The position numbers were made by a program, and so were the translations under genes. From Nitrospirota bacterium (GTDB taxonomy: Bacteria > Nitrospirota > Thermodesulfovibrionia > Thermodesulfovibrionales > Dissulfurispiraceae), in assembly GCA_963710375.1 (NCBI GenBank), contig CAVPZX010000005.1:96001-160000 (forward strand): DNA of 64,000 nucleotides. Direction: 5' to 3'. The notes beneath the pieces were generated by a model. The model was given only the letters and a program-made list of their open reading frames with translations, did not search any database and was not told where the DNA came from. Of the stretch, positions 1-64,000 are shown piece after piece. Every line of letters begins with the position of its first letter. The stretch's first letter is position 1.

Positions 1-570
1 ACTTTTTTGAAAAGACCTAATGCAGGGAATGTGTCTTTTTCCATGTGCGAAGAGAATAAGGGAAAAGGTAATGCGATAAGGACAGGTTTCCATATGATCG
101 ATGCCGATGCCTACTGCTTCACGGATGCCGACTTGGCTTACTCCCTCGACTATCTAAAGCTTATCGAAGAGAAATTGAAGACCTCGGATGTGATTATCGC
201 TTCCCGGAGCCTCTTAACCCGTCTGTCCAGGGAGTCTGTGACTACGAGGCTTTTTCTCAGCACCTTATTCAATCATCTGACAAGGCTCATTCTCGGCCTG
301 CCGTTCCGTGATACCCAGGCAGGTTTGAAGGGGTTTCGCAGGGACGCAGTGAAGCTGATCCTTCCCAAGAGCAAAATAAGCAGATTCAGCTTTGATGCGG
401 AACTCCTGTTCCTTGCGCGAAAGTACGGCCTCAGAGTTGACGAGTTTCATGTCTCCGAGCACAAAGAGCATTCTTACAAAAAAGGAAAAAAACTGTTTAT
501 CATGTCACTGTCCATGTTCCGCGAGCTTATCCTCATTATGTGGAGAAACCTGATTGGCAGATACAATTAA
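1..570 (+). CDS. GT2 glycosyltransferase (dolichyl-phosphate glucosyl/mannosyltransferase-like), 5'-truncated by window edge
   Basis: NKGKG, FTDADL (DxD), DTQAGLKGF and FSFDAEL motifs; reading frame open from window start. Confidence 0.85.
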   Translation, partial: TFLKRPNAGNVSFSMCEENKGKGNAIRTGFHMIDADAYCFTDADLAYSLDYLKLIEEKLKTSDVIIASRSLLTRLSRESVTTRLFLSTLFNHLTRLILGLPFRDTQAGLKGFRRDAVKLILPKSKISRFSFDAELLFLARKYGLRVDEFHVSEHKEHSYKKGKKLFIMSLSMFRELILIMWRNLIGRYN

Positions 571-1330
571 GCGGTCCCTTTTGAGCCTTGATGTGGAGGA
601 ATTCGATATTCCTCGTGAATATGGACTGAGCATCACCCCGGCTGAAGAGATCGCGGTTACAAGCCATGGGTTGACTGCTGCGCTTGACCTCCTTGAACGC
701 CTGGATATTGAAGTCACATGTTTCGTGACGGTCCGCTTTGCAAGGGAATGCCGGGACCTTACGGCAAGAATAGCATGCAGACATGAAATTGCCTCGCATG
801 GGGTCAATCATTCCAATCTGCACGAAGGCGACTTGCTGAGCTCCCGCATTGAGCTTGAGAGGTTGACAGGAAAAAAGGTAAAGGGTTTTCGCAGCCCAAG
901 ATTGGGAACTGTACTCGGCAGCGAGATACTGGCAGCAGGATATTCATACAACTCTTCCGAGAACCCAATATGGATTCCGGGCCGGTATATGAACCTTTTA
1001 AAGCCGCGGTTGCCTTACTTTTCCGATGGTCTGCTAAACCTGCCTATATCCACCAGCCCGGTAATCCGATATCCCCTGTTCTGGCTGAGCTTTAAACGCA
1101 CACCGCTGTGGCTTTTCAAAGCGATGTCAGCATGGGCATTGCATACTGACGGCTATTTGAACATTTATTTTCATCCATGGGAGTTCAGTGACCTGACGGT
1201 TTGGGATCTGCCGGCATGGCTTAAAAACCCTTGCGGCGAGAGGATGCTTAGGAAAATCGAGAAGTACCTGCTATGGCTCAAAGGCGAGGCGCGTTTTGTA
1301 ACCTGCGGCGAGTTCGCGGAATCCCGATAA
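554..1330 (+). CDS. Polysaccharide deacetylase (CE4/DUF3473-like)
   Basis: SLDVEEF, HEIASHG-x-x-H, GFRSP, YFHPWEF motifs; overlaps GT2 stop. Confidence 0.85.
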   Translation: MADTIKRSLLSLDVEEFDIPREYGLSITPAEEIAVTSHGLTAALDLLERLDIEVTCFVTVRFARECRDLTARIACRHEIASHGVNHSNLHEGDLLSSRIELERLTGKKVKGFRSPRLGTVLGSEILAAGYSYNSSENPIWIPGRYMNLLKPRLPYFSDGLLNLPISTSPVIRYPLFWLSFKRTPLWLFKAMSAWALHTDGYLNIYFHPWEFSDLTVWDLPAWLKNPCGERMLRKIEKYLLWLKGEARFVTCGEFAESR

Positions 1331-1455
1331 AAGATCTCGTTTAGTGAAAATGGTCATAAGACAAAAATAAAGGAGGCAGTTCCATTTAATTAGTTTCCAT
1401 AAATTTTCAACAAGATTAAACATTTGTGCCCTGTAAGGTATTCGAGATACGGCTG

Positions 1456-1986
1456 CTATGGTTTTGTGCGCCTTCTTTTCTCGATCAAATCAAAATTGCC
1501 TGCATACTTATTGCACAGGCCCTCAATAAAAGCCTGCAGCTCATCAGGCTGAAGCATTGTATCAGGCGCAACATCAGGCAGGGTACAAGCCTTGACGATT
1601 TTTTTCACAAGGTTGATTACGCCGTAAGTGATCACCTCTTCAGGAAATGATGCAGTGGCATTTTCTATCAGCAAACGCTCTGAATACCATGCTCCACTTG
1701 TACGGGCTATGCCTGCGCAATCTCCGCTGATGGGCTTTATCGTTACTTCCCGTGATAGTGCCATCTCTCTGACCCCGATGTTAACCAATTGAAGCCCCCT
1801 CATGGCAGGGTTAGAATCCAGACCGTGACGCCCTTTTGTAATAGGAAGAAAACGAAATAAATCAGCCCCTGAGCAGTAGATGTATGAACCATCCCCCCTG
1901 CTTTGGTCAGGTTTTATCACAAAAAATAAAAAGTCATTTATATACTCGTACGATTTTCTGGAATCTTCAGAATTTGATCTGTTCAT
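1456..1986 (-). CDS. Hypothetical protein
   Basis: 176-aa ORF filling an intergenic gap; no recognisable motif. Confidence 0.55.
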   Translation of the reverse strand: MNRSNSEDSRKSYEYINDFLFFVIKPDQSRGDGSYIYCSGADLFRFLPITKGRHGLDSNPAMRGLQLVNIGVREMALSREVTIKPISGDCAGIARTSGAWYSERLLIENATASFPEEVITYGVINLVKKIVKACTLPDVAPDTMLQPDELQAFIEGLCNKYAGNFDLIEKRRRTKP

Positions 1987-2089
1987 TTTTTTGTACCTTA
2001 AATAGCATATCCGATTGATATGCTCAACGGCAAGGTGATTTATAGGCTACCATGAAACATTAATTTAGTGTAGTATTTAGAAGATATAC

Positions 2090-2842
2090 ATGCGGCCACT
2101 TATTCTTGTTACTAACGATGACGGCGTACACGCCCCCGGCATCATTGCCCTGTTTAAGGCAATGAAAGAACTTGGCGAAGCCTATATTATTGCTCCTGAC
2201 AGAGAGCGGAGTGCGGTTGGCCATTCGCTTACCCTGCACCGGCCGTTGAAGGTGGAGGAACTGCGCGAAAATGTTTTCAGCGTGAACGGCACGCCGACGG
2301 ATTGTGTTGCGCTTGCTATCCATAAAATACTGCCAAGAAGGCCGCATCTTATCGCTTCAGGTATTAACAGCGGGGCGAATCTGGGTGACGACATTACCTA
2401 TTCGGGTACAGTTTCCGCTGCCATGGAGGGGACTATTTTAGGTGTCCCCTCGTTTGCCGTTTCAGTAATCGGAGGGAGGCCGTTTCATTATGACGGTGCT
2501 GTTTCTTATGCTGTTGAAGTCGGAAGGTTTATACTGGACAAGTCTTTGCCTTACGACACGCTGCTCAACGTGAATGTGCCCAATGTGCCGAAGAGGGACA
2601 TGATCAAAGGGATAAGGATCACCAAGCAGGGCAAGCGGGTTTATGACAATGCTATCCAGGAAGTCTTTTCGCCCTGGGGCGACAAGCATTACTGGATCGG
2701 AGGAGGAAACCCCTATTGGGAGCAGGGAGAGGACATGGACATGCAGGCAGTGCTTGACGGTTATGTGTCGGTGACGCCTGTTCATCTTGACCTGACTAAC
2801 TATGCTGCTTTGGACTATCTGAGAAAAAGCTGGCGGACCTGA
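2090..2842 (+). CDS. surE: 5'/3'-nucleotidase SurE
   Basis: ILVTNDDG, GTPTDCV, SGINSGANLG, YSGTVSAA. Confidence 0.97.
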   Translation: MRPLILVTNDDGVHAPGIIALFKAMKELGEAYIIAPDRERSAVGHSLTLHRPLKVEELRENVFSVNGTPTDCVALAIHKILPRRPHLIASGINSGANLGDDITYSGTVSAAMEGTILGVPSFAVSVIGGRPFHYDGAVSYAVEVGRFILDKSLPYDTLLNVNVPNVPKRDMIKGIRITKQGKRVYDNAIQEVFSPWGDKHYWIGGGNPYWEQGEDMDMQAVLDGYVSVTPVHLDLTNYAALDYLRKSWRT

Positions 2843-2858
2843 GTGCTTTGGAGTGGGT

Positions 2859-4250
2859 ATGGACTATAACGTTATAATCGTGGGTGCAGGGCCCGCAGGG
2901 ATTTTTTGTGCGCTCGAACTTGCGGCTAAAGCTCCGGCCCTTAAAATCCTGATAATCGAACAGGGTAAGGATATCGACCGCCGCCACTGTCCCATGGATG
3001 TCCGGGGGCAAGCATGCATATCATGCCCGGAATGCGAACTGGTAAGCGGTTGGGGCGGTGCAGGCGCTTACAGTGACGGAAAGCTTACCCTCTCTCCTGA
3101 GATAGGCGGATTTCTTGGCCGGTATATGGATGTGGATGCTCTTCAGCCACTTATAGATTATGTTGACGGTATCTATGTTGAATATGGCGCGCCAGCCGAA
3201 CTTTACGGCAACGACAGCAGGGCTGTGAGCAGCATAAAGGACCTGGCAGCCAAAAACGACCTTATCTTTATCCCCTCGAAAATACGGCATATCGGCACTG
3301 ACAGGTGCCGGGAAGTGTTGACGAAAATGAGAAAGGCAATTGATGGAAAAATTGACACTATTTTCGAGAAGGATGTGCAGACAATAGTTGTTGATAAAGA
3401 TAAAGCTGTTGGCGTAAGGCTTGGGGACGGTCTCGAAATTCGCGCTGATTACATAATTCTGGCCCCCGGCAGGGCCTCTTCAAAATGGCTTGAGACAGAA
3501 GCAAAAAGGCTCGGACTTACCTTGCTCAAGAACCCTGTTGATATTGGTGTCCGAGTTGAGGTGCCAGCGCCTGTACTTGAACCTCTTACATTGGCTACTT
3601 ATGAACCCAAAATGATTTTTTACTCAAAAAAATTCGATGATAAAGTAAGAACTTTTTGCGTGAATCCATATGGTGAAGTTGTGAAGGAGCATGTAAAGGG
3701 TATATGTACTGTAAACGGCCACAGCTATTCTGACAAAAAAACATGCAACACTAATTTTGCCATTCTTTCAAGCACGTTTTTCACTGAACCCTTTAATGAG
3801 CCGATATCCTACGGGATGTATATAGCACGGCTTGCCAATTTCCTTGGAGGTGGAGTCATTGTGCAGCGGCTGGGCGATCTTGTCAAAGGCAGGCGGTCCA
3901 CACCTGAAAGGATCGCCAGGGGGATTGTCGTGCCCACGCTGAGCGATGCAACGCCGGGCGATTTGAGCTTTGTGCTGCCTTACCGTTATTTGTCCAATCT
4001 CCTGGAGATGCTCGAAGTTATTGACAGGATAGCTCCTGGTGTCAACTCCAGGCACACCCTCCTATATGGTGTGGAAGTGAAGTTTTATTCCATGCAGGTC
4101 AAGCTGACAAACAACCTTGAAACCGAGATACAGGACCTATTTGCCATTGGTGACGGGGCAGGTGTCAGCAGGGGACTGATACAGGCGTCGGTCTCCGGAG
4201 TCATAGCGGCGCGGGAAGTGATAAAAAGGCAACAGAAGGCTAAAGGCTAA
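2859..4250 (+). CDS. FAD-dependent oxidoreductase (uncharacterised NAD(P)/FAD-dependent dehydrogenase family)
   Basis: GAGPAG dinucleotide fold, GWGGAGAYSDGK, GDGAG C-terminal motif, Cys cluster near N-terminus. Confidence 0.85.
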   Translation: MDYNVIIVGAGPAGIFCALELAAKAPALKILIIEQGKDIDRRHCPMDVRGQACISCPECELVSGWGGAGAYSDGKLTLSPEIGGFLGRYMDVDALQPLIDYVDGIYVEYGAPAELYGNDSRAVSSIKDLAAKNDLIFIPSKIRHIGTDRCREVLTKMRKAIDGKIDTIFEKDVQTIVVDKDKAVGVRLGDGLEIRADYIILAPGRASSKWLETEAKRLGLTLLKNPVDIGVRVEVPAPVLEPLTLATYEPKMIFYSKKFDDKVRTFCVNPYGEVVKEHVKGICTVNGHSYSDKKTCNTNFAILSSTFFTEPFNEPISYGMYIARLANFLGGGVIVQRLGDLVKGRRSTPERIARGIVVPTLSDATPGDLSFVLPYRYLSNLLEMLEVIDRIAPGVNSRHTLLYGVEVKFYSMQVKLTNNLETEIQDLFAIGDGAGVSRGLIQASVSGVIAAREVIKRQQKAKG

Positions 4251-4364
4251 TGGCAAAGGGCAAAAGGCAAAAGGCAAAAGGTTAAAGACCAAAATATAGG
4301 TAGATTTTTAATTCTTATTTTTTGCTTTTATAAACCTTTTGCCTTTAGCCTATAGCCTTTTGCC
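4237..4364. repeat. Fold-back element of AGGC(A/T)AA heptamers
   Basis: Left arm aggctaa-aggctaa-tggcaaa-gggcaaa-aggcaaa-aggcaaa-aggttaa; right arm reverse-complement units ccttttg/cctttag/cctatag; contains upstream gene stop. Confidence 0.8.
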
Positions 4365-4383
4365 GGTACTTTAGGGGGAAATC

Positions 4384-5025
4384 ATGGATTATGACATGCT
4401 CAGAGAGATGATGGTGGCGACACAGCTTGCTGCACGCGGCATCAAGGACAGTCGTGTCCTGGATGCGATGAATAAAGTCCCGCGCCATCTTTTCATGCCC
4501 GAAGGCTTAAGGGAAAGGGCTTATGAAGACGCGGCACTCCCCATAGGTGAAGGACAGACGATATCCCAGCCTTATATGGTTGCCGTGATGACGGAACTCC
4601 TTGAGCTCAGAGGAGACGAAAAAGTGCTGGAGATTGGCACCGGCTCCGGATATCAGGCGGCCGTACTGTCTGAGCTTGCACGTGAGGTTTTCACTATAGA
4701 AAGAGTTCCAGTCCTTGCCGATGAGTCGCGAGCGCGCCTTGCGGGTCTCGGCTATAATAATGTAACTGTACTCACAGGGGACGGTTCCAAAGGACTGGAG
4801 GAAAAGTCGCCGTTTGATAGAATTATCATTACAGCTGCCGCACCCGAACTGCCTGAAATAATAGTGAAACAGCTGAAGGAGGGCGGGGTCATTGTTGCTC
4901 CTGTAGGAGAACGGTTCTCGCAGGTTGTGATCAGGGGACGCAAAAAAAAAGGAGTCCTTGCAGAGGAGTTACACACACCCTGTGTTTTTGTTCCGCTTAT
5001 CGGTGAGTACGGATGGAACGGATGA
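4384..5025 (+). CDS. pcm: Protein-L-isoaspartate O-methyltransferase
   Basis: GQTISQPY, VLEIGTGSGY, FVPL motifs; surE-pcm synteny. Confidence 0.97.
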   Translation: MDYDMLREMMVATQLAARGIKDSRVLDAMNKVPRHLFMPEGLRERAYEDAALPIGEGQTISQPYMVAVMTELLELRGDEKVLEIGTGSGYQAAVLSELAREVFTIERVPVLADESRARLAGLGYNNVTVLTGDGSKGLEEKSPFDRIIITAAAPELPEIIVKQLKEGGVIVAPVGERFSQVVIRGRKKKGVLAEELHTPCVFVPLIGEYGWNG

Positions 5026-5111
5026 GCCCTCAGTGACAGTTGTTAACTTTTTTATGGCTAATGTTATAAAATAACTGCCAGGGCGGCGTGCCCTGGAGGA
5101 AAATTTGACCG

Positions 5112-5573
5112 ATGGTTGTTGAGCCTAAAGATTTAAATCATAGGGGCAGAAAAGTTAAAAATAAGCGCGAGTACTTTAGGCTGCACGAGCGCATAAAGAT
5201 CAGTGTGCGGCAAATAGAGAAGCCTGATAGGCATCAACACATAGATGATTCGATCGTTAAGCGGGCAGGGAAAGTTTTTGAATTCTATACAGAGGATATC
5301 AGTGCGGGTGGTATACAGTTCTTCTCCGAAGTTTTCTTTAAAGAGAACTCCTATTTGGAGATAACTTTATATCTTAAAGAGACCGACCCGCCTTTTGAAC
5401 CGGTTAAGGTAAATGCTGTTGTCCATCGGTCTGAACAAATTAAGAATTCCCGGTACCACAATACTTCTGTGATGTTTGCTGGGATAAGCCCAAAAGACAG
5501 GTCATGTATAGAACGTTATATATTTCTAAGACAAAGGGACATGATTGCGGAAAAAAGGATTGGTTACTTGTGA
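5112..5573 (+). CDS. PilZ-domain (c-di-GMP-binding) protein
   Basis: RxxxR (REYFR) and DxSxGG (DISAGG) motifs. Confidence 0.85.
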   Translation: MVVEPKDLNHRGRKVKNKREYFRLHERIKISVRQIEKPDRHQHIDDSIVKRAGKVFEFYTEDISAGGIQFFSEVFFKENSYLEITLYLKETDPPFEPVKVNAVVHRSEQIKNSRYHNTSVMFAGISPKDRSCIERYIFLRQRDMIAEKRIGYL

Positions 5574-5593
5574 GGCGTGAGGAGGACGATGTT

Positions 5594-5965
5594 ATGAAGT
5601 ATCGGCCGATTATGTTGTTTAATGCAGCATGTTTAGTGTTGTTCATGGTTTTCCTGAATGGATGCGCATCCCAAATAGATGCTGATTTATACAGCAATGA
5701 ATGGATAGCGAGACCGTTATCGGAGCTTAAGCAGGACATGCGTCGCCCTGATTCATATGCTTCAAAACAAGGGTGGAAAGAGACTACCTATTCACTTGCC
5801 AATGGCAATTATGTCTTTGTTGAACCGATTGCAGAGGATTGTTTCGTGGATTGGGAAATAAATTCAGGAGGGATAATTATCGGCTACCAGTCCAGAGGAA
5901 AAGGCTGTAAGCAAAAGGGGGTCTTTAAGGATCTTTCCGTAGATCAGGACCAGCCGGGGCGATGA
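5594..5965 (+). CDS. Hypothetical lipoprotein
   Basis: GGAGG RBS before ATG 5594; signal peptide ending in lipobox LNGC. Confidence 0.7.
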   Translation: MKYRPIMLFNAACLVLFMVFLNGCASQIDADLYSNEWIARPLSELKQDMRRPDSYASKQGWKETTYSLANGNYVFVEPIAEDCFVDWEINSGGIIIGYQSRGKGCKQKGVFKDLSVDQDQPGR

Positions 5966-5988
5966 ATGATTTTGATCAATCCCTGAAT

Positions 5989-6234
5989 CTAAAGTTTCTT
6001 TCGAAGATATTCAACGACCACGTAACCAATCAGCGCAGTGATGAGGGCAATTGCAAAATTAGTAACTGTAAAAATATCCTTAACGGCAAAAAAAAAGCTC
6101 TTTCCTTGTTCGTTGGTATGAGTAAATTCTCCCATCAAAAGATTTGAATAAAATAGAAAGATTATAAAACCGGTCTCAACTACCGCTCTCGAAACCGGGG
6201 CCAATTTTCGATGGTTTTTGGGTTGTGGGACCAT
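5989..6234 (-). CDS. Small two-TM membrane protein
   Basis: Two hydrophobic segments; YSNLLMGEF motif; start codon uncertain. Confidence 0.6.
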   Translation of the reverse strand: MVPQPKNHRKLAPVSRAVVETGFIIFLFYSNLLMGEFTHTNEQGKSFFFAVKDIFTVTNFAIALITALIGYVVVEYLRKKL

Positions 6235-6275
6235 GCAGTGATTATAACAGAAGTGATAAAGGTCTGCGCCTTCTA

Positions 6276-6797
6276 TTATGCGGTATCCGTCAAAGAGAAG
6301 GGAACGCGTATGGTTGCAACCCCTGCCTTACCTTCAAAAGCCCTTTCTATTAATCTTGCTGTACAGTTGAAAAGGAAGCGATGCCACCATTTCGAAGTTG
6401 CAATCACCGGCAACACAACTGTTACGACACCTGCCTTATTTCTAAGACGCAAGTTGTCCACATATTCCCTGAGCGGCTCGATGATAGAGGTATTGGGCGA
6501 TTCAAGGATGAAAAGTGGCACATCCATACCTTGCATGTTCCATTGGGACTCTATTTTATCCCTCTCCGAAGGATCAAGAAGTATGTGCACTGCAACAATG
6601 TTACCGGTAAGAAGTTTTGCATACTGAATCGCGTTAATAACCGCCTTGTCCACGCCGGGCACGGGAACAACTACGAAACGATTACCATTTTTCGTATTAA
6701 AATTCGCATTATCGCCGAACACGTGCCCTACAGCGGACAATTGATTCGCACCATGTACGCTGAAAAAGCTGTTCATATGCATGGATCTCTGTTTCAT
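6276..6797 (-). CDS. Stand-alone copy of the KimA/YdaO cytoplasmic C-terminal domain
   Basis: Colinear with C-terminus of 9206..11020 (VVVPVPGVDKAVINAIQYAK vs VIIPISGVQQAVISAVKYAK; SKWWHRFLFN vs SKWWHNLLHN); no TM domain. Confidence 0.75.
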   Translation of the reverse strand: MKQRSMHMNSFFSVHGANQLSAVGHVFGDNANFNTKNGNRFVVVPVPGVDKAVINAIQYAKLLTGNIVAVHILLDPSERDKIESQWNMQGMDVPLFILESPNTSIIEPLREYVDNLRLRNKAGVVTVVLPVIATSKWWHRFLFNCTARLIERAFEGKAGVATIRVPFSLTDTA

Positions 6798-6817
6798 GAT
6801 TCAATGTTCGATATAAG

Positions 6818-6833
6818 AGCATTTTCTGTGCCG
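6818..6833 (-). promoter_or_regulatory. Putative sigma54 promoter
   Basis: Minus strand CGGCACAGAAAATGCT (GG-N10-GC) just upstream of the 6797 ORF. Confidence 0.5.
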
Positions 6834-7055
6834 TGTAAGAGGTTAAAATGAAGTAATTGAATTATAAGACATCATGTATTGACATTAAAAATACAAAAGG
6901 GCCCTGATTAAAAAATGTATGAATTGCCCTTAAAAATGAAATCTGAAAGGTCTTGCAAGGTTTGATTTACATGCACAGCGGCATTTTTAGCAAAAAAGTG
7001 GCGCCGCCTATTTATGGGATCCCGTCACCCTGAACCATAAGGCTACGAAGATTTG

Positions 7056-8834
7056 TTAGGCGTTTTCCCCTTGCAGCGGCAGGATTACTCTGAAACAGGA
7101 TCCCGTCGGCTCAAGGGGTAAGTACTCAACCCTTCCCCCGTGGGCCTCTGTGACCTCTTTAACTATAGTTAAGCCCAGCCCCAGATAGCCCTGAGCATGT
7201 GCAGCTGCGCCGATTGCTTCGCCTGTCCCTTTAAAATAGGGGTCAAACATACGCCTGCGAATTTCTTCCGGTATCCTGGGGCCCTGGTTCGTGACCATGA
7301 TTTCAGTGTTGCCCGCGCTATATGCAAGCAATATTTTAATTGTCGAGCCTACGGGGGAAACCCGGAGGGAATTGGTAAGCAGGTTTGAGATCACCCATGG
7401 GAATTTGGCCGGATCAATTTGGGCCCAGATATCTCCCTCACCTTCTTTCTCATAATGTAAAGTGACCTCTCGCTCCGCCGCAAGCAGTTGTATCGGTTTG
7501 AGCCATTCAGGGAGAAGTTCGCTCAGATTGGTCAACTCCGGGTGAATATGAATTGCCGCACCAGGAAGATGATCAACCTGTATGAACTGATTGGCAACGG
7601 AACGGAGCCTGACTATATCACTGAGCAGGGTCTCAATAAGGAATCGTGTGCGTTCATCATAGGACTCCTTCCTCTGTTCGAGAAGCTCTATGGCTGTGCC
7701 CAGAGATTGCAGAGGAGTCTTAAGTTCATGGGACAGAACGCCTATGAATTCTGTCTTAAGACGCTCTCTTTGACGGACCTCGGTAACATCATGGAGAAGA
7801 AAGATGGTCGAGATAAGTTCCCCGGTCGGAGAGAAGACATCTCTTATCCGGGCCTCAAAGCTCCTATGACCATCTCTTTCGGTCTGAAGTTCGAATACCA
7901 GAGCACCCTCTTTTACCTCTCTAAATACTTCACGAAGCTTAAAATAATTACCTGAAACAGAAGGGAGATCAGACCAGAGCATCCCAACTATACTATCCGT
8001 GCCAAGACCAATAAGCTGCGCTATTTTCAGGTTTACATGAGTGACCCGACCCTTGGTGTCAAGTGCTATTACTGCGTCCTCAACCGAAGACAGGAGGGTT
8101 TCCAACTGGTTTCTCTGACTGAGAATTCTGTCCAGATTAAGCTGGTCCGCTCGGCTTACCCTCTCCCATAGCAACGAGAATTCCTCATTGAGGATCCGGA
8201 TTTCAAGGCTGGAAGGTTCGGGCAGCTTGAGTGTCTCTCCGGGTTTTATCCTTGACCTCAGCACTTCAGCGATATTTTTGAGCGGTTTCGCAAGGCGGAC
8301 GGACAGGGAATCGACCATCAAGAGGGTAATAATAAATGTCACAAAATACAATAGCGCGGTCCCGATAACAATTGCACGGCGCACATGTCCCTCTTTTACG
8401 ACAAGCGCGAACATCCCCTTTTCATTCAGTGTAGTCAGATGTTCGAGCTGACTGTTCATTTCGATAACCCTGTCATCGGACTGACCCCCCTGTTTCCATT
8501 GTTTCCAGAGTTGTTCGATGCTGCCGGCAATCACGTCTTCACCGGGTTCGGTAATATTGGACTGCTCAAAACGCAATGCCTCATCAAACTGTCTTATCCA
8601 TACTTCATCAGGTAAATCCTGGTATGCCCCGCTGAAATGAAGCGCATTCCATGCCTGCTGCATTTTCCTTGCAGCCACAATAGAGTCATAGTTTGAATGA
8701 ATCATTTTAGGGGTGGTACCCGCCATAATAAAAACAGAGGAGAGGATGAAAAAAAGACCCATGACGCCAAACATGGCGACTATGGCAAGATAACCATGGA
8801 GAATCCTTTTTCGCAACGGAGGGAGCACTGTCAC
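7056..8834 (-). CDS. Membrane sensor histidine kinase (periplasmic helical sensor, HAMP-like, PAS, HisKA, HATPase)
   Basis: SHELKTPL H-box, NLLTNS N-box, GLGLTIVK G2 box; two TM segments. Confidence 0.92.
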   Translation of the reverse strand: MTVLPPLRKRILHGYLAIVAMFGVMGLFFILSSVFIMAGTTPKMIHSNYDSIVAARKMQQAWNALHFSGAYQDLPDEVWIRQFDEALRFEQSNITEPGEDVIAGSIEQLWKQWKQGGQSDDRVIEMNSQLEHLTTLNEKGMFALVVKEGHVRRAIVIGTALLYFVTFIITLLMVDSLSVRLAKPLKNIAEVLRSRIKPGETLKLPEPSSLEIRILNEEFSLLWERVSRADQLNLDRILSQRNQLETLLSSVEDAVIALDTKGRVTHVNLKIAQLIGLGTDSIVGMLWSDLPSVSGNYFKLREVFREVKEGALVFELQTERDGHRSFEARIRDVFSPTGELISTIFLLHDVTEVRQRERLKTEFIGVLSHELKTPLQSLGTAIELLEQRKESYDERTRFLIETLLSDIVRLRSVANQFIQVDHLPGAAIHIHPELTNLSELLPEWLKPIQLLAAEREVTLHYEKEGEGDIWAQIDPAKFPWVISNLLTNSLRVSPVGSTIKILLAYSAGNTEIMVTNQGPRIPEEIRRRMFDPYFKGTGEAIGAAAHAQGYLGLGLTIVKEVTEAHGGRVEYLPLEPTGSCFRVILPLQGENA

Positions 8835-8945
8835 TATTCGTCCTCTCGGCAGGGCGCAGCGGCTACAATGTGAACATGGATTTTGCTTACTCCGGCAACG
8901 TTATTTATACCTTCCGATTTCACTCAATATATTAACATATTAATA

Positions 8946-8975
8946 TTGACAATCTTATCCATCATTAATTAGACT
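8946..8975 (+). promoter_or_regulatory. sigma70-type promoter for the riboswitch-kimA transcript
   Basis: TTGACA-18nt-TAGACT directly before the aptamer. Confidence 0.6.
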
Positions 8976-8985
8976 ATCCGTCAAA

Positions 8986-9123
8986 TAGCAGCCGAAATCC
9001 ACTCTCAACTGTTGGGTTGACAGTGGGTGCGGGGGAACCACCGTATGGGGCGTATTTCTTGTCAGGAATAGGGCACTTCCAAGCCCGAGCCCGTCAGCTA
9101 ACCTCGTAGGCACATGGAAGGGC
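8986..9123 (+). ncRNA. c-di-AMP riboswitch (ydaO/yuaA class)
   Basis: Signature segments GCCGAA..GGGGAACCA..TGGGGCG..TAGGG..CCCGAGCCCGTCAGCTAACCTCGTAGGC; precedes a ydaO/kimA homologue and is followed by a terminator. Confidence 0.93.
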
Positions 9124-9139
9124 AATAGGCAGATTACAA

Positions 9140-9174
9140 GACCGCTCCCGCCCAGGCGGGCGGCGGTTTTTTTG
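9140..9174 (+). terminator. Intrinsic terminator (riboswitch expression platform)
   Basis: accgc-t-cccgcc/ggcggg-cg-gcggt GC hairpin followed by T7. Confidence 0.85.
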
Positions 9175-9205
9175 TGTTCTCCTGTGAGCGCCCTGGGAGG
9201 AATCT

Positions 9206-11020
9206 GTGTCAGTCAAGAGCTTTCTTATCGGCAATCCAATCGAAACAGTCAGGGAAAAACACGAGCGGCTTAACAAACTCATGGGTCTCGCCGTGTTCTC
9301 TTCAGATGCTCTGTCATCCGTTGCCTATGGTACGGAGGAAATTCTGTTCGCACTTATTCTCGGCGGCACCGCGATGCTCCATTACTCGCTGCCCGTTACC
9401 TTCAGCATAGTTGTGCTTGTCACAATTGTCGCTACCTCTTACTTCCAGACAATCCATGCATATCCTTCAGGCGGAGGAGCCTATATTGTTGCAAAAGATA
9501 ACCTCGGCACATATCCCGGAATCATTGCGGGAGCAGCATTGCTTATCGACTATGTTTTGACCGTAACCGTCAGTATCTCTGCCGGTATCGAGGCGATCAC
9601 CTCTGCGTTCCCGTCGCTGCACAGCCAGGCAGTCCTAATGTGTCTGCTTGCCATAGTGCTTATCATGGTAATTAATCTGAGGGGTGTGCGTGAGTCCGGG
9701 AAAGTCTTTTCGATACCTGTATACATTTTTCTCGGCAGTCTTTTCCTTCTTATAGCCATGAGTTATGTAAAATCATTTACTATTCTCCGTCCTGTGCCGG
9801 TGGAATATAAAGCTGCCGCTTCAAACGCAGTCCCTATTTTTATCATACTCAGGGCCTTCGCTTCCGGCTGTGCCACCCTCACCGGAATCGAAGCGGTATC
9901 CAACGGAGTAAAGGCTTTCAGGGCTCCCGAAGCAAAGAACGCCGGAATAACTCTTATGTGGATGGCTGGGTTGCTCGGAGTCCTTACTCTCGGCATTGCC
10001 TATTTCGCTGACTATTACAGAATTATGCCCAATGAGAACGAAACCGTGCTGTCGCAACTTGCAAGAACGGTATTCTCGAAAGGGTTCATCTATTACACTA
10101 TTCAATTCGCTACGGCATTTATTCTCGTTCTCGCGGCCAATACTTCGTTTGCCGATTTCCCGAGACTCTCATCAATCATGGCTACCGACCGTTTTCTGCC
10201 AAGGCAGCTCAGCAATCGTGGGGACAGGCTTGTTTTCTCCAATGGCATCTTGCTGCTTGGGTTCTTTTCGGCCTTGCTGCTTGTAATCTTCGGCGGCGAC
10301 ACGCATGCATTGATACCTCTATACGCAGTAGGCGTTTTCACAGCCTTTACACTATCGCAGGCAGGCATGGTAAAGCACTGGATCAAATTCAAGGGAGAGG
10401 GGTGGAAAAAAAGCATAGTGATAAATGGAGTGGGGGCAATTGCCACCGGGATTGTACTTCTTATCATAGCAACTGAAAAATTCACGCACGGGGCATGGAT
10501 AGTGCTTGTAGCGATACCCAGCCTGGTCATCCTGATGATGAAAATCCATAATCACTATGCTTCTGTTGCCGAGCAGCTCTCCGTAACTTCCTGCGAGGTC
10601 AATCAGCCCGAATTCAAGCACCACTCGGTCATAATTCCCATATCAGGCGTGCAGCAGGCTGTCATCAGTGCGGTAAAATACGCAAAAATTCTCTCCGATG
10701 ACGTGGTTGCACTGTATGTGTGTCTCGACCCGGCAGCTACGAAATTGACAAGGGAGAAGTGGGACCAACAATGCATGGGTGTACGTCTTATTGTTCTTGA
10801 CTCTCCCTTCCGTTCGATAAAAGAGCCGATTCTTGATTATATAGATGAGGTTCAGCAGCGCTACAAGGATGGTGTCATCACGGTGATACTTCCCGAGTTT
10901 GTGCCCTCAAAGTGGTGGCATAATCTGCTGCATAACCAGACAGCTTTCTTTATAAAAGGCACTTTACTGTTCAAAAAGGGAGTGGTTTCCACAAGCGTGC
11001 CCTTTCACCTGGTCAAGTGA
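9206..11020 (+). CDS. kimA: KimA/YdaO-like K+ transporter (APC superfamily)
   Basis: FSSDALSSVAYG, YPSGGGAY, TGIEAVSNG, ANTSFADFPRL; C-terminal cytoplasmic domain; GTG start after GGAGG. Confidence 0.9.
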   Translation: MSVKSFLIGNPIETVREKHERLNKLMGLAVFSSDALSSVAYGTEEILFALILGGTAMLHYSLPVTFSIVVLVTIVATSYFQTIHAYPSGGGAYIVAKDNLGTYPGIIAGAALLIDYVLTVTVSISAGIEAITSAFPSLHSQAVLMCLLAIVLIMVINLRGVRESGKVFSIPVYIFLGSLFLLIAMSYVKSFTILRPVPVEYKAAASNAVPIFIILRAFASGCATLTGIEAVSNGVKAFRAPEAKNAGITLMWMAGLLGVLTLGIAYFADYYRIMPNENETVLSQLARTVFSKGFIYYTIQFATAFILVLAANTSFADFPRLSSIMATDRFLPRQLSNRGDRLVFSNGILLLGFFSALLLVIFGGDTHALIPLYAVGVFTAFTLSQAGMVKHWIKFKGEGWKKSIVINGVGAIATGIVLLIIATEKFTHGAWIVLVAIPSLVILMMKIHNHYASVAEQLSVTSCEVNQPEFKHHSVIIPISGVQQAVISAVKYAKILSDDVVALYVCLDPAATKLTREKWDQQCMGVRLIVLDSPFRSIKEPILDYIDEVQQRYKDGVITVILPEFVPSKWWHNLLHNQTAFFIKGTLLFKKGVVSTSVPFHLVK

Positions 11021-11059
11021 TAGAAAATACTAAGGTCTCGCTGGCAGCTTCAGCTTCGC

Positions 11060-12664
11060 CTACCTGCGGGTCTTCGTCAGGTTGAAGTCCGGGTATGCGG
11101 TAACATTAACTTCGTTCAGGTCGAGGCCATCGAATTCTACTTCAGCTGATACCCGCATCGGAATTATTTTATCCAGCAGCTTGAAGAACGCGAACATCAC
11201 AACGAAGACAAAGGCGAAGTTTACGCAAACTCCTATAACCTCTGCCACGAACTGTGAAGTGCCGCCATAAAACAGACCTTTTACCGTGCCGGGGACGTTG
11301 TTCATTCCGTCACCATATGTGCCGTCAGCGAAAAGTCCCAGTGCGATAAGCCCCCAGGCCCCGCACGTGCCGTGAACAGATACCGCGCCCACAGGATCGT
11401 CAACTTTTAATGTCCTCTCCACAAAAAAGATGCTCATACAGCAGAGTACACCTGCAACAAGCCCTATAATGACTGCTCCGACCGGATTCACGAACGCGCA
11501 AGAAGCTGAGATAGCCACGAGTCCGGCAAGGAGCCCGTTTGCGGACAAGGACAGATCCGGCTTGCCGTAACATATCCACATGTATGCCATTGCCGAAAAA
11601 GCTGCTGCCACGGATGCCAGCAGGGTATTTACCGCTATGATCCCGATTCTCAAGTCATCACCGGCGAGGGTCCGGCCTGTAGTGAACCCGAACCAGCCAA
11701 AGAAAAGTATTAAGCACCCTATAATAGCCATTGGGATATGGTGTCCTGGTATTGCGCTGGGAGTTCCATCAGCCCTGAATTTTCCGATGCGCGGACCAAG
11801 AACTATGGCTCCCGAAAGGGCAGAAACGCCGCCGACCATATGGACAACTGAGGAACCTGCGAAGTCCAGTACCCCGTGGCCGAGGCCGAAATTTTTGCCG
11901 AGCTGTGACAGCCACCCGTGGCCCCATACCCAATTTGCATAAATAGGGTATGTAAACATTGCCATAAAGAACCCAAAGATCATGAATGATTTAAATGTCC
12001 AGCGTTCAGCCATGGCGCCTGTTGGAATTGTAGCAGCGACGTTCATAAAGACCACCTGGAAAAGAAAGAGCGTGACAATCGCGGCATCATAGCCAAAACC
12101 TGAGAGGAAGAATCCCCGTGTGCCGAAAATGCTGAACTCCTTTCCGAAGAGGTGCAGTATGAATTCACCGTTCAATAATCCTGTTCCGCCGGCAAGAGGA
12201 CCAGCGCCGACACCGCCCATCTGGAACGCATAGCCGCAAATCCAATAACCGAGCACCCCGAAGACAAGCACCATGAAGTTCATCGCAATGGTATGGGCGG
12301 CATTTTTTGCCCTCGTAAAACCGGTCTCTACCATTGCAAAGCCTGCCTGCATGAAAAATACGAGATAAGCGCAGATCAATGTCCAAACAAAATTAATGGC
12401 GATCCTGTTATGGCCGACGACATCTGCCAGCTTTATGGCAAGCGGCTCGTTTTTTGCCAAATTTTTAATGTCGTCCGCGGTTGGGGCTTCGGATGTGGCG
12501 CCAATTACGTCCTTGCTCCCTCCTGTATTAACGCCTGATGGATCGGGTTTAAGCTCATGGGCCGGCGCAGTCTGAGCCTGTTCATCCGCAAGCGCCGGCA
12601 ATGCCGGCAAAACAAACCCCATCAGCAATGCAATTAACAAGAAAAAGGCCAATATATTTTTCAT
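11060..12664 (-). CDS. amt: Ammonium transporter (Amt family) with altered substrate-site motif
   Basis: FFMQAGFAMVETG, GAMAERW, DFAGSSVVH, DDPVGAVSVHG; N-terminal signal peptide. Confidence 0.93.
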   Translation of the reverse strand: MKNILAFFLLIALLMGFVLPALPALADEQAQTAPAHELKPDPSGVNTGGSKDVIGATSEAPTADDIKNLAKNEPLAIKLADVVGHNRIAINFVWTLICAYLVFFMQAGFAMVETGFTRAKNAAHTIAMNFMVLVFGVLGYWICGYAFQMGGVGAGPLAGGTGLLNGEFILHLFGKEFSIFGTRGFFLSGFGYDAAIVTLFLFQVVFMNVAATIPTGAMAERWTFKSFMIFGFFMAMFTYPIYANWVWGHGWLSQLGKNFGLGHGVLDFAGSSVVHMVGGVSALSGAIVLGPRIGKFRADGTPSAIPGHHIPMAIIGCLILFFGWFGFTTGRTLAGDDLRIGIIAVNTLLASVAAAFSAMAYMWICYGKPDLSLSANGLLAGLVAISASCAFVNPVGAVIIGLVAGVLCCMSIFFVERTLKVDDPVGAVSVHGTCGAWGLIALGLFADGTYGDGMNNVPGTVKGLFYGGTSQFVAEVIGVCVNFAFVFVVMFAFFKLLDKIIPMRVSAEVEFDGLDLNEVNVTAYPDFNLTKTRR

Positions 12665-12684
12665 GTACGCCCCCCTCGTAAAAA

Positions 12685-12770
12685 AATGTTAAATTATGAA
12701 TTATGAATGTTGAATTATAGAATAATTTTTGATCCCTAATTCAAAATTTAAAATTAAGCATTCAACATTC
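12685..12770. repeat. Fold-back element of AAT(T/G)(A/T)TG heptamers
   Basis: aatgtta-aattatg-aattatg-aatgttg-aattata ... taattcaaaatttaaaattaagcattcaacattc. Confidence 0.7.
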
Positions 12771-12771
12771 T

Positions 12772-13095
12772 TTATAGCCTGCTCCCAAACTGAATTATCA
12801 ATCCGCCGCAAATAATCACCAACAACCCAATCCAGGTAGAATTCGGTATATTTTCTCTGAACACGAACTGTCCAAAAAGTATACTTATAATCGCGAAGAT
12901 TGCGACGTAGACTCCGAGTAATTTTGAAAAATCCCATTTCACTATGTTGACGACCACACCATAACAACCCAGTATTGCGCATCCTGTCAAAATAATAATC
13001 AAGCTGCTTCCTCGAAGTCCTTTACGAACAACCGCGTCTCCGCCAACCTCGAGGACTGCCGCACCGACGAAAATAAGCCATGCAAGATAAGTCAT
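12772..13095 (-). CDS. SMR/DMT-like four-TM protein (YnfA/EmrE-like)
   Basis: 107 aa, 4 TM helices, Glu in TM1 (AAVLEVGG), GVY motif in TM3; GGGAGG RBS. Confidence 0.8.
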   Translation of the reverse strand: MTYLAWLIFVGAAVLEVGGDAVVRKGLRGSSLIIILTGCAILGCYGVVVNIVKWDFSKLLGVYVAIFAIISILFGQFVFRENIPNSTWIGLLVIICGGLIIQFGSRL

Positions 13096-13120
13096 TTGTG
13101 AATCCTCCCTAGTGAAGATT

Positions 13121-13214
13121 AGCTAAAACTATGCCAGCTTGCAACTACCTGTTTTATAAATAAGTCTTAAGAAAAGTGTTACGACAAAATTGTATACTGC
13201 CACAACATTGTAGG
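13121..13214 (-). promoter_or_regulatory. sigma54 promoter plus twin ACA-N4-TGT upstream boxes
   Basis: Minus strand CTGGCATAGTTTTAGCT at 13121-13137; boxes at 13184-13193 and 13202-13211. Confidence 0.8.
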
Positions 13215-13230
13215 GATAAGAGAAGTGCAT

Positions 13231-15027
13231 TTAATGCGCGGTTCCGCGGTGGAGGATCAGAAACAATAGCAGAAGGAAGACAACGATAGGGACCGACACG
13301 GCAAGCGTAATCCAAAGTGCTTTTTTTGCACCGCGCTTCCATGCAGTCGGTGTCTGAAGCCGGTCACATCGCCCGGTCAATTGCACTGAAACGGGATTAT
13401 CCAAATCGGCTTTCATGGCTGCAGCCGAAGGATAACGGTTGCCGGGCTCGCGCTCCATGGCATGGAGGATGATCTCTTCAACCTGAGGAGATAATTTCGG
13501 GTTGCGTTTCCGAGGCGCCACAGGGTCGCCGGTGACGCGGGCGTTCATGACCGCGAAAGGGTTGTCGCCATCGAACGGCACTACGCCGACAGCCATTTCG
13601 TACAGCATTGCGCCAAGGCTGTAAATGTCGGTCCGCGCATCCCCGCGCTTCCCTTTGACCTGTTCGGGGGCCATGTAATCGGGCGTGCCGACCGCTGGCG
13701 TAAAACCGGCAAATGTGATTCGTCTCCCCTCCGCGGCCCTGGCGATGCCGAAGTCCACGATCCGGATAGTGCCGTCGTAGCAGATCATGATGTTCTGCGG
13801 TTTGAGGTCACGGTGTATTACGCCGTTTTCGTGCATATGCGCCAACGCCTCGCATACATAACTTGCTATCTTGATCGCGTCCTTTTCCGGCATCGGGCGG
13901 ACACTGTTCAGCAAGTGCGACAGCGTATAGCCGTGCAGATACTCTGTTACGATATACGGCCTGCTGCGGTGTTCCTCTTCCACGGGAATGAATTTCAGGA
14001 TGTAGGGATGATTCAGCCGGTTCCCGATCTCTTCCTCGCGCTGGAAGCGTGAGTAGAAACCGGGATCGCTCTCAAACTCCATCAACGGCACCTTGACCGC
14101 CACGGTTTCTTTGGTATTCAGGTCAGTTGCCTTGAATATGGTGGCCATGCCGCTGCGACTGATGGTCTCAAGAATTAGAAAACGCTTATCGAGGGTGTAC
14201 CCAGGCCGGAGTTCATAACGGCTCGTCAGGTCCTCACGCTCCTGATACATAGGAACGCCTCTATAATACGCCATTTTCTCTACGTCGTTGATTTGAAGGA
14301 CCTGCACGGAAAGATTATCATCGGTTCCCCGCTGCTCTGCCAGGGCAATAAGCTGTCGGCAGGCCTGGGCCGGAGAAAAGCGCGATACGATGTCGGCGAG
14401 CTCGCTGTCCGCGACATGCGCATACAAGCCGTCGGAACAAAGCACGACCCGGTCGCCAATGAACACTGTGGTGCCCTCCACGTCGAGCCTTACCACCGGC
14501 TCATTTCCTACGCTGCGGGTCAGGACAGAACGTTTTTCGCTGGTCTTGGCGTCATGTTCGGTAATCAACCCGAATTTTTGTTGCATGCCGACATATGTAT
14601 GATCTGTGGATAACTGTTTGATCTCTCCCTTGCGGACCAGATAGACCCGGGAATCTCCCACATTGCCCACTATGATTTCATCGTTCCGCAATATAACGAT
14701 TGACAGGGTTGTCGCCATGCGGGACTTGCCGTGGTCCTCCATGCCTTTGTCGTATACGGCAACATTTGCGGCATTGAACATCTGAGTCAGCAACTGCTGA
14801 GGAGACTGGTCCTCTGGTGACTCGCGGAAGGTTTTCAAGGCTGTCTCCACCGAAAGCCGGCTGGCCACTTCACCACGGTGCATCCCGCCAACGCCATCGG
14901 CCAGCGCTGCCACAGCGCCGCGGCTGCGCTTTTCCTCAAGGGTTTCCGGCTGCCAGAAGCCTACGAAATCCTCATTGTTTTCGCGAGCAGGTCCAGGCGA
15001 AGAAAGTTCAGCGTATGTCAGTTCCAT
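13231..15027 (-). CDS. Bifunctional PP2C phosphatase / Hanks-type Ser/Thr kinase with C-terminal TM anchor
   Basis: PP2C motifs NED, ADGVGG, VGDSRVY, CSDGL, DNLSV; kinase motifs VAVK, HRDLKPQN, DFG, YMAPE. Confidence 0.93.
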   Translation of the reverse strand: MELTYAELSSPGPARENNEDFVGFWQPETLEEKRSRGAVAALADGVGGMHRGEVASRLSVETALKTFRESPEDQSPQQLLTQMFNAANVAVYDKGMEDHGKSRMATTLSIVILRNDEIIVGNVGDSRVYLVRKGEIKQLSTDHTYVGMQQKFGLITEHDAKTSEKRSVLTRSVGNEPVVRLDVEGTTVFIGDRVVLCSDGLYAHVADSELADIVSRFSPAQACRQLIALAEQRGTDDNLSVQVLQINDVEKMAYYRGVPMYQEREDLTSRYELRPGYTLDKRFLILETISRSGMATIFKATDLNTKETVAVKVPLMEFESDPGFYSRFQREEEIGNRLNHPYILKFIPVEEEHRSRPYIVTEYLHGYTLSHLLNSVRPMPEKDAIKIASYVCEALAHMHENGVIHRDLKPQNIMICYDGTIRIVDFGIARAAEGRRITFAGFTPAVGTPDYMAPEQVKGKRGDARTDIYSLGAMLYEMAVGVVPFDGDNPFAVMNARVTGDPVAPRKRNPKLSPQVEEIILHAMEREPGNRYPSAAAMKADLDNPVSVQLTGRCDRLQTPTAWKRGAKKALWITLAVSVPIVVFLLLLFLILHRGTAH

Positions 15028-15076
15028 AGTTGAAACACCTTAACATTTTTTTTGCTAAATTGAAAGCTTCTATAAG

Positions 15077-15106
15077 AAAATGGGGGACTCGATTGAGTCC
15101 CCTTTT
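15077..15106 (-). terminator. Putative terminator after glnA
   Basis: ggggactc/gagtcccc hairpin with A/T tracts on both sides. Confidence 0.7.
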
Positions 15107-15127
15107 AATCACTGCTGAAACTCTATT

Positions 15128-16540
15128 CTAAATGTCGTAGTAAAGGAAGAACTCATAAGGATGGGGCCTCAATCTGAGGGCATCTACTTCTTTGGATCTC
15201 TTGTAGCTGATCCATGTTTCAAGGGCATCATCGGTGAATACGTTCCCTTTCATCAGGTACTCATGGTCTTCCTCAAGATGGTTGAGTGCCTCTTCCAGAC
15301 TTGCCGGCATGGTCGGCACTGAGGCAAGTTCCTCCGGGCCGAGTTCATAGATGTCCTTGTCAAGCGGCTCGCCAGGATGTATCTTGTTCTCGATCCCGTC
15401 AAGACCTGCCATCAGCATCGCGGCAAAGGCCAGATAAGGATTGCACGATGGATCAGGGAACCGCACTTCCGCCCTCTTTGTCTTAGGGCTGGCTGAGTAT
15501 GTGGGTATCCTTACACATGCCGAGCGGTTCCTGGCAGAATAGGCAAGGTTCACCGGAGCTTCAAACCCAGGTGTCAGTCTCTTGTATGAGTTAGTCGTCG
15601 GGTTGGTTAGGGCCGCCAGGGATTTCGCATGCTTCAGAACCCCGCCGATATAATAAATAGCGGTCTCGCTAAGCCCTGCGTAGCCGTTGCCGGCAAATAC
15701 AGGCTTGCCGTTTTTCCATATGCTCTGATGGGTGTGCATCCCGGAACCGTTGTCCCCGAATATCGGCTTCGGCATGAAGGTCACTGTCTTGCCGTGCCTC
15801 TTGGCTACATTCTTGATTATATATTTAAAGAGCATCAGGTAGTCTGCCATCTTGACCAGGGACTCAAACCTCATGTCGATTTCAGCCTGTCCTGCTGTGG
15901 CGACTTCGTGGTGTTCCTTTTCTACATAGATGCCGCATTTCAGCATCTCAACCACCATCTCTGTCCTTAAATCCTCCTGGCTGTCCATCGGAGGCACTGG
16001 GAAATATCCCTCTTTGTGCCTCGGCTTGTAGCCCAGGTTGGGTTTCTCGTCGCGGCCTGAGTTCCAGATGCCCTCAACCGAATCAAGGAAATAATAACCG
16101 CTGTGAGAATTCTGGTCGAACATTATATCGTCAAAGATAAAAAATTCAGCCTCAGGGCCGAAATAAGCCGTGTCACCTATCCCTGTCGACTTGAGATACG
16201 CTTCCGCTTTCTGCGCAATGTACCTTGGGTCCCTTGTGTATGATTCTTTTGTGATAGGGTCTACAATGTTGCAGATCAGGCTCAGCATGGGACGCTCTGT
16301 AAAAGGGTCCATAATTGCGGTGGAGGGATCGGGAACGACGAGCATGTCAGAGGTGTGGATTGCCTGCCATCCCCTGATTGAAGAGCCGTCAAATCCAAGC
16401 CCCTCACTGAATACTTCCTCTTTTAACTCGCTGACCGGCGCTGCAAAGTGCTGCCAGAGACCTGGAAAATCAAGGAACTTGAAGTCCACCATCACTGCCT
16501 TGTTCTCCTCGGCCATCTTGATTACGTCTTTCGGTGTCAT
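15128..16540 (-). CDS. glnA: Glutamine synthetase type I
   Basis: [39 protein letters not shown]; adenylylation-site Tyr in DIYELGP. Confidence 0.98.
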
Positions 16541-16557
16541 ACATCCTCCTTTATTTT

Positions 16558-16594
16558 AAATAGACGGTCACCCATGAGGGTGACTGTCTATTTT
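16558..16594. terminator. Strong hairpin between APC permease and glnA
   Basis: aaatagacggtcaccc/gggtgactgtctattt inverted repeat just 5' of the glnA RBS. Confidence 0.6.
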
Positions 16595-16621
16595 GGAATT
16601 GTCGAGAAAAGATGATATTGC

Positions 16622-18529
16622 TTACGAAACCGGAGATACCGGTTTGCTGCTGAGCAAAATTTCCTTGCCTTTAGTCTTGCTGGACTTGAGGAAGTAGAAG
16701 GCCCCGTAAATGCCCCAGATGGCGACGAATCCCAGCGCGATATATGGTTCCTTCCAACTCATGCCGCTGACCGTGAACGGCCCGATCAGGTAGAAGAGCA
16801 TAATAGATAAGTTTGCCAATAAGCCGAGAATAGGGATGACAACGTGCTTGATGCCGTTGAAGCTGTGGTGTTCCCTGAATGCCACCATCGCAATATAGCA
16901 GGTGAACATGTAGAGGAGGAACGTGCCGAAGTTGCTGACCAGCGTGACGATGAGCAGCGTGTTGGGCAGCTTCGTGTACATATCCGGCGAGAAGATGCCG
17001 AAGCTGTACCAGAAGTTGTGCTTGTCCAGTGCTGCGAGCGGTGTAGCTTGTCCCCCTAAATACACTGACACGGTGGCGATGCCGATGACCACTGAAATCA
17101 CTGCCAGAGTCCAGATCGCCTTGTGCGGCGACAGGTTCTTTCCGTGCAGAAGACCGAAATGCGACGGCACTTCTTCGTCCCGCCCCATGGCGTAGGTTAC
17201 GCGGGCGCCGGTGCTCAGGCATGAGAGAGTAGTGCCAATTAATGCCAGGAAGACTGTCAAGGCCTGTACCAGCATGAATGCCTTGCCTGCCGCGTAAGAG
17301 CCAAACAGCCATGTGCCTGTAATGACCATCAGGTCGCCTAGCGGGGCGCCGGAAGCGCCTGCATTCGGCATGGTGTATCCGTTATGAAGCATGTAATTGG
17401 CGGCAAAATACTCGATCAGGTAGCAGAAGGCGCCCTGAATGGCAAGTGACAGCAGCACTGCCCTTGGAATATCTTTTTTCGGCCTTTTGGCTTCCTCACC
17501 CATCGCGGTGACCGACTCGAAGCCGACCAGGATCAGAATTGCGATGGCTGCCTGAATGAAGATGAAATTAAACCCGTGAGGAGCCACGACAGATGCGGCG
17601 CTTTTATGATAGTTGAATGTGGGGTTCCCCTTGTCATCCTTAGTGATCGCTCCGTCGACATAATCGACCGTGAACGGCGCAGCGAGCTTTGGATCGGTTA
17701 CAGCCTTGCCGTCCTTGTCAGCAGGCACAGGCATCCCCGACTTCTCATCAGTAGCGTCAATCATTGTGTAGACCGGCTTGTTGTCTTTGTCCAGAGTGGG
17801 TTTGCCGTTAGGGTCCAACACAGGCACCGGATTCCCTTTATCATCCTTCTGGACCACCTGGGCGACCTGATAGTTCACCGCGATGCCGTTTGACAGATGG
17901 TAACCTGTTGAGCCTTGCGGATGCTGGACGCGATAGCCTATGGCGATCACCGAGAACACCAGCAATGCTGATATCTGGATAATGTTAATCACTACGTTGA
18001 CAGCCGTTGTACCGGTAACACCGCGATAAGCGATGTATGCAACGCCGAGCGCGAACACGATGCAGAAGATAAACATGAAGATCGGGCTGTTATAGGTGCC
18101 GCTGAAGGTGTCTGGCCAGAATTGATTTAAGAGATATCCGCCGAGAATGGCTGTAACACCGACCATGACCCCCGGATACACCCAGTAATAAAGGTGGCTT
18201 GCCCATCCGGTGATGAACTTGGCGAGCCGCGCGAACTTGTATGCGTGTGTCTTTGAAAGGAACGCCTGCTCCGCATACAGGTAGGACGAACCCGGGCCCG
18301 GATAGAGCTTAGACAGTTCAGCGTAGCTGATTGCTGTAGCGAAGCAGAGCAACAGGGCGAAGAGAATGCCGAACCACATGGATATGCCTGCCATCGGCGC
18401 TCCGTAAAGCGACTGCATTTGAAATGTTAACCACAGGAACGCGCCGGGCGCGATCAGCGCCATCGCGTTCATCGTCAGACCTGTTATGCCTAACGTTCCC
18501 CTAGTGACCGGTTGTTGTTCGTTTGCCAT
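16622..18529 (-). CDS. APC-family permease with ~110-aa hydrophilic insert
   Basis: YAELSKLYPGPGSSY, GFESVTAMGEE, ARVTYAMGRD; multiple TM segments. Confidence 0.9.
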   Translation of the reverse strand: MANEQQPVTRGTLGITGLTMNAMALIAPGAFLWLTFQMQSLYGAPMAGISMWFGILFALLLCFATAISYAELSKLYPGPGSSYLYAEQAFLSKTHAYKFARLAKFITGWASHLYYWVYPGVMVGVTAILGGYLLNQFWPDTFSGTYNSPIFMFIFCIVFALGVAYIAYRGVTGTTAVNVVINIIQISALLVFSVIAIGYRVQHPQGSTGYHLSNGIAVNYQVAQVVQKDDKGNPVPVLDPNGKPTLDKDNKPVYTMIDATDEKSGMPVPADKDGKAVTDPKLAAPFTVDYVDGAITKDDKGNPTFNYHKSAASVVAPHGFNFIFIQAAIAILILVGFESVTAMGEEAKRPKKDIPRAVLLSLAIQGAFCYLIEYFAANYMLHNGYTMPNAGASGAPLGDLMVITGTWLFGSYAAGKAFMLVQALTVFLALIGTTLSCLSTGARVTYAMGRDEEVPSHFGLLHGKNLSPHKAIWTLAVISVVIGIATVSVYLGGQATPLAALDKHNFWYSFGIFSPDMYTKLPNTLLIVTLVSNFGTFLLYMFTCYIAMVAFREHHSFNGIKHVVIPILGLLANLSIMLFYLIGPFTVSGMSWKEPYIALGFVAIWGIYGAFYFLKSSKTKGKEILLSSKPVSPVS

Positions 18530-18562
18530 AGTGTTTCTCCTTTATTTACTGACATAAATTAT

Positions 18563-19471
18563 TTAAAAACTAAATGTCAGGTTAACCCCGTATACAAAGA
18601 TATCCTTAAGTTGACCGTTGGGGTTGAAAGCATGACCGTTTGTAATTTTGCTCGCATCGCTCGAAAGCGGAAACCAGTACTGGACAACAGGCTGAGCTGA
18701 TAACATCTTTGTAACAGGTATGGTATAGCCGACTTTCACCATGCCATCGTGGAATGCACTGTATTTAGGGCCGTTGTAGAGCCCGGTGGAGCTGCTATAT
18801 GTGTCCCAGAAATTTGAACTCCCATACTCATATCCGAATGATGCGCCCAGGTTGACGGTGGTCTCTTTGTACACCGGGATGGACTGGGAGAATGAGAGAT
18901 TGAAGTATGTGCCGGGGTAGTGATTGACGTCACGGTAGATCGCAAGTGTAGGGTGTGCGATCATATCGTAAGTGCCGCTTACATAAACCTCTTCTGTTTC
19001 AGGCGCATATTGTGTACCGTAATAGATAAATCCGCCGGTGAGGGCCAGCTTGTCGATGTTGTAGGTATAGTTAAGAGTCAGGTCAGTCTCGTCGTAGTTA
19101 TTGTGCCCTCTGGAAGTTGTAACAGGAGCAAAGTTTTGAGTTGCGTGCTCGCTGGTGTCGATGTTGCTCCATAAATTTGCTGAGAAGCCTGCGTAGTTAA
19201 TCGTAAGTGTCGGTTGAAAGACAGCGCTATGCGAACTGAGTTCGTATCCTCTGAATATGTAGTGATTAAGAACAGACAGCGCTGCGCTGCCGGTGACTGC
19301 AGGAGCCGCAGGAGCCGCCGCAGGTGCTGCCTCAGCTGCCGGTGCAGCAGGAGCTGCAGGAGCTGCAGGAGCTGCCGCTGCTGGTTGATCTTCAGCATAA
19401 AGATTGGAAGATACTGTAAAAACTAATGCAAAGACAATAATAGCACCGATAAATTTTCTCATCCTTTTCAC
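18563..19471 (-). CDS. TorF/TIGR02001-like outer-membrane beta-barrel with Ala/Pro linker
   Basis: Signal peptide, YIFRG, ETDLTLNY, aromatic-rich beta strands, C-terminal Phe (LTFSF). Confidence 0.75.
   Translation of the reverse strand: MKRMRKFIGAIIVFALVFTVSSNLYAEDQPAAAAPAAPAAPAAPAAEAAPAAAPAAPAVTGSAALSVLNHYIFRGYELSSHSAVFQPTLTINYAGFSANLWSNIDTSEHATQNFAPVTTSRGHNNYDETDLTLNYTYNIDKLALTGGFIYYGTQYAPETEEVYVSGTYDMIAHPTLAIYRDVNHYPGTYFNLSFSQSIPVYKETTVNLGASFGYEYGSSNFWDTYSSSTGLYNGPKYSAFHDGMVKVGYTIPVTKMLSAQPVVQYWFPLSSDASKITNGHAFNPNGQLKDIFVYGVNLTFSF
19297..19383 (-). repeat. 9-bp coding tandem repeat (Ala-Ala-Pro linker)
   Basis: (gcaggagct/gcc)n encoding AAAAPAAPAAPAAPAAEAAPAAAPAAPA. Confidence 0.8.
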
Positions 19472-19500
19472 TATGTCCTCCCTATGGATGTTTTACAGGC

Positions 19501-19722
19501 TTAAGCCTGTTTTTCCGTTGTCTGCATTACAACAAGGTCTCTGCTCTTTTCCTGTTTTTCCTCACTCCTCCTTATTCCATATTTTTTAATCTTGTACCCG
19601 ATCATCCTCTCGGTTATGCCGAGTTGCCGGGCTGCCTTAGCCATCACCCAACTGCATTCACTGAGGGCGTCGATTATTGCCTCTCTTTCCATCTCCTTCA
19701 CTTTGTCTCTCAATGTATTCAT
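19501..19722 (-). CDS. Stand-alone Fis/NifA-type HTH protein
   Basis: EMEREAIIDAL..WVMAKAARQLGITERMIGYKIKKYGI resembles the NifA-family C-terminal HTH; own GAGGTG RBS. Confidence 0.85.
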   Translation of the reverse strand: MNTLRDKVKEMEREAIIDALSECSWVMAKAARQLGITERMIGYKIKKYGIRRSEEKQEKSRDLVVMQTTEKQA

Positions 19723-19747
19723 TGCGCAATCACCTCTCTCAGGTACA

Positions 19748-19841
19748 AGCTAAAACTGTGCCAGCCTGCAACCTCTTGATTTCTATGCGAACCTTAATGA
19801 GGGGGTTACGACAAATTTGTATAATGGGACAACTTTGTAGG
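19748..19841 (-). promoter_or_regulatory. sigma54 promoter, IHF site and twin ACA-N4-TGT boxes
   Basis: CTGGCACAGTTTTAGCT (19748-19764); AATCAAGAGGTTG fits IHF WATCAAN4TTR (19769-19781); boxes at 19811-19820 and 19829-19838. Confidence 0.85.
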
Positions 19842-19900
19842 TCGTGGGGGTACATCTGAAGGTTATGGCAGCGGGTCAAAGAAAAAAGAACAAAGCTTAA

Positions 19901-20629
19901 CTATGGCAGTGTCATTTGCCTTTTTGTATTGATCAGGGTTTCGACTTCCTTGTTTGCAGGATGGTTGAATATTTCAGAGGGGGTACCGGTTTGCGCGACC
20001 CTGCCGTTTGCATAGACAATGATGGTATCGGCCATTGTGTAAGCCTCAAAAATATCATGGGTGACAAGAACAACCGGTATATCGTACGCATTTCTCACGT
20101 CGTTCAAAAACTCGCCCATCTCAATGCGGAGGGGATTGTCGAGTGCGGAAAACGGTTCATCAAGGAGAAGCACATCCGGCTTCCGGATAAGCGCCCTCGC
20201 AAAGGCAACCCGCTGCTGCTGACCTCCGGAAAGTTTTGAAGGCAGACTGTCTGCAACTCCCTCAAGGCGAAAGGTCCCGATTATCTCCTCAACGATTCTT
20301 TTGCACTCGCTAGCAGCGGTCCCTGTAGCACCGTATCGTATATTTTCCCTGACTGTCATGTGAGGGAAGAGGGCAAGGTCCTGGAATACATAGCCGAAGG
20401 AGCGCTTTTGCGGGGGGAGGTCGATCCCTTTAAGGCTGTCAAACAGCACATTCTCCCCGGAGCGCACAACCCCCTCGTCAGGCCGCATGAGTCCGGCAAT
20501 CATCTGAAGGGTTATGGATTTTCCTGCTCCGGAATACCCGAAGAGGACGACAAGCTCGTTATCTATTTCCCAGGAGACATCGAGGGAGAATACGCCCGCC
20601 TTTTTTTTAAGGGTGACTGAAAGTCCCAT
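19901..20629 (-). CDS. modC: Molybdate ABC transporter ATPase
   Basis: GYSGAGKS Walker A, LSGGQQQR, LLLDEPF; ATG overlaps the modB TGA. Confidence 0.9.
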   Translation of the reverse strand: MGLSVTLKKKAGVFSLDVSWEIDNELVVLFGYSGAGKSITLQMIAGLMRPDEGVVRSGENVLFDSLKGIDLPPQKRSFGYVFQDLALFPHMTVRENIRYGATGTAASECKRIVEEIIGTFRLEGVADSLPSKLSGGQQQRVAFARALIRKPDVLLLDEPFSALDNPLRIEMGEFLNDVRNAYDIPVVLVTHDIFEAYTMADTIIVYANGRVAQTGTPSEIFNHPANKEVETLINTKRQMTLP

Positions 20630-21294
20630 CAGATAATCCGCCTGCTGTATTTGTTCGCAAGATAGAGGAACCCCCCTGAGAGCATGGTCAGCAGCAGGAC
20701 CATGGCATGCGCCCTTGACCATTCGCCGCTGCCGGCAAGTGAGTAAATTGCAAGCGGCATGGTGTCGGTCTTGCCGGGAAGGTTCCCGGCCAGCATAAGC
20801 GTAGCGCCGAACTCGCCCATGGCGCGGGCGAAGGAGAGCACAACTCCTGCAATGATACCTTTTTTTGCGAGCGGGAGAATTATCCTGACAGCTGTCTGGA
20901 ACTCTGTGCGCCCCAATGTATAGGAAGCATTGATCAGATTGGCATCGACCGACTCGATTGCCGCGCGCGCCGTTTTTATCATAAGCGGGAGCGCGACAAC
21001 AAACGATGCGAGCACTGCTGCGTACCATGTGAACATAATGGTCCAGCCGGTCCAGTGATATATGATTTTGCCCACAATGCCGTTTCTTCCGAAAAGTACG
21101 ATGAGATAATAGCCGGTAACTGTAGGTGGCAGGACCAGAGGGAGTGTAAAGAGAATATCGAGAAGTTCCTTGCCCCTAAAGTTTTTTCGAGCAAGAAAGT
21201 AAGCAACGGTTATGCCGGTTACGAAAACAAAAGCTGTGGCAACTGTCGCCACCTGAAGAGAGAGACGCATTGAAAAAAATACTGAACTGTCCAT
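20629..21294 (-). CDS. modB: Molybdate ABC transporter permease
   Basis: LPLVLPPTVTGY, FARAMGEFGAT. Confidence 0.95.
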   Translation of the reverse strand: MDSSVFFSMRLSLQVATVATAFVFVTGITVAYFLARKNFRGKELLDILFTLPLVLPPTVTGYYLIVLFGRNGIVGKIIYHWTGWTIMFTWYAAVLASFVVALPLMIKTARAAIESVDANLINASYTLGRTEFQTAVRIILPLAKKGIIAGVVLSFARAMGEFGATLMLAGNLPGKTDTMPLAIYSLAGSGEWSRAHAMVLLLTMLSGGFLYLANKYSRRII

Positions 21295-21338
21295 ACGTCA
21301 ATATCCGGCACTATCCCGGCCATGACCATGCCGTCTCA

Positions 21339-22073
21339 TTATAATCCGCCGCATACATCGCAGTGTGGGTCTCTTCGGATAGTGAGCTTCCTGAAATCCA
21401 TATCTATTGTGTTAAATGACAGCATCTGAGATATTAATGGCTTGCCGTATCCTGTGAGGAGCTTTATCGCCTCTATGCTCATGATGCAGCCGAGCATGCC
21501 TGACACAGCGCCCAGCACCGGGAAGCCCAGTTCCTCCCACCCGGGGTCATCCGAAGGGTAAAGGCAGTTGAGGCAAGGCGTGGTGCCGGCTACAATATTA
21601 AAAATATATCCTTCCATTCCATTCATTGCCGCTTCGACCAGAGGGACACCTTTTTTTACACATGCCTTGTTCAATACTCTTCGTTCGTGAAAAGTGGGGC
21701 GGGCAGAAAGCGCTATTTGAACTCCGCTAAGCAGCTTCTCAACATTCGCCTCCGAGGTCCGCTCGTCATGGATTTCAACTTCCACTTCCGGGTTTATATC
21801 CTCAATGCTCTTCATTCCCTGAACAACCCTGCTTTTTCCTACCCAGTCATCTCTCATCAATATCTGCCTGTTCATGTTGGAAAGGGTCAGGTTGCCGGAG
21901 TGGGCAAAGATCATTTTCCCGATCCCTGCGACTGCGAGATATAGTGCGGCAGTTCCGCCAAGCCCTCCAATTCCGGAGACAAGAGCAGTGGAGTTTTTAA
22001 GCTTTTGCTGATGGTCCGGGGTAAATCCCCCAAGCATCAATTGCCTGCGGTAACGTTCAAAAGACGTTGTCAC
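21339..22073 (-). CDS. hesA: HesA (ThiF/MoeB E1-like) nif-associated protein
   Basis: RYRRQL, GIGGLGG, SNMNRQ, CLNC and CDVC; GTG start after GGAGAGG. Confidence 0.85.
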   Translation of the reverse strand: MTTSFERYRRQLMLGGFTPDHQQKLKNSTALVSGIGGLGGTAALYLAVAGIGKMIFAHSGNLTLSNMNRQILMRDDWVGKSRVVQGMKSIEDINPEVEVEIHDERTSEANVEKLLSGVQIALSARPTFHERRVLNKACVKKGVPLVEAAMNGMEGYIFNIVAGTTPCLNCLYPSDDPGWEELGFPVLGAVSGMLGCIMSIEAIKLLTGYGKPLISQMLSFNTIDMDFRKLTIRRDPHCDVCGGL

Positions 22074-22950
22074 AGTAATCCTCTCCGATTTTGGCATTAA
22101 GCATCTCAAGCTCCATATCTTTGTCCTCGCCGATAATTCCGCATGCGTCAGCCCTGCATTGTTTGCAGTGGGTCATCTGAGGTATGTGCTGCCTGCAGGT
22201 CTCGCGTATTTTGTAAATGGTCTCTCTTGAGGGCCTTTCCAGATGCCCGAAAGAAGCCTGAGGAATGAGCGGTAAAATATTCATGATGTCTGCGCCCAGT
22301 TCTCCCGCTAATTTTGCGATAAGAGGAATTTCCGTGTCATTTATTCCCGGAATAAAAACTGTATTAACCTTAACAATAAGTCCCGATTCTATGGCATTGC
22401 TGAGACCCTTCCACTGATTGCACAATAAGTATTCGGCAGCCTCCCCGTTATGATAACGCTTTCCGCCTTTATTTATCCACGCGTAAACCCTTTCAGCTGT
22501 TTCGGGAAATACTGCATTTATAGTTATGGTCAGGCTTCTTACCCCTGATTTTATAAGTTCTTCGAGACGCTCGGGAAGAAGGAGCCCGTTTGTTGAAACG
22601 CACAAAATAAGATCGGGGAATTCCCTGTGCAGTGCATGCATAACGTCAAAAGTGGCTCTGTTAGCGAGCGGGTCCCCGGGCCCCGCAATCCCTGCAACGC
22701 TCAGGTTTCCGCTTCGTTCCACGAGGGTGCGCACTCTTTCGACCGCTTCGTCTGCGGAGAGCACCTTGCTTGTTATTCCAGGCCTGGATTCATTGGCGCA
22801 ATCGTATTTCCTTATGCAATAGTTGCACTGGATATTGCACGCCGGGGCCACGGGAAGATGTATGCGTCCGAATTTATGATGTGCGCTCTCCGAAAAACAT
22901 GGATGCTGCTCCATTATGCTCCCTTTTTTATTCAGTGTAAGTGGTATCAC
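22057..22950 (-). CDS. nifB: FeMo-co biosynthesis radical SAM protein NifB (short form without NifX domain)
   Basis: HPCF, RIHLPVAPACNIQCNYC, NESRPG, AGPGDPL, CKQCRADACG. Confidence 0.95.
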   Translation of the reverse strand: MIPLTLNKKGSIMEQHPCFSESAHHKFGRIHLPVAPACNIQCNYCIRKYDCANESRPGITSKVLSADEAVERVRTLVERSGNLSVAGIAGPGDPLANRATFDVMHALHREFPDLILCVSTNGLLLPERLEELIKSGVRSLTITINAVFPETAERVYAWINKGGKRYHNGEAAEYLLCNQWKGLSNAIESGLIVKVNTVFIPGINDTEIPLIAKLAGELGADIMNILPLIPQASFGHLERPSRETIYKIRETCRQHIPQMTHCKQCRADACGIIGEDKDMELEMLNAKIGEDYCDNVF

Positions 22951-23008
22951 CTGTATCCCTCCTGAGTGTTCAATCTCTTTATCTGTGACACTGCGCTATC
23001 TTATATAC

Positions 23009-23094
23009 AGCAAGCAGTGTGCCACTGTATAACTTATTGATTATAAAAAGAACACTGTTTCTCAATTAGAACTTAAAATGTCGTAAATGCTACA
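23009..23094 (-). promoter_or_regulatory. nifB sigma54 promoter, IHF site and TGT-N10-ACA UAS
   Basis: TGGCACACTGCTTGCT (23009-23024); AATCAATAAGTTA (23030-23042); TGTcgtaaatgctACA (23079-23094). Confidence 0.88.
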
Positions 23095-23162
23095 AAATAG
23101 TAGTAACGATGATTTGAGGCATATGGTAACAGATTCCGGACATGCGGTATGACAGAAAAATC

Positions 23163-23193
23163 AGCCTCCAATCCCGGTGGCGGGATGGAGGCT
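23163..23193 (-). terminator. Putative terminator after fdxB
   Basis: agcctcca-a-tcccg/cggga-tggaggct hairpin followed by GATTTTT on the minus strand. Confidence 0.7.
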
Positions 23194-23240
23194 CGCCATA
23201 AGATCGTTCAAAAAGACTTAGTATCTAGAGGCGTGTGTAG

Positions 23241-23516
23241 CTACATCGCGATATGAATGTGGCATTTTTTCGTACAGGTCCGATTGCATGCCTCGCAGCC
23301 GATGCAATTCTCGGGATGGGCAACGGACATCACTTTGTTGCCCATGTCATCGCCGTATTCATCCTCGCCCTCAAAGGGTTTTTCGATAAGCTCCAGCACA
23401 TCCCTGCTGCAGACCTTGTAACAGCGCCCGCAGCCAATGCATTTTTCAACGTCAATCGATTCAATGAATTGCGGCGTCCATGTCTGTCCGCCCCTTGTGT
23501 ATCCGACAACTGCCAT
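23241..23516 (-). CDS. fdxB: Ferredoxin III, nif-specific
   Basis: TRGGQTWTP, CIGCGRCYKVC, CIGCEACNRTC. Confidence 0.93.
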   Translation of the reverse strand: MAVVGYTRGGQTWTPQFIESIDVEKCIGCGRCYKVCSRDVLELIEKPFEGEDEYGDDMGNKVMSVAHPENCIGCEACNRTCTKKCHIHIAM

Positions 23517-23535
23517 GATCCCCTCCTAAAGAATC

Positions 23536-23660
23536 AGGTAAAGGTTTAGGTTAAGGTTAAGAAAAGAAAGACAACTTGCATTAGCCTCAACCTCTCCTTA
23601 ATCTTCACCAGCTCGAAAAATTAAACATCAAATCTCAACCTCAGCCTTAACCTCAACCTT
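23536..23660. repeat. Fold-back element of AGGTT(A/G) hexamers
   Basis: aggtaa-aggttt-aggtta-aggtta ... tcaacc-tcagcc-ttaacc-tcaacc. Confidence 0.75.
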
Positions 23661-23661
23661 T

Positions 23662-24081
23662 TTATGAAATGGCCTCTCCGTCTTTTTCTCCTGTCCGTAC
23701 TCTCTGCGCGCTTTCGACTGGAGAGATAAAAATTTTGCCGTCTCCTGTTTTACCTGTCCGGTTGACCTTGATGATCGATTTCACTATCTTGCTTACAACA
23801 TCATCAGGCACAACTATGGTAAGCATCCTTTTCGGCACGAAAAGAGCTACCTTGGGAAGCGTATGCTCGACTGCGTATGTCGAAGGCGTCGGTTTTAATT
23901 TGACCGACATGCAATAGTTGTCGGGCAGTTCCGGATCAAGGTCGTTATCGCATACTGCACCCTTTTGCTTTCCCCTTCCGTCAACGCTCTGGATACTGAC
24001 AGAAGGGTATCCCAGCTCGTCAAGGACATTCTTTGTCTCAGGGAGCTTGTCTCTCCTGATAATCGCAGTAATCTCTTTCAT
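23662..24081 (-). CDS. nifI2: PII-family nitrogenase regulator NifI2
   Basis: MKEITAIIR, GRGKQ, long T-loop, GDGKIFISPV, RVRTGE. Confidence 0.88.
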   Translation of the reverse strand: MKEITAIIRRDKLPETKNVLDELGYPSVSIQSVDGRGKQKGAVCDNDLDPELPDNYCMSVKLKPTPSTYAVEHTLPKVALFVPKRMLTIVVPDDVVSKIVKSIIKVNRTGKTGDGKIFISPVESAQRVRTGEKDGEAIS

Positions 24082-24395
24082 AGTACGGCCTCCCCCGTTC
24101 GTACGGTGTATACGCCGTCTACAGGGCTGGTGAATATCTTTCCATCCCCTATGAACCCTGTCCGCGCCTTATCATTAATGATGCCTATTACTTTTGCCAC
24201 ATCCTTGTCATCGACAACCATCATGATAAGTGTTTTCGGAAGTTCGTCATAATGTACCGGCCCAACCTGAAGCCCTTTCTGCTTCCCCCTTCCGAATACC
24301 GGCATTTTGGTGAGCGATGGGAATCCTGAGCCCTCAAGTGCCAGAACTACCTCCTGCTCTTTTTCAGGCCGTATAAATGCTCTTATCATCTTCAT
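24078..24395 (-). CDS. nifI1: PII-family nitrogenase regulator NifI1
   Basis: MKMIRAFIRPEK, VFGRGKQKG, YDELPK, GDGKIF. Confidence 0.9.
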   Translation of the reverse strand: MKMIRAFIRPEKEQEVVLALEGSGFPSLTKMPVFGRGKQKGLQVGPVHYDELPKTLIMMVVDDKDVAKVIGIINDKARTGFIGDGKIFTSPVDGVYTVRTGEAVL

Positions 24396-24462
24396 AGTGT
24401 TTTTCTCCTTTAAATTGTTATTGGCTCGTAAGCCTCAAGCCTGCCGGCTTGTATGCATCTTG

Positions 24463-24864
24463 TTATTGACGCGTGTCATTAAGCGCCTTCTTAAACCACG
24501 GCGGCGGAGATGTCTGCGCGGTAACAAGAAGTTTATCGAGTGACTCCTTTATGGAAACAATCTCTTTCACCTTTATCGGCATGATTCCCTTCTTTACCAG
24601 CCGTGCTGCAGAAGGCCCTCCGATTTCAGTAAGGTAAATGATCTTGCAGTCTGCAAGTCTATCTACCTTCTTCTCCACCTTGCTTTCATGTATTTGACCC
24701 ATGTCCTTTGTCGCCTCTATTTCGGTGTCCCTGCCTTCCGCAAATTTCCTGATTTCAACGAACCGGTAGTCCTTATCGTTCAACTCATAAACTGCGAACT
24801 TTCCCGCCCTGCCGAAATGTTCATCAACATTAATGCCGTCTGTTGTTGCGAATGCTACTTTCAT
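24463..24864 (-). CDS. nifX: FeMo-co carrier NifX
   Basis: MKVAFAT, VDEHFG, IGGPSAARL, PPPW. Confidence 0.93.
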   Translation of the reverse strand: MKVAFATTDGINVDEHFGRAGKFAVYELNDKDYRFVEIRKFAEGRDTEIEATKDMGQIHESKVEKKVDRLADCKIIYLTEIGGPSAARLVKKGIMPIKVKEIVSIKESLDKLLVTAQTSPPPWFKKALNDTRQ

Positions 24865-24883
24865 ATGTGCACCTCCTCACATT

Positions 24884-24961
24884 CAGGTTAAGGTTAAGGT
24901 TGAGGTTGAGATAAACCAACGTCTTTACTCTATTTCTTTTTTTTGTCTTAACCTTAACCTG
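24884..24961. repeat. Fold-back element of AGGTT(A/G) hexamers containing the nifEN stop
   Basis: caggttaaggttaaggttgaggttgag ... cttaaccttaacctg. Confidence 0.75.
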
Positions 24962-27590
24962 TTGCAAATATCGTTGCAATATCGTTTATAAGCGTAAGCG
25001 TTCCCCTGTACCCGATGGTTATCCTGGCGTTTCCTCCAAAAATCTTGTATAGAGGGAAACCCATTTGATAAAGCGTTATGCCGCAGCCACGGGCAGTATC
25101 CTCGCAGTGAGAATTGGAGATTATGAGATCACTTTCTCCAGAACCATATTTGCGGATAGTCCGGAGGTCCCCGATGATCAACTCGCGGGCCTCAATACTT
25201 TTTCCTGCTGCTGCAGCATGTGGAATCACTGAAAGCACTACCTCAGCGCCCATTTCAGACAGCCAGCGGGACGTCTGAACGGATAGGTCCGGCTCCAGGG
25301 CGGTAATCACTTTCTTTTTGCCGAACCAGCAATGAGCATCCCTCATTCCATCCATAAGGATGCGTCGCTGTCTGACATGCTTTGACGGTATGCTGTTACC
25401 GCTCAACAGAAACAGCGTTTCCATCAAAGCATCGGTATCCCGGAGACCTGTAATGCTCTCAAGCACCTTGTATTCTATGTCGAACCGTTCCTTTAATTTC
25501 CTGGCCGGGGACTCCATGCTCATTCCAATAGCAAGTGTGAATTCGGCATCACCCATGGTTTTAATTTCATCCAGGCTTGTTCCGCCTGCTGCGAGGGCGG
25601 AAAAGCCCTGTCTGCTGCCATCCAGTGCCGACAGGTCAGGGAGCATGACAGGGCGCAGCCCGAACGATTCTATGATTTCCCTCAGCTCAAGAAAGTCTGC
25701 AGGCGTCAGGTGGCAGCCGGCCAGAACATTGATCCGGCCTTTTGCTCTTTTTGCGCCCTGTTGATTACACCCGGCCATGCCGGTAAGCGCCTCTACAGCA
25801 GCGGCGTAGCCTGTTTCCAATCCTCCTTCGTAATCAGGAGTGGAGACGGAAAACACCTTTGCTTCCGAGTCTGAGGCACTAAAATGCTTTGCCACTGCTG
25901 ATAAGTCATCACCCTTTACATCCGACAGTCCGGAGGAAAGGATGCCAACTATTGCAGGGTTCTGTTTTTCGATAAACCCCCCGACCGAGCTGATGATATC
26001 TTCCTCGCTTCCCATGATGATATCTTCGGCAAACTGCTTTGTTCCGGCAAGGGCGATGGGCTCCCTGAAATGCTTTGTCAGAAGCACCTTGGCAAGAAAA
26101 GTACAGCCCTGTGCACCATGGATGAGCGGCAGCGCCATATCTACCCCTTGCATAGCAATAGCAGCTCCTATGGTCTGGGAATGCTTTAAAGGGTCAATGA
26201 TAATATCCCTGTCTTGTCTGTCATTACGAACATAGCGAGGCAATCCCTTATCGCCTGAGATAGGTTCGACCGCTTGAGCCTCGTAATGGTTATAAAATCT
26301 TATGGTGTTATCTATCTGTTCAGCAAGCGCGACCAGACCCTCATATCCAGCATATGCCGTATGCCGCTCCTGGTTAACATCCACAAAAGGGAAACCCTCT
26401 TTTATTGCAAGATACTGGTTTCTCCCTCCGGCTATAAGGATATCCGCCTTCCTTTCCGTCAGGAGCTTGAGAAGGTTTTTCGGAGCCACATCTTCCACCA
26501 GCGGCGCGTCCTGTCCCAGCAGCTGTCTCATCTTCTCCTCATCTTCAACAGTGCTCTTTTTCGTTCCCACAGCCACAACCTCAATCCCCAGGTCCATGAG
26601 GGCCGAGATAAAAGACCAACTCTTGACTCCTCCGGTATACAGTACCGCCTTTTTCCCCCTGAGATGCTGAAACCTCTTAAGTTTCTCTTCAATCTGCCTC
26701 TCCTCATGCGCGATGACAGCCTCAACTTTTTCATGCAAGCCCTGAACAAGAGTGCCCTCTGAGGTACGCAGTTTTTGTGCAATAGCACGCAAGGCCTTTG
26801 CCATCTCTGTTTTGCCGAAGAAGGAGACCTCCACATAAGGGATTCCGTATTTCGTTTCCATTGTCCGCGCAATATTGATCAAGGCACGGCTGCATACGAC
26901 CACATTCAGTTTTGCCCTGTGTGCATGGGTAATCTCTTCAAAGGAGGCATTGCCTGTGATCCTGGACATTACCCTTATTCCGGCTGCGTTAAGCACAGGC
27001 TCGACAAGCCACAAATCTCCTGCAATGTTATATTCACCTATAAGGTTGATGTCGAAATCAGTGGTATAGTCAGGCTCGCCAGTACCTATTACGGAATCGA
27101 GCAGCACTTCACCTGCAATCCTGTTTCCCAGGTTCTTGGGTCCCACAAAACCTGGTGCATTTACCGGGATGACCCTGATGCCGAGCTCGTTTTCCGCTCT
27201 TTTGCAGACGGCCTCTATATCTTCACCAATGAGACCGCTTACGCAGGTAGCATAGACAAAAACGGCCTTTGGACTAACTGTCTCGCAGGTCTTCACAATG
27301 GCGCTGTATAGCTTTTCACCGGAACCGAACACTATATCGATCTCGTTCATATCAGTGGTAAATCCCATTTTATGAAGGTCTCCCTTTTCAGACAGTGTGC
27401 CTCTTCCTTCCCATGTATTACCGCAGCAGGCAATGGGGCCATGTACAATGTGTGCTGCGTCTGCAATGGGCTGGAGCACGATCATAGCGCCGTCAAAGGC
27501 GCATGATTCCCCGCCCCGGGACCGGCAGATCTTATCCTTCTTTTCAGCAGAACAGCCACTCTCTGTTAATTTGTCCATGTTCGCAAACAT
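24954..27590 (-). CDS. nifEN: Fused nitrogenase scaffold NifEN
   Basis: NifE half (CAFDGA, HGPIACC, GPKNLGNR, YTGGVKSWS, NQERH) continuous in frame with NifN half (PLKHSQ, HGAQGC, HFREPI). Confidence 0.95.
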   Translation of the reverse strand: MFANMDKLTESGCSAEKKDKICRSRGGESCAFDGAMIVLQPIADAAHIVHGPIACCGNTWEGRGTLSEKGDLHKMGFTTDMNEIDIVFGSGEKLYSAIVKTCETVSPKAVFVYATCVSGLIGEDIEAVCKRAENELGIRVIPVNAPGFVGPKNLGNRIAGEVLLDSVIGTGEPDYTTDFDINLIGEYNIAGDLWLVEPVLNAAGIRVMSRITGNASFEEITHAHRAKLNVVVCSRALINIARTMETKYGIPYVEVSFFGKTEMAKALRAIAQKLRTSEGTLVQGLHEKVEAVIAHEERQIEEKLKRFQHLRGKKAVLYTGGVKSWSFISALMDLGIEVVAVGTKKSTVEDEEKMRQLLGQDAPLVEDVAPKNLLKLLTERKADILIAGGRNQYLAIKEGFPFVDVNQERHTAYAGYEGLVALAEQIDNTIRFYNHYEAQAVEPISGDKGLPRYVRNDRQDRDIIIDPLKHSQTIGAAIAMQGVDMALPLIHGAQGCTFLAKVLLTKHFREPIALAGTKQFAEDIIMGSEEDIISSVGGFIEKQNPAIVGILSSGLSDVKGDDLSAVAKHFSASDSEAKVFSVSTPDYEGGLETGYAAAVEALTGMAGCNQQGAKRAKGRINVLAGCHLTPADFLELREIIESFGLRPVMLPDLSALDGSRQGFSALAAGGTSLDEIKTMGDAEFTLAIGMSMESPARKLKERFDIEYKVLESITGLRDTDALMETLFLLSGNSIPSKHVRQRRILMDGMRDAHCWFGKKKVITALEPDLSVQTSRWLSEMGAEVVLSVIPHAAAAGKSIEARELIIGDLRTIRKYGSGESDLIISNSHCEDTARGCGITLYQMGFPLYKIFGGNARITIGYRGTLTLINDIATIFATG

Positions 27591-27611
27591 TGCAAGCCTC
27601 CCATTAGCGGG

Positions 27612-29126
27612 CTATCTTATTACGTCAAAGCTCGTAGTATTTATTGTTTTCCTGTCCAGCTCATCAAGCACGGTGTTTACTATCTGAGTGACCAGGTTGA
27701 GGACTCCCTGGTATCCGATAATGGGATACCGGTGGAGATGGTGCCTGTCGAACAAAGGGAACCCGATTCGTATGAGGGGGGTCCCTGTATCCCTCCACAG
27801 AAATTTTGCGTATGAATTGCCGATTAGCAGGTCAACCGGATCAGTGAACAGCAATGATCTCAGATGCCACATGTCCCTATTGATATATACCTTTCCCTCG
27901 GCGCCGAAGGTGCTTGTGCCTAATAGAGTGTTCATTTCCTCTTCGAACTTCTTGTCGCCGTTGGTGCAGACTATGTGCACAGGGATGCCCCCCATTTCCA
28001 TGAGAAAACTTACCAGCCCGAGCAGGAGATCAGGATCTCCGGTTAAGGCAAATTTTTTTCCGTGGACATAGGGATGGGAGTCTACCATCGCGTCAACAGC
28101 CCTCCCCCGTTCATCCTCTATCTCCTTAGCAATTGGTTTCCCGGAAATCTTGCTTATTTCCTCAAAAAATGCATCTGTGTTCCTGATGCCGATGGGCGGC
28201 AGCATAGCTGTCTTCTGGCCCCATTCTTTCTCGATATACTCCATGGTCTTTGACGTCGAATACCTCTGGAGCGCAATAGTGGCCATTGCATTGATCGAAT
28301 CTGCTGCGTCGGCCAGGGGAGTGCCTCCGGGATAAAGCTTATACTCGCCGGTATTCGGAGAGTCGAAGGTATCGCTGACATCGGCAAGGATCGTGTGTTT
28401 GACGCCCATGATGTCAAGCAGCCTCTTCATTTCCCGGTAGTTTCCGGTGTAGGTATCAAAGCCTGGTATTATATTTACCCTTCCGTTAGACTCCTTTTTC
28501 TTCCCCTGAGTGATCGTGGAAAGTATGCTCTTAAGCTCATTATCGTACCCGGTTATCTGAGAGCCGACAAAGCTCGGCGTATGTGCCTGGGGTACAGGAA
28601 GGTCCGGGGGGATGAGGCCTTTTTCCCGGGCAGTTTTTACATAAGCATTCAGATCATCGCCGATGACTTCAGCTATGCAGGTGGTTGAGACCGCCAGCAT
28701 TTTGGGCTTGTAGAGCGAATACGCATTTTCGAGCCCTTCGAGCATATTGTTGAGCCCTCCGAAAACTGCTGCATCTTCGGTCATGGACGAGGAGATGGCA
28801 GCCATCGGCTCTTTGAAGTGCCTGTTAAGATGACTTCTGAAATAGGCGACACAGCCCTGGGCCCCCTGAACAAAAGGCATCGTGTCGGCAAAGCCGGATG
28901 CGCAGAAGATCGCTCCGAGGGGCTGGCATGCCTTTACAGGATTGATCTTTATGTTTTTCCGGGCAAAGTTCTTTTCCTTATATTCCTCTGTCTTTGTCCA
29001 TTCAGCCACCTCTTTCACTTTTTCGGCAGGCCAGGGATCCTCAAATTCTTTTTTGTTTTCGAACTGTTCCTGGTACTCCCGGTCCTGAAAGAGTTCGTTA
29101 TGGTCCAATATCTTCATAAGTTTCAT
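27612..29126 (-). CDS. nifK: Nitrogenase MoFe protein beta chain
   Basis: [46 protein letters not shown] overlap with nifD. Confidence 0.98.
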
Positions 29127-30550
29127 TTTTTCCTCCGTATCAGTTTCCATGTCGGGCTATTCACAGTCATATCCATGTCCCGTGCGAAAACCGGGAAACC
29201 GTCAAAACCATGATAAGGTCCGGAATAATCCCATGAGTGCATCTGCCTGAAAGGCACTCCAAGTTTATGATAGGAGTATTTCTCCTTTATCCCGGAGCCG
29301 ACCATGTCCGGTTTGAGCCTTCTGGTGAATTCCTCCAATTCATAGAGCGTGGCGTCATCCATTATGACAGCGCCCTCTTTCATTACGGGGTAGGTCCTCT
29401 TGTAATCATCACTGTGGCCGAATTCATATCCCGACGCAACGACTTCCATTCCTAGGTCTTCATAAGCCCCTATCGTGTGCCGGGGCCGCAAGCCACCCAC
29501 ATAGAGCATTACCTTTTTGCCTTCGAGGTTCGGTTTGAATCGCTCAATCACCCCATCCATAACCGGTTTGTATTTCTCGATCATCTTCTCCGCCTTTTCT
29601 TTGATGTTGTCATCAAAGTATGAGGCGATCTTTCTCAGACTCTCGTATATTTTTGTCGGCCCGAAGAAATTGAATTCAGCCCACGGGGTGCCGTACTCCT
29701 CTTCCATATGCCTGCATATATAGTTCATGGAACGGTAGCAATGGATGAGGTTCAGTTTAGACTTGTGTGCGATACCCATCTCATTGACAGATGCATCACC
29801 TGTCCATTGGGCGATTACCCTCAGCCCCATTTCTTCCAGCATCTTCCGCGAGGCCCAAGCGTCTCCGCCTATGTTGTAGTCGCCGATCAGCGCCACATCA
29901 TAGGGTGTAGTTTTTTCGAGGCGGCCCTTGCCGAGTACATGGTCCCTTATCGTATCATTGGCAATATGGTGGCCCAGGGACTGGCTTACTCCCCTGAAGC
30001 CTTCACATCGAACAGGCACTATGGGTATTTTGAATTCCTTTTGTACTCTTTTTGCAACCGATTCGATATCGTCTCCGATAAGACCAACAGGGCATTCAGA
30101 GAGGATGCCGATCCCTTTTGCAAGGGGGAAAAGCTCTTTCAGCTCATGGAGCGCGGCATCGAGCCCTTTATCTCCTCCATACACAATATCTTTTTCCTGG
30201 AAGTCCGTGGTGATATGCATAGTGCCGAAGGTATCGATACCGGTCTGCCCATTATAATAGTTTCTCCTGCCCCCCCAGCTGTATTGTCCGCACCCGATTG
30301 GGCCGTGGCTGATGGTGATCTGGTCTTTTACCGGACCCCAGACCACACCTTTTGCCCCCGCAAAAGCACATCCCCTTACCGTCATGACGCCCGGCCTCGA
30401 TTTTATGTTGGACTTGACCTGGCAGGTGCTGCATTGGCCCGAGGGATCATTGGCAGCCAGATGTTTAGCCCTGTCTTTTTTCGCTTTTTCCGGATAGGCC
30501 TCCAGAACTTCCTCTATCATTTTTTGTGTATCTTTAATTGCCGTGCTCAT
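29123..30550 (-). CDS. nifD: Nitrogenase MoFe protein alpha chain
   Basis: P-cluster Cys in RGCAFAG, HGPIGC and SECP; FeMo-co ligands HCYRS and FRQMHSWDY. Confidence 0.98.
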
Positions 30551-30559
30551 CGTTCCTCC

Positions 30560-31432
<873 letters not shown>

Positions 31433-31440
31433 TTATCTAT

Positions 31441-31570
31441 TTACAGCGACTGTCATACCAGTTACAGCAACTGTCATGCCAGCAGCGCTGCTCTTTGATA
31501 ATTAAGGAAAAACTAAAGAACGAGGATATGATGATTATTACAAAAATGAAGCAAATAATACAAAATAGTA
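31441..31570 (-). promoter_or_regulatory. nifH sigma54 promoter (tandemly duplicated) and upstream activator boxes
   Basis: TGGCATGACAGTTGCT at 31466-31481; degenerate 21-bp tandem copy at 31441-31461; tacaaaatagta at 31559-31570 shared with the nifB UAS. Confidence 0.85.
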
Positions 31571-31736
31571 ACAAAAGGCTGCAAGCGCACTATTTGGCGC
31601 TGCATAATAATAAAGGTGGAAAGAAAATCTGGTATAATGCACAAATGCTGAAGAGCACTCAGCGCTGAAATAAGCGGGAACATTCTTTCATCGCTTGCCG
31701 CATAAGCTTTTTAAATTTTTAAGGAATGAAAATTAG

Positions 31737-33428
31737 ATGCTCTCTGAAGTGATTACTGCTTCAAAATATTCTCTGAATTTGCACGCGCTTCCTCTTCTGG
31801 TGGTCGCAATAGGTATTATTATAACTGCAGCACGAGTTCATTTTGATGAGGGGATTAACAGGATCAGCACAACATTTCTCCTGCTTGATATTTCGCTATG
31901 TCTTTGGCTTCTTTCCAGGGTCGGTTTGTACAGCGCCAATGATGCAGCAGTTGCCTTATGGTGGGCCAAAGCAGGGTATTTTGGAATAGCCTTTATTCCG
32001 TCCACCCTCTATCTCATTTCATTTGCTGTTCTGAAAAGCGATGAAAAAAAGAGGTTCATCGTCTGGTCGATTTGGCTGTTTTCTCTGTTTTCATGCTTAA
32101 TCATCGTAAGAACTGATTTTATTATCGAGGGAGTACGTCGATTTTTCTGGGGATATTACCCGCAGTATACGGCCTGGGGCGGGGTATATTTAATTATTTA
32201 TTGTATCCTGCTAGGATTGCCTTTATACGACCTCATACGGGAATATCCCCTGTCGCCACCCGGCAGTACTCAGCGTCTTCGTAATAAATCTTTTCTTATT
32301 GCTTTTGGTGTGGGCAGCGCTGCCCTTGTTGATTTTGTTGCATGCTTCAATATCCCCGTATACCCATTTGGGTACATAGGGATATTTATAGCACTTTTAA
32401 TCATGCTGGGGACTATCTCAAAGTACCGTCTCGTTGATATTACCCCGCGATTTGCAGCAGAAGGCGTCATTAATAGTATGAACGATGCACTTCTGGTCCT
32501 GGATTCAGAAGGAATTGTTCGTCTGATCAATCATTCATCTGTCATCCTCTTTGGGTTACCGGAAACAGATTTATTGGGAAAACATATCAAGGATATAATT
32601 TCTGATAATGATCTGCCTGATTTTAGCGTGCTTGTACGGAGGCATACTTTACCCAACCAGGAATTCTCTTATGTTCACCCTAAAAATGGAAACTTGGCGC
32701 TCAGTATGTCTGTTTCGACTATGAGCAATATTCAGGGGCAGTTGCTCGCCATCGTATGCATTGCAAGGGATATTACCGACCGCAAACTGGCCGAACAGCA
32801 GATAAAGCAATCTCTGAAAGAAAAAGAAGCGCTTCTCAGGGAAATCCATCACCGGGTAAAGAACAACTTGGCGATCGTTTCAAGCCTCCTTTCCTTGGAG
32901 GCCAGAAAAATAAAGGACGCCGGTGTGAAATCCCTCTTTGAAGAAAGCCAGCAGAGGGTCAGGTCTATGGCCCTTGTTCATGAAAAGCTCTATCAGACAA
33001 AAGATTTATCATCCATTAATTTTGAAAGCTATATCAAGTCAATGGTTTTAGATATCATCAGCATGTACCGGATAGATACGAGTGCAATCACCACGGAAAT
33101 CAACATCAGGGATATCGAACTTGATCTGGAATCAGCCGTACCGTGCGGCCTGATAATCAACGAACTCCTCACAAATGCCTTCAAGCATGCTTTCCCTAAA
33201 AAAGGAAAGGGGGTATTAAGCATCAATTTTACAAAGACTGACGGCACTTACACACTGGCAATCAAAGACAATGGTATTGGTCTTCCGGAAGGTTTTGATT
33301 ATAAAGAGGCAGGCACCCTCGGACTTCAGCTTGTCAACATTTTAACAGACCAGCTTGGGGGAACCCTCGAAATCAAGTCTGACAAAGGAACAGAAGCAGT
33401 CGTTATGTTTAAAACCGAAAGGGAATAA
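31737..33428 (+). CDS. 7TM-PAS histidine kinase (HisKA_2 type)
   Basis: 7 hydrophobic segments, PAS/PAC (ARDITDRK), EIHHRVKNNL, NELLTNAFKH, DNGIG. Confidence 0.92.
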   Translation: MLSEVITASKYSLNLHALPLLVVAIGIIITAARVHFDEGINRISTTFLLLDISLCLWLLSRVGLYSANDAAVALWWAKAGYFGIAFIPSTLYLISFAVLKSDEKKRFIVWSIWLFSLFSCLIIVRTDFIIEGVRRFFWGYYPQYTAWGGVYLIIYCILLGLPLYDLIREYPLSPPGSTQRLRNKSFLIAFGVGSAALVDFVACFNIPVYPFGYIGIFIALLIMLGTISKYRLVDITPRFAAEGVINSMNDALLVLDSEGIVRLINHSSVILFGLPETDLLGKHIKDIISDNDLPDFSVLVRRHTLPNQEFSYVHPKNGNLALSMSVSTMSNIQGQLLAIVCIARDITDRKLAEQQIKQSLKEKEALLREIHHRVKNNLAIVSSLLSLEARKIKDAGVKSLFEESQQRVRSMALVHEKLYQTKDLSSINFESYIKSMVLDIISMYRIDTSAITTEINIRDIELDLESAVPCGLIINELLTNAFKHAFPKKGKGVLSINFTKTDGTYTLAIKDNGIGLPEGFDYKEAGTLGLQLVNILTDQLGGTLEIKSDKGTEAVVMFKTERE

Positions 33429-33441
33429 CAATGGAAACGCA

Positions 33442-33783
33442 CTAAGCCTCTGGAACGCCGCCTTCCATGGCAGTGACTATTATTTCTTCTGCTACGCCCA
33501 GCGCCTTTTCAGAAATGTGCTCAATAAGCTCATCGCTGGTTGTGGATTTAGCAAGATTGAAGAAGCCGTATTTTTCGAGGATGCCGATAAGTTGTTCGCA
33601 GTTTACTTTCTTTTCATCATACAGCAAAAGGGCGCTGCCGGTGGCAGTGTTGATCTTAAAGGATTGCATGCCATTTATTGTCCTCATACTTTTTGTAAAC
33701 TGGTCGATATTTTGCGGCTTGTCACGCAAGAATGGCGTACGTATTCTTATCCTGCCAGGCACGTGGTGAATGTAATATTCCAT
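33442..33783 (-). CDS. HMA2-like domain protein
   Basis: HHVPGRIRIR and NTATGSALLLYD motifs. Confidence 0.75.
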   Translation of the reverse strand: MEYYIHHVPGRIRIRTPFLRDKPQNIDQFTKSMRTINGMQSFKINTATGSALLLYDEKKVNCEQLIGILEKYGFFNLAKSTTSDELIEHISEKALGVAEEIIVTAMEGGVPEA

Positions 33784-33849
33784 AGGCAGTATCCTTTTTC
33801 CTAATTATAATCTAAACGATCAATAAAAGAGCGACATTATTCCTTAATG

Positions 33850-34019
33850 GGTAGTGGGCCGGTTTGTTTTTGCACTGTATCAATTAGCCGTTCAATTCAA
33901 TCACCGGCCTGTATTGAGCATTATCTGTGGTCGCCACTTCTATATATGTGGGCTCGGCGTTACTCGCCCACTACTGATAACCCAGGTGATACAGAGCAAA
34001 AACAAACCGGCCCACTACC
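33850..34019. mobile_element. 170-bp MITE-like element, copy 1
   Basis: 33-bp terminal inverted repeats GGTAGTGGGCCGGTTTGTTTTTGC(A/T)CTGTATCA; second copy at 57014-57183. Confidence 0.85.
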
Positions 34020-34035
34020 CATCAATGCAGAGTCC

Positions 34036-34869
34036 TCACACGCTCAGAACTGGAATCTGCACCGCGCAAATGATTGAGTAGCCGTGGGTCCGCAGGTGAC
34101 CGCCATAAGGGTTACACCCGGTAACCAGCAAGTCCGCCTTGGTCTGCGCAGCAGCTTGCCTCAGCACCTTGGGCACGTCACCACTGCCGATAAATACGTC
34201 TGCCTTTATGCCAATGTCTCGCTGGAGTTCTGCGATATGCTCGGAAGCATAGCCGACAAGCACCTCTTTCCACTCTGGATTGACGGAGCTGCCACCAGGC
34301 CCCCAAATCTCGACCCCGGCAGTGACGTGAGCGAGCGTGAGACGGGCGCGAAATTCCGAGGCCAATTGCACGGCCCACGACACAGCTTTCTGATTATAGG
34401 GGCTGAAATCGACCGCGCACAGGATGTTACGGATCGCAAACCCCTGCACCGGCGATACTTCCACGTGTGCGTCGGTCCAAACCGGGCACTCGGTCCCATG
34501 TAGGACCTTCGCTGTCACAGAGCCCAGGAGAAACTGGCTGAACGTTTGTCCATAAGACGGCATCATGATCATGTGGGCTTTTTCCTCCTCAGCCGTCTCC
34601 ACGATTGCCCGGGCAGCACTGCCTTTGACCAACATGCGCTGAATGGTAAGGCCATCGAGCTCCGGCCCGAGAGAACGGTCCAGCATATCCCAACCAGCGC
34701 TCCCGGGGCCGTACTCCCGCACACCGCCGGGATGGGTCAGCTCTGTCACGACATGCAGCATCACGATCTCGGAATGGAAATGGCGCGCCAAAGCCGCAGC
34801 CTGGTGAATCACACGCAGCGAGATATTCGGGAAATCAACCGGAAGAAGAATTTTCTTAATATTCAGCAT
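34036..34869 (-). CDS. Tandem universal stress protein (two USP domains)
   Basis: KILLPVDF, LLGSVTAKVL, second ILCAVDF domain. Confidence 0.92.
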   Translation of the reverse strand: MLNIKKILLPVDFPNISLRVIHQAAALARHFHSEIVMLHVVTELTHPGGVREYGPGSAGWDMLDRSLGPELDGLTIQRMLVKGSAARAIVETAEEEKAHMIMMPSYGQTFSQFLLGSVTAKVLHGTECPVWTDAHVEVSPVQGFAIRNILCAVDFSPYNQKAVSWAVQLASEFRARLTLAHVTAGVEIWGPGGSSVNPEWKEVLVGYASEHIAELQRDIGIKADVFIGSGDVPKVLRQAAAQTKADLLVTGCNPYGGHLRTHGYSIICAVQIPVLSV

Positions 34870-34900
34870 CGCTCACCAGCCGGAGAGTCATACTCGACAC

Positions 34901-34938
34901 ATTAAGATTCCCTGCGGTCTTGCCGCAGGGAATCTTAA
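34901..34938. terminator. Hairpin after the NHL-repeat gene
   Basis: ttaagattccctgcgg/ccgcagggaatcttaa perfect 16-bp inverted repeat. Confidence 0.65.
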
Positions 34939-34944
34939 ATAAAA

Positions 34945-36306
34945 CTATGGCCAGATAGGACCGGTAATATATGTGCGGAACTGTGGTCCTGTTGCAGCTC
35001 CTTGCAAGAAAGTAACGGTGTTGCTGCCGTAATTGGCTACCCATATATTGTTTGACGCGTCAATGGCAATGGCAGATGGATTATTGCCGACTGTAAGGGT
35101 ATGAATCAACGAACTATCTGTTGGGCTTAACTGCATAATGGTGGTACCTGGCGTGGCGGTGGTGCCGTAATTTGCTATCCACACACTCCCCGCCGTGTCT
35201 ATTGCAACAGCGTCTGGAGCATTAATGCCGGTTGGTTGAAATACATTTACCACTGCCCCACCAGGGTTTAGCTGAGCAATGGTGTTACTCAACTGGTTAG
35301 TCACCCACAAAAAGTTCGATGGATCTATCGCAATGCTGGACGGCTCACTCTGATTGCTGCTGCCGGTTTTGTTGACTGCGAATTGGCCATATAAAGTCTC
35401 ATTGGAGTTTATCCCTGTAATAGTGTTGCCGGGAGCGGCAGCGGTGCCCATGTTTGCAATCCATGTGACCCATACAAAGTTCACGCCGCCCACCGCAATG
35501 CCTTTTGGCGCGGTGATGTCAGTTACGTATGTTGTTATCAAGTTCCCGGTGGAGCTTAACTCTGTAACGGTGTTGCTGCCCTGGTTTGTCACCCACACAA
35601 AGCTTGTTGGGTCTATGACAATGCTGGATGGATTAGTGCCAACTCCATTTGTGAAATTGCCTATCAGTGTTCCGCTGGAGTTAAACTCTGTAACGCTGTT
35701 GCTTCCGAAATTTGGCACCCACACATTGCCCGTGGCGTCTATGGCAATACCGGATGGATTAGTTATAGTGCCGCCGGCCGTATATGTATTTATCACCGAG
35801 CCGGTGGACATGCCGGCTGGGCACTTCGCTGTATTGCTGCCGCATAACTCTGTAACGTTGTTGCTTCCGTAATTTGAAACCCATATGTTGCCATTAGAAT
35901 CTATGGCAATGCCAGACGGATTAGTGCCGACGGGGTACGTGATGGGGCTAGGTACAGGTGACACTTGAAAGGCAGCTGACGCCGTGATGTTTGCTGATGA
36001 GGAGATGGTAATGGTAGTAGTGCCTGGTGCAAGGGTTGTAACAAGGCCGCTGCTGTTAACAGTTGCAACCGATGGATTGGATGAACTCCATGAAACCTGT
36101 GTGTTTTCATTAGCAACCACCCCGTTAGACTGTGAACCGGCGGCTTCAAACTGAATAGGAGTATTCACAAGCAAGTTTATATTATTTGGCGATAAGGTAA
36201 GGGACTCTATTGTAGTTTTTCCTCCACCACAACTCATGAATGCCGCAGCCATCATAAAACACAGACACAGTGCCAATACTGTTTTGAATCCCTTCCTAAT
36301 TTTCAT
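34945..36306 (-). CDS. Lipoprotein with Big_2 Ig domain and NHL beta-propeller repeats
   Basis: Lipobox-like FMSC; WSSSNPSVATV Big_2 motif; ~7 PxGIAIDxxGNxWVxN repeats. Confidence 0.88.
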   Translation of the reverse strand: MKIRKGFKTVLALCLCFMMAAAFMSCGGGKTTIESLTLSPNNINLLVNTPIQFEAAGSQSNGVVANENTQVSWSSSNPSVATVNSSGLVTTLAPGTTTITISSSANITASAAFQVSPVPSPITYPVGTNPSGIAIDSNGNIWVSNYGSNNVTELCGSNTAKCPAGMSTGSVINTYTAGGTITNPSGIAIDATGNVWVPNFGSNSVTEFNSSGTLIGNFTNGVGTNPSSIVIDPTSFVWVTNQGSNTVTELSSTGNLITTYVTDITAPKGIAVGGVNFVWVTWIANMGTAAAPGNTITGINSNETLYGQFAVNKTGSSNQSEPSSIAIDPSNFLWVTNQLSNTIAQLNPGGAVVNVFQPTGINAPDAVAIDTAGSVWIANYGTTATPGTTIMQLSPTDSSLIHTLTVGNNPSAIAIDASNNIWVANYGSNTVTFLQGAATGPQFRTYITGPIWP

Positions 36307-36390
36307 TTTGCCCCTCCTATCACGCTGTCAACTGAAAGTTCAGTATGCATTATTTAAGTCGCTAAAAAAGGTCACAAGGTTACAACTTTC

Positions 36391-38022
36391 TCATACCTTG
36401 AACTGGGCCACCAGATTCTTCAGGTTAGTTGCCAGTTGCGCAAGGTCGGAAGCCGATTCGGCTATCTCATGGGAATTTGAAGAAGTCTCGTTCGCTACTT
36501 TTGCTACTGTTTCAACATCGCTGCTTACTGCCTCAGAAACAGTGGACATCTGCTCTGTTGCAGAAGCTACCTGATGCACCATTGACTGCAGACCCTCAAC
36601 GCTTTTTACAATTCTATGCAGGGCCTCTCCTGCTTTGGTAACATCATCAACACCTGAATCAACCTTGCCGGTCGCCTCACCCATGGAAGCCACAGCCTGA
36701 CTTACTTCATTCTGGATCGCCCCTATCATTTCTCCTATTTCTGACGTGGCCTTCGCAGTCCTCTCCGCCAACTTCCTCACTTCGTCTGCAACAACGGCAA
36801 AGCCCCTGCCTTGCTCACCTGCGCGTGCTGCTTCAATAGCCGCATTGAGAGCAAGCAGATTAGTCTGGTCAGCTATATCTTTAATGACACTTATTATCTC
36901 CCCTATTTGCTTTGAGCGTTCGCCCAGGGATGTGATAAGGCTGGAAGATTCCGCTACAGTACTGGCTATTTCCTTTACTTCCTGCACTGATATGCTGACT
37001 ATTTCCTCACCTTCTTTAGCTATCGAGGCGGTTTCTGTTGTCGAAGATGCTATATTGGAGGCGTTTTTAGCAACGTCCATGACTGTCTGCGACATCTCCG
37101 ATGAGGAAGCAGCTATTTGTGAGGCCCTCCCCGACTGTTCAGCCATGCCCCTGGACATTTGACCGGATTTTGCACTTAGTTGGCTGCTTGCAGTGGCGAC
37201 AGAATCTGCCGAGGTTTTCACGGCTGCAACAACATCATGCAGCTTTGCCGCCATCTTGCCCATTGCGGCAAGGAGTTGCCCTGTCTCATCCATGCTCTCA
37301 GATTCTACCTTTACGGTCAAATCGCCGTCTGCCAGTGCATTTGACATTTCTACAGTTTTTTTGAGGGGTTTTACTACGCCGCTGGTAAGGCAAACCGCTA
37401 TTGCTACAGCAGATGCGATTGCGATGATCCCGAGTATCATCATGTATATGGTAGTCCTTTTGTACTGTTTCGTGGCTTCTTCAAAGCGATATTTATTGCG
37501 CTCATTCTGATGTTCGGTTAAATTATCTACAGCTACCAACCAACTATGAACTGCCGGTCTTGTTTCGCTATTCAGGAAGTCAATTGCCTCGTCACTTTTG
37601 TTTGACTTAAGAAGATCAATGGCTTTATCCCTTGCCGGAATTGCACTTTCCTGCGCTGATTTGACGTTTGCAATTAATCCTAACCCTTTGGTATCTGCAC
37701 TGCTGGTTAGTGACTCAATTTCTTTCAGTTGTTGATTATATATGTCTTGCTGAGCGGAAATCGTTTCTTCCATTTTTTTCCATTCCCCACTATCTCTGGA
37801 CAAAAAGGCGGTGCGTAGTGCGATGCCGATTTCTCTCAGTGCATTTCCCAATTTGCTGGAGGCAATAAGCCTCTGGTCGTTGATAGTTACAATACGGGCC
37901 ATATCCTTGTGGATATTATTAGTGTTGACCATGCCGATCACCGAAATAACGATCATCAGGCCGAGCACAATTGCAAATCCAATCCCCAAACGCGCCCCTA
38001 TTTTCATATCATGAGGTCTCAT
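36391..38022 (-). CDS. Methyl-accepting chemotaxis protein (4HB sensor, HAMP)
   Basis: [41 protein letters not shown] 38022 after AAGGGAG. Confidence 0.96.
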
Positions 38023-38341
38023 TTCAGCTCCCTTGGCTATAAGTACCCTTTTATTTTTTTTACTTTTATTGAAAGAAAGGTTGAATTTCTGGCCTATTAT
38101 ATCATATTCAGAGTTCAAATTAATTGGTGGCGCGTCAGGAATCCCGGGAGAAATACACCATGCAGAATCCCACCATGAATGCACAGTGAAAAGCAATTCC
38201 CTTGACTTGCCATTAATCTCTTGGATAAGATAATAAATTCGGTCAAACGCCTCAAAATATCAAGCGCAAATGTCTTTTGGTGGCTCATGGCCTGCAAATC
38301 TATGATCGTCCAGGGGCTATGACCGGAGCCGTGGAGGGCAG

Positions 38342-38812
38342 ATGCTTATCGCAATTGGTTCAGATCACGCCGGGCTTGAAATGAAGAATGAAGTAATCGC
38401 TGTTCTGAAAGAGATGAGGCATGAGTATAAGGATTTTGGGACCGATACTGCGCAGTCTGTTGATTATCCTGACTTTGGAGAGATGGTGTCTCATGAAGTG
38501 TCACAGGGAAAAGCCGACCGCGGGATTCTGATATGCGGCACCGGAATCGGTATGTCCATTGTTGCAAATAAATTTCCCTATATCCGTGCAGCACTTTGCA
38601 ATGAACTGTTTTCTGCTAGAATGAGCAGACTCCATAATGATGCAAACATCCTTGTGCTTGGAGGCAGAATAATAGGCAAAGACCTTGCAAAAGAAATAGT
38701 GAAAACATGGATGGTCACTCCTTTTGAAGGGGGAAGACACGAAAACAGGCTGAAAAAAATACAGCTTATTGAGAAAAAAACAATAATGAAAGGGGATTCT
38801 CAGAACTCCTGA
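38342..38812 (+). CDS. rpiB: Ribose-5-phosphate isomerase B
   Basis: GSDHAG, DYPD, CGTGIG, HNDAN, FEGGRH. Confidence 0.97.
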
Positions 38813-38843
38813 TTTTTCTGGGGATCAGATTAGGGGCCGTGCA

Positions 38844-40088
38844 ATGAATTGCGAGCAGCTTAAAAAGAGTGATCCTGAAATATTTGATGCAATTTACAAG
38901 GAAAAAGCGCGGGAACAAAGCAAAATACTCCTGATCGCTTCCGAGAATTACGCCAGCTGTGCGGTAATGGAAGCGCAGGGTTCTGTTCTTACCAACAAGT
39001 ATGCGGAAGGGTATCCCAATAAGAGGTATTACGGCGGCTGCGAATACGCTGATATTATTGAAAGGCTTGCTATCGAGCGGGCAAAGAAACTTTTCAACGC
39101 AGACCATGTAAATGTCCAGCCCCATTCAGGGACTCAGGCGAACATGGCAGTATTCTTCTCAGTCTTAAAGCCGGGAGATACCATCCTCGGAATGAGGCTG
39201 GACCACGGCGGACACCTGTCACACGGAGCATCGGTAAATTTTACCGGGATGCTCTATAATTCGTTCTCTTATGGGGTGAGCAGGGAAAGCGGATATATTG
39301 ATATGGATAGTGTGCGGACACTTGCTCTGCAGCATAAACCTAAAATGATTATTGTAGGGGCGAGCGCCTATTCGCGCATCATCGATTTCAAGCAGTTCTC
39401 GGAGATAGCGAAACAAACAGGCGCATATTTCCTTGCCGATATAGCCCATATCGCAGGACTGGTAGCAGCCGGCGAGCACCCTTCTCCACTGCCGTATGCA
39501 GATTTTGTAACCACCACCACGCACAAGACACTCAGGGGCCCCAGGGGAGGGATGATCATGTGCAAGGCGGATTATGCAAAGGCCGTTGATAAAATGATTT
39601 TCCCGGGAATACAAGGCGGCCCGCTGGCCCACGTGATCGCTGCAAAAGCTGTAGCCTTTAAAGAAGCGCTGTCCGCCGAGTTTGGAGGTTATCAGAAAAT
39701 GATGGTCGAAAACTCCCGCCGTCTTGCCGGAGGCCTTATCAAAAATGGGTTTAAAATCATATCCGGGGGTACCGACAACCACCTTATGCTGGTTGATCTG
39801 ACCGATACAGGCGTTACAGGAAAAGAGGCTGAAGAAGCACTTGACAGGGCAGGAATTACTGTGAACAAAAATGCTATACCCTACGATATCAAACCACCTG
39901 CCATCACCAGCGGGATCAGGTTGGGAACTCCCTGCGTAACTACAAGGGGAATGAGGGCGGCAGAAATGGACGAGATAGCCGATATAATAGCCGGCGTTTT
40001 AAAAAATATACAGGAACCGGCTGTCGCTGGTGTTATGAATAAAAGGGTGCAAGCCCTATGTGCCAAGTTTCCGATTTATTCCTCATGA
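38844..40088 (+). CDS. glyA: Serine hydroxymethyltransferase
   Basis: [27 protein letters not shown]. Confidence 0.98.
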
Positions 40089-40555
40089 AATGTCCCTTCT
40101 GCGGAAGCATAGAGGACAAAGTGATCGATTCCCGGGCCGGCAAGGATGGAGAAGTAATCAGGAGGAGAAGGGAATGCCTTAAGTGCACGCAGCGGTTTAC
40201 CTCTTATGAGCGCGTCGAGGACCCGCTCCCCATGGTAATAAAAAAAGACGGCAGCCGTGAGTTTTTTGATAGCCACAAGATTATAACCGGCTTGAAGAAG
40301 GCCTGTGAAAAACGCCCGATACCTATTATAAAGCTTGAGGAAACCGAGAAGAACATCGAGAAGAAACTTATAGGATTGGGTGCGAAAGAGATAAGCAGTT
40401 CCTGGATAGGAGAGGAGATTATGTCCTCGCTCAAGGAGCTTGACAAGGTTGCCTACGTAAGGTTTGCTTCTGTTTACCGCCAATTTAAAGACATTAGTGA
40501 TCTGATGGAAGAAGTAAAAACATTATTTGACCATAAAGACAGCGGAAAACATTAG
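40085..40555 (+). CDS. nrdR: Transcriptional repressor NrdR
   Basis: MKCPFC, RRRRECxxC, ATP cone, [14 protein letters not shown] overlap with glyA. Confidence 0.97.
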
Positions 40556-40602
40556 CATAAGGAAGACAGGAGAAGGGGAGCGCTTGTTTTTCGACGCGTT
40601 GA

Positions 40603-40771
40603 AAACGTGAAACGTGAATAGTGAATGGTGAAAAATAAATAGTAAAAGCGAACAAAAAGTGTTAGAGACTCATTGTTTTTTTATTTTACTTTTCATTTAT
40701 TGCTTTATTTTTACGTCTCACTGTTTGTTCTTGTTTTTTTCTATTCACCCTTCACCTTTCACCATTCACCT
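40603..40771. repeat. Fold-back element of GTGAANN heptamers
   Basis: gtgaaac-gtgaata-gtgaatg-gtgaaaa ... attcacc-cttcacc-tttcacc-attcacc. Confidence 0.75.
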
Positions 40772-40895
40772 TTTGCAGTGCCCCAGCCGATCCCTTCCAT
40801 ATGTGTGTTTTATTGAATTTGGTCTCCTGAAATGCTAATATAAACATTCGGCAGTTTTTTTAAATAAAACAGGTAATTAGTGAAAACAACGGGAA

Positions 40896-43165
<2,270 letters not shown>

Positions 43166-43167
43166 GT

Positions 43168-44397
43168 ATGGCGAGGAGAGATGATATTGCTGTAGGTATT
43201 AAAGATATACTCGGCAAGCTTACAATCGAAGATCTTCAGATAAAGGGGAAAAGGGTTTTCATCCGGGCGGATTTTAATGTGCCCCTTGATGACAATCTGG
43301 TTATTACTGATGACAGCAGAATACGCTCAACGCTTGCCACTATTAATTATGCTATTGATGAGGGGGCCAAGGTCATTCTTGCATCTCATCTGGGCAGGCC
43401 AAGGGGGAAGGTCGAGCCCCGTTTCAGCCTTGCACCTGTTGTTAAACGGCTGCACCGGCTATTGAATAAGGAAGTCGTGTTTGTTCCCGATTGCTTTGGC
43501 CCTCAGGCTGAAAATGCTGTATCGAAGATGAAAGAGGGGGATGTCATTCTCCTCGAGAACCTCCGGTTCCACCCTGAAGAAGAGAAAAATGATGAGGCCT
43601 TTGCAAAAAGCCTGGCGGGTCTTGCGGATTTTTTCGTAAACGATGCATTTGGCACTGCTCACCGCTCTCATGCTTCTACTGTGGGAATTACTAAGTTCCT
43701 CCCTTCCGCAGCCGGCTTCCTCATGAAAAAAGAGATTGAATACCTTAAAGGGGTAGTGGAGAACCCCGTGAGGCCGTTTGTTGCGATCTTGGGCGGAGCA
43801 AAGGTTTCGGGGAAGATAGGAGTGCTCGAAAATCTCGTCAGCAAGGTTGACAAGGTCATAGTCGGCGGCGGCATGGCCTATACTTTTATGGGGGCGATGG
43901 AATACGAGATCGGCGACTCACTTGTTGAGCCGGAGATGTTTGATCTCGCTAGAAGCATCATGGTAAATCTGAAGCACAATAATATTAAATTTTATCTGCC
44001 TGTTGACAGCGTAATTGCACAGACTATAGAGGCCGGCGCTGAAACTAAAATTGTCCCCACCCAGGAAATACCCAAAGGATGGCGCGCTCTCGACATCGGC
44101 CCGGCATCGGTGAAGCTTTTTTCAGAGGCGCTTCAGAATGCCAAGACTATCATCTGGAACGGCCCGATGGGGGTTTTCGAGATTGACGCGTTTTCGAGGG
44201 GAACATTTGCAATTGCCCATGCGGTAACTGATGCCTATGCGTTGACTATTGTCGGCGGCGGAGATACGGACTATGCTGTACATAAGGCTGGTGTCAGTGA
44301 TTCTATTACCTTTATTTCAACGGGCGGCGGGGCTTCTCTGCAGCTGCTGGAAGGCAAAAACCTCCCCGGCATATCGGCGTTGACCGATAAAAAATAA
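43168..44397 (+). CDS. pgk: Phosphoglycerate kinase
   Basis: RADFNVP, SHLGRP, LENLRF, GGAKVSGK, STGGGASL. Confidence 0.98.
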   Translation: MARRDDIAVGIKDILGKLTIEDLQIKGKRVFIRADFNVPLDDNLVITDDSRIRSTLATINYAIDEGAKVILASHLGRPRGKVEPRFSLAPVVKRLHRLLNKEVVFVPDCFGPQAENAVSKMKEGDVILLENLRFHPEEEKNDEAFAKSLAGLADFFVNDAFGTAHRSHASTVGITKFLPSAAGFLMKKEIEYLKGVVENPVRPFVAILGGAKVSGKIGVLENLVSKVDKVIVGGGMAYTFMGAMEYEIGDSLVEPEMFDLARSIMVNLKHNNIKFYLPVDSVIAQTIEAGAETKIVPTQEIPKGWRALDIGPASVKLFSEALQNAKTIIWNGPMGVFEIDAFSRGTFAIAHAVTDAYALTIVGGGDTDYAVHKAGVSDSITFISTGGGASLQLLEGKNLPGISALTDKK

Positions 44398-44398
44398 G

Positions 44399-44444
44399 CC
44401 GGGCACTCAAGCCGCTATGAAAGCATTTTGAGTGCCCGGGGTTT
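44399..44444. terminator. Hairpin between convergent pgk and speD
   Basis: ccgggcactcaa/ttgagtgcccgg inverted repeat, T-run on + strand. Confidence 0.65.
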
Positions 44445-44848
44445 TAAGCCAGCTGGAGTTCAATATCACATACCTTATGAGGAAACTTCTTGTTGGTGTG
44501 TGATAATATGCCCCGCTTCAATTCAACAATAGAAGGGTTTTTACTTTTAAAACGGCTGATCAGGTAATTTGCTGCGACTTCAGGCCTGATAATATCCCCG
44601 CACGTGAAGATATCTACTGCAGCATATGCATATTCGGGCCAGGTATGTATGGAAAGATGTGATTCGGCTATCACCACCATACCGCTGATGCCGAATGGAT
44701 TAAACTCGTGGAAGGATACATCGATGATAGTTGCTTTCGCCTCCTTAGCAGCAGATACTAAGGCATTTTTGACCTTGCGCAGATCCTTCAGGATATCAGG
44801 ATCACAGTCTCTCAATTCCACCAAAAGATGGGTACCTAAAGCATTCAA
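44444..44848 (-). CDS. speD: S-adenosylmethionine decarboxylase proenzyme
   Basis: LGTHLL, IAESHLSIHTWPE (pyruvoyl cleavage site), DIFTCG; TTG start after GGGGAGAGG. Confidence 0.95.
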   Translation of the reverse strand: MNALGTHLLVELRDCDPDILKDLRKVKNALVSAAKEAKATIIDVSFHEFNPFGISGMVVIAESHLSIHTWPEYAYAAVDIFTCGDIIRPEVAANYLISRFKSKNPSIVELKRGILSHTNKKFPHKVCDIELQLA

Positions 44849-45079
44849 TCCTCTCCCCCTTTGATTTAGAATCGAGGAAGCAAACCGCTCCTCAAGCTAT
44901 AAATCATACATGAAAATTTCCATTCTTGTCAATGAATATAAGTACACTTTGTTAGCTGCCCCAGTCCTCGTATTGAGATCAATTTGTAATATAATATACA
45001 AATAACTGGAAGTTGTCTATAAAAAAATGTAATTAGCGCTCGCGGCTGCGAACATACGAATGGAAAATGGAATTCGAAG

Positions 45080-45155
45080 TGGTGGGCAGTGAGAGAATCG
45101 AACTCCCGACACGGGGCTTTTCAGGCCCCTGCTCTACCGACTGAGCTAACTGCCC
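45080..45155 (-). tRNA. tRNA-Phe(GAA)
   Basis: GGGCAGT/ACTGCCC acceptor stem, anticodon arm GGGGC-CTGAAAA-GCCCC, TTCGATT T-loop, encoded CCA; 76 nt. Confidence 0.97.
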
Positions 45156-45317
45156 ATAATCCTAAACATTAAACTTTTATACTTCCAAAAGTCAAGAATT
45201 CAGAGGCCCGGGATGAAATTGATATTGTCTGGTTTGTTATAATAGCGCAATATTGCCGGGCATGATGGGTGGCTGGACGGGCGCCGGTAATGAATATGAA
45301 ACTGAAGGGGCCAATTA

Positions 45318-46157
45318 ATGCATTTCGGTCGATATCTTAAAATACTTCTGAAGAGCTTCGTTGATTTTTTTAAAGATGGCGGGCTTATGCTTGCCGGAGC
45401 AATGTCATATTTTTTCATGATGGCCATTATTCCTTTTTGCCTTTTTCTTGTTGCGCTCTTCGGACATTTTATAGGAGAAAATGAGGCATTCCTCAAATTT
45501 TTCTCGGCTAAACTGACTGGCCTCTTCCCTAGCATCACATATAAGATAACAGAGGAATTAAAGAAATTAATATCGTACCGCGGCCTTGGGACATTCACAT
45601 TAATGCTATACGGTCTGCTGTCATTACAGCTTTTTTCTTCGCTGCAAACAGCGGTCAATACTGTCTTCAAGATACGGGTCGGCAGGCCTTTTCATGTTTC
45701 GCTGGTGCGCTCTTTGCTCATTGTTACTCTCATCTTCATTGTAGTCATCATGTCGTTTGGCGCAACATCTGCCATTTCGATCCTTAAGGCACTGAGGGAA
45801 ATTTTCCCGGATCTGAGGGTAGGCAAGATAACGGGTTTCTTCATAGGCTATCTTGTCCCGTTTATGCTCACCTTTCTGGTCCTTGCCATTATGTACGTGT
45901 TTCTTCCGCTCACGAAGGTACGACTCCGCCATGCGCTTGCAGGCTCAATGTTTACTACTATCTTGCATGAAGCGGCAAAACACATCTTTACTTTTTATGT
46001 GATGAAGGTGACGCACTTAGGAACTATTTACGGCCCCCTTTCAGCCTTTGTAATATTTTTATTGTGGGTATTTTATTCATCGTGTATTTTTCTCATCGGC
46101 GCCGAGTTGGTGCACAACCTTCAGGGATCGGTAAAAGTGTTTCGGGGTCGCGAATAA
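45318..46157 (+). CDS. YihY/BrkB family membrane protein
   Basis: LAGAMSYFF, YGPLSAFVIFLLWVFYSS..GAE. Confidence 0.92.
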   Translation: MHFGRYLKILLKSFVDFFKDGGLMLAGAMSYFFMMAIIPFCLFLVALFGHFIGENEAFLKFFSAKLTGLFPSITYKITEELKKLISYRGLGTFTLMLYGLLSLQLFSSLQTAVNTVFKIRVGRPFHVSLVRSLLIVTLIFIVVIMSFGATSAISILKALREIFPDLRVGKITGFFIGYLVPFMLTFLVLAIMYVFLPLTKVRLRHALAGSMFTTILHEAAKHIFTFYVMKVTHLGTIYGPLSAFVIFLLWVFYSSCIFLIGAELVHNLQGSVKVFRGRE

Positions 46158-46319
46158 ATTTATACGAGGAGCAGGCAGGCCACAGTGCTTCGTCTCATTC
46201 TCGCAAGGCGTCCAGCCTTGCTCCGAGGCTATGACAGCCTGTGTCACCATCCTTGGTGTCACTTAGGCTGTCAAAGTCCGCTCAGCACCATGTCCTGCCT
46301 GCTCCTCGTATAAATTTAT
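46154..46319. mobile_element. 166-bp MITE/REP-like element
   Basis: 26-bp perfect inverted ends ATAAATTTATACGAGGAGCAGGCAGG; internal hairpin tgacagcct..atccttgg..aggctgtca. Confidence 0.75.
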
Positions 46320-46400
46320 GAGTACAATGGGTATGTGTGCCGGATGTCATAATGTTATACTGTCTGGTAAGAGAATTAAGGTTTTAGGAGGGGTTGTAGA

Positions 46401-46715
46401 ATGAAAAATAATTTAGGGGCAGTGGTTGTCGTATTCGCAGTCGCATTGCTATTAGGCTTGCATGGAATGCGTGCCGCGTCATATGCAGGATCCGGGTTGT
46501 CCGGAAAAGTAGCAGAAACCATGAACAGCGGGGGCTACACATACGTCCTCCTTGAAAAGGACGGTGATAAGATATGGATTGCAGTTCCCCAAATGAAAGT
46601 CACCAAAGGACAGGCCATGTCTTTTAAGCCGGGCGCCGAAATGGAAAACTTTAAGAGCAAAACGCTTAATCGCACCTTTAAGAGGATTGTCTTTTCAGAA
46701 GGGCCGGCCTACTGA
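46401..46715 (+). CDS. Exported hypothetical protein (OB-fold-like)
   Basis: Signal peptide; GKVAETMNSGGYTYV..WIAVP..FKSKTLNRTF..F motif. Confidence 0.75.
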   Translation: MKNNLGAVVVVFAVALLLGLHGMRAASYAGSGLSGKVAETMNSGGYTYVLLEKDGDKIWIAVPQMKVTKGQAMSFKPGAEMENFKSKTLNRTFKRIVFSEGPAY

Positions 46716-46744
46716 CAGGAGCTGCTTCAGTAGTTCCTGTCAGT
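46711..46744. terminator. Hairpin between convergent genes
   Basis: actgacagga(g/a)ct/agttcctgtcagt inverted repeat. Confidence 0.65.
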
Positions 46745-46758
46745 CGATCAATGTTATT

Positions 46759-47553
46759 TCAGGGGTTCGGCAGGCGGATTACATACTGATACGGCGGCGT
46801 CATGTTTGCTATTAATGCCGGGTTCAGTTCTTTGATCGCGCGGATCGTCGTATTACACATTTCGGCGATTGCCCTCAGGCTGATTGACTTGTCTGTTATT
46901 ACTTCACTGTATACCGGAGCGTCTTCCGTCATATCTTCATACGGAGCGAGCCCATAACTTTCAGGATCCTGGGCAACAGTAGCAGCAGCCATAAACTTTG
47001 CCAGGTAGTGGTTAACCATGCCCGGAAAGCGCACCTCCTTATGCTTATTGAGCAGGTGCTTGATTTTCCCGTCCCCTGCATTGTATGCAGCGAGTGCAAC
47101 ATCCCAGTCGCCGAACATTTCATACAAATCCCTGAGATAATTAGCTGCTGCATAAGTAGACTTTACAGGGTCTTTCCGCTCGTCCACATAACGGTCTATT
47201 CTGAGACCGTACCTTTTTGCCGTCCCCTTTACCAGTTGCCAGAGACCGACAGCACCACCCCGGCCCACAGAAAGAGGAGAAAACCCGCTTTCGATCAGAG
47301 GTAAATAAGCCAGATCGAGGGGCATATCTTTGTCAATAAAAATCCTGGTTGTCACATCAATGTACTTCTGAGATTCACTGAGCTTCTTTTCGAACGCCTC
47401 GGGTATTTTCTCCGTAAAAAATTGCAGCGCTCTTTCGTACATCTTACCGGTGACGGCATTCTCTTTGATTGAATCCAGTTCTTCCCCTGCAAAAACATGA
47501 GCAGGCAATGACATAAATAACAGCAGCGATATGAAAATAAACAACTGTCTCAT
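46759..47553 (-). CDS. Lytic transglycosylase (MltD-like SLT domain plus LysM-like tail)
   Basis: LPLIESGF, AVGLWQ, DERKDP, AAYNAG; IKELNP tail. Confidence 0.9.
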   Translation of the reverse strand: MRQLFIFISLLLFMSLPAHVFAGEELDSIKENAVTGKMYERALQFFTEKIPEAFEKKLSESQKYIDVTTRIFIDKDMPLDLAYLPLIESGFSPLSVGRGGAVGLWQLVKGTAKRYGLRIDRYVDERKDPVKSTYAAANYLRDLYEMFGDWDVALAAYNAGDGKIKHLLNKHKEVRFPGMVNHYLAKFMAAATVAQDPESYGLAPYEDMTEDAPVYSEVITDKSISLRAIAEMCNTTIRAIKELNPALIANMTPPYQYVIRLPNP

Positions 47554-47690
47554 TGTTTAACACCTCTGATCGAGTGATTTGGTTGAGAAGAAGAAAAGAG
47601 TTAAGACAAAATGTTATGTCAGTTTAGTTATTAAAAGTATAGCATGGGCCGGCAAATTGTCAAGCTTCTCCCCTGCGGTTCCAAATATAA

Positions 47691-48668
47691 TTAACAGCAG
47701 GGACCCCCGAATTCAACCATTGCCTCACTGTAAACTTCATCCATACAGTGGGTGTATTTAGGCGAGAAATGTATGAGTTTAAGGCTGCCTGCCTGTGCTT
47801 CGCGCGCAATCCGGCCTGCCAATGCAGCGGTGAGGTGATTACGCTCAAGCGCGCGGTCCCTGTCCCTTTCAAGAAAGTATGCCTCGCAGAAAAGCTGGTC
47901 GGAGCCGCTGACAAATCTCACCACCCTCTCTATATTTTCATCGGCCGGCGCGATGTCCGTTACATATGATACCTTCTGTCCCCTGGTAATGTGAGCAATC
48001 GGCATCAGTTCAGCCATACTGTATTGTGTGCCCGACACCTCGAAAACCGTAGTATCGGGAGACCCTGCCCTGATCGCTTTTTTGAAGGAAGAAAGCCAGG
48101 CCCCTACAGGCAGGCCGCGCGCGTTCAGTGCAGCCTTGTCGATGTTTATGTGGAACGCCTCTTCAAGGGCATAGGCCATAACCGGTATATCATGGCAAAG
48201 CTCTATCCCTTTTATGGTAAAAAGCGGGTCTTTCATGACAGTGCCGTTAAATTCCCTTTCAGGATTATCTTCCCTCTGAAAGGAACGCGCAGCATGAAAA
48301 CTCGCGTGCGACATGAAGGGGCCCTTTACTTCAAACACCTCTATTTCCAACGGGTAATTTGTTATCAGGTTCCATGTGTATCCTTTGAGCTTTCCCTCAA
48401 CACAATCTATAATGTTGGCGGGGCCGAATATTTTGAGCGGTACATCCCTCCTTAGAACAGCCCTCAGCAGCGTATCGAAGCCTATAAAATGATCTATGTG
48501 AGTATGGGAGACAAACACATCGGTGATCTTGAGGAGACTACCCGGACCGAGCGCGCCGATGTCGCCGGCATCGAAAAGCATGGCCCGGTTCTCTCTGATT
48601 ATTCTAATGTAAACGCAGGGGTCTTCAAACGGACCGTTGACAGCACTGGCATGAAAACTTGACTTCAT
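47691..48668 (-). CDS. RNase Z-like metallo-beta-lactamase
   Basis: NGPFEDP, SHTHIDHFIGFD, YVTD, HLTA, HFSPKY. Confidence 0.85.
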   Translation of the reverse strand: MKSSFHASAVNGPFEDPCVYIRIIRENRAMLFDAGDIGALGPGSLLKITDVFVSHTHIDHFIGFDTLLRAVLRRDVPLKIFGPANIIDCVEGKLKGYTWNLITNYPLEIEVFEVKGPFMSHASFHAARSFQREDNPEREFNGTVMKDPLFTIKGIELCHDIPVMAYALEEAFHINIDKAALNARGLPVGAWLSSFKKAIRAGSPDTTVFEVSGTQYSMAELMPIAHITRGQKVSYVTDIAPADENIERVVRFVSGSDQLFCEAYFLERDRDRALERNHLTAALAGRIAREAQAGSLKLIHFSPKYTHCMDEVYSEAMVEFGGPCC

Positions 48669-48696
48669 AGTGCTATAATTATAACACTAAAAAAAC

Positions 48697-48736
48697 CAGG
48701 TTAAGGTTGAGGTAAAGGAGCCTTAACCTTTACCTG
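48697..48736. repeat. Short AGGTT(A/G) fold-back element
   Basis: caggttaaggttgaggtaaagg-ag-ccttaacctttacctg. Confidence 0.65.
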
Positions 48737-48755
48737 TTTTTCAAGAGGAGGACAT

Positions 48756-49755
48756 ATGCCTGAACTAAGAAAAGACCCCATTTCCGGCAGATGGGTCATC
48801 ATATCGATAGAACGAGGGAAAAGACCTTCGGACTTTATATCCCCATCTCAAAAAAGGAGGGCTGGGGGATTCTGTCCGTTTTGTCCCGGCAACGAACATA
48901 CAACAACACCTGAGATCATATCATTCAGGCCTGCAAGCACCTCTCCCAATTCGCCGGGATGGACGCTCAGGGTTGTGCCCAACAAGTTCCCGGCATTGCA
49001 GATACACGGTGAACTGACTAAAAAAGGGGAAGGAGTCTTTGACCAGATGAACGGCATAGGGGCGCATGAAGTCATTATCGAGACGGCTGACCACCAACTT
49101 TCCCTTGCCACCATGCCGCTCAGAGCAGTTGAAGATGTGCTCTGGGCATACTCCTTCAGACTTATAGACCTGAGTAAAGACATGAGGCTCAAGTATGTCC
49201 TGATTTTTAAAAACGAAGGGGAAGTTGCAGGGTCCTCACTGGAACACACCCATAGCCAGTCTGATAGCCCTTCCGATTGTGCCCAAAAGCGTCAAAGAAG
49301 AAATAGAGTCGTCAAAAAAATATTATGACAACAAGGAGCGCTGCATTTTCTGCGATATAATTAACCAGGAATTAAGCGCCGACAAGCGGGTGATTTACGA
49401 GAACGACAAGTATGTCTCGTTGTCTCCTTTTGCCCCGCGGGAGCCTTTTGAGACATGGATATTGCCTAAGAAGCATGAGTCGAATTTTTCTCCACCTGAC
49501 AAGAGCTTTTCCAGTCTCTCGGAAATCCTTCAGAGGACGCTGAAACAGCTCGACAGAGTTCTTGATACCCCCCCTTACAATTTTATTATTCACACATCCC
49601 CATTCAAAGAGGAAATCAACGATTACTACCACTGGCATATCGAGATTGTCCCCAAGCTCACCAAGACTGCAGGTTTTGAGTGGGGATCAGGCTTTTATAT
49701 AAACCCCACACCGCCTGAAGAAGCGACCAAATATATGAAAGAAGCAAAACTATGA
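48756..49755 (+). pseudogene. galT: Galactose-1-phosphate uridylyltransferase family (GalT), split by a +1 frameshift near 49260
   Basis: MPELRKDP, CPFCPGNE, VPNKFPAL and SLEHTHSQ in one frame; LIALPIVP..CIFCD..HWHIEI..GFEWGSG in the next; one extra base in cag-t-ctg. Confidence 0.85.
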
Positions 49756-51206
49756 GAATCGCCATCGTGACTTCTGAGGCAGTCCCTTTTTCCAAAACAG
49801 GGGGACTCGCCGATGTGGCAGGAACGCTTTTCAAAGAGTACCTTGCCATGAAGCACGATGCTCTGCTGTTCGTACCCTTCTATAAGAGTACTGCCGAAAA
49901 GTTCAGCGGTATGATCAAGGACAGCGGCATTGAAATTGACATCGCGATGGGTAACGCGATTAGGACATGCAAAATATTTACGGGTATCATGAGCGCTCCA
50001 ACTCCGAACATTTTCTTTATCGGCAATGAAGATTTCTTCTTCAGGGATGAACTATACGGAACGACTGCCGGCGATTACCCCGATAATGACCAGCGGTTTG
50101 TCTTCTTTTCAAAAAGTGTTCTGGAAATATGCAAAAAGCTGGAGTTGCAAATAGATATTATGCACTGCAACGACTGGCAGACAGGGCTCATTCCTCTCTA
50201 CATGAAGACCTTATACAGGCAGGTCCCCAATTTAAAAAAGACCGCCTCTGTTTTTACCATCCACAATCTCGGCTATCAGGGACTGTTCCCGGCCCATACA
50301 CTCGAAATTACCGGCTTGGACGCCTCGCTATTCAATCCGGAAGGTATCGAATTTTTCGGCAAGATAAATTTCCTTAAGGCTGGAATTATAGGGGCGGACC
50401 AAATAACAACTGTCAGCAAAACCTATGCAGAGGAAATACGTTCTCATGAATACGGTTTTGGGTTGGAGGGGATACTCACAAAAAGAAGCGCCGCTATCAG
50501 CGGGATACTTAACGGGATCGATTATACTCAATGGGACCCTTCAACCGATACATTCATTACCAAAAAATACGACCGTTCAGACCTGTCAGGCAAACAGGCC
50601 TGCAAGAAACGGTTAGTCACGGAAGCCTCATTAAAAAGCAAAGCGCCGGGCCCGCTCATGTGCTTTATCGGGAGGCTCTCATCCCAGAAGGGGGTTGATC
50701 TGCTGGCAGATGCTATTCCATATATTCAGAGCCAGGGAGCAAACATGATAGTTATCGGTAGAGGGGATGGCAGTTATCAGGCTATGTTGAAGGCAGCGAG
50801 CAAAGGTTTCAGTGATAGTTTTTTCTTCTATCGCGAATTTAATGAGCCTTTTGCCCATCTTGCCTATGCCGGCTCCGATGTATTTTTAATGCCCTCAAGG
50901 TACGAACCGTGCGGGCTTGGGCAAATGATAGCTATGCGTTACGGTACCCTTCCAGTGGCGCGCAAAACAGGGGGTCTCTCTGATACCATAGAGGATGACA
51001 AGACAGGCTTTCTTTTCGAAGAATACAGCGTGCCGGCATTCATTAATGCAGTAAGGCGGGCGGTAAAGGCCTTTGATGATAAAAAGGCCTGGCGGAAAAT
51101 GATGGGCAATGCCATGAAAAAGGATTTCTCGTGGGGGAAATCGGTCCAGGCATATATTGCAATTTATCAAAACGCTTTAAAAATGGATGCTTTGCTGCAT
51201 GCCTGA
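49752..51206 (+). CDS. glgA: Glycogen synthase
   Basis: KTGGLADV, HCNDWQT, TIHNLGYQG, PSRYEPCGL. Confidence 0.97.
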   Translation: MRIAIVTSEAVPFSKTGGLADVAGTLFKEYLAMKHDALLFVPFYKSTAEKFSGMIKDSGIEIDIAMGNAIRTCKIFTGIMSAPTPNIFFIGNEDFFFRDELYGTTAGDYPDNDQRFVFFSKSVLEICKKLELQIDIMHCNDWQTGLIPLYMKTLYRQVPNLKKTASVFTIHNLGYQGLFPAHTLEITGLDASLFNPEGIEFFGKINFLKAGIIGADQITTVSKTYAEEIRSHEYGFGLEGILTKRSAAISGILNGIDYTQWDPSTDTFITKKYDRSDLSGKQACKKRLVTEASLKSKAPGPLMCFIGRLSSQKGVDLLADAIPYIQSQGANMIVIGRGDGSYQAMLKAASKGFSDSFFFYREFNEPFAHLAYAGSDVFLMPSRYEPCGLGQMIAMRYGTLPVARKTGGLSDTIEDDKTGFLFEEYSVPAFINAVRRAVKAFDDKKAWRKMMGNAMKKDFSWGKSVQAYIAIYQNALKMDALLHA

Positions 51207-51226
51207 CAAACGTTAACGAGAGCATA

Positions 51227-53920
51227 ATGAACGATACGGAAAATACGAGCGGGCCATCACTGCTGAACGACTGCGGGGCAATGGTGCTCCAAGCCACAAA
51301 AGACCAGCTTCACAGGCTCTCGGTCATATTTGAACTTACTAAAGCAATCATATCAGCTCATGATTTCGCTGAGTTATTGGAAAAGATTTCGGAGGAGGCG
51401 GCAAAAATCTTCAATGCAAACGGATGCATGATACGTCTTATAGAAGACGGCATGCTGAAGATCAAGGCCCATTATGGCTTCCCGCCGGAAATGAGGGAGG
51501 CATTAACAGTTAGCCTGGGAGAAAGTTTTGTCGGCAAAGTGGCAGAAGAGGGGAAAACGATATTCGCGCAGAGCCCTGAAGATTTCGGCCATCTTGCACA
51601 ACTCATAAATATGCAAACAGCTTTGTGCACTCCATTAAGAATCGGCGATCAAATAATAGGGACTTTTGGACTGTATAACAAAAAAAATGTAGATAAGGAT
51701 GGAAACGAGACCATAGTACCGTTTACGACAGACGACCAGATAACGCTTGAAGGCTTTGCTTCAATTGCCGCTATTGTTATAGACAAATCCATTTTACACG
51801 AAAATACCCTCAGGAAAGAGAAAGAGGCATTAGAAGCCAAACAGAAGTTTGAGGACCTGTGGGACCATCTGCAGGGTTTTATAGAGAATTCCGCTGATGC
51901 GATTGTTACTACCGACGTGGAAGGGATTGTCACCTCTTGGAACATCGGCGCAGAGAAGATCTACGGCTATACACGCCACGAAGTCATCGGGAAGTTCATG
52001 CCTTTTGTCCCTGATTTTCTCAGAGAAGTCGAAAAGGGCTTCACCGAACGTGTCAAAAATGGAGAAACCATCAAAGATATCGAAACGGTCAGGAGGACCA
52101 AGGGTGGGACAATTCTGGACGTTAATCTCACCCTTTCGCCCATTAAGGACCGTTCCGGCGCTGTTATAGGCATCAGCGGCATCGCCCGCGACATAACAGA
52201 AAAAAAACGCATTGAAAAAGATCTGGTAAGCAAAAATGCGGTGTTATCAAAGCTGATGATGATAAGCTCTGCAATGAGGGGCACACTTGAACTGAACAAG
52301 CTCTTAAGGATGGTACTGACTGCCGTCACCATGGGAGACGGACTTGGGTTTAACCGTGCGATGCTCTTTCTGGTTGACGAGGAGAAAAACACTTTAAGAG
52401 GGGCAGTCGGCGTCGGGCCTTCCAGCCATGAGGAGGCATGGGAGATATGGTCGCGGCTGACCACTGAACAAAAGAGTCTTGCTTCCATTATAGAAGGTAT
52501 TGAGAAAGGCCCTCTGAGAAAAGATTCCTTTATGGACAGGCTCTGCTGCGGTGTCGAGGTCTCCCTGGACAACGAAACAGTCCTCACAAAGGCAATAAAG
52601 GAAAAGATGGCCTTTAATGTGACTGATGTCCATGCCGAACCACTTTCCGATCCCATTCTCACACAGCAGCTTGGCACTCTTGCCTACGCCGTACTCCCGC
52701 TCATATCACGGAACAAAGTAATAGGGGTTTTGTGGGTCGATAACATCTACACCAGCAGGCCTATTAACGATCTGGACATGGAATTTCTTAAAGGGTTTTC
52801 CGACCAGATGGCTTCAGCCATAGAGAACGCGCGCCTTTTCGAACATGTGGCACAGGCAGAACAGGAGCTGGAAAACATCTTTGAATCGATATCCGACCTT
52901 GTGTATTTCACCAGCAGTGATTACACCATCAGAAATGCGAATAAGGCGGTGCTGTCCAGGCTCTGCAAACCACTTGGGTCGATAATAGGCAAAAAATGCT
53001 ATGAAGTATTCCACGGTACCAGCGAACCGTGGAGAAAATGCCCGCATCATAAAACCATGCTCACTAACAAACCGTTTATAGAGGAGCTTGAAGACCCGCA
53101 ATTGGGCGGCACGTTCCTGGTCTCTACCTCCCCGATCTTCGACAAGACAGGAGAGCTGATGGGCACAGTCCACATAGTCAGGGACATAAGCGAGCTAAAG
53201 AAGCTCCGTGAAAAGGTCGCCACGACCGATAGGATGGCAGCCCTTGGTGAATTGGCCGCTAAAGTCGCCCATGAGATAAGAAACCCTCTGCTGTCTATAG
53301 GAGGTTTTGCCCGAAGGCTTGAAAAACGGCTGGACGGGGATCTGAGAGAATATTCGAAAATCATGGTCGATGAGGTGGGCCGTCTCGAAGGGATACTCAA
53401 CGACGCGCTCAGCTTCGTTAAGAGCGCCCCTGCCAATAAGACGGATTTTGACCTCGGCGAAATCGTTGACAGCGTTATCGCCCTCCTCGAACCGGCAGTT
53501 CTCGAAAGAGGAAATAGCCTGACCAGGGAGGTGGCGCCGCCGTTTAAGATACACGCCGATTATGACCGGATAAAGGAAGTCCTGATTAATCTTGTCACCA
53601 ACGCCAACGAGGCAACGGACCACGGAAATATCATTATCAGGTCATACCGGCAGGTGATGCTGTCCGATCCTGACTTGCTGGGGCACCAGGCCCAAAGCTT
53701 CAATACTATTATTGAAATCGAAGACAGTGGATGCGGAATAAAAGAGGAGAATATAAATCGTGTTTTTGACCCATTCTTTACAACACGTCCGACCGGAACC
53801 GGCCTCGGCCTTTCTATAACCAAAAAGATCGTTGAAGAGCATGGCGGGAGAATTGAAGCGGAAAGCAACCGGGGATTGGGTGCAAAGTTCAAAATTTACA
53901 TGCCGTTAGAGGAGGGATGA
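51227..53920 (+). CDS. Cytoplasmic GAF-PAS-GAF-PAS histidine kinase
   Basis: Two GAF and two PAS segments; AHEIRNPL, FDPFFTT, GTGLGL; start uncertain (51227 or 51281). Confidence 0.93.
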   Translation: MNDTENTSGPSLLNDCGAMVLQATKDQLHRLSVIFELTKAIISAHDFAELLEKISEEAAKIFNANGCMIRLIEDGMLKIKAHYGFPPEMREALTVSLGESFVGKVAEEGKTIFAQSPEDFGHLAQLINMQTALCTPLRIGDQIIGTFGLYNKKNVDKDGNETIVPFTTDDQITLEGFASIAAIVIDKSILHENTLRKEKEALEAKQKFEDLWDHLQGFIENSADAIVTTDVEGIVTSWNIGAEKIYGYTRHEVIGKFMPFVPDFLREVEKGFTERVKNGETIKDIETVRRTKGGTILDVNLTLSPIKDRSGAVIGISGIARDITEKKRIEKDLVSKNAVLSKLMMISSAMRGTLELNKLLRMVLTAVTMGDGLGFNRAMLFLVDEEKNTLRGAVGVGPSSHEEAWEIWSRLTTEQKSLASIIEGIEKGPLRKDSFMDRLCCGVEVSLDNETVLTKAIKEKMAFNVTDVHAEPLSDPILTQQLGTLAYAVLPLISRNKVIGVLWVDNIYTSRPINDLDMEFLKGFSDQMASAIENARLFEHVAQAEQELENIFESISDLVYFTSSDYTIRNANKAVLSRLCKPLGSIIGKKCYEVFHGTSEPWRKCPHHKTMLTNKPFIEELEDPQLGGTFLVSTSPIFDKTGELMGTVHIVRDISELKKLREKVATTDRMAALGELAAKVAHEIRNPLLSIGGFARRLEKRLDGDLREYSKIMVDEVGRLEGILNDALSFVKSAPANKTDFDLGEIVDSVIALLEPAVLERGNSLTREVAPPFKIHADYDRIKEVLINLVTNANEATDHGNIIIRSYRQVMLSDPDLLGHQAQSFNTIIEIEDSGCGIKEENINRVFDPFFTTRPTGTGLGLSITKKIVEEHGGRIEAESNRGLGAKFKIYMPLEEG

Positions 53921-53921
53921 T

Positions 53922-54278
53922 ATGAAAATACTCGTTGTAGATGATGAAAAAAACATTCTTAAACTTTACCAGGTTGAGCTTGAGGACGAGGGATACACTG
54001 TAGTCACGGCCAATTCCGGCAAAGAGGGACTGGAGGTGTTTGAAAGGGAAAACCCCGATATCGTCACTCTGGATATACTTATGCCCGACCTGGACGGGAT
54101 TCAGGTATTGAGGCTGATGAAGGAGAAAAGGCCAAATGTGCCGATCATAATGCTGACCGCTTATGACTACAGGGACGACTTTTCGGTGTGGGTATCCGAT
54201 GCTTACGTGGTAAAATCATCTGATTTAACCAATCTGAAGGCCACAATAAAGCAGTTGATTAAAAAAATAACCACATAG
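53922..54278 (+). CDS. Single-domain response regulator
   Basis: ILVVDDE, LDILMP, MLTA, YVVKS. Confidence 0.95.
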   Translation: MKILVVDDEKNILKLYQVELEDEGYTVVTANSGKEGLEVFERENPDIVTLDILMPDLDGIQVLRLMKEKRPNVPIIMLTAYDYRDDFSVWVSDAYVVKSSDLTNLKATIKQLIKKITT

Positions 54279-54294
54279 CAAAAAGGCTAAAGAG

Positions 54295-54391
54295 GCCGTG
54301 AAAAGTGAATCGTGAACCGTAAAAACAGGAAAGAACTTTCTTAAAAGGCTTTTTCTTTTCGATTCACTTTTCACTATTCACTTTTCACGGC
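54295..54391. repeat. Fold-back element of GTGAANN heptamers
   Basis: gccgtgaaaagtgaatcgtgaaccgt ... gattcacttttcactattcacttttcacggc. Confidence 0.8.
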
Positions 54392-54549
54392 TTTTTTAAC
54401 CTGTTTACTATGTGGGTTTGTGCTACAATTATGCAGCTTAGTGCTTCAAAGGTACAATAATTTTCTTGCAGAAAGGGGGGTGATAAGCCACGTAGAGTCT
54501 GGTATCTATACTGGTATTTCTGTACTAACACAAAACAGGAGGTTACCGT

Positions 54550-56193
54550 ATGGAAGAAAAAAGAATGGATGAGGACAAATTAGCTGAAGGGCAGTGCTCC
54601 ACCCCGAAAACATGCGCGGTGGAGAAAAAAGGGGTTAGCGAAGACTGGATGTCATTGTGGATCGGGCTTTTCCTTTTCATTCTTTCCCTGGGTGTTTTTA
54701 TTGGAGCAGACCTTATGGGTTGGGGAGTGACTACCGCCGTTTGGACCGATTCATCAAAAGCACTTTCTCCTATATCGAAAAGTTTTCAGGGCATAAAGGG
54801 AGAGATTACAAAAATAGAAGGCCAAAAGCTCACCCTGAAAAAGGCAGACGGTAAAGAAGAGACGATCACAGTAAAAGAAGATATAACTCAGCTGAAAGTC
54901 GGCGGCACATACGAAAAGAAGGGCCTAGCAGGTTTTATCTCCCTTTTGCTGACCTATCTGTTCCTGCTGGTCGTCATGTCGATCGGCGCTGCAGCACTAA
55001 AGGCCGATATCGGAAGGTTTGTCATCGGTTTCACAATCGTGTTCTGGATAAGCTACATATGCTGGATTGTCGGCAGTTGGGCGCATATAGCCGTAACAAC
55101 CCCTTCCGACATGAAAAAATTCGGTATCGAATGGTCCCTGAAATTAACTCCTGAAGCCGGATTCATAGTTGCCCTGGTCGCCGGCCTTATAGTGGGCAAT
55201 TTCTTCCCTGGCATTGCCGGAGCCATGAAAGAGGCGGTAAGACCTGAATTGTATATCAAGACCGCCATTGTCATTCTCGGAGGATTTCTCGGCGTTGTTG
55301 CTGCAGAGAAACTTGGGCTGGCAACCGCGGTAATGTTCAGGGGACTCTGCGCTATTGTCGAGGCATATCTGATTTACTGGGCCCTTGTGTATTTTGTCGC
55401 ACGGAAATATTTCAAATTCAGCAAGGAGTGGGCCGCTCCACTTGCATCAGGCATATCCATTTGCGGCGTCTCGGCGGCCATCGCCACAGGCGGCGCCATA
55501 AGGGCAAGGCCTATGATCCCAATCATGGTCTCATCTCTTGTTGTCATATTTGCCGTCGTCGAACTCCTTGTCCTTCCGTTTCTTGCTGAGAATTTCCTCT
55601 GGAAAGAACCCATGGTTGCAGGGGCCTGGATGGGACTTGCAGTAAAAACGGATGGGGCTGCAGTAGCGAGCGGCGCCGTCACCGAGTCGCTTATAAGAGC
55701 AAAGGCGTTGGCAATGGAAGGCGTTAATTACAAGGAAGGCTGGATATTAGGAGCTGCTGCAACGGTAAAAGTGTTTATCGATATTTTTATCGGTGTATGG
55801 GCGTTTGTACTGGCTATAATATGGTGTACGGTTATTGAATGCAAACCTGGCGAAAAGGTCCGTGTCGGTGAAATATGGGACAGATTTCCCAAATTTGTCA
55901 TCGGCTATGTAATTACATTCGCGGTGATATTATATATGGGCCTTACCTTTCCCGGCCTTATGGGCAAGACAAAAGCAGCAATGGGCGAAGGGAATGTCTT
56001 CAGGGGGATATTCTTTACCATGACCTTTTTCTCCATTGGCGTTGTCTCCAACTTCAAAAAACTGTGGGAAGAAGGGATAGGCAAATTAGCGGCAGTCTAT
56101 CTCTTATGCCTATTCGGCTTTATTATCTGGATAGGACTTTTCATTTCATGGCTATTCTTCCATGGAGTGAAACCGCCGGTGATAACAGGGTAA
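54550..56193 (+). CDS. Putative sulfate exporter (YeiH/PSE) family transporter
   Basis: SEDWMSLW, IKTAIVILG, SICGVSAAIA, WDRFPKFV. Confidence 0.88.
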   Translation: MEEKRMDEDKLAEGQCSTPKTCAVEKKGVSEDWMSLWIGLFLFILSLGVFIGADLMGWGVTTAVWTDSSKALSPISKSFQGIKGEITKIEGQKLTLKKADGKEETITVKEDITQLKVGGTYEKKGLAGFISLLLTYLFLLVVMSIGAAALKADIGRFVIGFTIVFWISYICWIVGSWAHIAVTTPSDMKKFGIEWSLKLTPEAGFIVALVAGLIVGNFFPGIAGAMKEAVRPELYIKTAIVILGGFLGVVAAEKLGLATAVMFRGLCAIVEAYLIYWALVYFVARKYFKFSKEWAAPLASGISICGVSAAIATGGAIRARPMIPIMVSSLVVIFAVVELLVLPFLAENFLWKEPMVAGAWMGLAVKTDGAAVASGAVTESLIRAKALAMEGVNYKEGWILGAAATVKVFIDIFIGVWAFVLAIIWCTVIECKPGEKVRVGEIWDRFPKFVIGYVITFAVILYMGLTFPGLMGKTKAAMGEGNVFRGIFFTMTFFSIGVVSNFKKLWEEGIGKLAAVYLLCLFGFIIWIGLFISWLFFHGVKPPVITG

Positions 56194-56273
56194 GCAAGGC
56201 AATTAATAAAGCAATTGGTCATAGGTGACGGGAAAAACCTATAACCCATAACCTGTATTATTTAGGAGGTATT

Positions 56274-56435
56274 ATGGCTGAAACACCAAAGATAGCAGAA
56301 GAGATAAAAAAAATGGAATACGAACCCCTCTTGCCCGTGGAGAAAAAACTGATAGTCTGGAGTCTGGCCCTGGGGACCGGCCTGATTTTTATTCTATACT
56401 GGATTAGCGCAACATTCTTCCCGGGCGGACACTAA
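56274..56435 (+). CDS. 53-aa single-TM protein downstream of the transporter (below ORF-track cutoff)
   Basis: AGGAGGT RBS; MAETPKIAEEIKKMEYEPLLPVEKKLIVWSLALGTGLIFILYWISATFFPGGH. Confidence 0.85.
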   Translation: MAETPKIAEEIKKMEYEPLLPVEKKLIVWSLALGTGLIFILYWISATFFPGGH

Positions 56436-56444
56436 AAACCCGGC

Positions 56445-56513
56445 AGAGGTATAGGAAAAGGTAGTGACGAATTATACTGTTTATTAGCCGTCACTTTACC
56501 TCTACCTCTACCT
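56445..56513. repeat. Fold-back element of AGGTA(G/T)-type hexamers between convergent genes
   Basis: aggtataggaaaaggtagtgacg ... cgtcactttacctctacctctacct; includes response-regulator stop. Confidence 0.65.
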
Positions 56514-56906
56514 TTGCCTTTCTTTTCTGTGCGAGATAGCTTTATCAATAACTTCCACTATGGCACTTGGAGTAAAGGGCTTCTCGATATAATCGAAAGC
56601 CCCCAGTTTTCTGATAGCCTGCGCCGCAGTGGTTATCGCAGTGGTTATCGTATGGTAGCCGGTAATCATTATTACCTCGATATCCGGCCACTGTTCTTTT
56701 ATCTTTCTTAGCACCTCGATTCCATCGATATCGGGCATTTTAAGATCAGTAAGCACGATATCAATAGGCTCTTTTGCAAGGATGCTGAGCCCTTCTGCCG
56801 CACTTCCGGTGCTCTTGACCTCGTATCCCTCGGGAGAGAGGATACGCCGGCAACTTACACAAATAATCTCTTCATCATCTATAATAAGCACCCTGCCTTT
56901 GCTCAT
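56508..56906 (-). CDS. Single-domain response regulator
   Basis: LIIDDE, TDLKMP, MITG, YIEKPF. Confidence 0.93.
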   Translation of the reverse strand: MSKGRVLIIDDEEIICVSCRRILSPEGYEVKSTGSAAEGLSILAKEPIDIVLTDLKMPDIDGIEVLRKIKEQWPDIEVIMITGYHTITTAITTAAQAIRKLGAFDYIEKPFTPSAIVEVIDKAISHRKERQR

Positions 56907-57013
56907 TTCAGCAATTTTCCCCTTTCCCGCCTCGCGGTTGACCCTGATAGTTCCGGAATGTCTTGCTATTATACCATGACTTACGGCGAGACCTCACCAA
57001 TAACCGCAGATCC

Positions 57014-57183
57014 GGTAGTGGGCCGGTTTGTTTTTGCTCTGTATCACCTGGGTTATCAGTAGTGGGCGAGTAACGCCGAGCCCACATGTATATAAGTAGC
57101 GACCACAGATAATGCTCAATATAGGCCAGTGCTTGAATTTAACGGCTAATTGATACAGAGCAAAAACAAACCGGCCCACTACC
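57014..57183. mobile_element. 170-bp MITE-like element, copy 2 (inverted relative to copy 1)
   Basis: Perfect 33-bp TIRs; 8 substitutions versus 33850-34019 by manual alignment. Confidence 0.85.
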
Positions 57184-57234
57184 GGATCTCCTCCTAAGTT
57201 GACTGCATAAGGGTGATAAGAGTTATTATTATCA

Positions 57235-58371
57235 ATGTTTACCTTGCTGAGTAAAAAAGTAAATTCCCTTGCCTGGAAACTTATATTCGGCATTGGCGGC
57301 CTCATGGTGCTTGTGGGGTTCCTGTTTGCCATAACTTTCAATAAACAGTTCCCTGATGTGCCGCTCGAAAAGACCTTTTATTACGGCGGTCCTTTCGTGA
57401 TCATCATAACGGTTATATTGTTCCTGATACTTTACAACTTCGTTATGAAGCCTCTTTCGTACCTGGTTGAAGGGATGAAACGCCTCTCAGCAGGCGACAT
57501 GGACTATAGAATCAACATTGACAGTCATGATGAGATCGGGCACCTGGCTCGTTCCTTTAACGCCATGTCGGACGAGCTGAAAGAGTACAAGGAAAAGATG
57601 GAAAACTGGACCAAAAGCCTCGAAGAGGAAGTGGAGAAAAAGACTGCTGAAATATATAAAGCCCAGGAACACTTGATCAATACTGAGAAGCTTGCCTCAC
57701 TGGGACGCATGGCTGCCGGTGTCGCCCATGAAATAAACAGTCCCCTCACCGGCATCGTAACCTTTGCACATCTGATGATTAAGCGCACCCCTGCTGAAAA
57801 CAAGCAGGACATTGAAGACCTTAAAACTATTATTGACCAGGCGGAGCGGTGCTCGAAGATCATAAGTGGTCTCCTCGGATTCTCCAGAAAGAGCGCTTCA
57901 GAGAAAAGCATGGTTGATCTCAATACATTGATTTCAAACACGCTGGCAATGGTCAGGCATCAGTCGAGGTTCCTGAATATTCTTTTTGATCTGCAGCTTG
58001 ACACCACAATTCCCAAAGTGAACGTTGATCCGAACCAGATCCAGCAGGTCTTCTTAAACTTGCTGATCAATGCAGCCGATGCGATGGAAAAAAAGGGAAA
58101 GGTAACCCTGGCTACCAGGCTGGTCGAAAATAACGCCGCCAAATTCGTAGAGTTCGAAATTGCCGACACGGGCTCGGGGATTCCCGAAGATATCCTCGGC
58201 AAGATATTCGAGCCGTTCTTTACCACTAAACCCGCAGGCAAGGGGACAGGTCTGGGGCTTGCTGTAAGTTACGGAATCATTAAAAAACACGAAGGCACTA
58301 TATTTGCCAAAAGCACGCCGGGTAGTGGAGCGAGCTTTTACATTCATCTGCCTGTGCCGCGGGCGGCCTAA
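57235..58371 (+). CDS. HAMP histidine kinase (NtrB-like)
   Basis: Two TMs, [29 protein letters not shown]. Confidence 0.93.
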
Positions 58372-58379
58372 GAGGTACA

Positions 58380-58733
58380 ATGCAACTGACGAAAATAATA
58401 GAAATGGTAAACGGCACCGTCGTTATCAACGGCGGCGTAGAAACGATGGACATTACCTCTGTCTGCAGCGCCGACCTTTTAAGCAATGTATTACGTTACG
58501 GCAAAAAAGGAGCTTTACTGGTCACTACCCTGAACCAGCCCCAGGTAATCAGAAGCGCAGAAATCTCGGATATTCCGGCGGTTCTGCTGGCTTTAGGAGG
58601 AATACCGGAAGAAGGGATGATCGCGCTTGCCAGAGAGAAAAACATTGTTCTCATAACAACACTCATGCCTATGTACACAACTTGCGGGATACTCTATACC
58701 TCCGGGCTGAGAAGCTGTGTCGATGATGCCTGA
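58380..58733 (+). CDS. DRTGG-domain protein
   Basis: SADLLSNVL, LLVT, QVIRSAE, MYTTCGILY. Confidence 0.82.
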   Translation: MQLTKIIEMVNGTVVINGGVETMDITSVCSADLLSNVLRYGKKGALLVTTLNQPQVIRSAEISDIPAVLLALGGIPEEGMIALAREKNIVLITTLMPMYTTCGILYTSGLRSCVDDA

Positions 58734-59184
58734 GTCCTGTTCACTCGAAGGAAGTTTCCATCTCATGGGCGGGGATTTCACTAATGCCGGTTCTGCTTCG
58801 AGCGAATTAAAGGCAATACTCGTCAAGTTCGGGGTGGCGCAGAATATAGTGAGAAGGGCTGCCATTGCGGCCTTTGAGGCCGAAATGAATGTTATTATAC
58901 ATGCGGTGGCCGGGACCCTGCACTATATGATCACTGCTGAAGTCCTGACGATTACAGTCACAGATATGGGGCCCGGCATAGAAGATGTCAATCTTGCCAT
59001 GCAGAAGGGGTATTCCACTGCCCCTGACTGGGTCCGGGAGATGGGCTGGGGGGCCGGTATGGGCCTGCCCAATATCAGCAAACACTCCGACTCCTTTAAG
59101 CTTGATACTGTTGTAGGAGAAGGAACAACCCTCGAGATTTTTTTTAACTTAAGGCTCACGAATGCACAAGTTATTCATTCGTGA
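58723..59184 (+). CDS. Anti-sigma factor/Ser kinase (RsbT-like)
   Basis: EAEMNVIIHA, DMGPGI, GYSTA, GAGMGLPN. Confidence 0.88.
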   Translation: MMPESCSLEGSFHLMGGDFTNAGSASSELKAILVKFGVAQNIVRRAAIAAFEAEMNVIIHAVAGTLHYMITAEVLTITVTDMGPGIEDVNLAMQKGYSTAPDWVREMGWGAGMGLPNISKHSDSFKLDTVVGEGTTLEIFFNLRLTNAQVIHS

Positions 59185-59202
59185 GCCCTTATAAGGAGAG
59201 AA

Positions 59203-59565
59203 ATGCTGACAGTTAACAGTGTTGCCGAAAAACTTGGATTGAAAGTAGTGGTTCAGGGAGATTTATCCGAAATAGTTAGCGGTTGTTACATCAGCGATCT
59301 CCTTTCCGATGTGATGGCGCACAGTAATGACCATGAACTATGGATAACGCTGCAGACACACCCGAACATTGTGGCAGTTGCGGTCATCAAAGGGCTATCC
59401 GCCATTATTTTAACAAACGATAGAAATCCTGAACCTGCCACAATAAAAAAAGCCGAGGCTGAAAAAGTGACGATCATGATAAGCCCCCATACCACATTTG
59501 AGCTTTCGGGCCTCCTATATTCTATGATAAAAGACAGCCGGCCTCCTCAGGCAGGTACGTCCTAA
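59203..59565 (+). CDS. DRTGG/HPr-kinase-N-like protein
   Basis: YISDLLSDVM, WITLQTHPNIVAVA. Confidence 0.82.
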   Translation: MLTVNSVAEKLGLKVVVQGDLSEIVSGCYISDLLSDVMAHSNDHELWITLQTHPNIVAVAVIKGLSAIILTNDRNPEPATIKKAEAEKVTIMISPHTTFELSGLLYSMIKDSRPPQAGTS

Positions 59566-59579
59566 TCTGTTCGCCTAAA

Positions 59580-60320
59580 GTGAGATACTACAAAGCGGAT
59601 CTTCATATCCATTCTTGCCTTTCACCATGCGCAGAAATCGACATGACCCCCCGGAGGATCATTAATTCGGCACTCGACAAAGGGCTGCATATAATTGCGG
59701 TATCGGACCATAATTCTGCCGAAAATACCGGGGTTGCAGTCAGGACAGGCCTGGATGAAGGGATTACTGTTCTGCCCGCTATGGAATTGACCTCCCAGGA
59801 GGAGGTACATGTGCTGGCTATTTTTAATTCAGAGGAGAACGTTGCCGCAATGCAGGGGATCGTCTATGATACACTGCAGAGCGGTGTCAATGACGAATTG
59901 GGCATAGGTTATCAACTGGTCGTAAACGAACTCGATGAAATCCTCGACTATAACAAGAGGCTCCTTATAGGGGCAACCAGCCTTTCTCTCAGCGAACTGG
60001 TAACAAATATTCATGCCTTTGGCGGGATAGCAGTTGCCAGCCATATTGACAGGCAGAGTTTCAGTGTCATGTCCCAGCTCGGATTTATTCCGGACGATGT
60101 AGCATTCGATGCCCTGGAAATTTCGTATGCCATGGATTTGCCGGATGCGATAGTACAATTCGGCAGCTATACCGGGATACCATGGGTTACCTCATCAGAT
60201 GCCCACAATCTGGGTGATATAGGCAGGCGATTCACTACTTTTCTCCTGAAAGAACCTACATTTGATGAGATCGCACTTGCATTGAAAGGCGAGAGAACAA
60301 TTGAATGGGGGAAAGAATAA
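59580..60320 (+). CDS. PHP-domain phosphoesterase
   Basis: DLHIHSCLSPC, SDHN, EEVH, SHIDR, SSDAH. Confidence 0.9.
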   Translation: MRYYKADLHIHSCLSPCAEIDMTPRRIINSALDKGLHIIAVSDHNSAENTGVAVRTGLDEGITVLPAMELTSQEEVHVLAIFNSEENVAAMQGIVYDTLQSGVNDELGIGYQLVVNELDEILDYNKRLLIGATSLSLSELVTNIHAFGGIAVASHIDRQSFSVMSQLGFIPDDVAFDALEISYAMDLPDAIVQFGSYTGIPWVTSSDAHNLGDIGRRFTTFLLKEPTFDEIALALKGERTIEWGKE

Positions 60321-60412
60321 TTACGAATTAAGAATTAGGAATTAGGAATTAAAAAAAATGAACATAATATTTTTTCCACAATTCGTAATTCCTAATTCCT
60401 AATTCGTAATTA
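60318..60412. repeat. Fold-back element of AATTA(C/G/A)G heptamers
   Basis: taattacgaattaagaattaggaattaggaatt ... aattcgtaattcctaattcctaattcgtaatta; begins at PHP stop. Confidence 0.85.
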
Positions 60413-60420
60413 ATAGAAAT

Positions 60421-60972
60421 ATGGAAGACTTATCGCTGCACATGCTTGATATAGCAGAAAACTCCATCGATGCCGGCGCGACTAATATCGATATAATCAT
60501 AAAAGAGAGTTCTGCCGAAGACCTCCTTACTTTCAGCATCCGCGATAACGGCAGGGGGATGGATGCCGAAACTCTTGAGAAGGTCACCGACCCTTTCTTT
60601 ACGACAAAAAAGGTAAGGAGATTCGGCCTTGGCATTCCCCTGCTCAAGCAGGCGGCTGAAGAATGCAACGGCGCGTTTGCCCTGGAATCCTCACCTGGCG
60701 CAGGAACTCTCATCACAGTTGTATTCCAGCGCAGCCATATCGACAGAAAGCCCATGGGAAATATAGGGTCAACGATGGTCGTCCTTATAAGCGGCCACCC
60801 CGAAATAGATTTTACGCTGACATATGTGCGAGACGATTTTTCCTATCAGTTTGACAGCTCTGCAGTGAAAAAAACGCTCGATGGGGTGCCAATTAATCTG
60901 CCCGATGTTTTAAAATTAATACAGGGCGACATAAACGAAGCAGTACAGGGAGATGAAGCATATGGCACATAA
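60421..60972 (+). CDS. HATPase_c ATP-binding protein
   Basis: LSLHMLDIAENS, DNGRGM, DPFFTT, GLGIPLL, HIDRKPMG. Confidence 0.88.
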   Translation: MEDLSLHMLDIAENSIDAGATNIDIIIKESSAEDLLTFSIRDNGRGMDAETLEKVTDPFFTTKKVRRFGLGIPLLKQAAEECNGAFALESSPGAGTLITVVFQRSHIDRKPMGNIGSTMVVLISGHPEIDFTLTYVRDDFSYQFDSSAVKKTLDGVPINLPDVLKLIQGDINEAVQGDEAYGT

Positions 60973-61013
60973 AGGGGCGTATAAGCATATTTATGCACTC
61001 ATTGTCGTGAAAG

Positions 61014-61205
61014 ATGGACAACATTGATTGTTTTTTGTGCAGGCATTTTTATATCACCTGGGACAGGCACTTCCCTTATGGATGCAAGGCCTTAGGTTTT
61101 AAAAGCAAAAGCATGCCTTCCGAGGAGGTGTTCAATGCCTCTGCTCAGGAATGCCTGAGATATGAGAAAAAGCTTAATCTCCCGAAGCAATTAAAAAAAA
61201 CTTGA
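61014..61205 (+). CDS. Small Cys-rich conserved hypothetical protein
   Basis: CxxC-x-HFYITWD..PYGC..GFKS..P..C pattern. Confidence 0.7.
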   Translation: MDNIDCFLCRHFYITWDRHFPYGCKALGFKSKSMPSEEVFNASAQECLRYEKKLNLPKQLKKT

Positions 61206-61296
61206 ATGGTGAATGGGTGAATAGTGCCCGTGTTGACTTTACCCTGCTGGGAAATTTATAATTTGTGTTCAATATTTTGAGCGGAGGGTATTTATA

Positions 61297-61437
61297 ATGG
61301 GAACATATACGACATTTCACCCGCATAACAGCAGAAGGAAAAAGACCCACGGCTTTCTTACCCGGATGAGCACCAGCGGGGGCAGAAAGGTGCTGAAGAA
61401 CAGAAGGGCAAAGGGCAGGAAACGTTTGGCAGGCTGA
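61297..61437 (+). CDS. rpmH: 50S ribosomal protein L34 (below ORF-track cutoff)
   Basis: [54 protein letters not shown]. Confidence 0.95.
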
Positions 61438-61561
61438 CGGGTTCGTAAAAAAACTCATATGCTGCGTTACGCTTCATGCCTCCTCACTGCGACGTACAAA
61501 AGGTACGTCTCATTCGTCGGCATTCGCGTGCCTTGCCTATGAGCTTTTTACGAACCCGTCA
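61435..61561. mobile_element. 127-bp MITE-like element
   Basis: 17-bp perfect inverted ends TGACGGGTTCGTAAAAA, extended by ctcata/tatgag; internal gacgtac/gtacgtc hairpin. Confidence 0.8.
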
Positions 61562-61593
61562 ATATTAAACATATGAAGGGGAGGCATTCCTCG

Positions 61594-61803
61594 GTGAAGA
61601 CGTTGCTAATTGCCTTTGTGAAACTATACCGGTACACGATTTCACCTGTATTGCCTTCCAATTGCAGATTCACGCCGTCATGTTCGGAGTATTCCATTGA
61701 GGCATTAAAGGAATACGGTGCGGTCAAGGGCGGCTATCTTACCATTAAAAGAATTTTAAAGTGCCATCCATTTCACCCGGGCGGATATGACCCGGTAAAA
61801 TAA
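61594..61803 (+). CDS. yidD: Membrane protein insertion efficiency factor YidD
   Basis: [36 protein letters not shown] after GGGGAGG (ATG 61573 is an alternative). Confidence 0.95.
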
Positions 61804-61821
61804 ATGTAAAGGATTTTTGTT

Positions 61822-63354
61822 ATGGAAAAAAGGACCTTTCTCGCGATCGCTATTTCTATTGCCATACTGCTTGTATACCAGTATTTTTTTGTGAAACCTG
61901 CAGCACCTCCGGTTACCGGCCGTGGCATTGTAAAGGAAGCCGCTAAAGAGGAAGCGAAACAGGCTTCTGCTACCCCCCCGGCCTTAATCCCAAACACCGA
62001 GGCGACCGAAACGGAAAGAGACGTGGTTGTGGACAGCGACCTGTATACTGCTACCTTAAGTTCCAAGGGTGGCACCATAAAAAGCATTCTTCTTAAGCAG
62101 TACAATGACGAAAGCGGAAAACCGATAGTGTTAAAGAGCGAAGATGTCCTTCCTCCGTTTTCGATCGGGGCGAATGAGGGGTTCCAATTTGCGCATGCTC
62201 CATTCCAGATTCTCGGCAGCAATGTAAAACTCACTCCTGAACTGAATTCCGCATCAATTGCCTTCGACTATTCCGACAATGGAATATCTATCCGCAGGAC
62301 CTATACTTTTCATTATGGCGACTATGCATTTGACCTTAAAGATGAAGTGAACGGTCTTCCATCATATTGGATAACGCTTGGAAAAGATTTCGGCATTTAT
62401 AATAAAGAGACTGCGCGCTCAGTACACTATGGGCCTGTCGTATTGAAGGATGCTGACAGGCTTGAATTTTCTGCGCCCAAATTGAAGGAGCCCAAAATCA
62501 TTAAAGAGGGTGTTAAATGGATTGCACAGGAGGACAAGTATTTCTTTTCTTCCCTGATTCCCAAAGGGCCTGTTGATGAAGTAAGGGTATGGGATCAAAA
62601 CGGTGAGGCGCAGGTGGCTGCGGAATTTAAGGGAGGGACAAATAACTATATGCTTTATGCCGGTCCTAAAGAAAACAACCGGCTCCTGCAATATCATGTA
62701 GGGCTCGAGTACGTGATAGATTTCGGTTTCTTCTCCATTATCGCTCGCCCTCTGTTCTGGGTTTTGAAGCTGTTCTACAAGGTTTTTCATAATTACGGGG
62801 TTGCCATCGTTATTCTTACCACCATAGTGAGGATTCCGTTTATTCCGCTGGTGAACAAAGGGCAGCAATCTATGAAGAAGCTTCAGGATATACAGCCGAG
62901 AATGGCTGAAATCAAGGAGAAATATAAAAATGACCCGCAGAGAATGCAGAAGGAGGTCATGGAGCTTTACAAAAAGCACAAGGTCAACCCGATGGGCGGC
63001 TGCCTTCCCATGGTGCTGCAGATACCGGTCTTTTTTGCTCTTTATAAAGTGCTCCTCATCTCAATTGAACTGAGGGGGGCGCCCTTCATTTTTTGGATCC
63101 ATGATCTATCCTTAAAGGACCCTACGTATGTTCTGCCGGTAGTTATGGGAATTACCATGGTTATCCAGCAGAAGATGACGCCATCCTCCATGGAGCCGAT
63201 GCAGCAGAAAATGATGATGATTATGCCGGTCGTGTTTACGTTCATGTTCCTGAGCTTTCCGTCAGGCCTTGTCCTGTACTGGCTGGTAAACAATGTGTTA
63301 AGCATCGGCCAACAATTCTATACTAACCGGAAGCTGGCAAAGCAAAAAACGTGA
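61822..63354 (+). CDS. yidC: Membrane protein insertase YidC
   Basis: YAGPK, IDFG, NYGVAI, NPMGGCLP..QIPVF, PSGLVLYW. Confidence 0.97.
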   Translation: MEKRTFLAIAISIAILLVYQYFFVKPAAPPVTGRGIVKEAAKEEAKQASATPPALIPNTEATETERDVVVDSDLYTATLSSKGGTIKSILLKQYNDESGKPIVLKSEDVLPPFSIGANEGFQFAHAPFQILGSNVKLTPELNSASIAFDYSDNGISIRRTYTFHYGDYAFDLKDEVNGLPSYWITLGKDFGIYNKETARSVHYGPVVLKDADRLEFSAPKLKEPKIIKEGVKWIAQEDKYFFSSLIPKGPVDEVRVWDQNGEAQVAAEFKGGTNNYMLYAGPKENNRLLQYHVGLEYVIDFGFFSIIARPLFWVLKLFYKVFHNYGVAIVILTTIVRIPFIPLVNKGQQSMKKLQDIQPRMAEIKEKYKNDPQRMQKEVMELYKKHKVNPMGGCLPMVLQIPVFFALYKVLLISIELRGAPFIFWIHDLSLKDPTYVLPVVMGITMVIQQKMTPSSMEPMQQKMMMIMPVVFTFMFLSFPSGLVLYWLVNNVLSIGQQFYTNRKLAKQKT

Positions 63355-63453
63355 AAGGTGAATCGTGAAACGTGAACCGCAAAGACCTTCAAGTCTTTCT
63401 TTCACCTCGGTTCTAATCTTTCCACGTTTCACTCTTCACTTTTCACGCTTCAC
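63350..63453. repeat. Fold-back element of GTGAANN heptamers starting at the yidC stop
   Basis: cgtgaaaggtgaatcgtgaaacgtgaaccg ... tttcactcttcacttttcacgcttcac. Confidence 0.8.
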
Positions 63454-63459
63454 ATTTTT

Positions 63460-64000
63460 ATGAACGATACAATTGCGGCAATAGCCACCCCCATAGGCGA
63501 GGGAGGGATAGGAATTATCCGGCTTAGCGGCAAAGATGCCGTTGATATTGCCGGTCGAATTTTTTTGTCCCGCGGCGCTAAAACACTCAGGGATGCCCCA
63601 TCCCATACTATCACATACGGGTTTATTGTCGATCCGTCCCAAGGGGGGAAAATAGATGAAGTGCTGGTCACAGTTATGCGTGCGCCGAGGACATACACAA
63701 GGGAGGATGTGGTTGAGATCAATTGTCACGGAGGAATGCTTCCGCTTAAAACAGTGCTTCAGCTGCTTCTCAGGGAAGGGGCAAGGATTGCTGAGCCAGG
63801 AGAATTTACCAGGAGGGCTTTTTTGAACGGCAGGATAGACCTTTCACAGGCAGAAGCGGTCATTGATATCATAAAGGCCAGATCAGACCAGGCAGAACGC
63901 CTGGCCCTTGCCCAGCTGGAAGGGAAGCTCTCCAGGACAATAACAGGGCTTCAGGACCGTATCACGACATTGTGCGCCTACATAGAAGCGCAGATTGATT
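63460..64000 (+). CDS. mnmE: tRNA modification GTPase MnmE (3'-truncated by window edge)
   Basis: [59 protein letters not shown]. Confidence 0.96.

Follow-up and report, generated by a model that had tools for sequence, protein, structure and literature searches.

An APC-type permease and a phosphatase-kinase fusion at the amtB position of a nitrogen operon in a Nitrospirota bacterium: a candidate second route of ammonium or small-amine uptake

Introduction

Bacterial ammonium uptake is taught as the work of AmtB gated by GlnK. Downstream of the nif/mod island of a Nitrospirota bacterium (GCA_963710375.1, genome 98.8% complete), in the window analysed here, which is a stretch of 64,000 nucleotides of contig CAVPZX010000005.1, a group of seven genes raises the question of which compound they take up, and under which control. 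The original prediction read them as one sigma54-dependent module importing a non-ammonium nitrogen source, possibly gated by Ser/Thr phosphorylation rather than by PII. No description of the module was found in the open-access literature searched, most subscription journals being outside its coverage; the accessible parts of the Geomonas RF4 transcriptome paper (PMC10746287, supplement included) do not mention the permease or the kinase, and RF4 may not carry the module.

Results

The ORF list and profile searches confirmed seven intact, co-oriented ORFs on the minus strand (11060-19722), immediately after modC and with nifHDK-nifEN-nifB-hesA-like-modBC upstream. They encode a Fis-type HTH_8 protein, a predicted beta-barrel, an APC permease, a type I glutamine synthetase (GS), a PP2C-Hanks kinase, a YnfA/UPF0060 protein and an Amt. 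As predicted, glnK is absent from the locus: the gene beyond amt, in convergent orientation, codes for a KimA-like K+ transporter.

By pattern scan, promoter P1 (19748..19841, minus strand) consists of a sigma54 -24/-12 element at 19749-19763 and two upstream ACA-N4-TGT-type sites, 18 nt apart, which likely represent an activator binding site. Promoter P2 (13121..13214, minus strand) is a second copy of element and upstream sites; the two regions form a 94-nt direct repeat, the longest two-copy repeat among those listed for 10500-25500. Both promoters are thus present, although "near-identical", as they had been called, is too strong for an overall identity of 76%, with 14/15 bases of the -24/-12 core in common. 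The sigma54 element and an ACA-N4-TGT-type site precede 12 of the 14 HTH homologue matches, and a P2-type promoter precedes only 8/30 ynfA homologues. The motif is common to the nifH, nifB and amtB promoters, the pattern having been derived from these same sites with no shuffle control; it differs from the classical NifA site.

The first gene (19504..19722, minus strand) encodes a stand-alone HTH of 72 aa (Pfam HTH_8, E 5e-13), whose best NCBIfam match is the NifA C-terminus, below cut-off, and which resembles the DNA-binding domain of the NifA-like activator of this genome (44% identity to C2:295319-295480). It is present in 44/68 genomes of the family. That it is a broken activator could be rejected, the homologues being 59-79 aa long with short upstream open frames. 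The following gene (18563..19471, minus strand) codes for a predicted outer-membrane beta-barrel, weakly Gcw_chp/TorF-like (PF09694, E 0.001, 19.6 bits, under the cut-off of 24); its AlphaFold2 model is all-beta (pLDDT 78) and matches OmpG/Tsx/NanC-type porins. In other lineages its place is taken by BBP2 or by a third porin-like family. HTH and porin lead an amtB operon in 22 of the 23 relatives that lack the permease, so that this head is the ordinary amtB operon leader of the family, and permease and kinase occupy the slot behind the porin where the relatives keep amtB. A second HTH-porin copy of the genome sits behind kdp-like genes.

The conserved core of the locus is the pair of APC permease and PP2C-kinase fusion. 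Their genes are directly adjacent in 66/74 genome loci from several phyla and within 3.5 kb of each other in 72/74; the reciprocal search, seeded with the kinase, found the permease adjacent in 55/59 loci. Among the 56 loci whose downstream flank spans 5 kb or more, amt occurred in 51, glnK in 37, glnA in 15 and K+ uptake genes (KimA-like, Kup, APC-USP or Kdp) in 18. The predicted nitrogen-regulon cluster with conserved linkage is therefore supported, with porin, amt, glnK and glnA as recurrent neighbours of the pair. The kinase is not obligatory, because in a second permease subfamily its gene does not adjoin the permease gene (4/4 loci looked at; likewise in loci L061 and L068); two kinase loci adjoin a P-type ATPase and have no permease. 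Within the bacterium's family, all 11 genomes carrying the permease have nifH, and 33/44 nifH-positive genomes are without the permease. Across 80 loci, the permease has no recurrent catabolic or amine-degrading gene nearby, and no conserved effector gene was found in its neighbourhood.

The other genes are looser companions. YnfA (12772..13095, minus strand; profile search), a small SMR-like membrane protein with Glu16, is accessory: it is present in Nitrospirota, Geobacteraceae and Desulfobacteraceae-type loci, and remains beside the permease even in kinase-less ones. The neighbourhood searches upheld the permease-kinase linkage but not the seven genes as a unit. The glnA gene (15128..16540, minus strand) encodes a type I GS, above the cut-off of TIGR00653 and below those of the GmaS and PuuA models. 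Comparison with the housekeeping copy (C2:481757-483169) marks it as a recent duplicate: the proteins are identical and the genes differ at 13 synonymous sites. An assembly artefact is unlikely, as all 13 differences lie at third codon positions, and is further disfavoured by metagenome contigs L106 and L129, in which glnA likewise immediately precedes the kinase gene. A terminator-like hairpin between glnA and the kinase gene (15083..15102, minus strand) came in with glnA. Since glnA lies between permease and kinase in 0/10 family relatives and is a recent duplicate, the single seven-gene module had to be rejected: genes and promoters are real, yet they are not one conserved unit. Separately from this insertion, 6 loci of other phyla have glnA as the gene directly following the permease.

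The permease (16622..18529, minus strand; 635 aa) was assigned by profiles, tree and AlphaFold2. Its model (pLDDT 88.3) has the APC core fold, with AdiC, BasC and GkApcT as top structural matches; the best of them, the amino-acid carrier GkApcT of the CAT family (SLC7-like), gave Z 34.2 and an rmsd of 2.7 over 422 residues. From the fold, an insert of about 110 aa between TM5 and TM6 would be periplasmic. On the permease-family profile, PlaP/PuuP of E. coli scored 77 bits and permeases linked to amine oxidases or methylamine clusters 79-90 bits; AdiC (37), AroP (17) and the KimA-like protein (3 bits) were lower. A FastTree of one small panel of 22 proteins joined the permease with PlaP/PuuP and the amine-linked permeases (support 0.964), its sister position to PlaP/PuuP reaching only 0.579. 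By profile and tree, then, the permease falls within the amine branch, whose members are linked to putrescine, methylamine or amine oxidases. Its relatives there are distant, the identity to the Burkholderia permease described below being about 30% across 157 residues, and the insert of about 110 aa is extra. One permease of this branch sits in a sulfur-acquisition operon and is without the TM1 proline. No match to the permease was found in the plasmids searched.

The TM1 motif Ala27-Pro28-Gly29 is invariant in 51/51 permease rows; the proline is found in PlaP and PuuP and in none of nine other E. coli APC panel proteins. It replaces the G-[ST]-G motif of CAT/APA carriers which, according to the accessible text of PMC5803215, offers two backbone amides to the substrate carboxylate; Pro28 aligns to GkApcT Thr43, whose backbone amide is described there as binding this carboxylate. 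Two more GkApcT positions with roles given in the same text differ as well (Glu115 to Tyr, Phe231 to Leu). No K_trans match and no acidic TM1 residue were found, so that only the common fold is shared with KimA/KUP.

The fusion gene (13231..15027, minus strand; profiles and motifs) encodes a PP2C phosphatase and a Hanks kinase, with almost no domain outside the membrane and one C-terminal hydrophobic TM helix as anchor. Its catalytic motifs are intact: the metal-binding D20, D44, D125, D199 and D237 of PP2C and K312, H405-R406-D407 and D425-F426-G427 of the kinase are invariant in 51 rows. Prediction of a complex of the permease with kinase and anchor scored 0.23 (mark 0.32). Genes annotated as "bifunctional protein-serine/threonine kinase/phosphatase" have the same PP2C-kinase-TM layout, at 25-29% identity; in 6/7 of the distant-fusion records examined they lie close to a nitrogen-compound transporter or cluster, flanking nitrate MFS, FNT with cyanase and, in Burkholderia, an APC gene, with which the kinase gene forms a pair of the same layout that closes a methylamine-type cluster. 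The fusion described here differs from these in its partners, which are a permease of another family and amt/glnK/glnA. No functional study of such fusions was found in the open-access literature searched.

The Amt (11060..12664, minus strand; TIGR00836 379.6 bits, cut-off 343.3) is altered, as predicted. It keeps the equivalents of the twin His, Trp148 and Asp160, and has Thr328 and Arg331 at the positions of E. coli AmtB Asn216 and Ser219; the latter is Ser in 140/162 relatives. In a FastTree this residue was replaced repeatedly within one Amt subclade, giving natural variants with Arg, Gln, His, Trp and Pro. The accessible text of PMC3355798 reports S219A as tolerated in EcAmtB. A pseudogene could be rejected, since dN/dS is 0.07-0.14 against 13 relatives, in the range of purifying selection and above the 0.03-0.045 found for four pairs that have the canonical site. 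The absence of glnK is local, because glnK directly follows the same amt in most relatives (3/9 family, 16/26 genome and 27/35 metagenome loci); moreover, this genome keeps amtB-glnK-glnK-glnA elsewhere, and control "instead of PII" is thus unsupported. Site changes occurred in 8/24 Amt rows without glnK and in 4/38 with it; as these rows include duplicates and kin, this is only a trend and we claim no link to glnK loss.

Regarding the nitrogen inventory, the genome has only two type I GS genes, no further ligase of the GS family, and two canonical amt genes in addition to the variant. Searches for EutB, copper amine oxidase, MttB, MtmB and arginase/agmatinase gave no match, a full urea carboxylase was not found, and the five class III aminotransferases are argD, bioA, hemL and two hemL-like genes. 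An N-methylglutamate (gmaS-mgs) pathway finds no third GS-family gene here, and the sole glutamate-synthase locus lies elsewhere. Five further module-bearing genomes have one type I GS each, with second matches only weak.

Discussion

Compared with the glnK-amtB operon with upstream porin, the locus shares the sigma54 promoter, HTH and porin head of the family and an amt gene, but has the permease and the phosphatase-kinase behind the porin, has lost glnK and carries Arg at the Ser219 site. Permease and kinase-phosphatase lie at the spot of the relatives' ammonium channel, and therefore the pair likely serves as a second uptake route for ammonium or a small amine, possibly switched by phosphorylation. 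Two findings weaken the non-ammonium substrate proposed originally: the permease has no recurrent catabolic neighbour, and in relatives it is amtB that the porin serves.

The explanation that we favour, tentatively and as one that may well prove wrong, is a nitrogen-starvation operon in which the amine-type permease in the amtB slot imports ammonium or a very small amine for GS, under a phosphorylation switch. Under nitrogen limitation, a NifA-like activator would drive P1 and P2, and the stand-alone HTH would modulate its effect, probably by competing at the same sites. The porin would let the solute in, and the permease would bind the cation through TM1/TM6 carbonyls and the conserved aromatics W33, Y115, W116 and Y118, presumably without a carboxylate site, since Pro28 removes a backbone amide. 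The duplicated glnA would trap the ammonium. The sensor-less kinase-phosphatase would read or modify the permease, as related fusions adjoin nitrate, cyanate and methylamine uptake genes; the co-located Amt, no longer the main route, would drift where it recruits ammonium and may conduct with low affinity or not at all. Several observations count against this explanation. To our knowledge, no dedicated ammonium carrier of bacteria has been described within the APC family, and with two canonical amt genes in the genome a further ammonium route looks redundant. Putrescine is the substrate of the closest characterised relatives and amino acids are that of the best structural match; glutamine or glutamate would likewise require no catabolic neighbour. 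The kinase-less permease subfamily, the kinase loci with a P-type ATPase, the permease-free nifH genomes, the K+ neighbours and the relative in a sulfur operon count against it as well.

An amino acid (glutamine, glutamate, alanine or glycine), used directly by central metabolism and taken up by a permease that the kinase-phosphatase regulates, would explain the APC/CAT-like fold, would make a catabolic gene unnecessary, and glnA behind the permease suits glutamate as well as ammonium. We consider it unlikely given the invariant Pro28, shared with PlaP/PuuP, and a separate CAT-type permease with canonical TM1 in the genome (C2:732298-733740). Uptake of an organic amine for its nitrogen, in line with the original proposal, appears to us just as improbable; the solute would be methylamine, putrescine, ethanolamine or a guanidine compound, and YnfA would export what is in excess. 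The putrescine symporters are the nearest characterised relatives, with the same TM1 proline, the Burkholderia pair ends a methylamine-type cluster, and YnfA stays by the permease even without the kinase. Yet no degrading enzyme recurs nearby, the pathways tested are absent from this genome, and the further module-bearing genomes have a single type I GS.

A role chiefly in sensing, for the permease or for the altered Amt, with the tethered kinase-phosphatase passing ligand binding on to GS, PII or the nif activator, would fit an Amt whose fold is maintained by purifying selection even as its binding site varies. As the kinase has almost no outside domain, its input would have to come from a partner or the cytoplasm. 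An operon led by a porin, the occurrence of kinase-less permease loci and the lack of a conserved effector gene in the neighbourhood make this decidedly unlikely. We regard as very improbable a K+ (or K+/NH4+) carrier in a cation-scavenging island, for which the K+ uptake genes in about a third of the loci and the HTH-porin copy behind kdp-like genes would speak; the score of the KimA-like neighbour, TM1 without an acidic residue and the promoter motif in common with nifH, nifB and amtB speak against it.

For the favoured phosphorylation-switched uptake route, fungal Mep2/Npr1, in which a kinase controls ammonium transport by phosphorylation (PMC4852598), may offer an analogy in the way of working only, a kinase gating a nitrogen transporter; it is eukaryotic with an unrelated kinase, and the most constant neighbour of the fusion is the APC permease, not Amt. 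A bolder form appears doubtful to us: an APC-fold dedicated ammonium importer outside Amt/Mep/Rh, in at least five phyla of soil, peat and sediment, switched by its own tethered kinase-phosphatase, where after takeover the adjoining Amt repeatedly lost its recruitment residues and may be a regulator or low-affinity channel.

The module can be tested in cultured carriers, which include Geobacter argillaceus, Geomonas sp. Red32 and Geomesophilobacter sediminis; hosts devoid of such transporters are in standard use, and the natural variants at Ser219 provide a series for asking what role that site has in Amt proteins. If the proposed route is true, the kinase-phosphatase fusions annotated by nitrate, cyanate and methylamine uptake genes would gain their first function and, with a second carrier fold controlled by Ser/Thr phosphorylation, soil and peat genomes would be read differently for ammonium scavenging.

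Gene Content and Surroundings of the Cluster

The source genome (3.19 Mb, 98.8% complete) carries nifH, nifD, nifK, nifEN, nifB, a hesA/moeB-like gene and modBC upstream of the seven minus-strand genes (11060-19722) originally noted; all are intact and encode an HTH protein, a predicted porin, an APC permease, a glutamine synthetase (GS), a PP2C-kinase, YnfA and Amt. Every part is a member of a known family: the first gene product is a 72-aa Fis-type HTH and the GS is of type I, while the porin matches the Gcw_chp profile weakly (19.6 bits against a cut-off of 24) and, in a structure model built on 12 sequences, is predicted to form an all-beta barrel matching small porins.

In the region 6276-11020, the gene for a KimA-like K+ transporter runs convergently towards amt and is accompanied by a PAS histidine kinase gene in divergent orientation and a short ORF resembling the KimA C-terminal domain; in several relatives this block likewise lies 3' of amt. 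Two PII-like genes of the nifI type are found inside the nif island (23665-24395), two short intergenic inverted-repeat families, REP- or MITE-like and with many genome copies, at 12681-12773, 23530-23660 and 24885-24960, and galT is split into two overlapping ORFs (48756-49755), a possible frameshift or sequencing error.

Conservation of the Permease-Kinase Pair

The permease occurs in 11 of the 68 family genomes, source genome counted, and the kinase gene in the same 11 (10 at threshold, one truncated by a contig end); all 11 carry nifH, as do 33 further genomes without permease. Records that carry a close permease relative, at 84-94% identity, bear the titles Nitrospirota, Thermodesulfovibrionales or Dissulfurispiraceae. 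When species genomes were scanned with the permease, the best 80 of 117 matches, corresponding to 79 loci, were titled Nitrospirota, Geobacteraceae, Desulfobacteraceae, Polyangiaceae, Verrucomicrobiota and Acidobacteriota; the tally by phylum counts three Ca. Acidoferrum- or Ca. Baltobacteraceae-titled loci under Verrucomicrobiota. Among these best 80, the kinase gene lay directly 3' of the permease in 66 of the 74 loci with downstream sequence, and within 3.5 kb in 72; three pairs of loci each stem from a single genome, and kin are not independent in these counts. The 56 loci with at least 5 kb downstream had as neighbours amt (51), glnK (37), ynfA (26), a K+ uptake gene (18) and glnA (15). 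In the metagenome scan seeded with the kinase (80 loci kept), the permease directly preceded the kinase gene in 55 of 59 evaluable loci, the others showing Kup or glnA at the permease place, or a P-type ATPase context. The locus is real and is conserved at a two-gene core, permease plus kinase, within the reach of both scans, which is limited to close relatives.

The seven genes as one conserved unit were rejected, glnA lying between permease and kinase in none of 10 family relatives. Upstream of the permease (n = 65) we found this porin in 9 loci, BBP2 in 6, a third porin-like family in 5, glnK in 13, USP in 5, amt in 2, the kinase in 1 and no identified gene in 24. A distant permease subfamily stands behind BBP2 with the kinase gene absent in all four loci, with HTH ahead in two, ynfA in three and amtB nearby in one. 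Four Polyangiaceae-type loci have a kinase-only gene downstream and a separate PP2C upstream. Tandem permease-glnA-permease-kinase arrays were seen in the Verrucomicrobiota loci L073, L077 and L081, and an additional kinase-only gene upstream in loci L083, L086, L094 and L101-L103.

The catalytic residues of both the PP2C and kinase domains are invariant in 51 rows. Since the C-terminus consists of one hydrophobic helix with few residues beyond, the protein has no outside sensor. We opened seven plasmid records for relatives 25-29% identical: three adjoin genes for nitrate/nitrite transport or reduction, with FNT also near one of these, two lie directly behind FNT, one of them with cyanase, one is behind a Burkholderia APC, and one, for which no substrate is evident, is near narL and MFS genes. 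The rule that recurs is a tethered kinase-phosphatase paired with a transporter for a nitrogen compound, and from gene order alone we infer that the kinase-phosphatase acts on the permease.

The Pair Fills the amtB Position

The two sigma54 promoters, before HTH (19748-19841) and before ynfA (13121-13214), had been described as near-identical; they do form a 94-nt repeat in which each copy has a -24/-12 element with the correct spacing, preceded by two ACA-N4-TGT-type sites, but their overall identity is 76%. A genome-wide scan found this pattern at six places, namely the two promoters of the module, those of amtB, nifH and nifB, and an unrelated site. Because the pattern was derived from these very promoters and has no shuffle control, it indicates a shared motif and carries no significance level. 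The arrangement is retained before 12 of 14 HTH homologue matches, and before only 8 of 30 ynfA homologues.

A stand-alone HTH is present in 44 of the 68 family genomes. Of 23 HTH loci examined from the 33 permease-less genomes having it, 21 read HTH-porin-amtB, one HTH-BBP2-amtB and one HTH-porin-GATase-glnK-glnA. The HTH-porin head is therefore the leader of the family's amtB operon, and the permease-kinase pair fills the amtB position. The HTH itself (19504-19722) is NifA-like, with a nearly invariant recognition helix, and is family-wide the first gene of amtB operons; it is itself a candidate for a feedback regulator. A second HTH-porin copy on another contig (C3, 66414-67600; 83% nucleotide identity) has no sigma54 promoter and has kdpABC-like genes directly upstream. 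The canonical amtB on contig C2 lacks the HTH-porin head that is found in relatives, and transposase and ATPase genes (475546-478232) lie directly upstream of its promoter.

The module glnA duplicates that of the amtB-glnK-GATase-glnK-glnA locus on C2: the proteins are identical, the 13 differences in 1413 nt all fall at third positions, and the terminator travelled along. As six loci from other phyla likewise have glnA directly 3' of the permease, this placement arose more than once. The absence of glnK is a local feature and no trait of the module: the gene comes after this amt in 3 of 9 loci of the family, in 16 of 26 from genomes and in 27 of 35 from metagenomes. The metagenome contig L129, of a close relative, has the order glnK-GATase-glnK-glnA-kinase, which links both loci that have a glnA copy in the source genome and would stem from either recombination between glnA copies or chimeric assembly.

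Changes in Amt

Across 162 Amt relatives, the equivalents of the twin His, Trp148 and Asp160 do not vary, apart from two gaps where the second His would stand. Thr328 and Arg331, at the Asn216 and Ser219 positions of E. coli AmtB, are two of five departures of the module Amt from 197 near-invariant positions. Residue 331 is Ser in 140 relatives, Pro in 8, Arg in 5, Gln in 5, His in 3 and Trp in 1, and on a tree built without the columns under study it changed at least 11 times, concentrated in one Nitrospirota part in which the Phe103, Phe107 and Phe215 equivalents changed too. The dN/dS is 0.07-0.14 and, as an excerpt of PMC3355798 reports that S219A increases EcAmtB activity, the altered site does not by itself establish transport loss.

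Possible Substrate of the Permease

The AlphaFold2 model (75 sequences) predicts a confident APC fold (pLDDT 88.3), with GkApcT, ApcT, KimA, BasC and AdiC as closest structural matches. Pro28 in TM1 aligns with Thr43 of GkApcT, a residue which, according to an excerpt of PMC5803215, binds the carboxylate through its amide, as does Gly44; P28, G29, W33, Y115, W116 and Y118 are each at least 90% conserved. In an insert (about 17590-17920), Asp-Lys-Asp-Gly-Lys-Pro-like units recur and are predicted to form short strands; the length of this insert differs between phyla.

The family profile gave its highest scores to permeases from Rhodococcus (next to an amine oxidase; 90 bits), Burkholderia (within a methylamine-type cluster; 86) and Acidithiobacillus (close to sarcosine-oxidase-like genes; 79) and to PlaP and PuuP of E. 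coli (77), whereas AdiC (37), AroP (17) and the KimA-like neighbour (3) scored far lower. The high scorers have the TM1 proline and group in a clade with a support of 0.964; one clade member, in a sulfur operon, is without it. The five amine-branch loci outside E. coli were all reached via one Burkholderia query, so that this panel is not neutral.

No degrading enzyme recurred near the permease among the matches listed for 1306 ORFs of 80 loci, and the source genome gave no third GS-family gene, no match to EutB, copper amine oxidase, MttB, MtmB or arginase/agmatinase and no full urea carboxylase; the class III aminotransferases that it does have are of biosynthetic types. For a carrier of the amine type that stands in the amtB slot, lacks accompanying amine catabolism and repeatedly has glnA behind it, ammonium would be the simplest substrate. 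Our best reading, a tentative one, is a phosphorylation-controlled carrier for ammonium or a small amine. In the open-access literature searched we found no description of the permease subfamily or of its pairing with the kinase; an excerpt of PMC5023235 mentions amino-acid permeases induced on methylamine and nothing nearer. What the locus contributes is a position in the amtB slot, a placement in the amine branch without amine catabolism, a recent glnA duplication and a repeated change at the Amt recruitment site.
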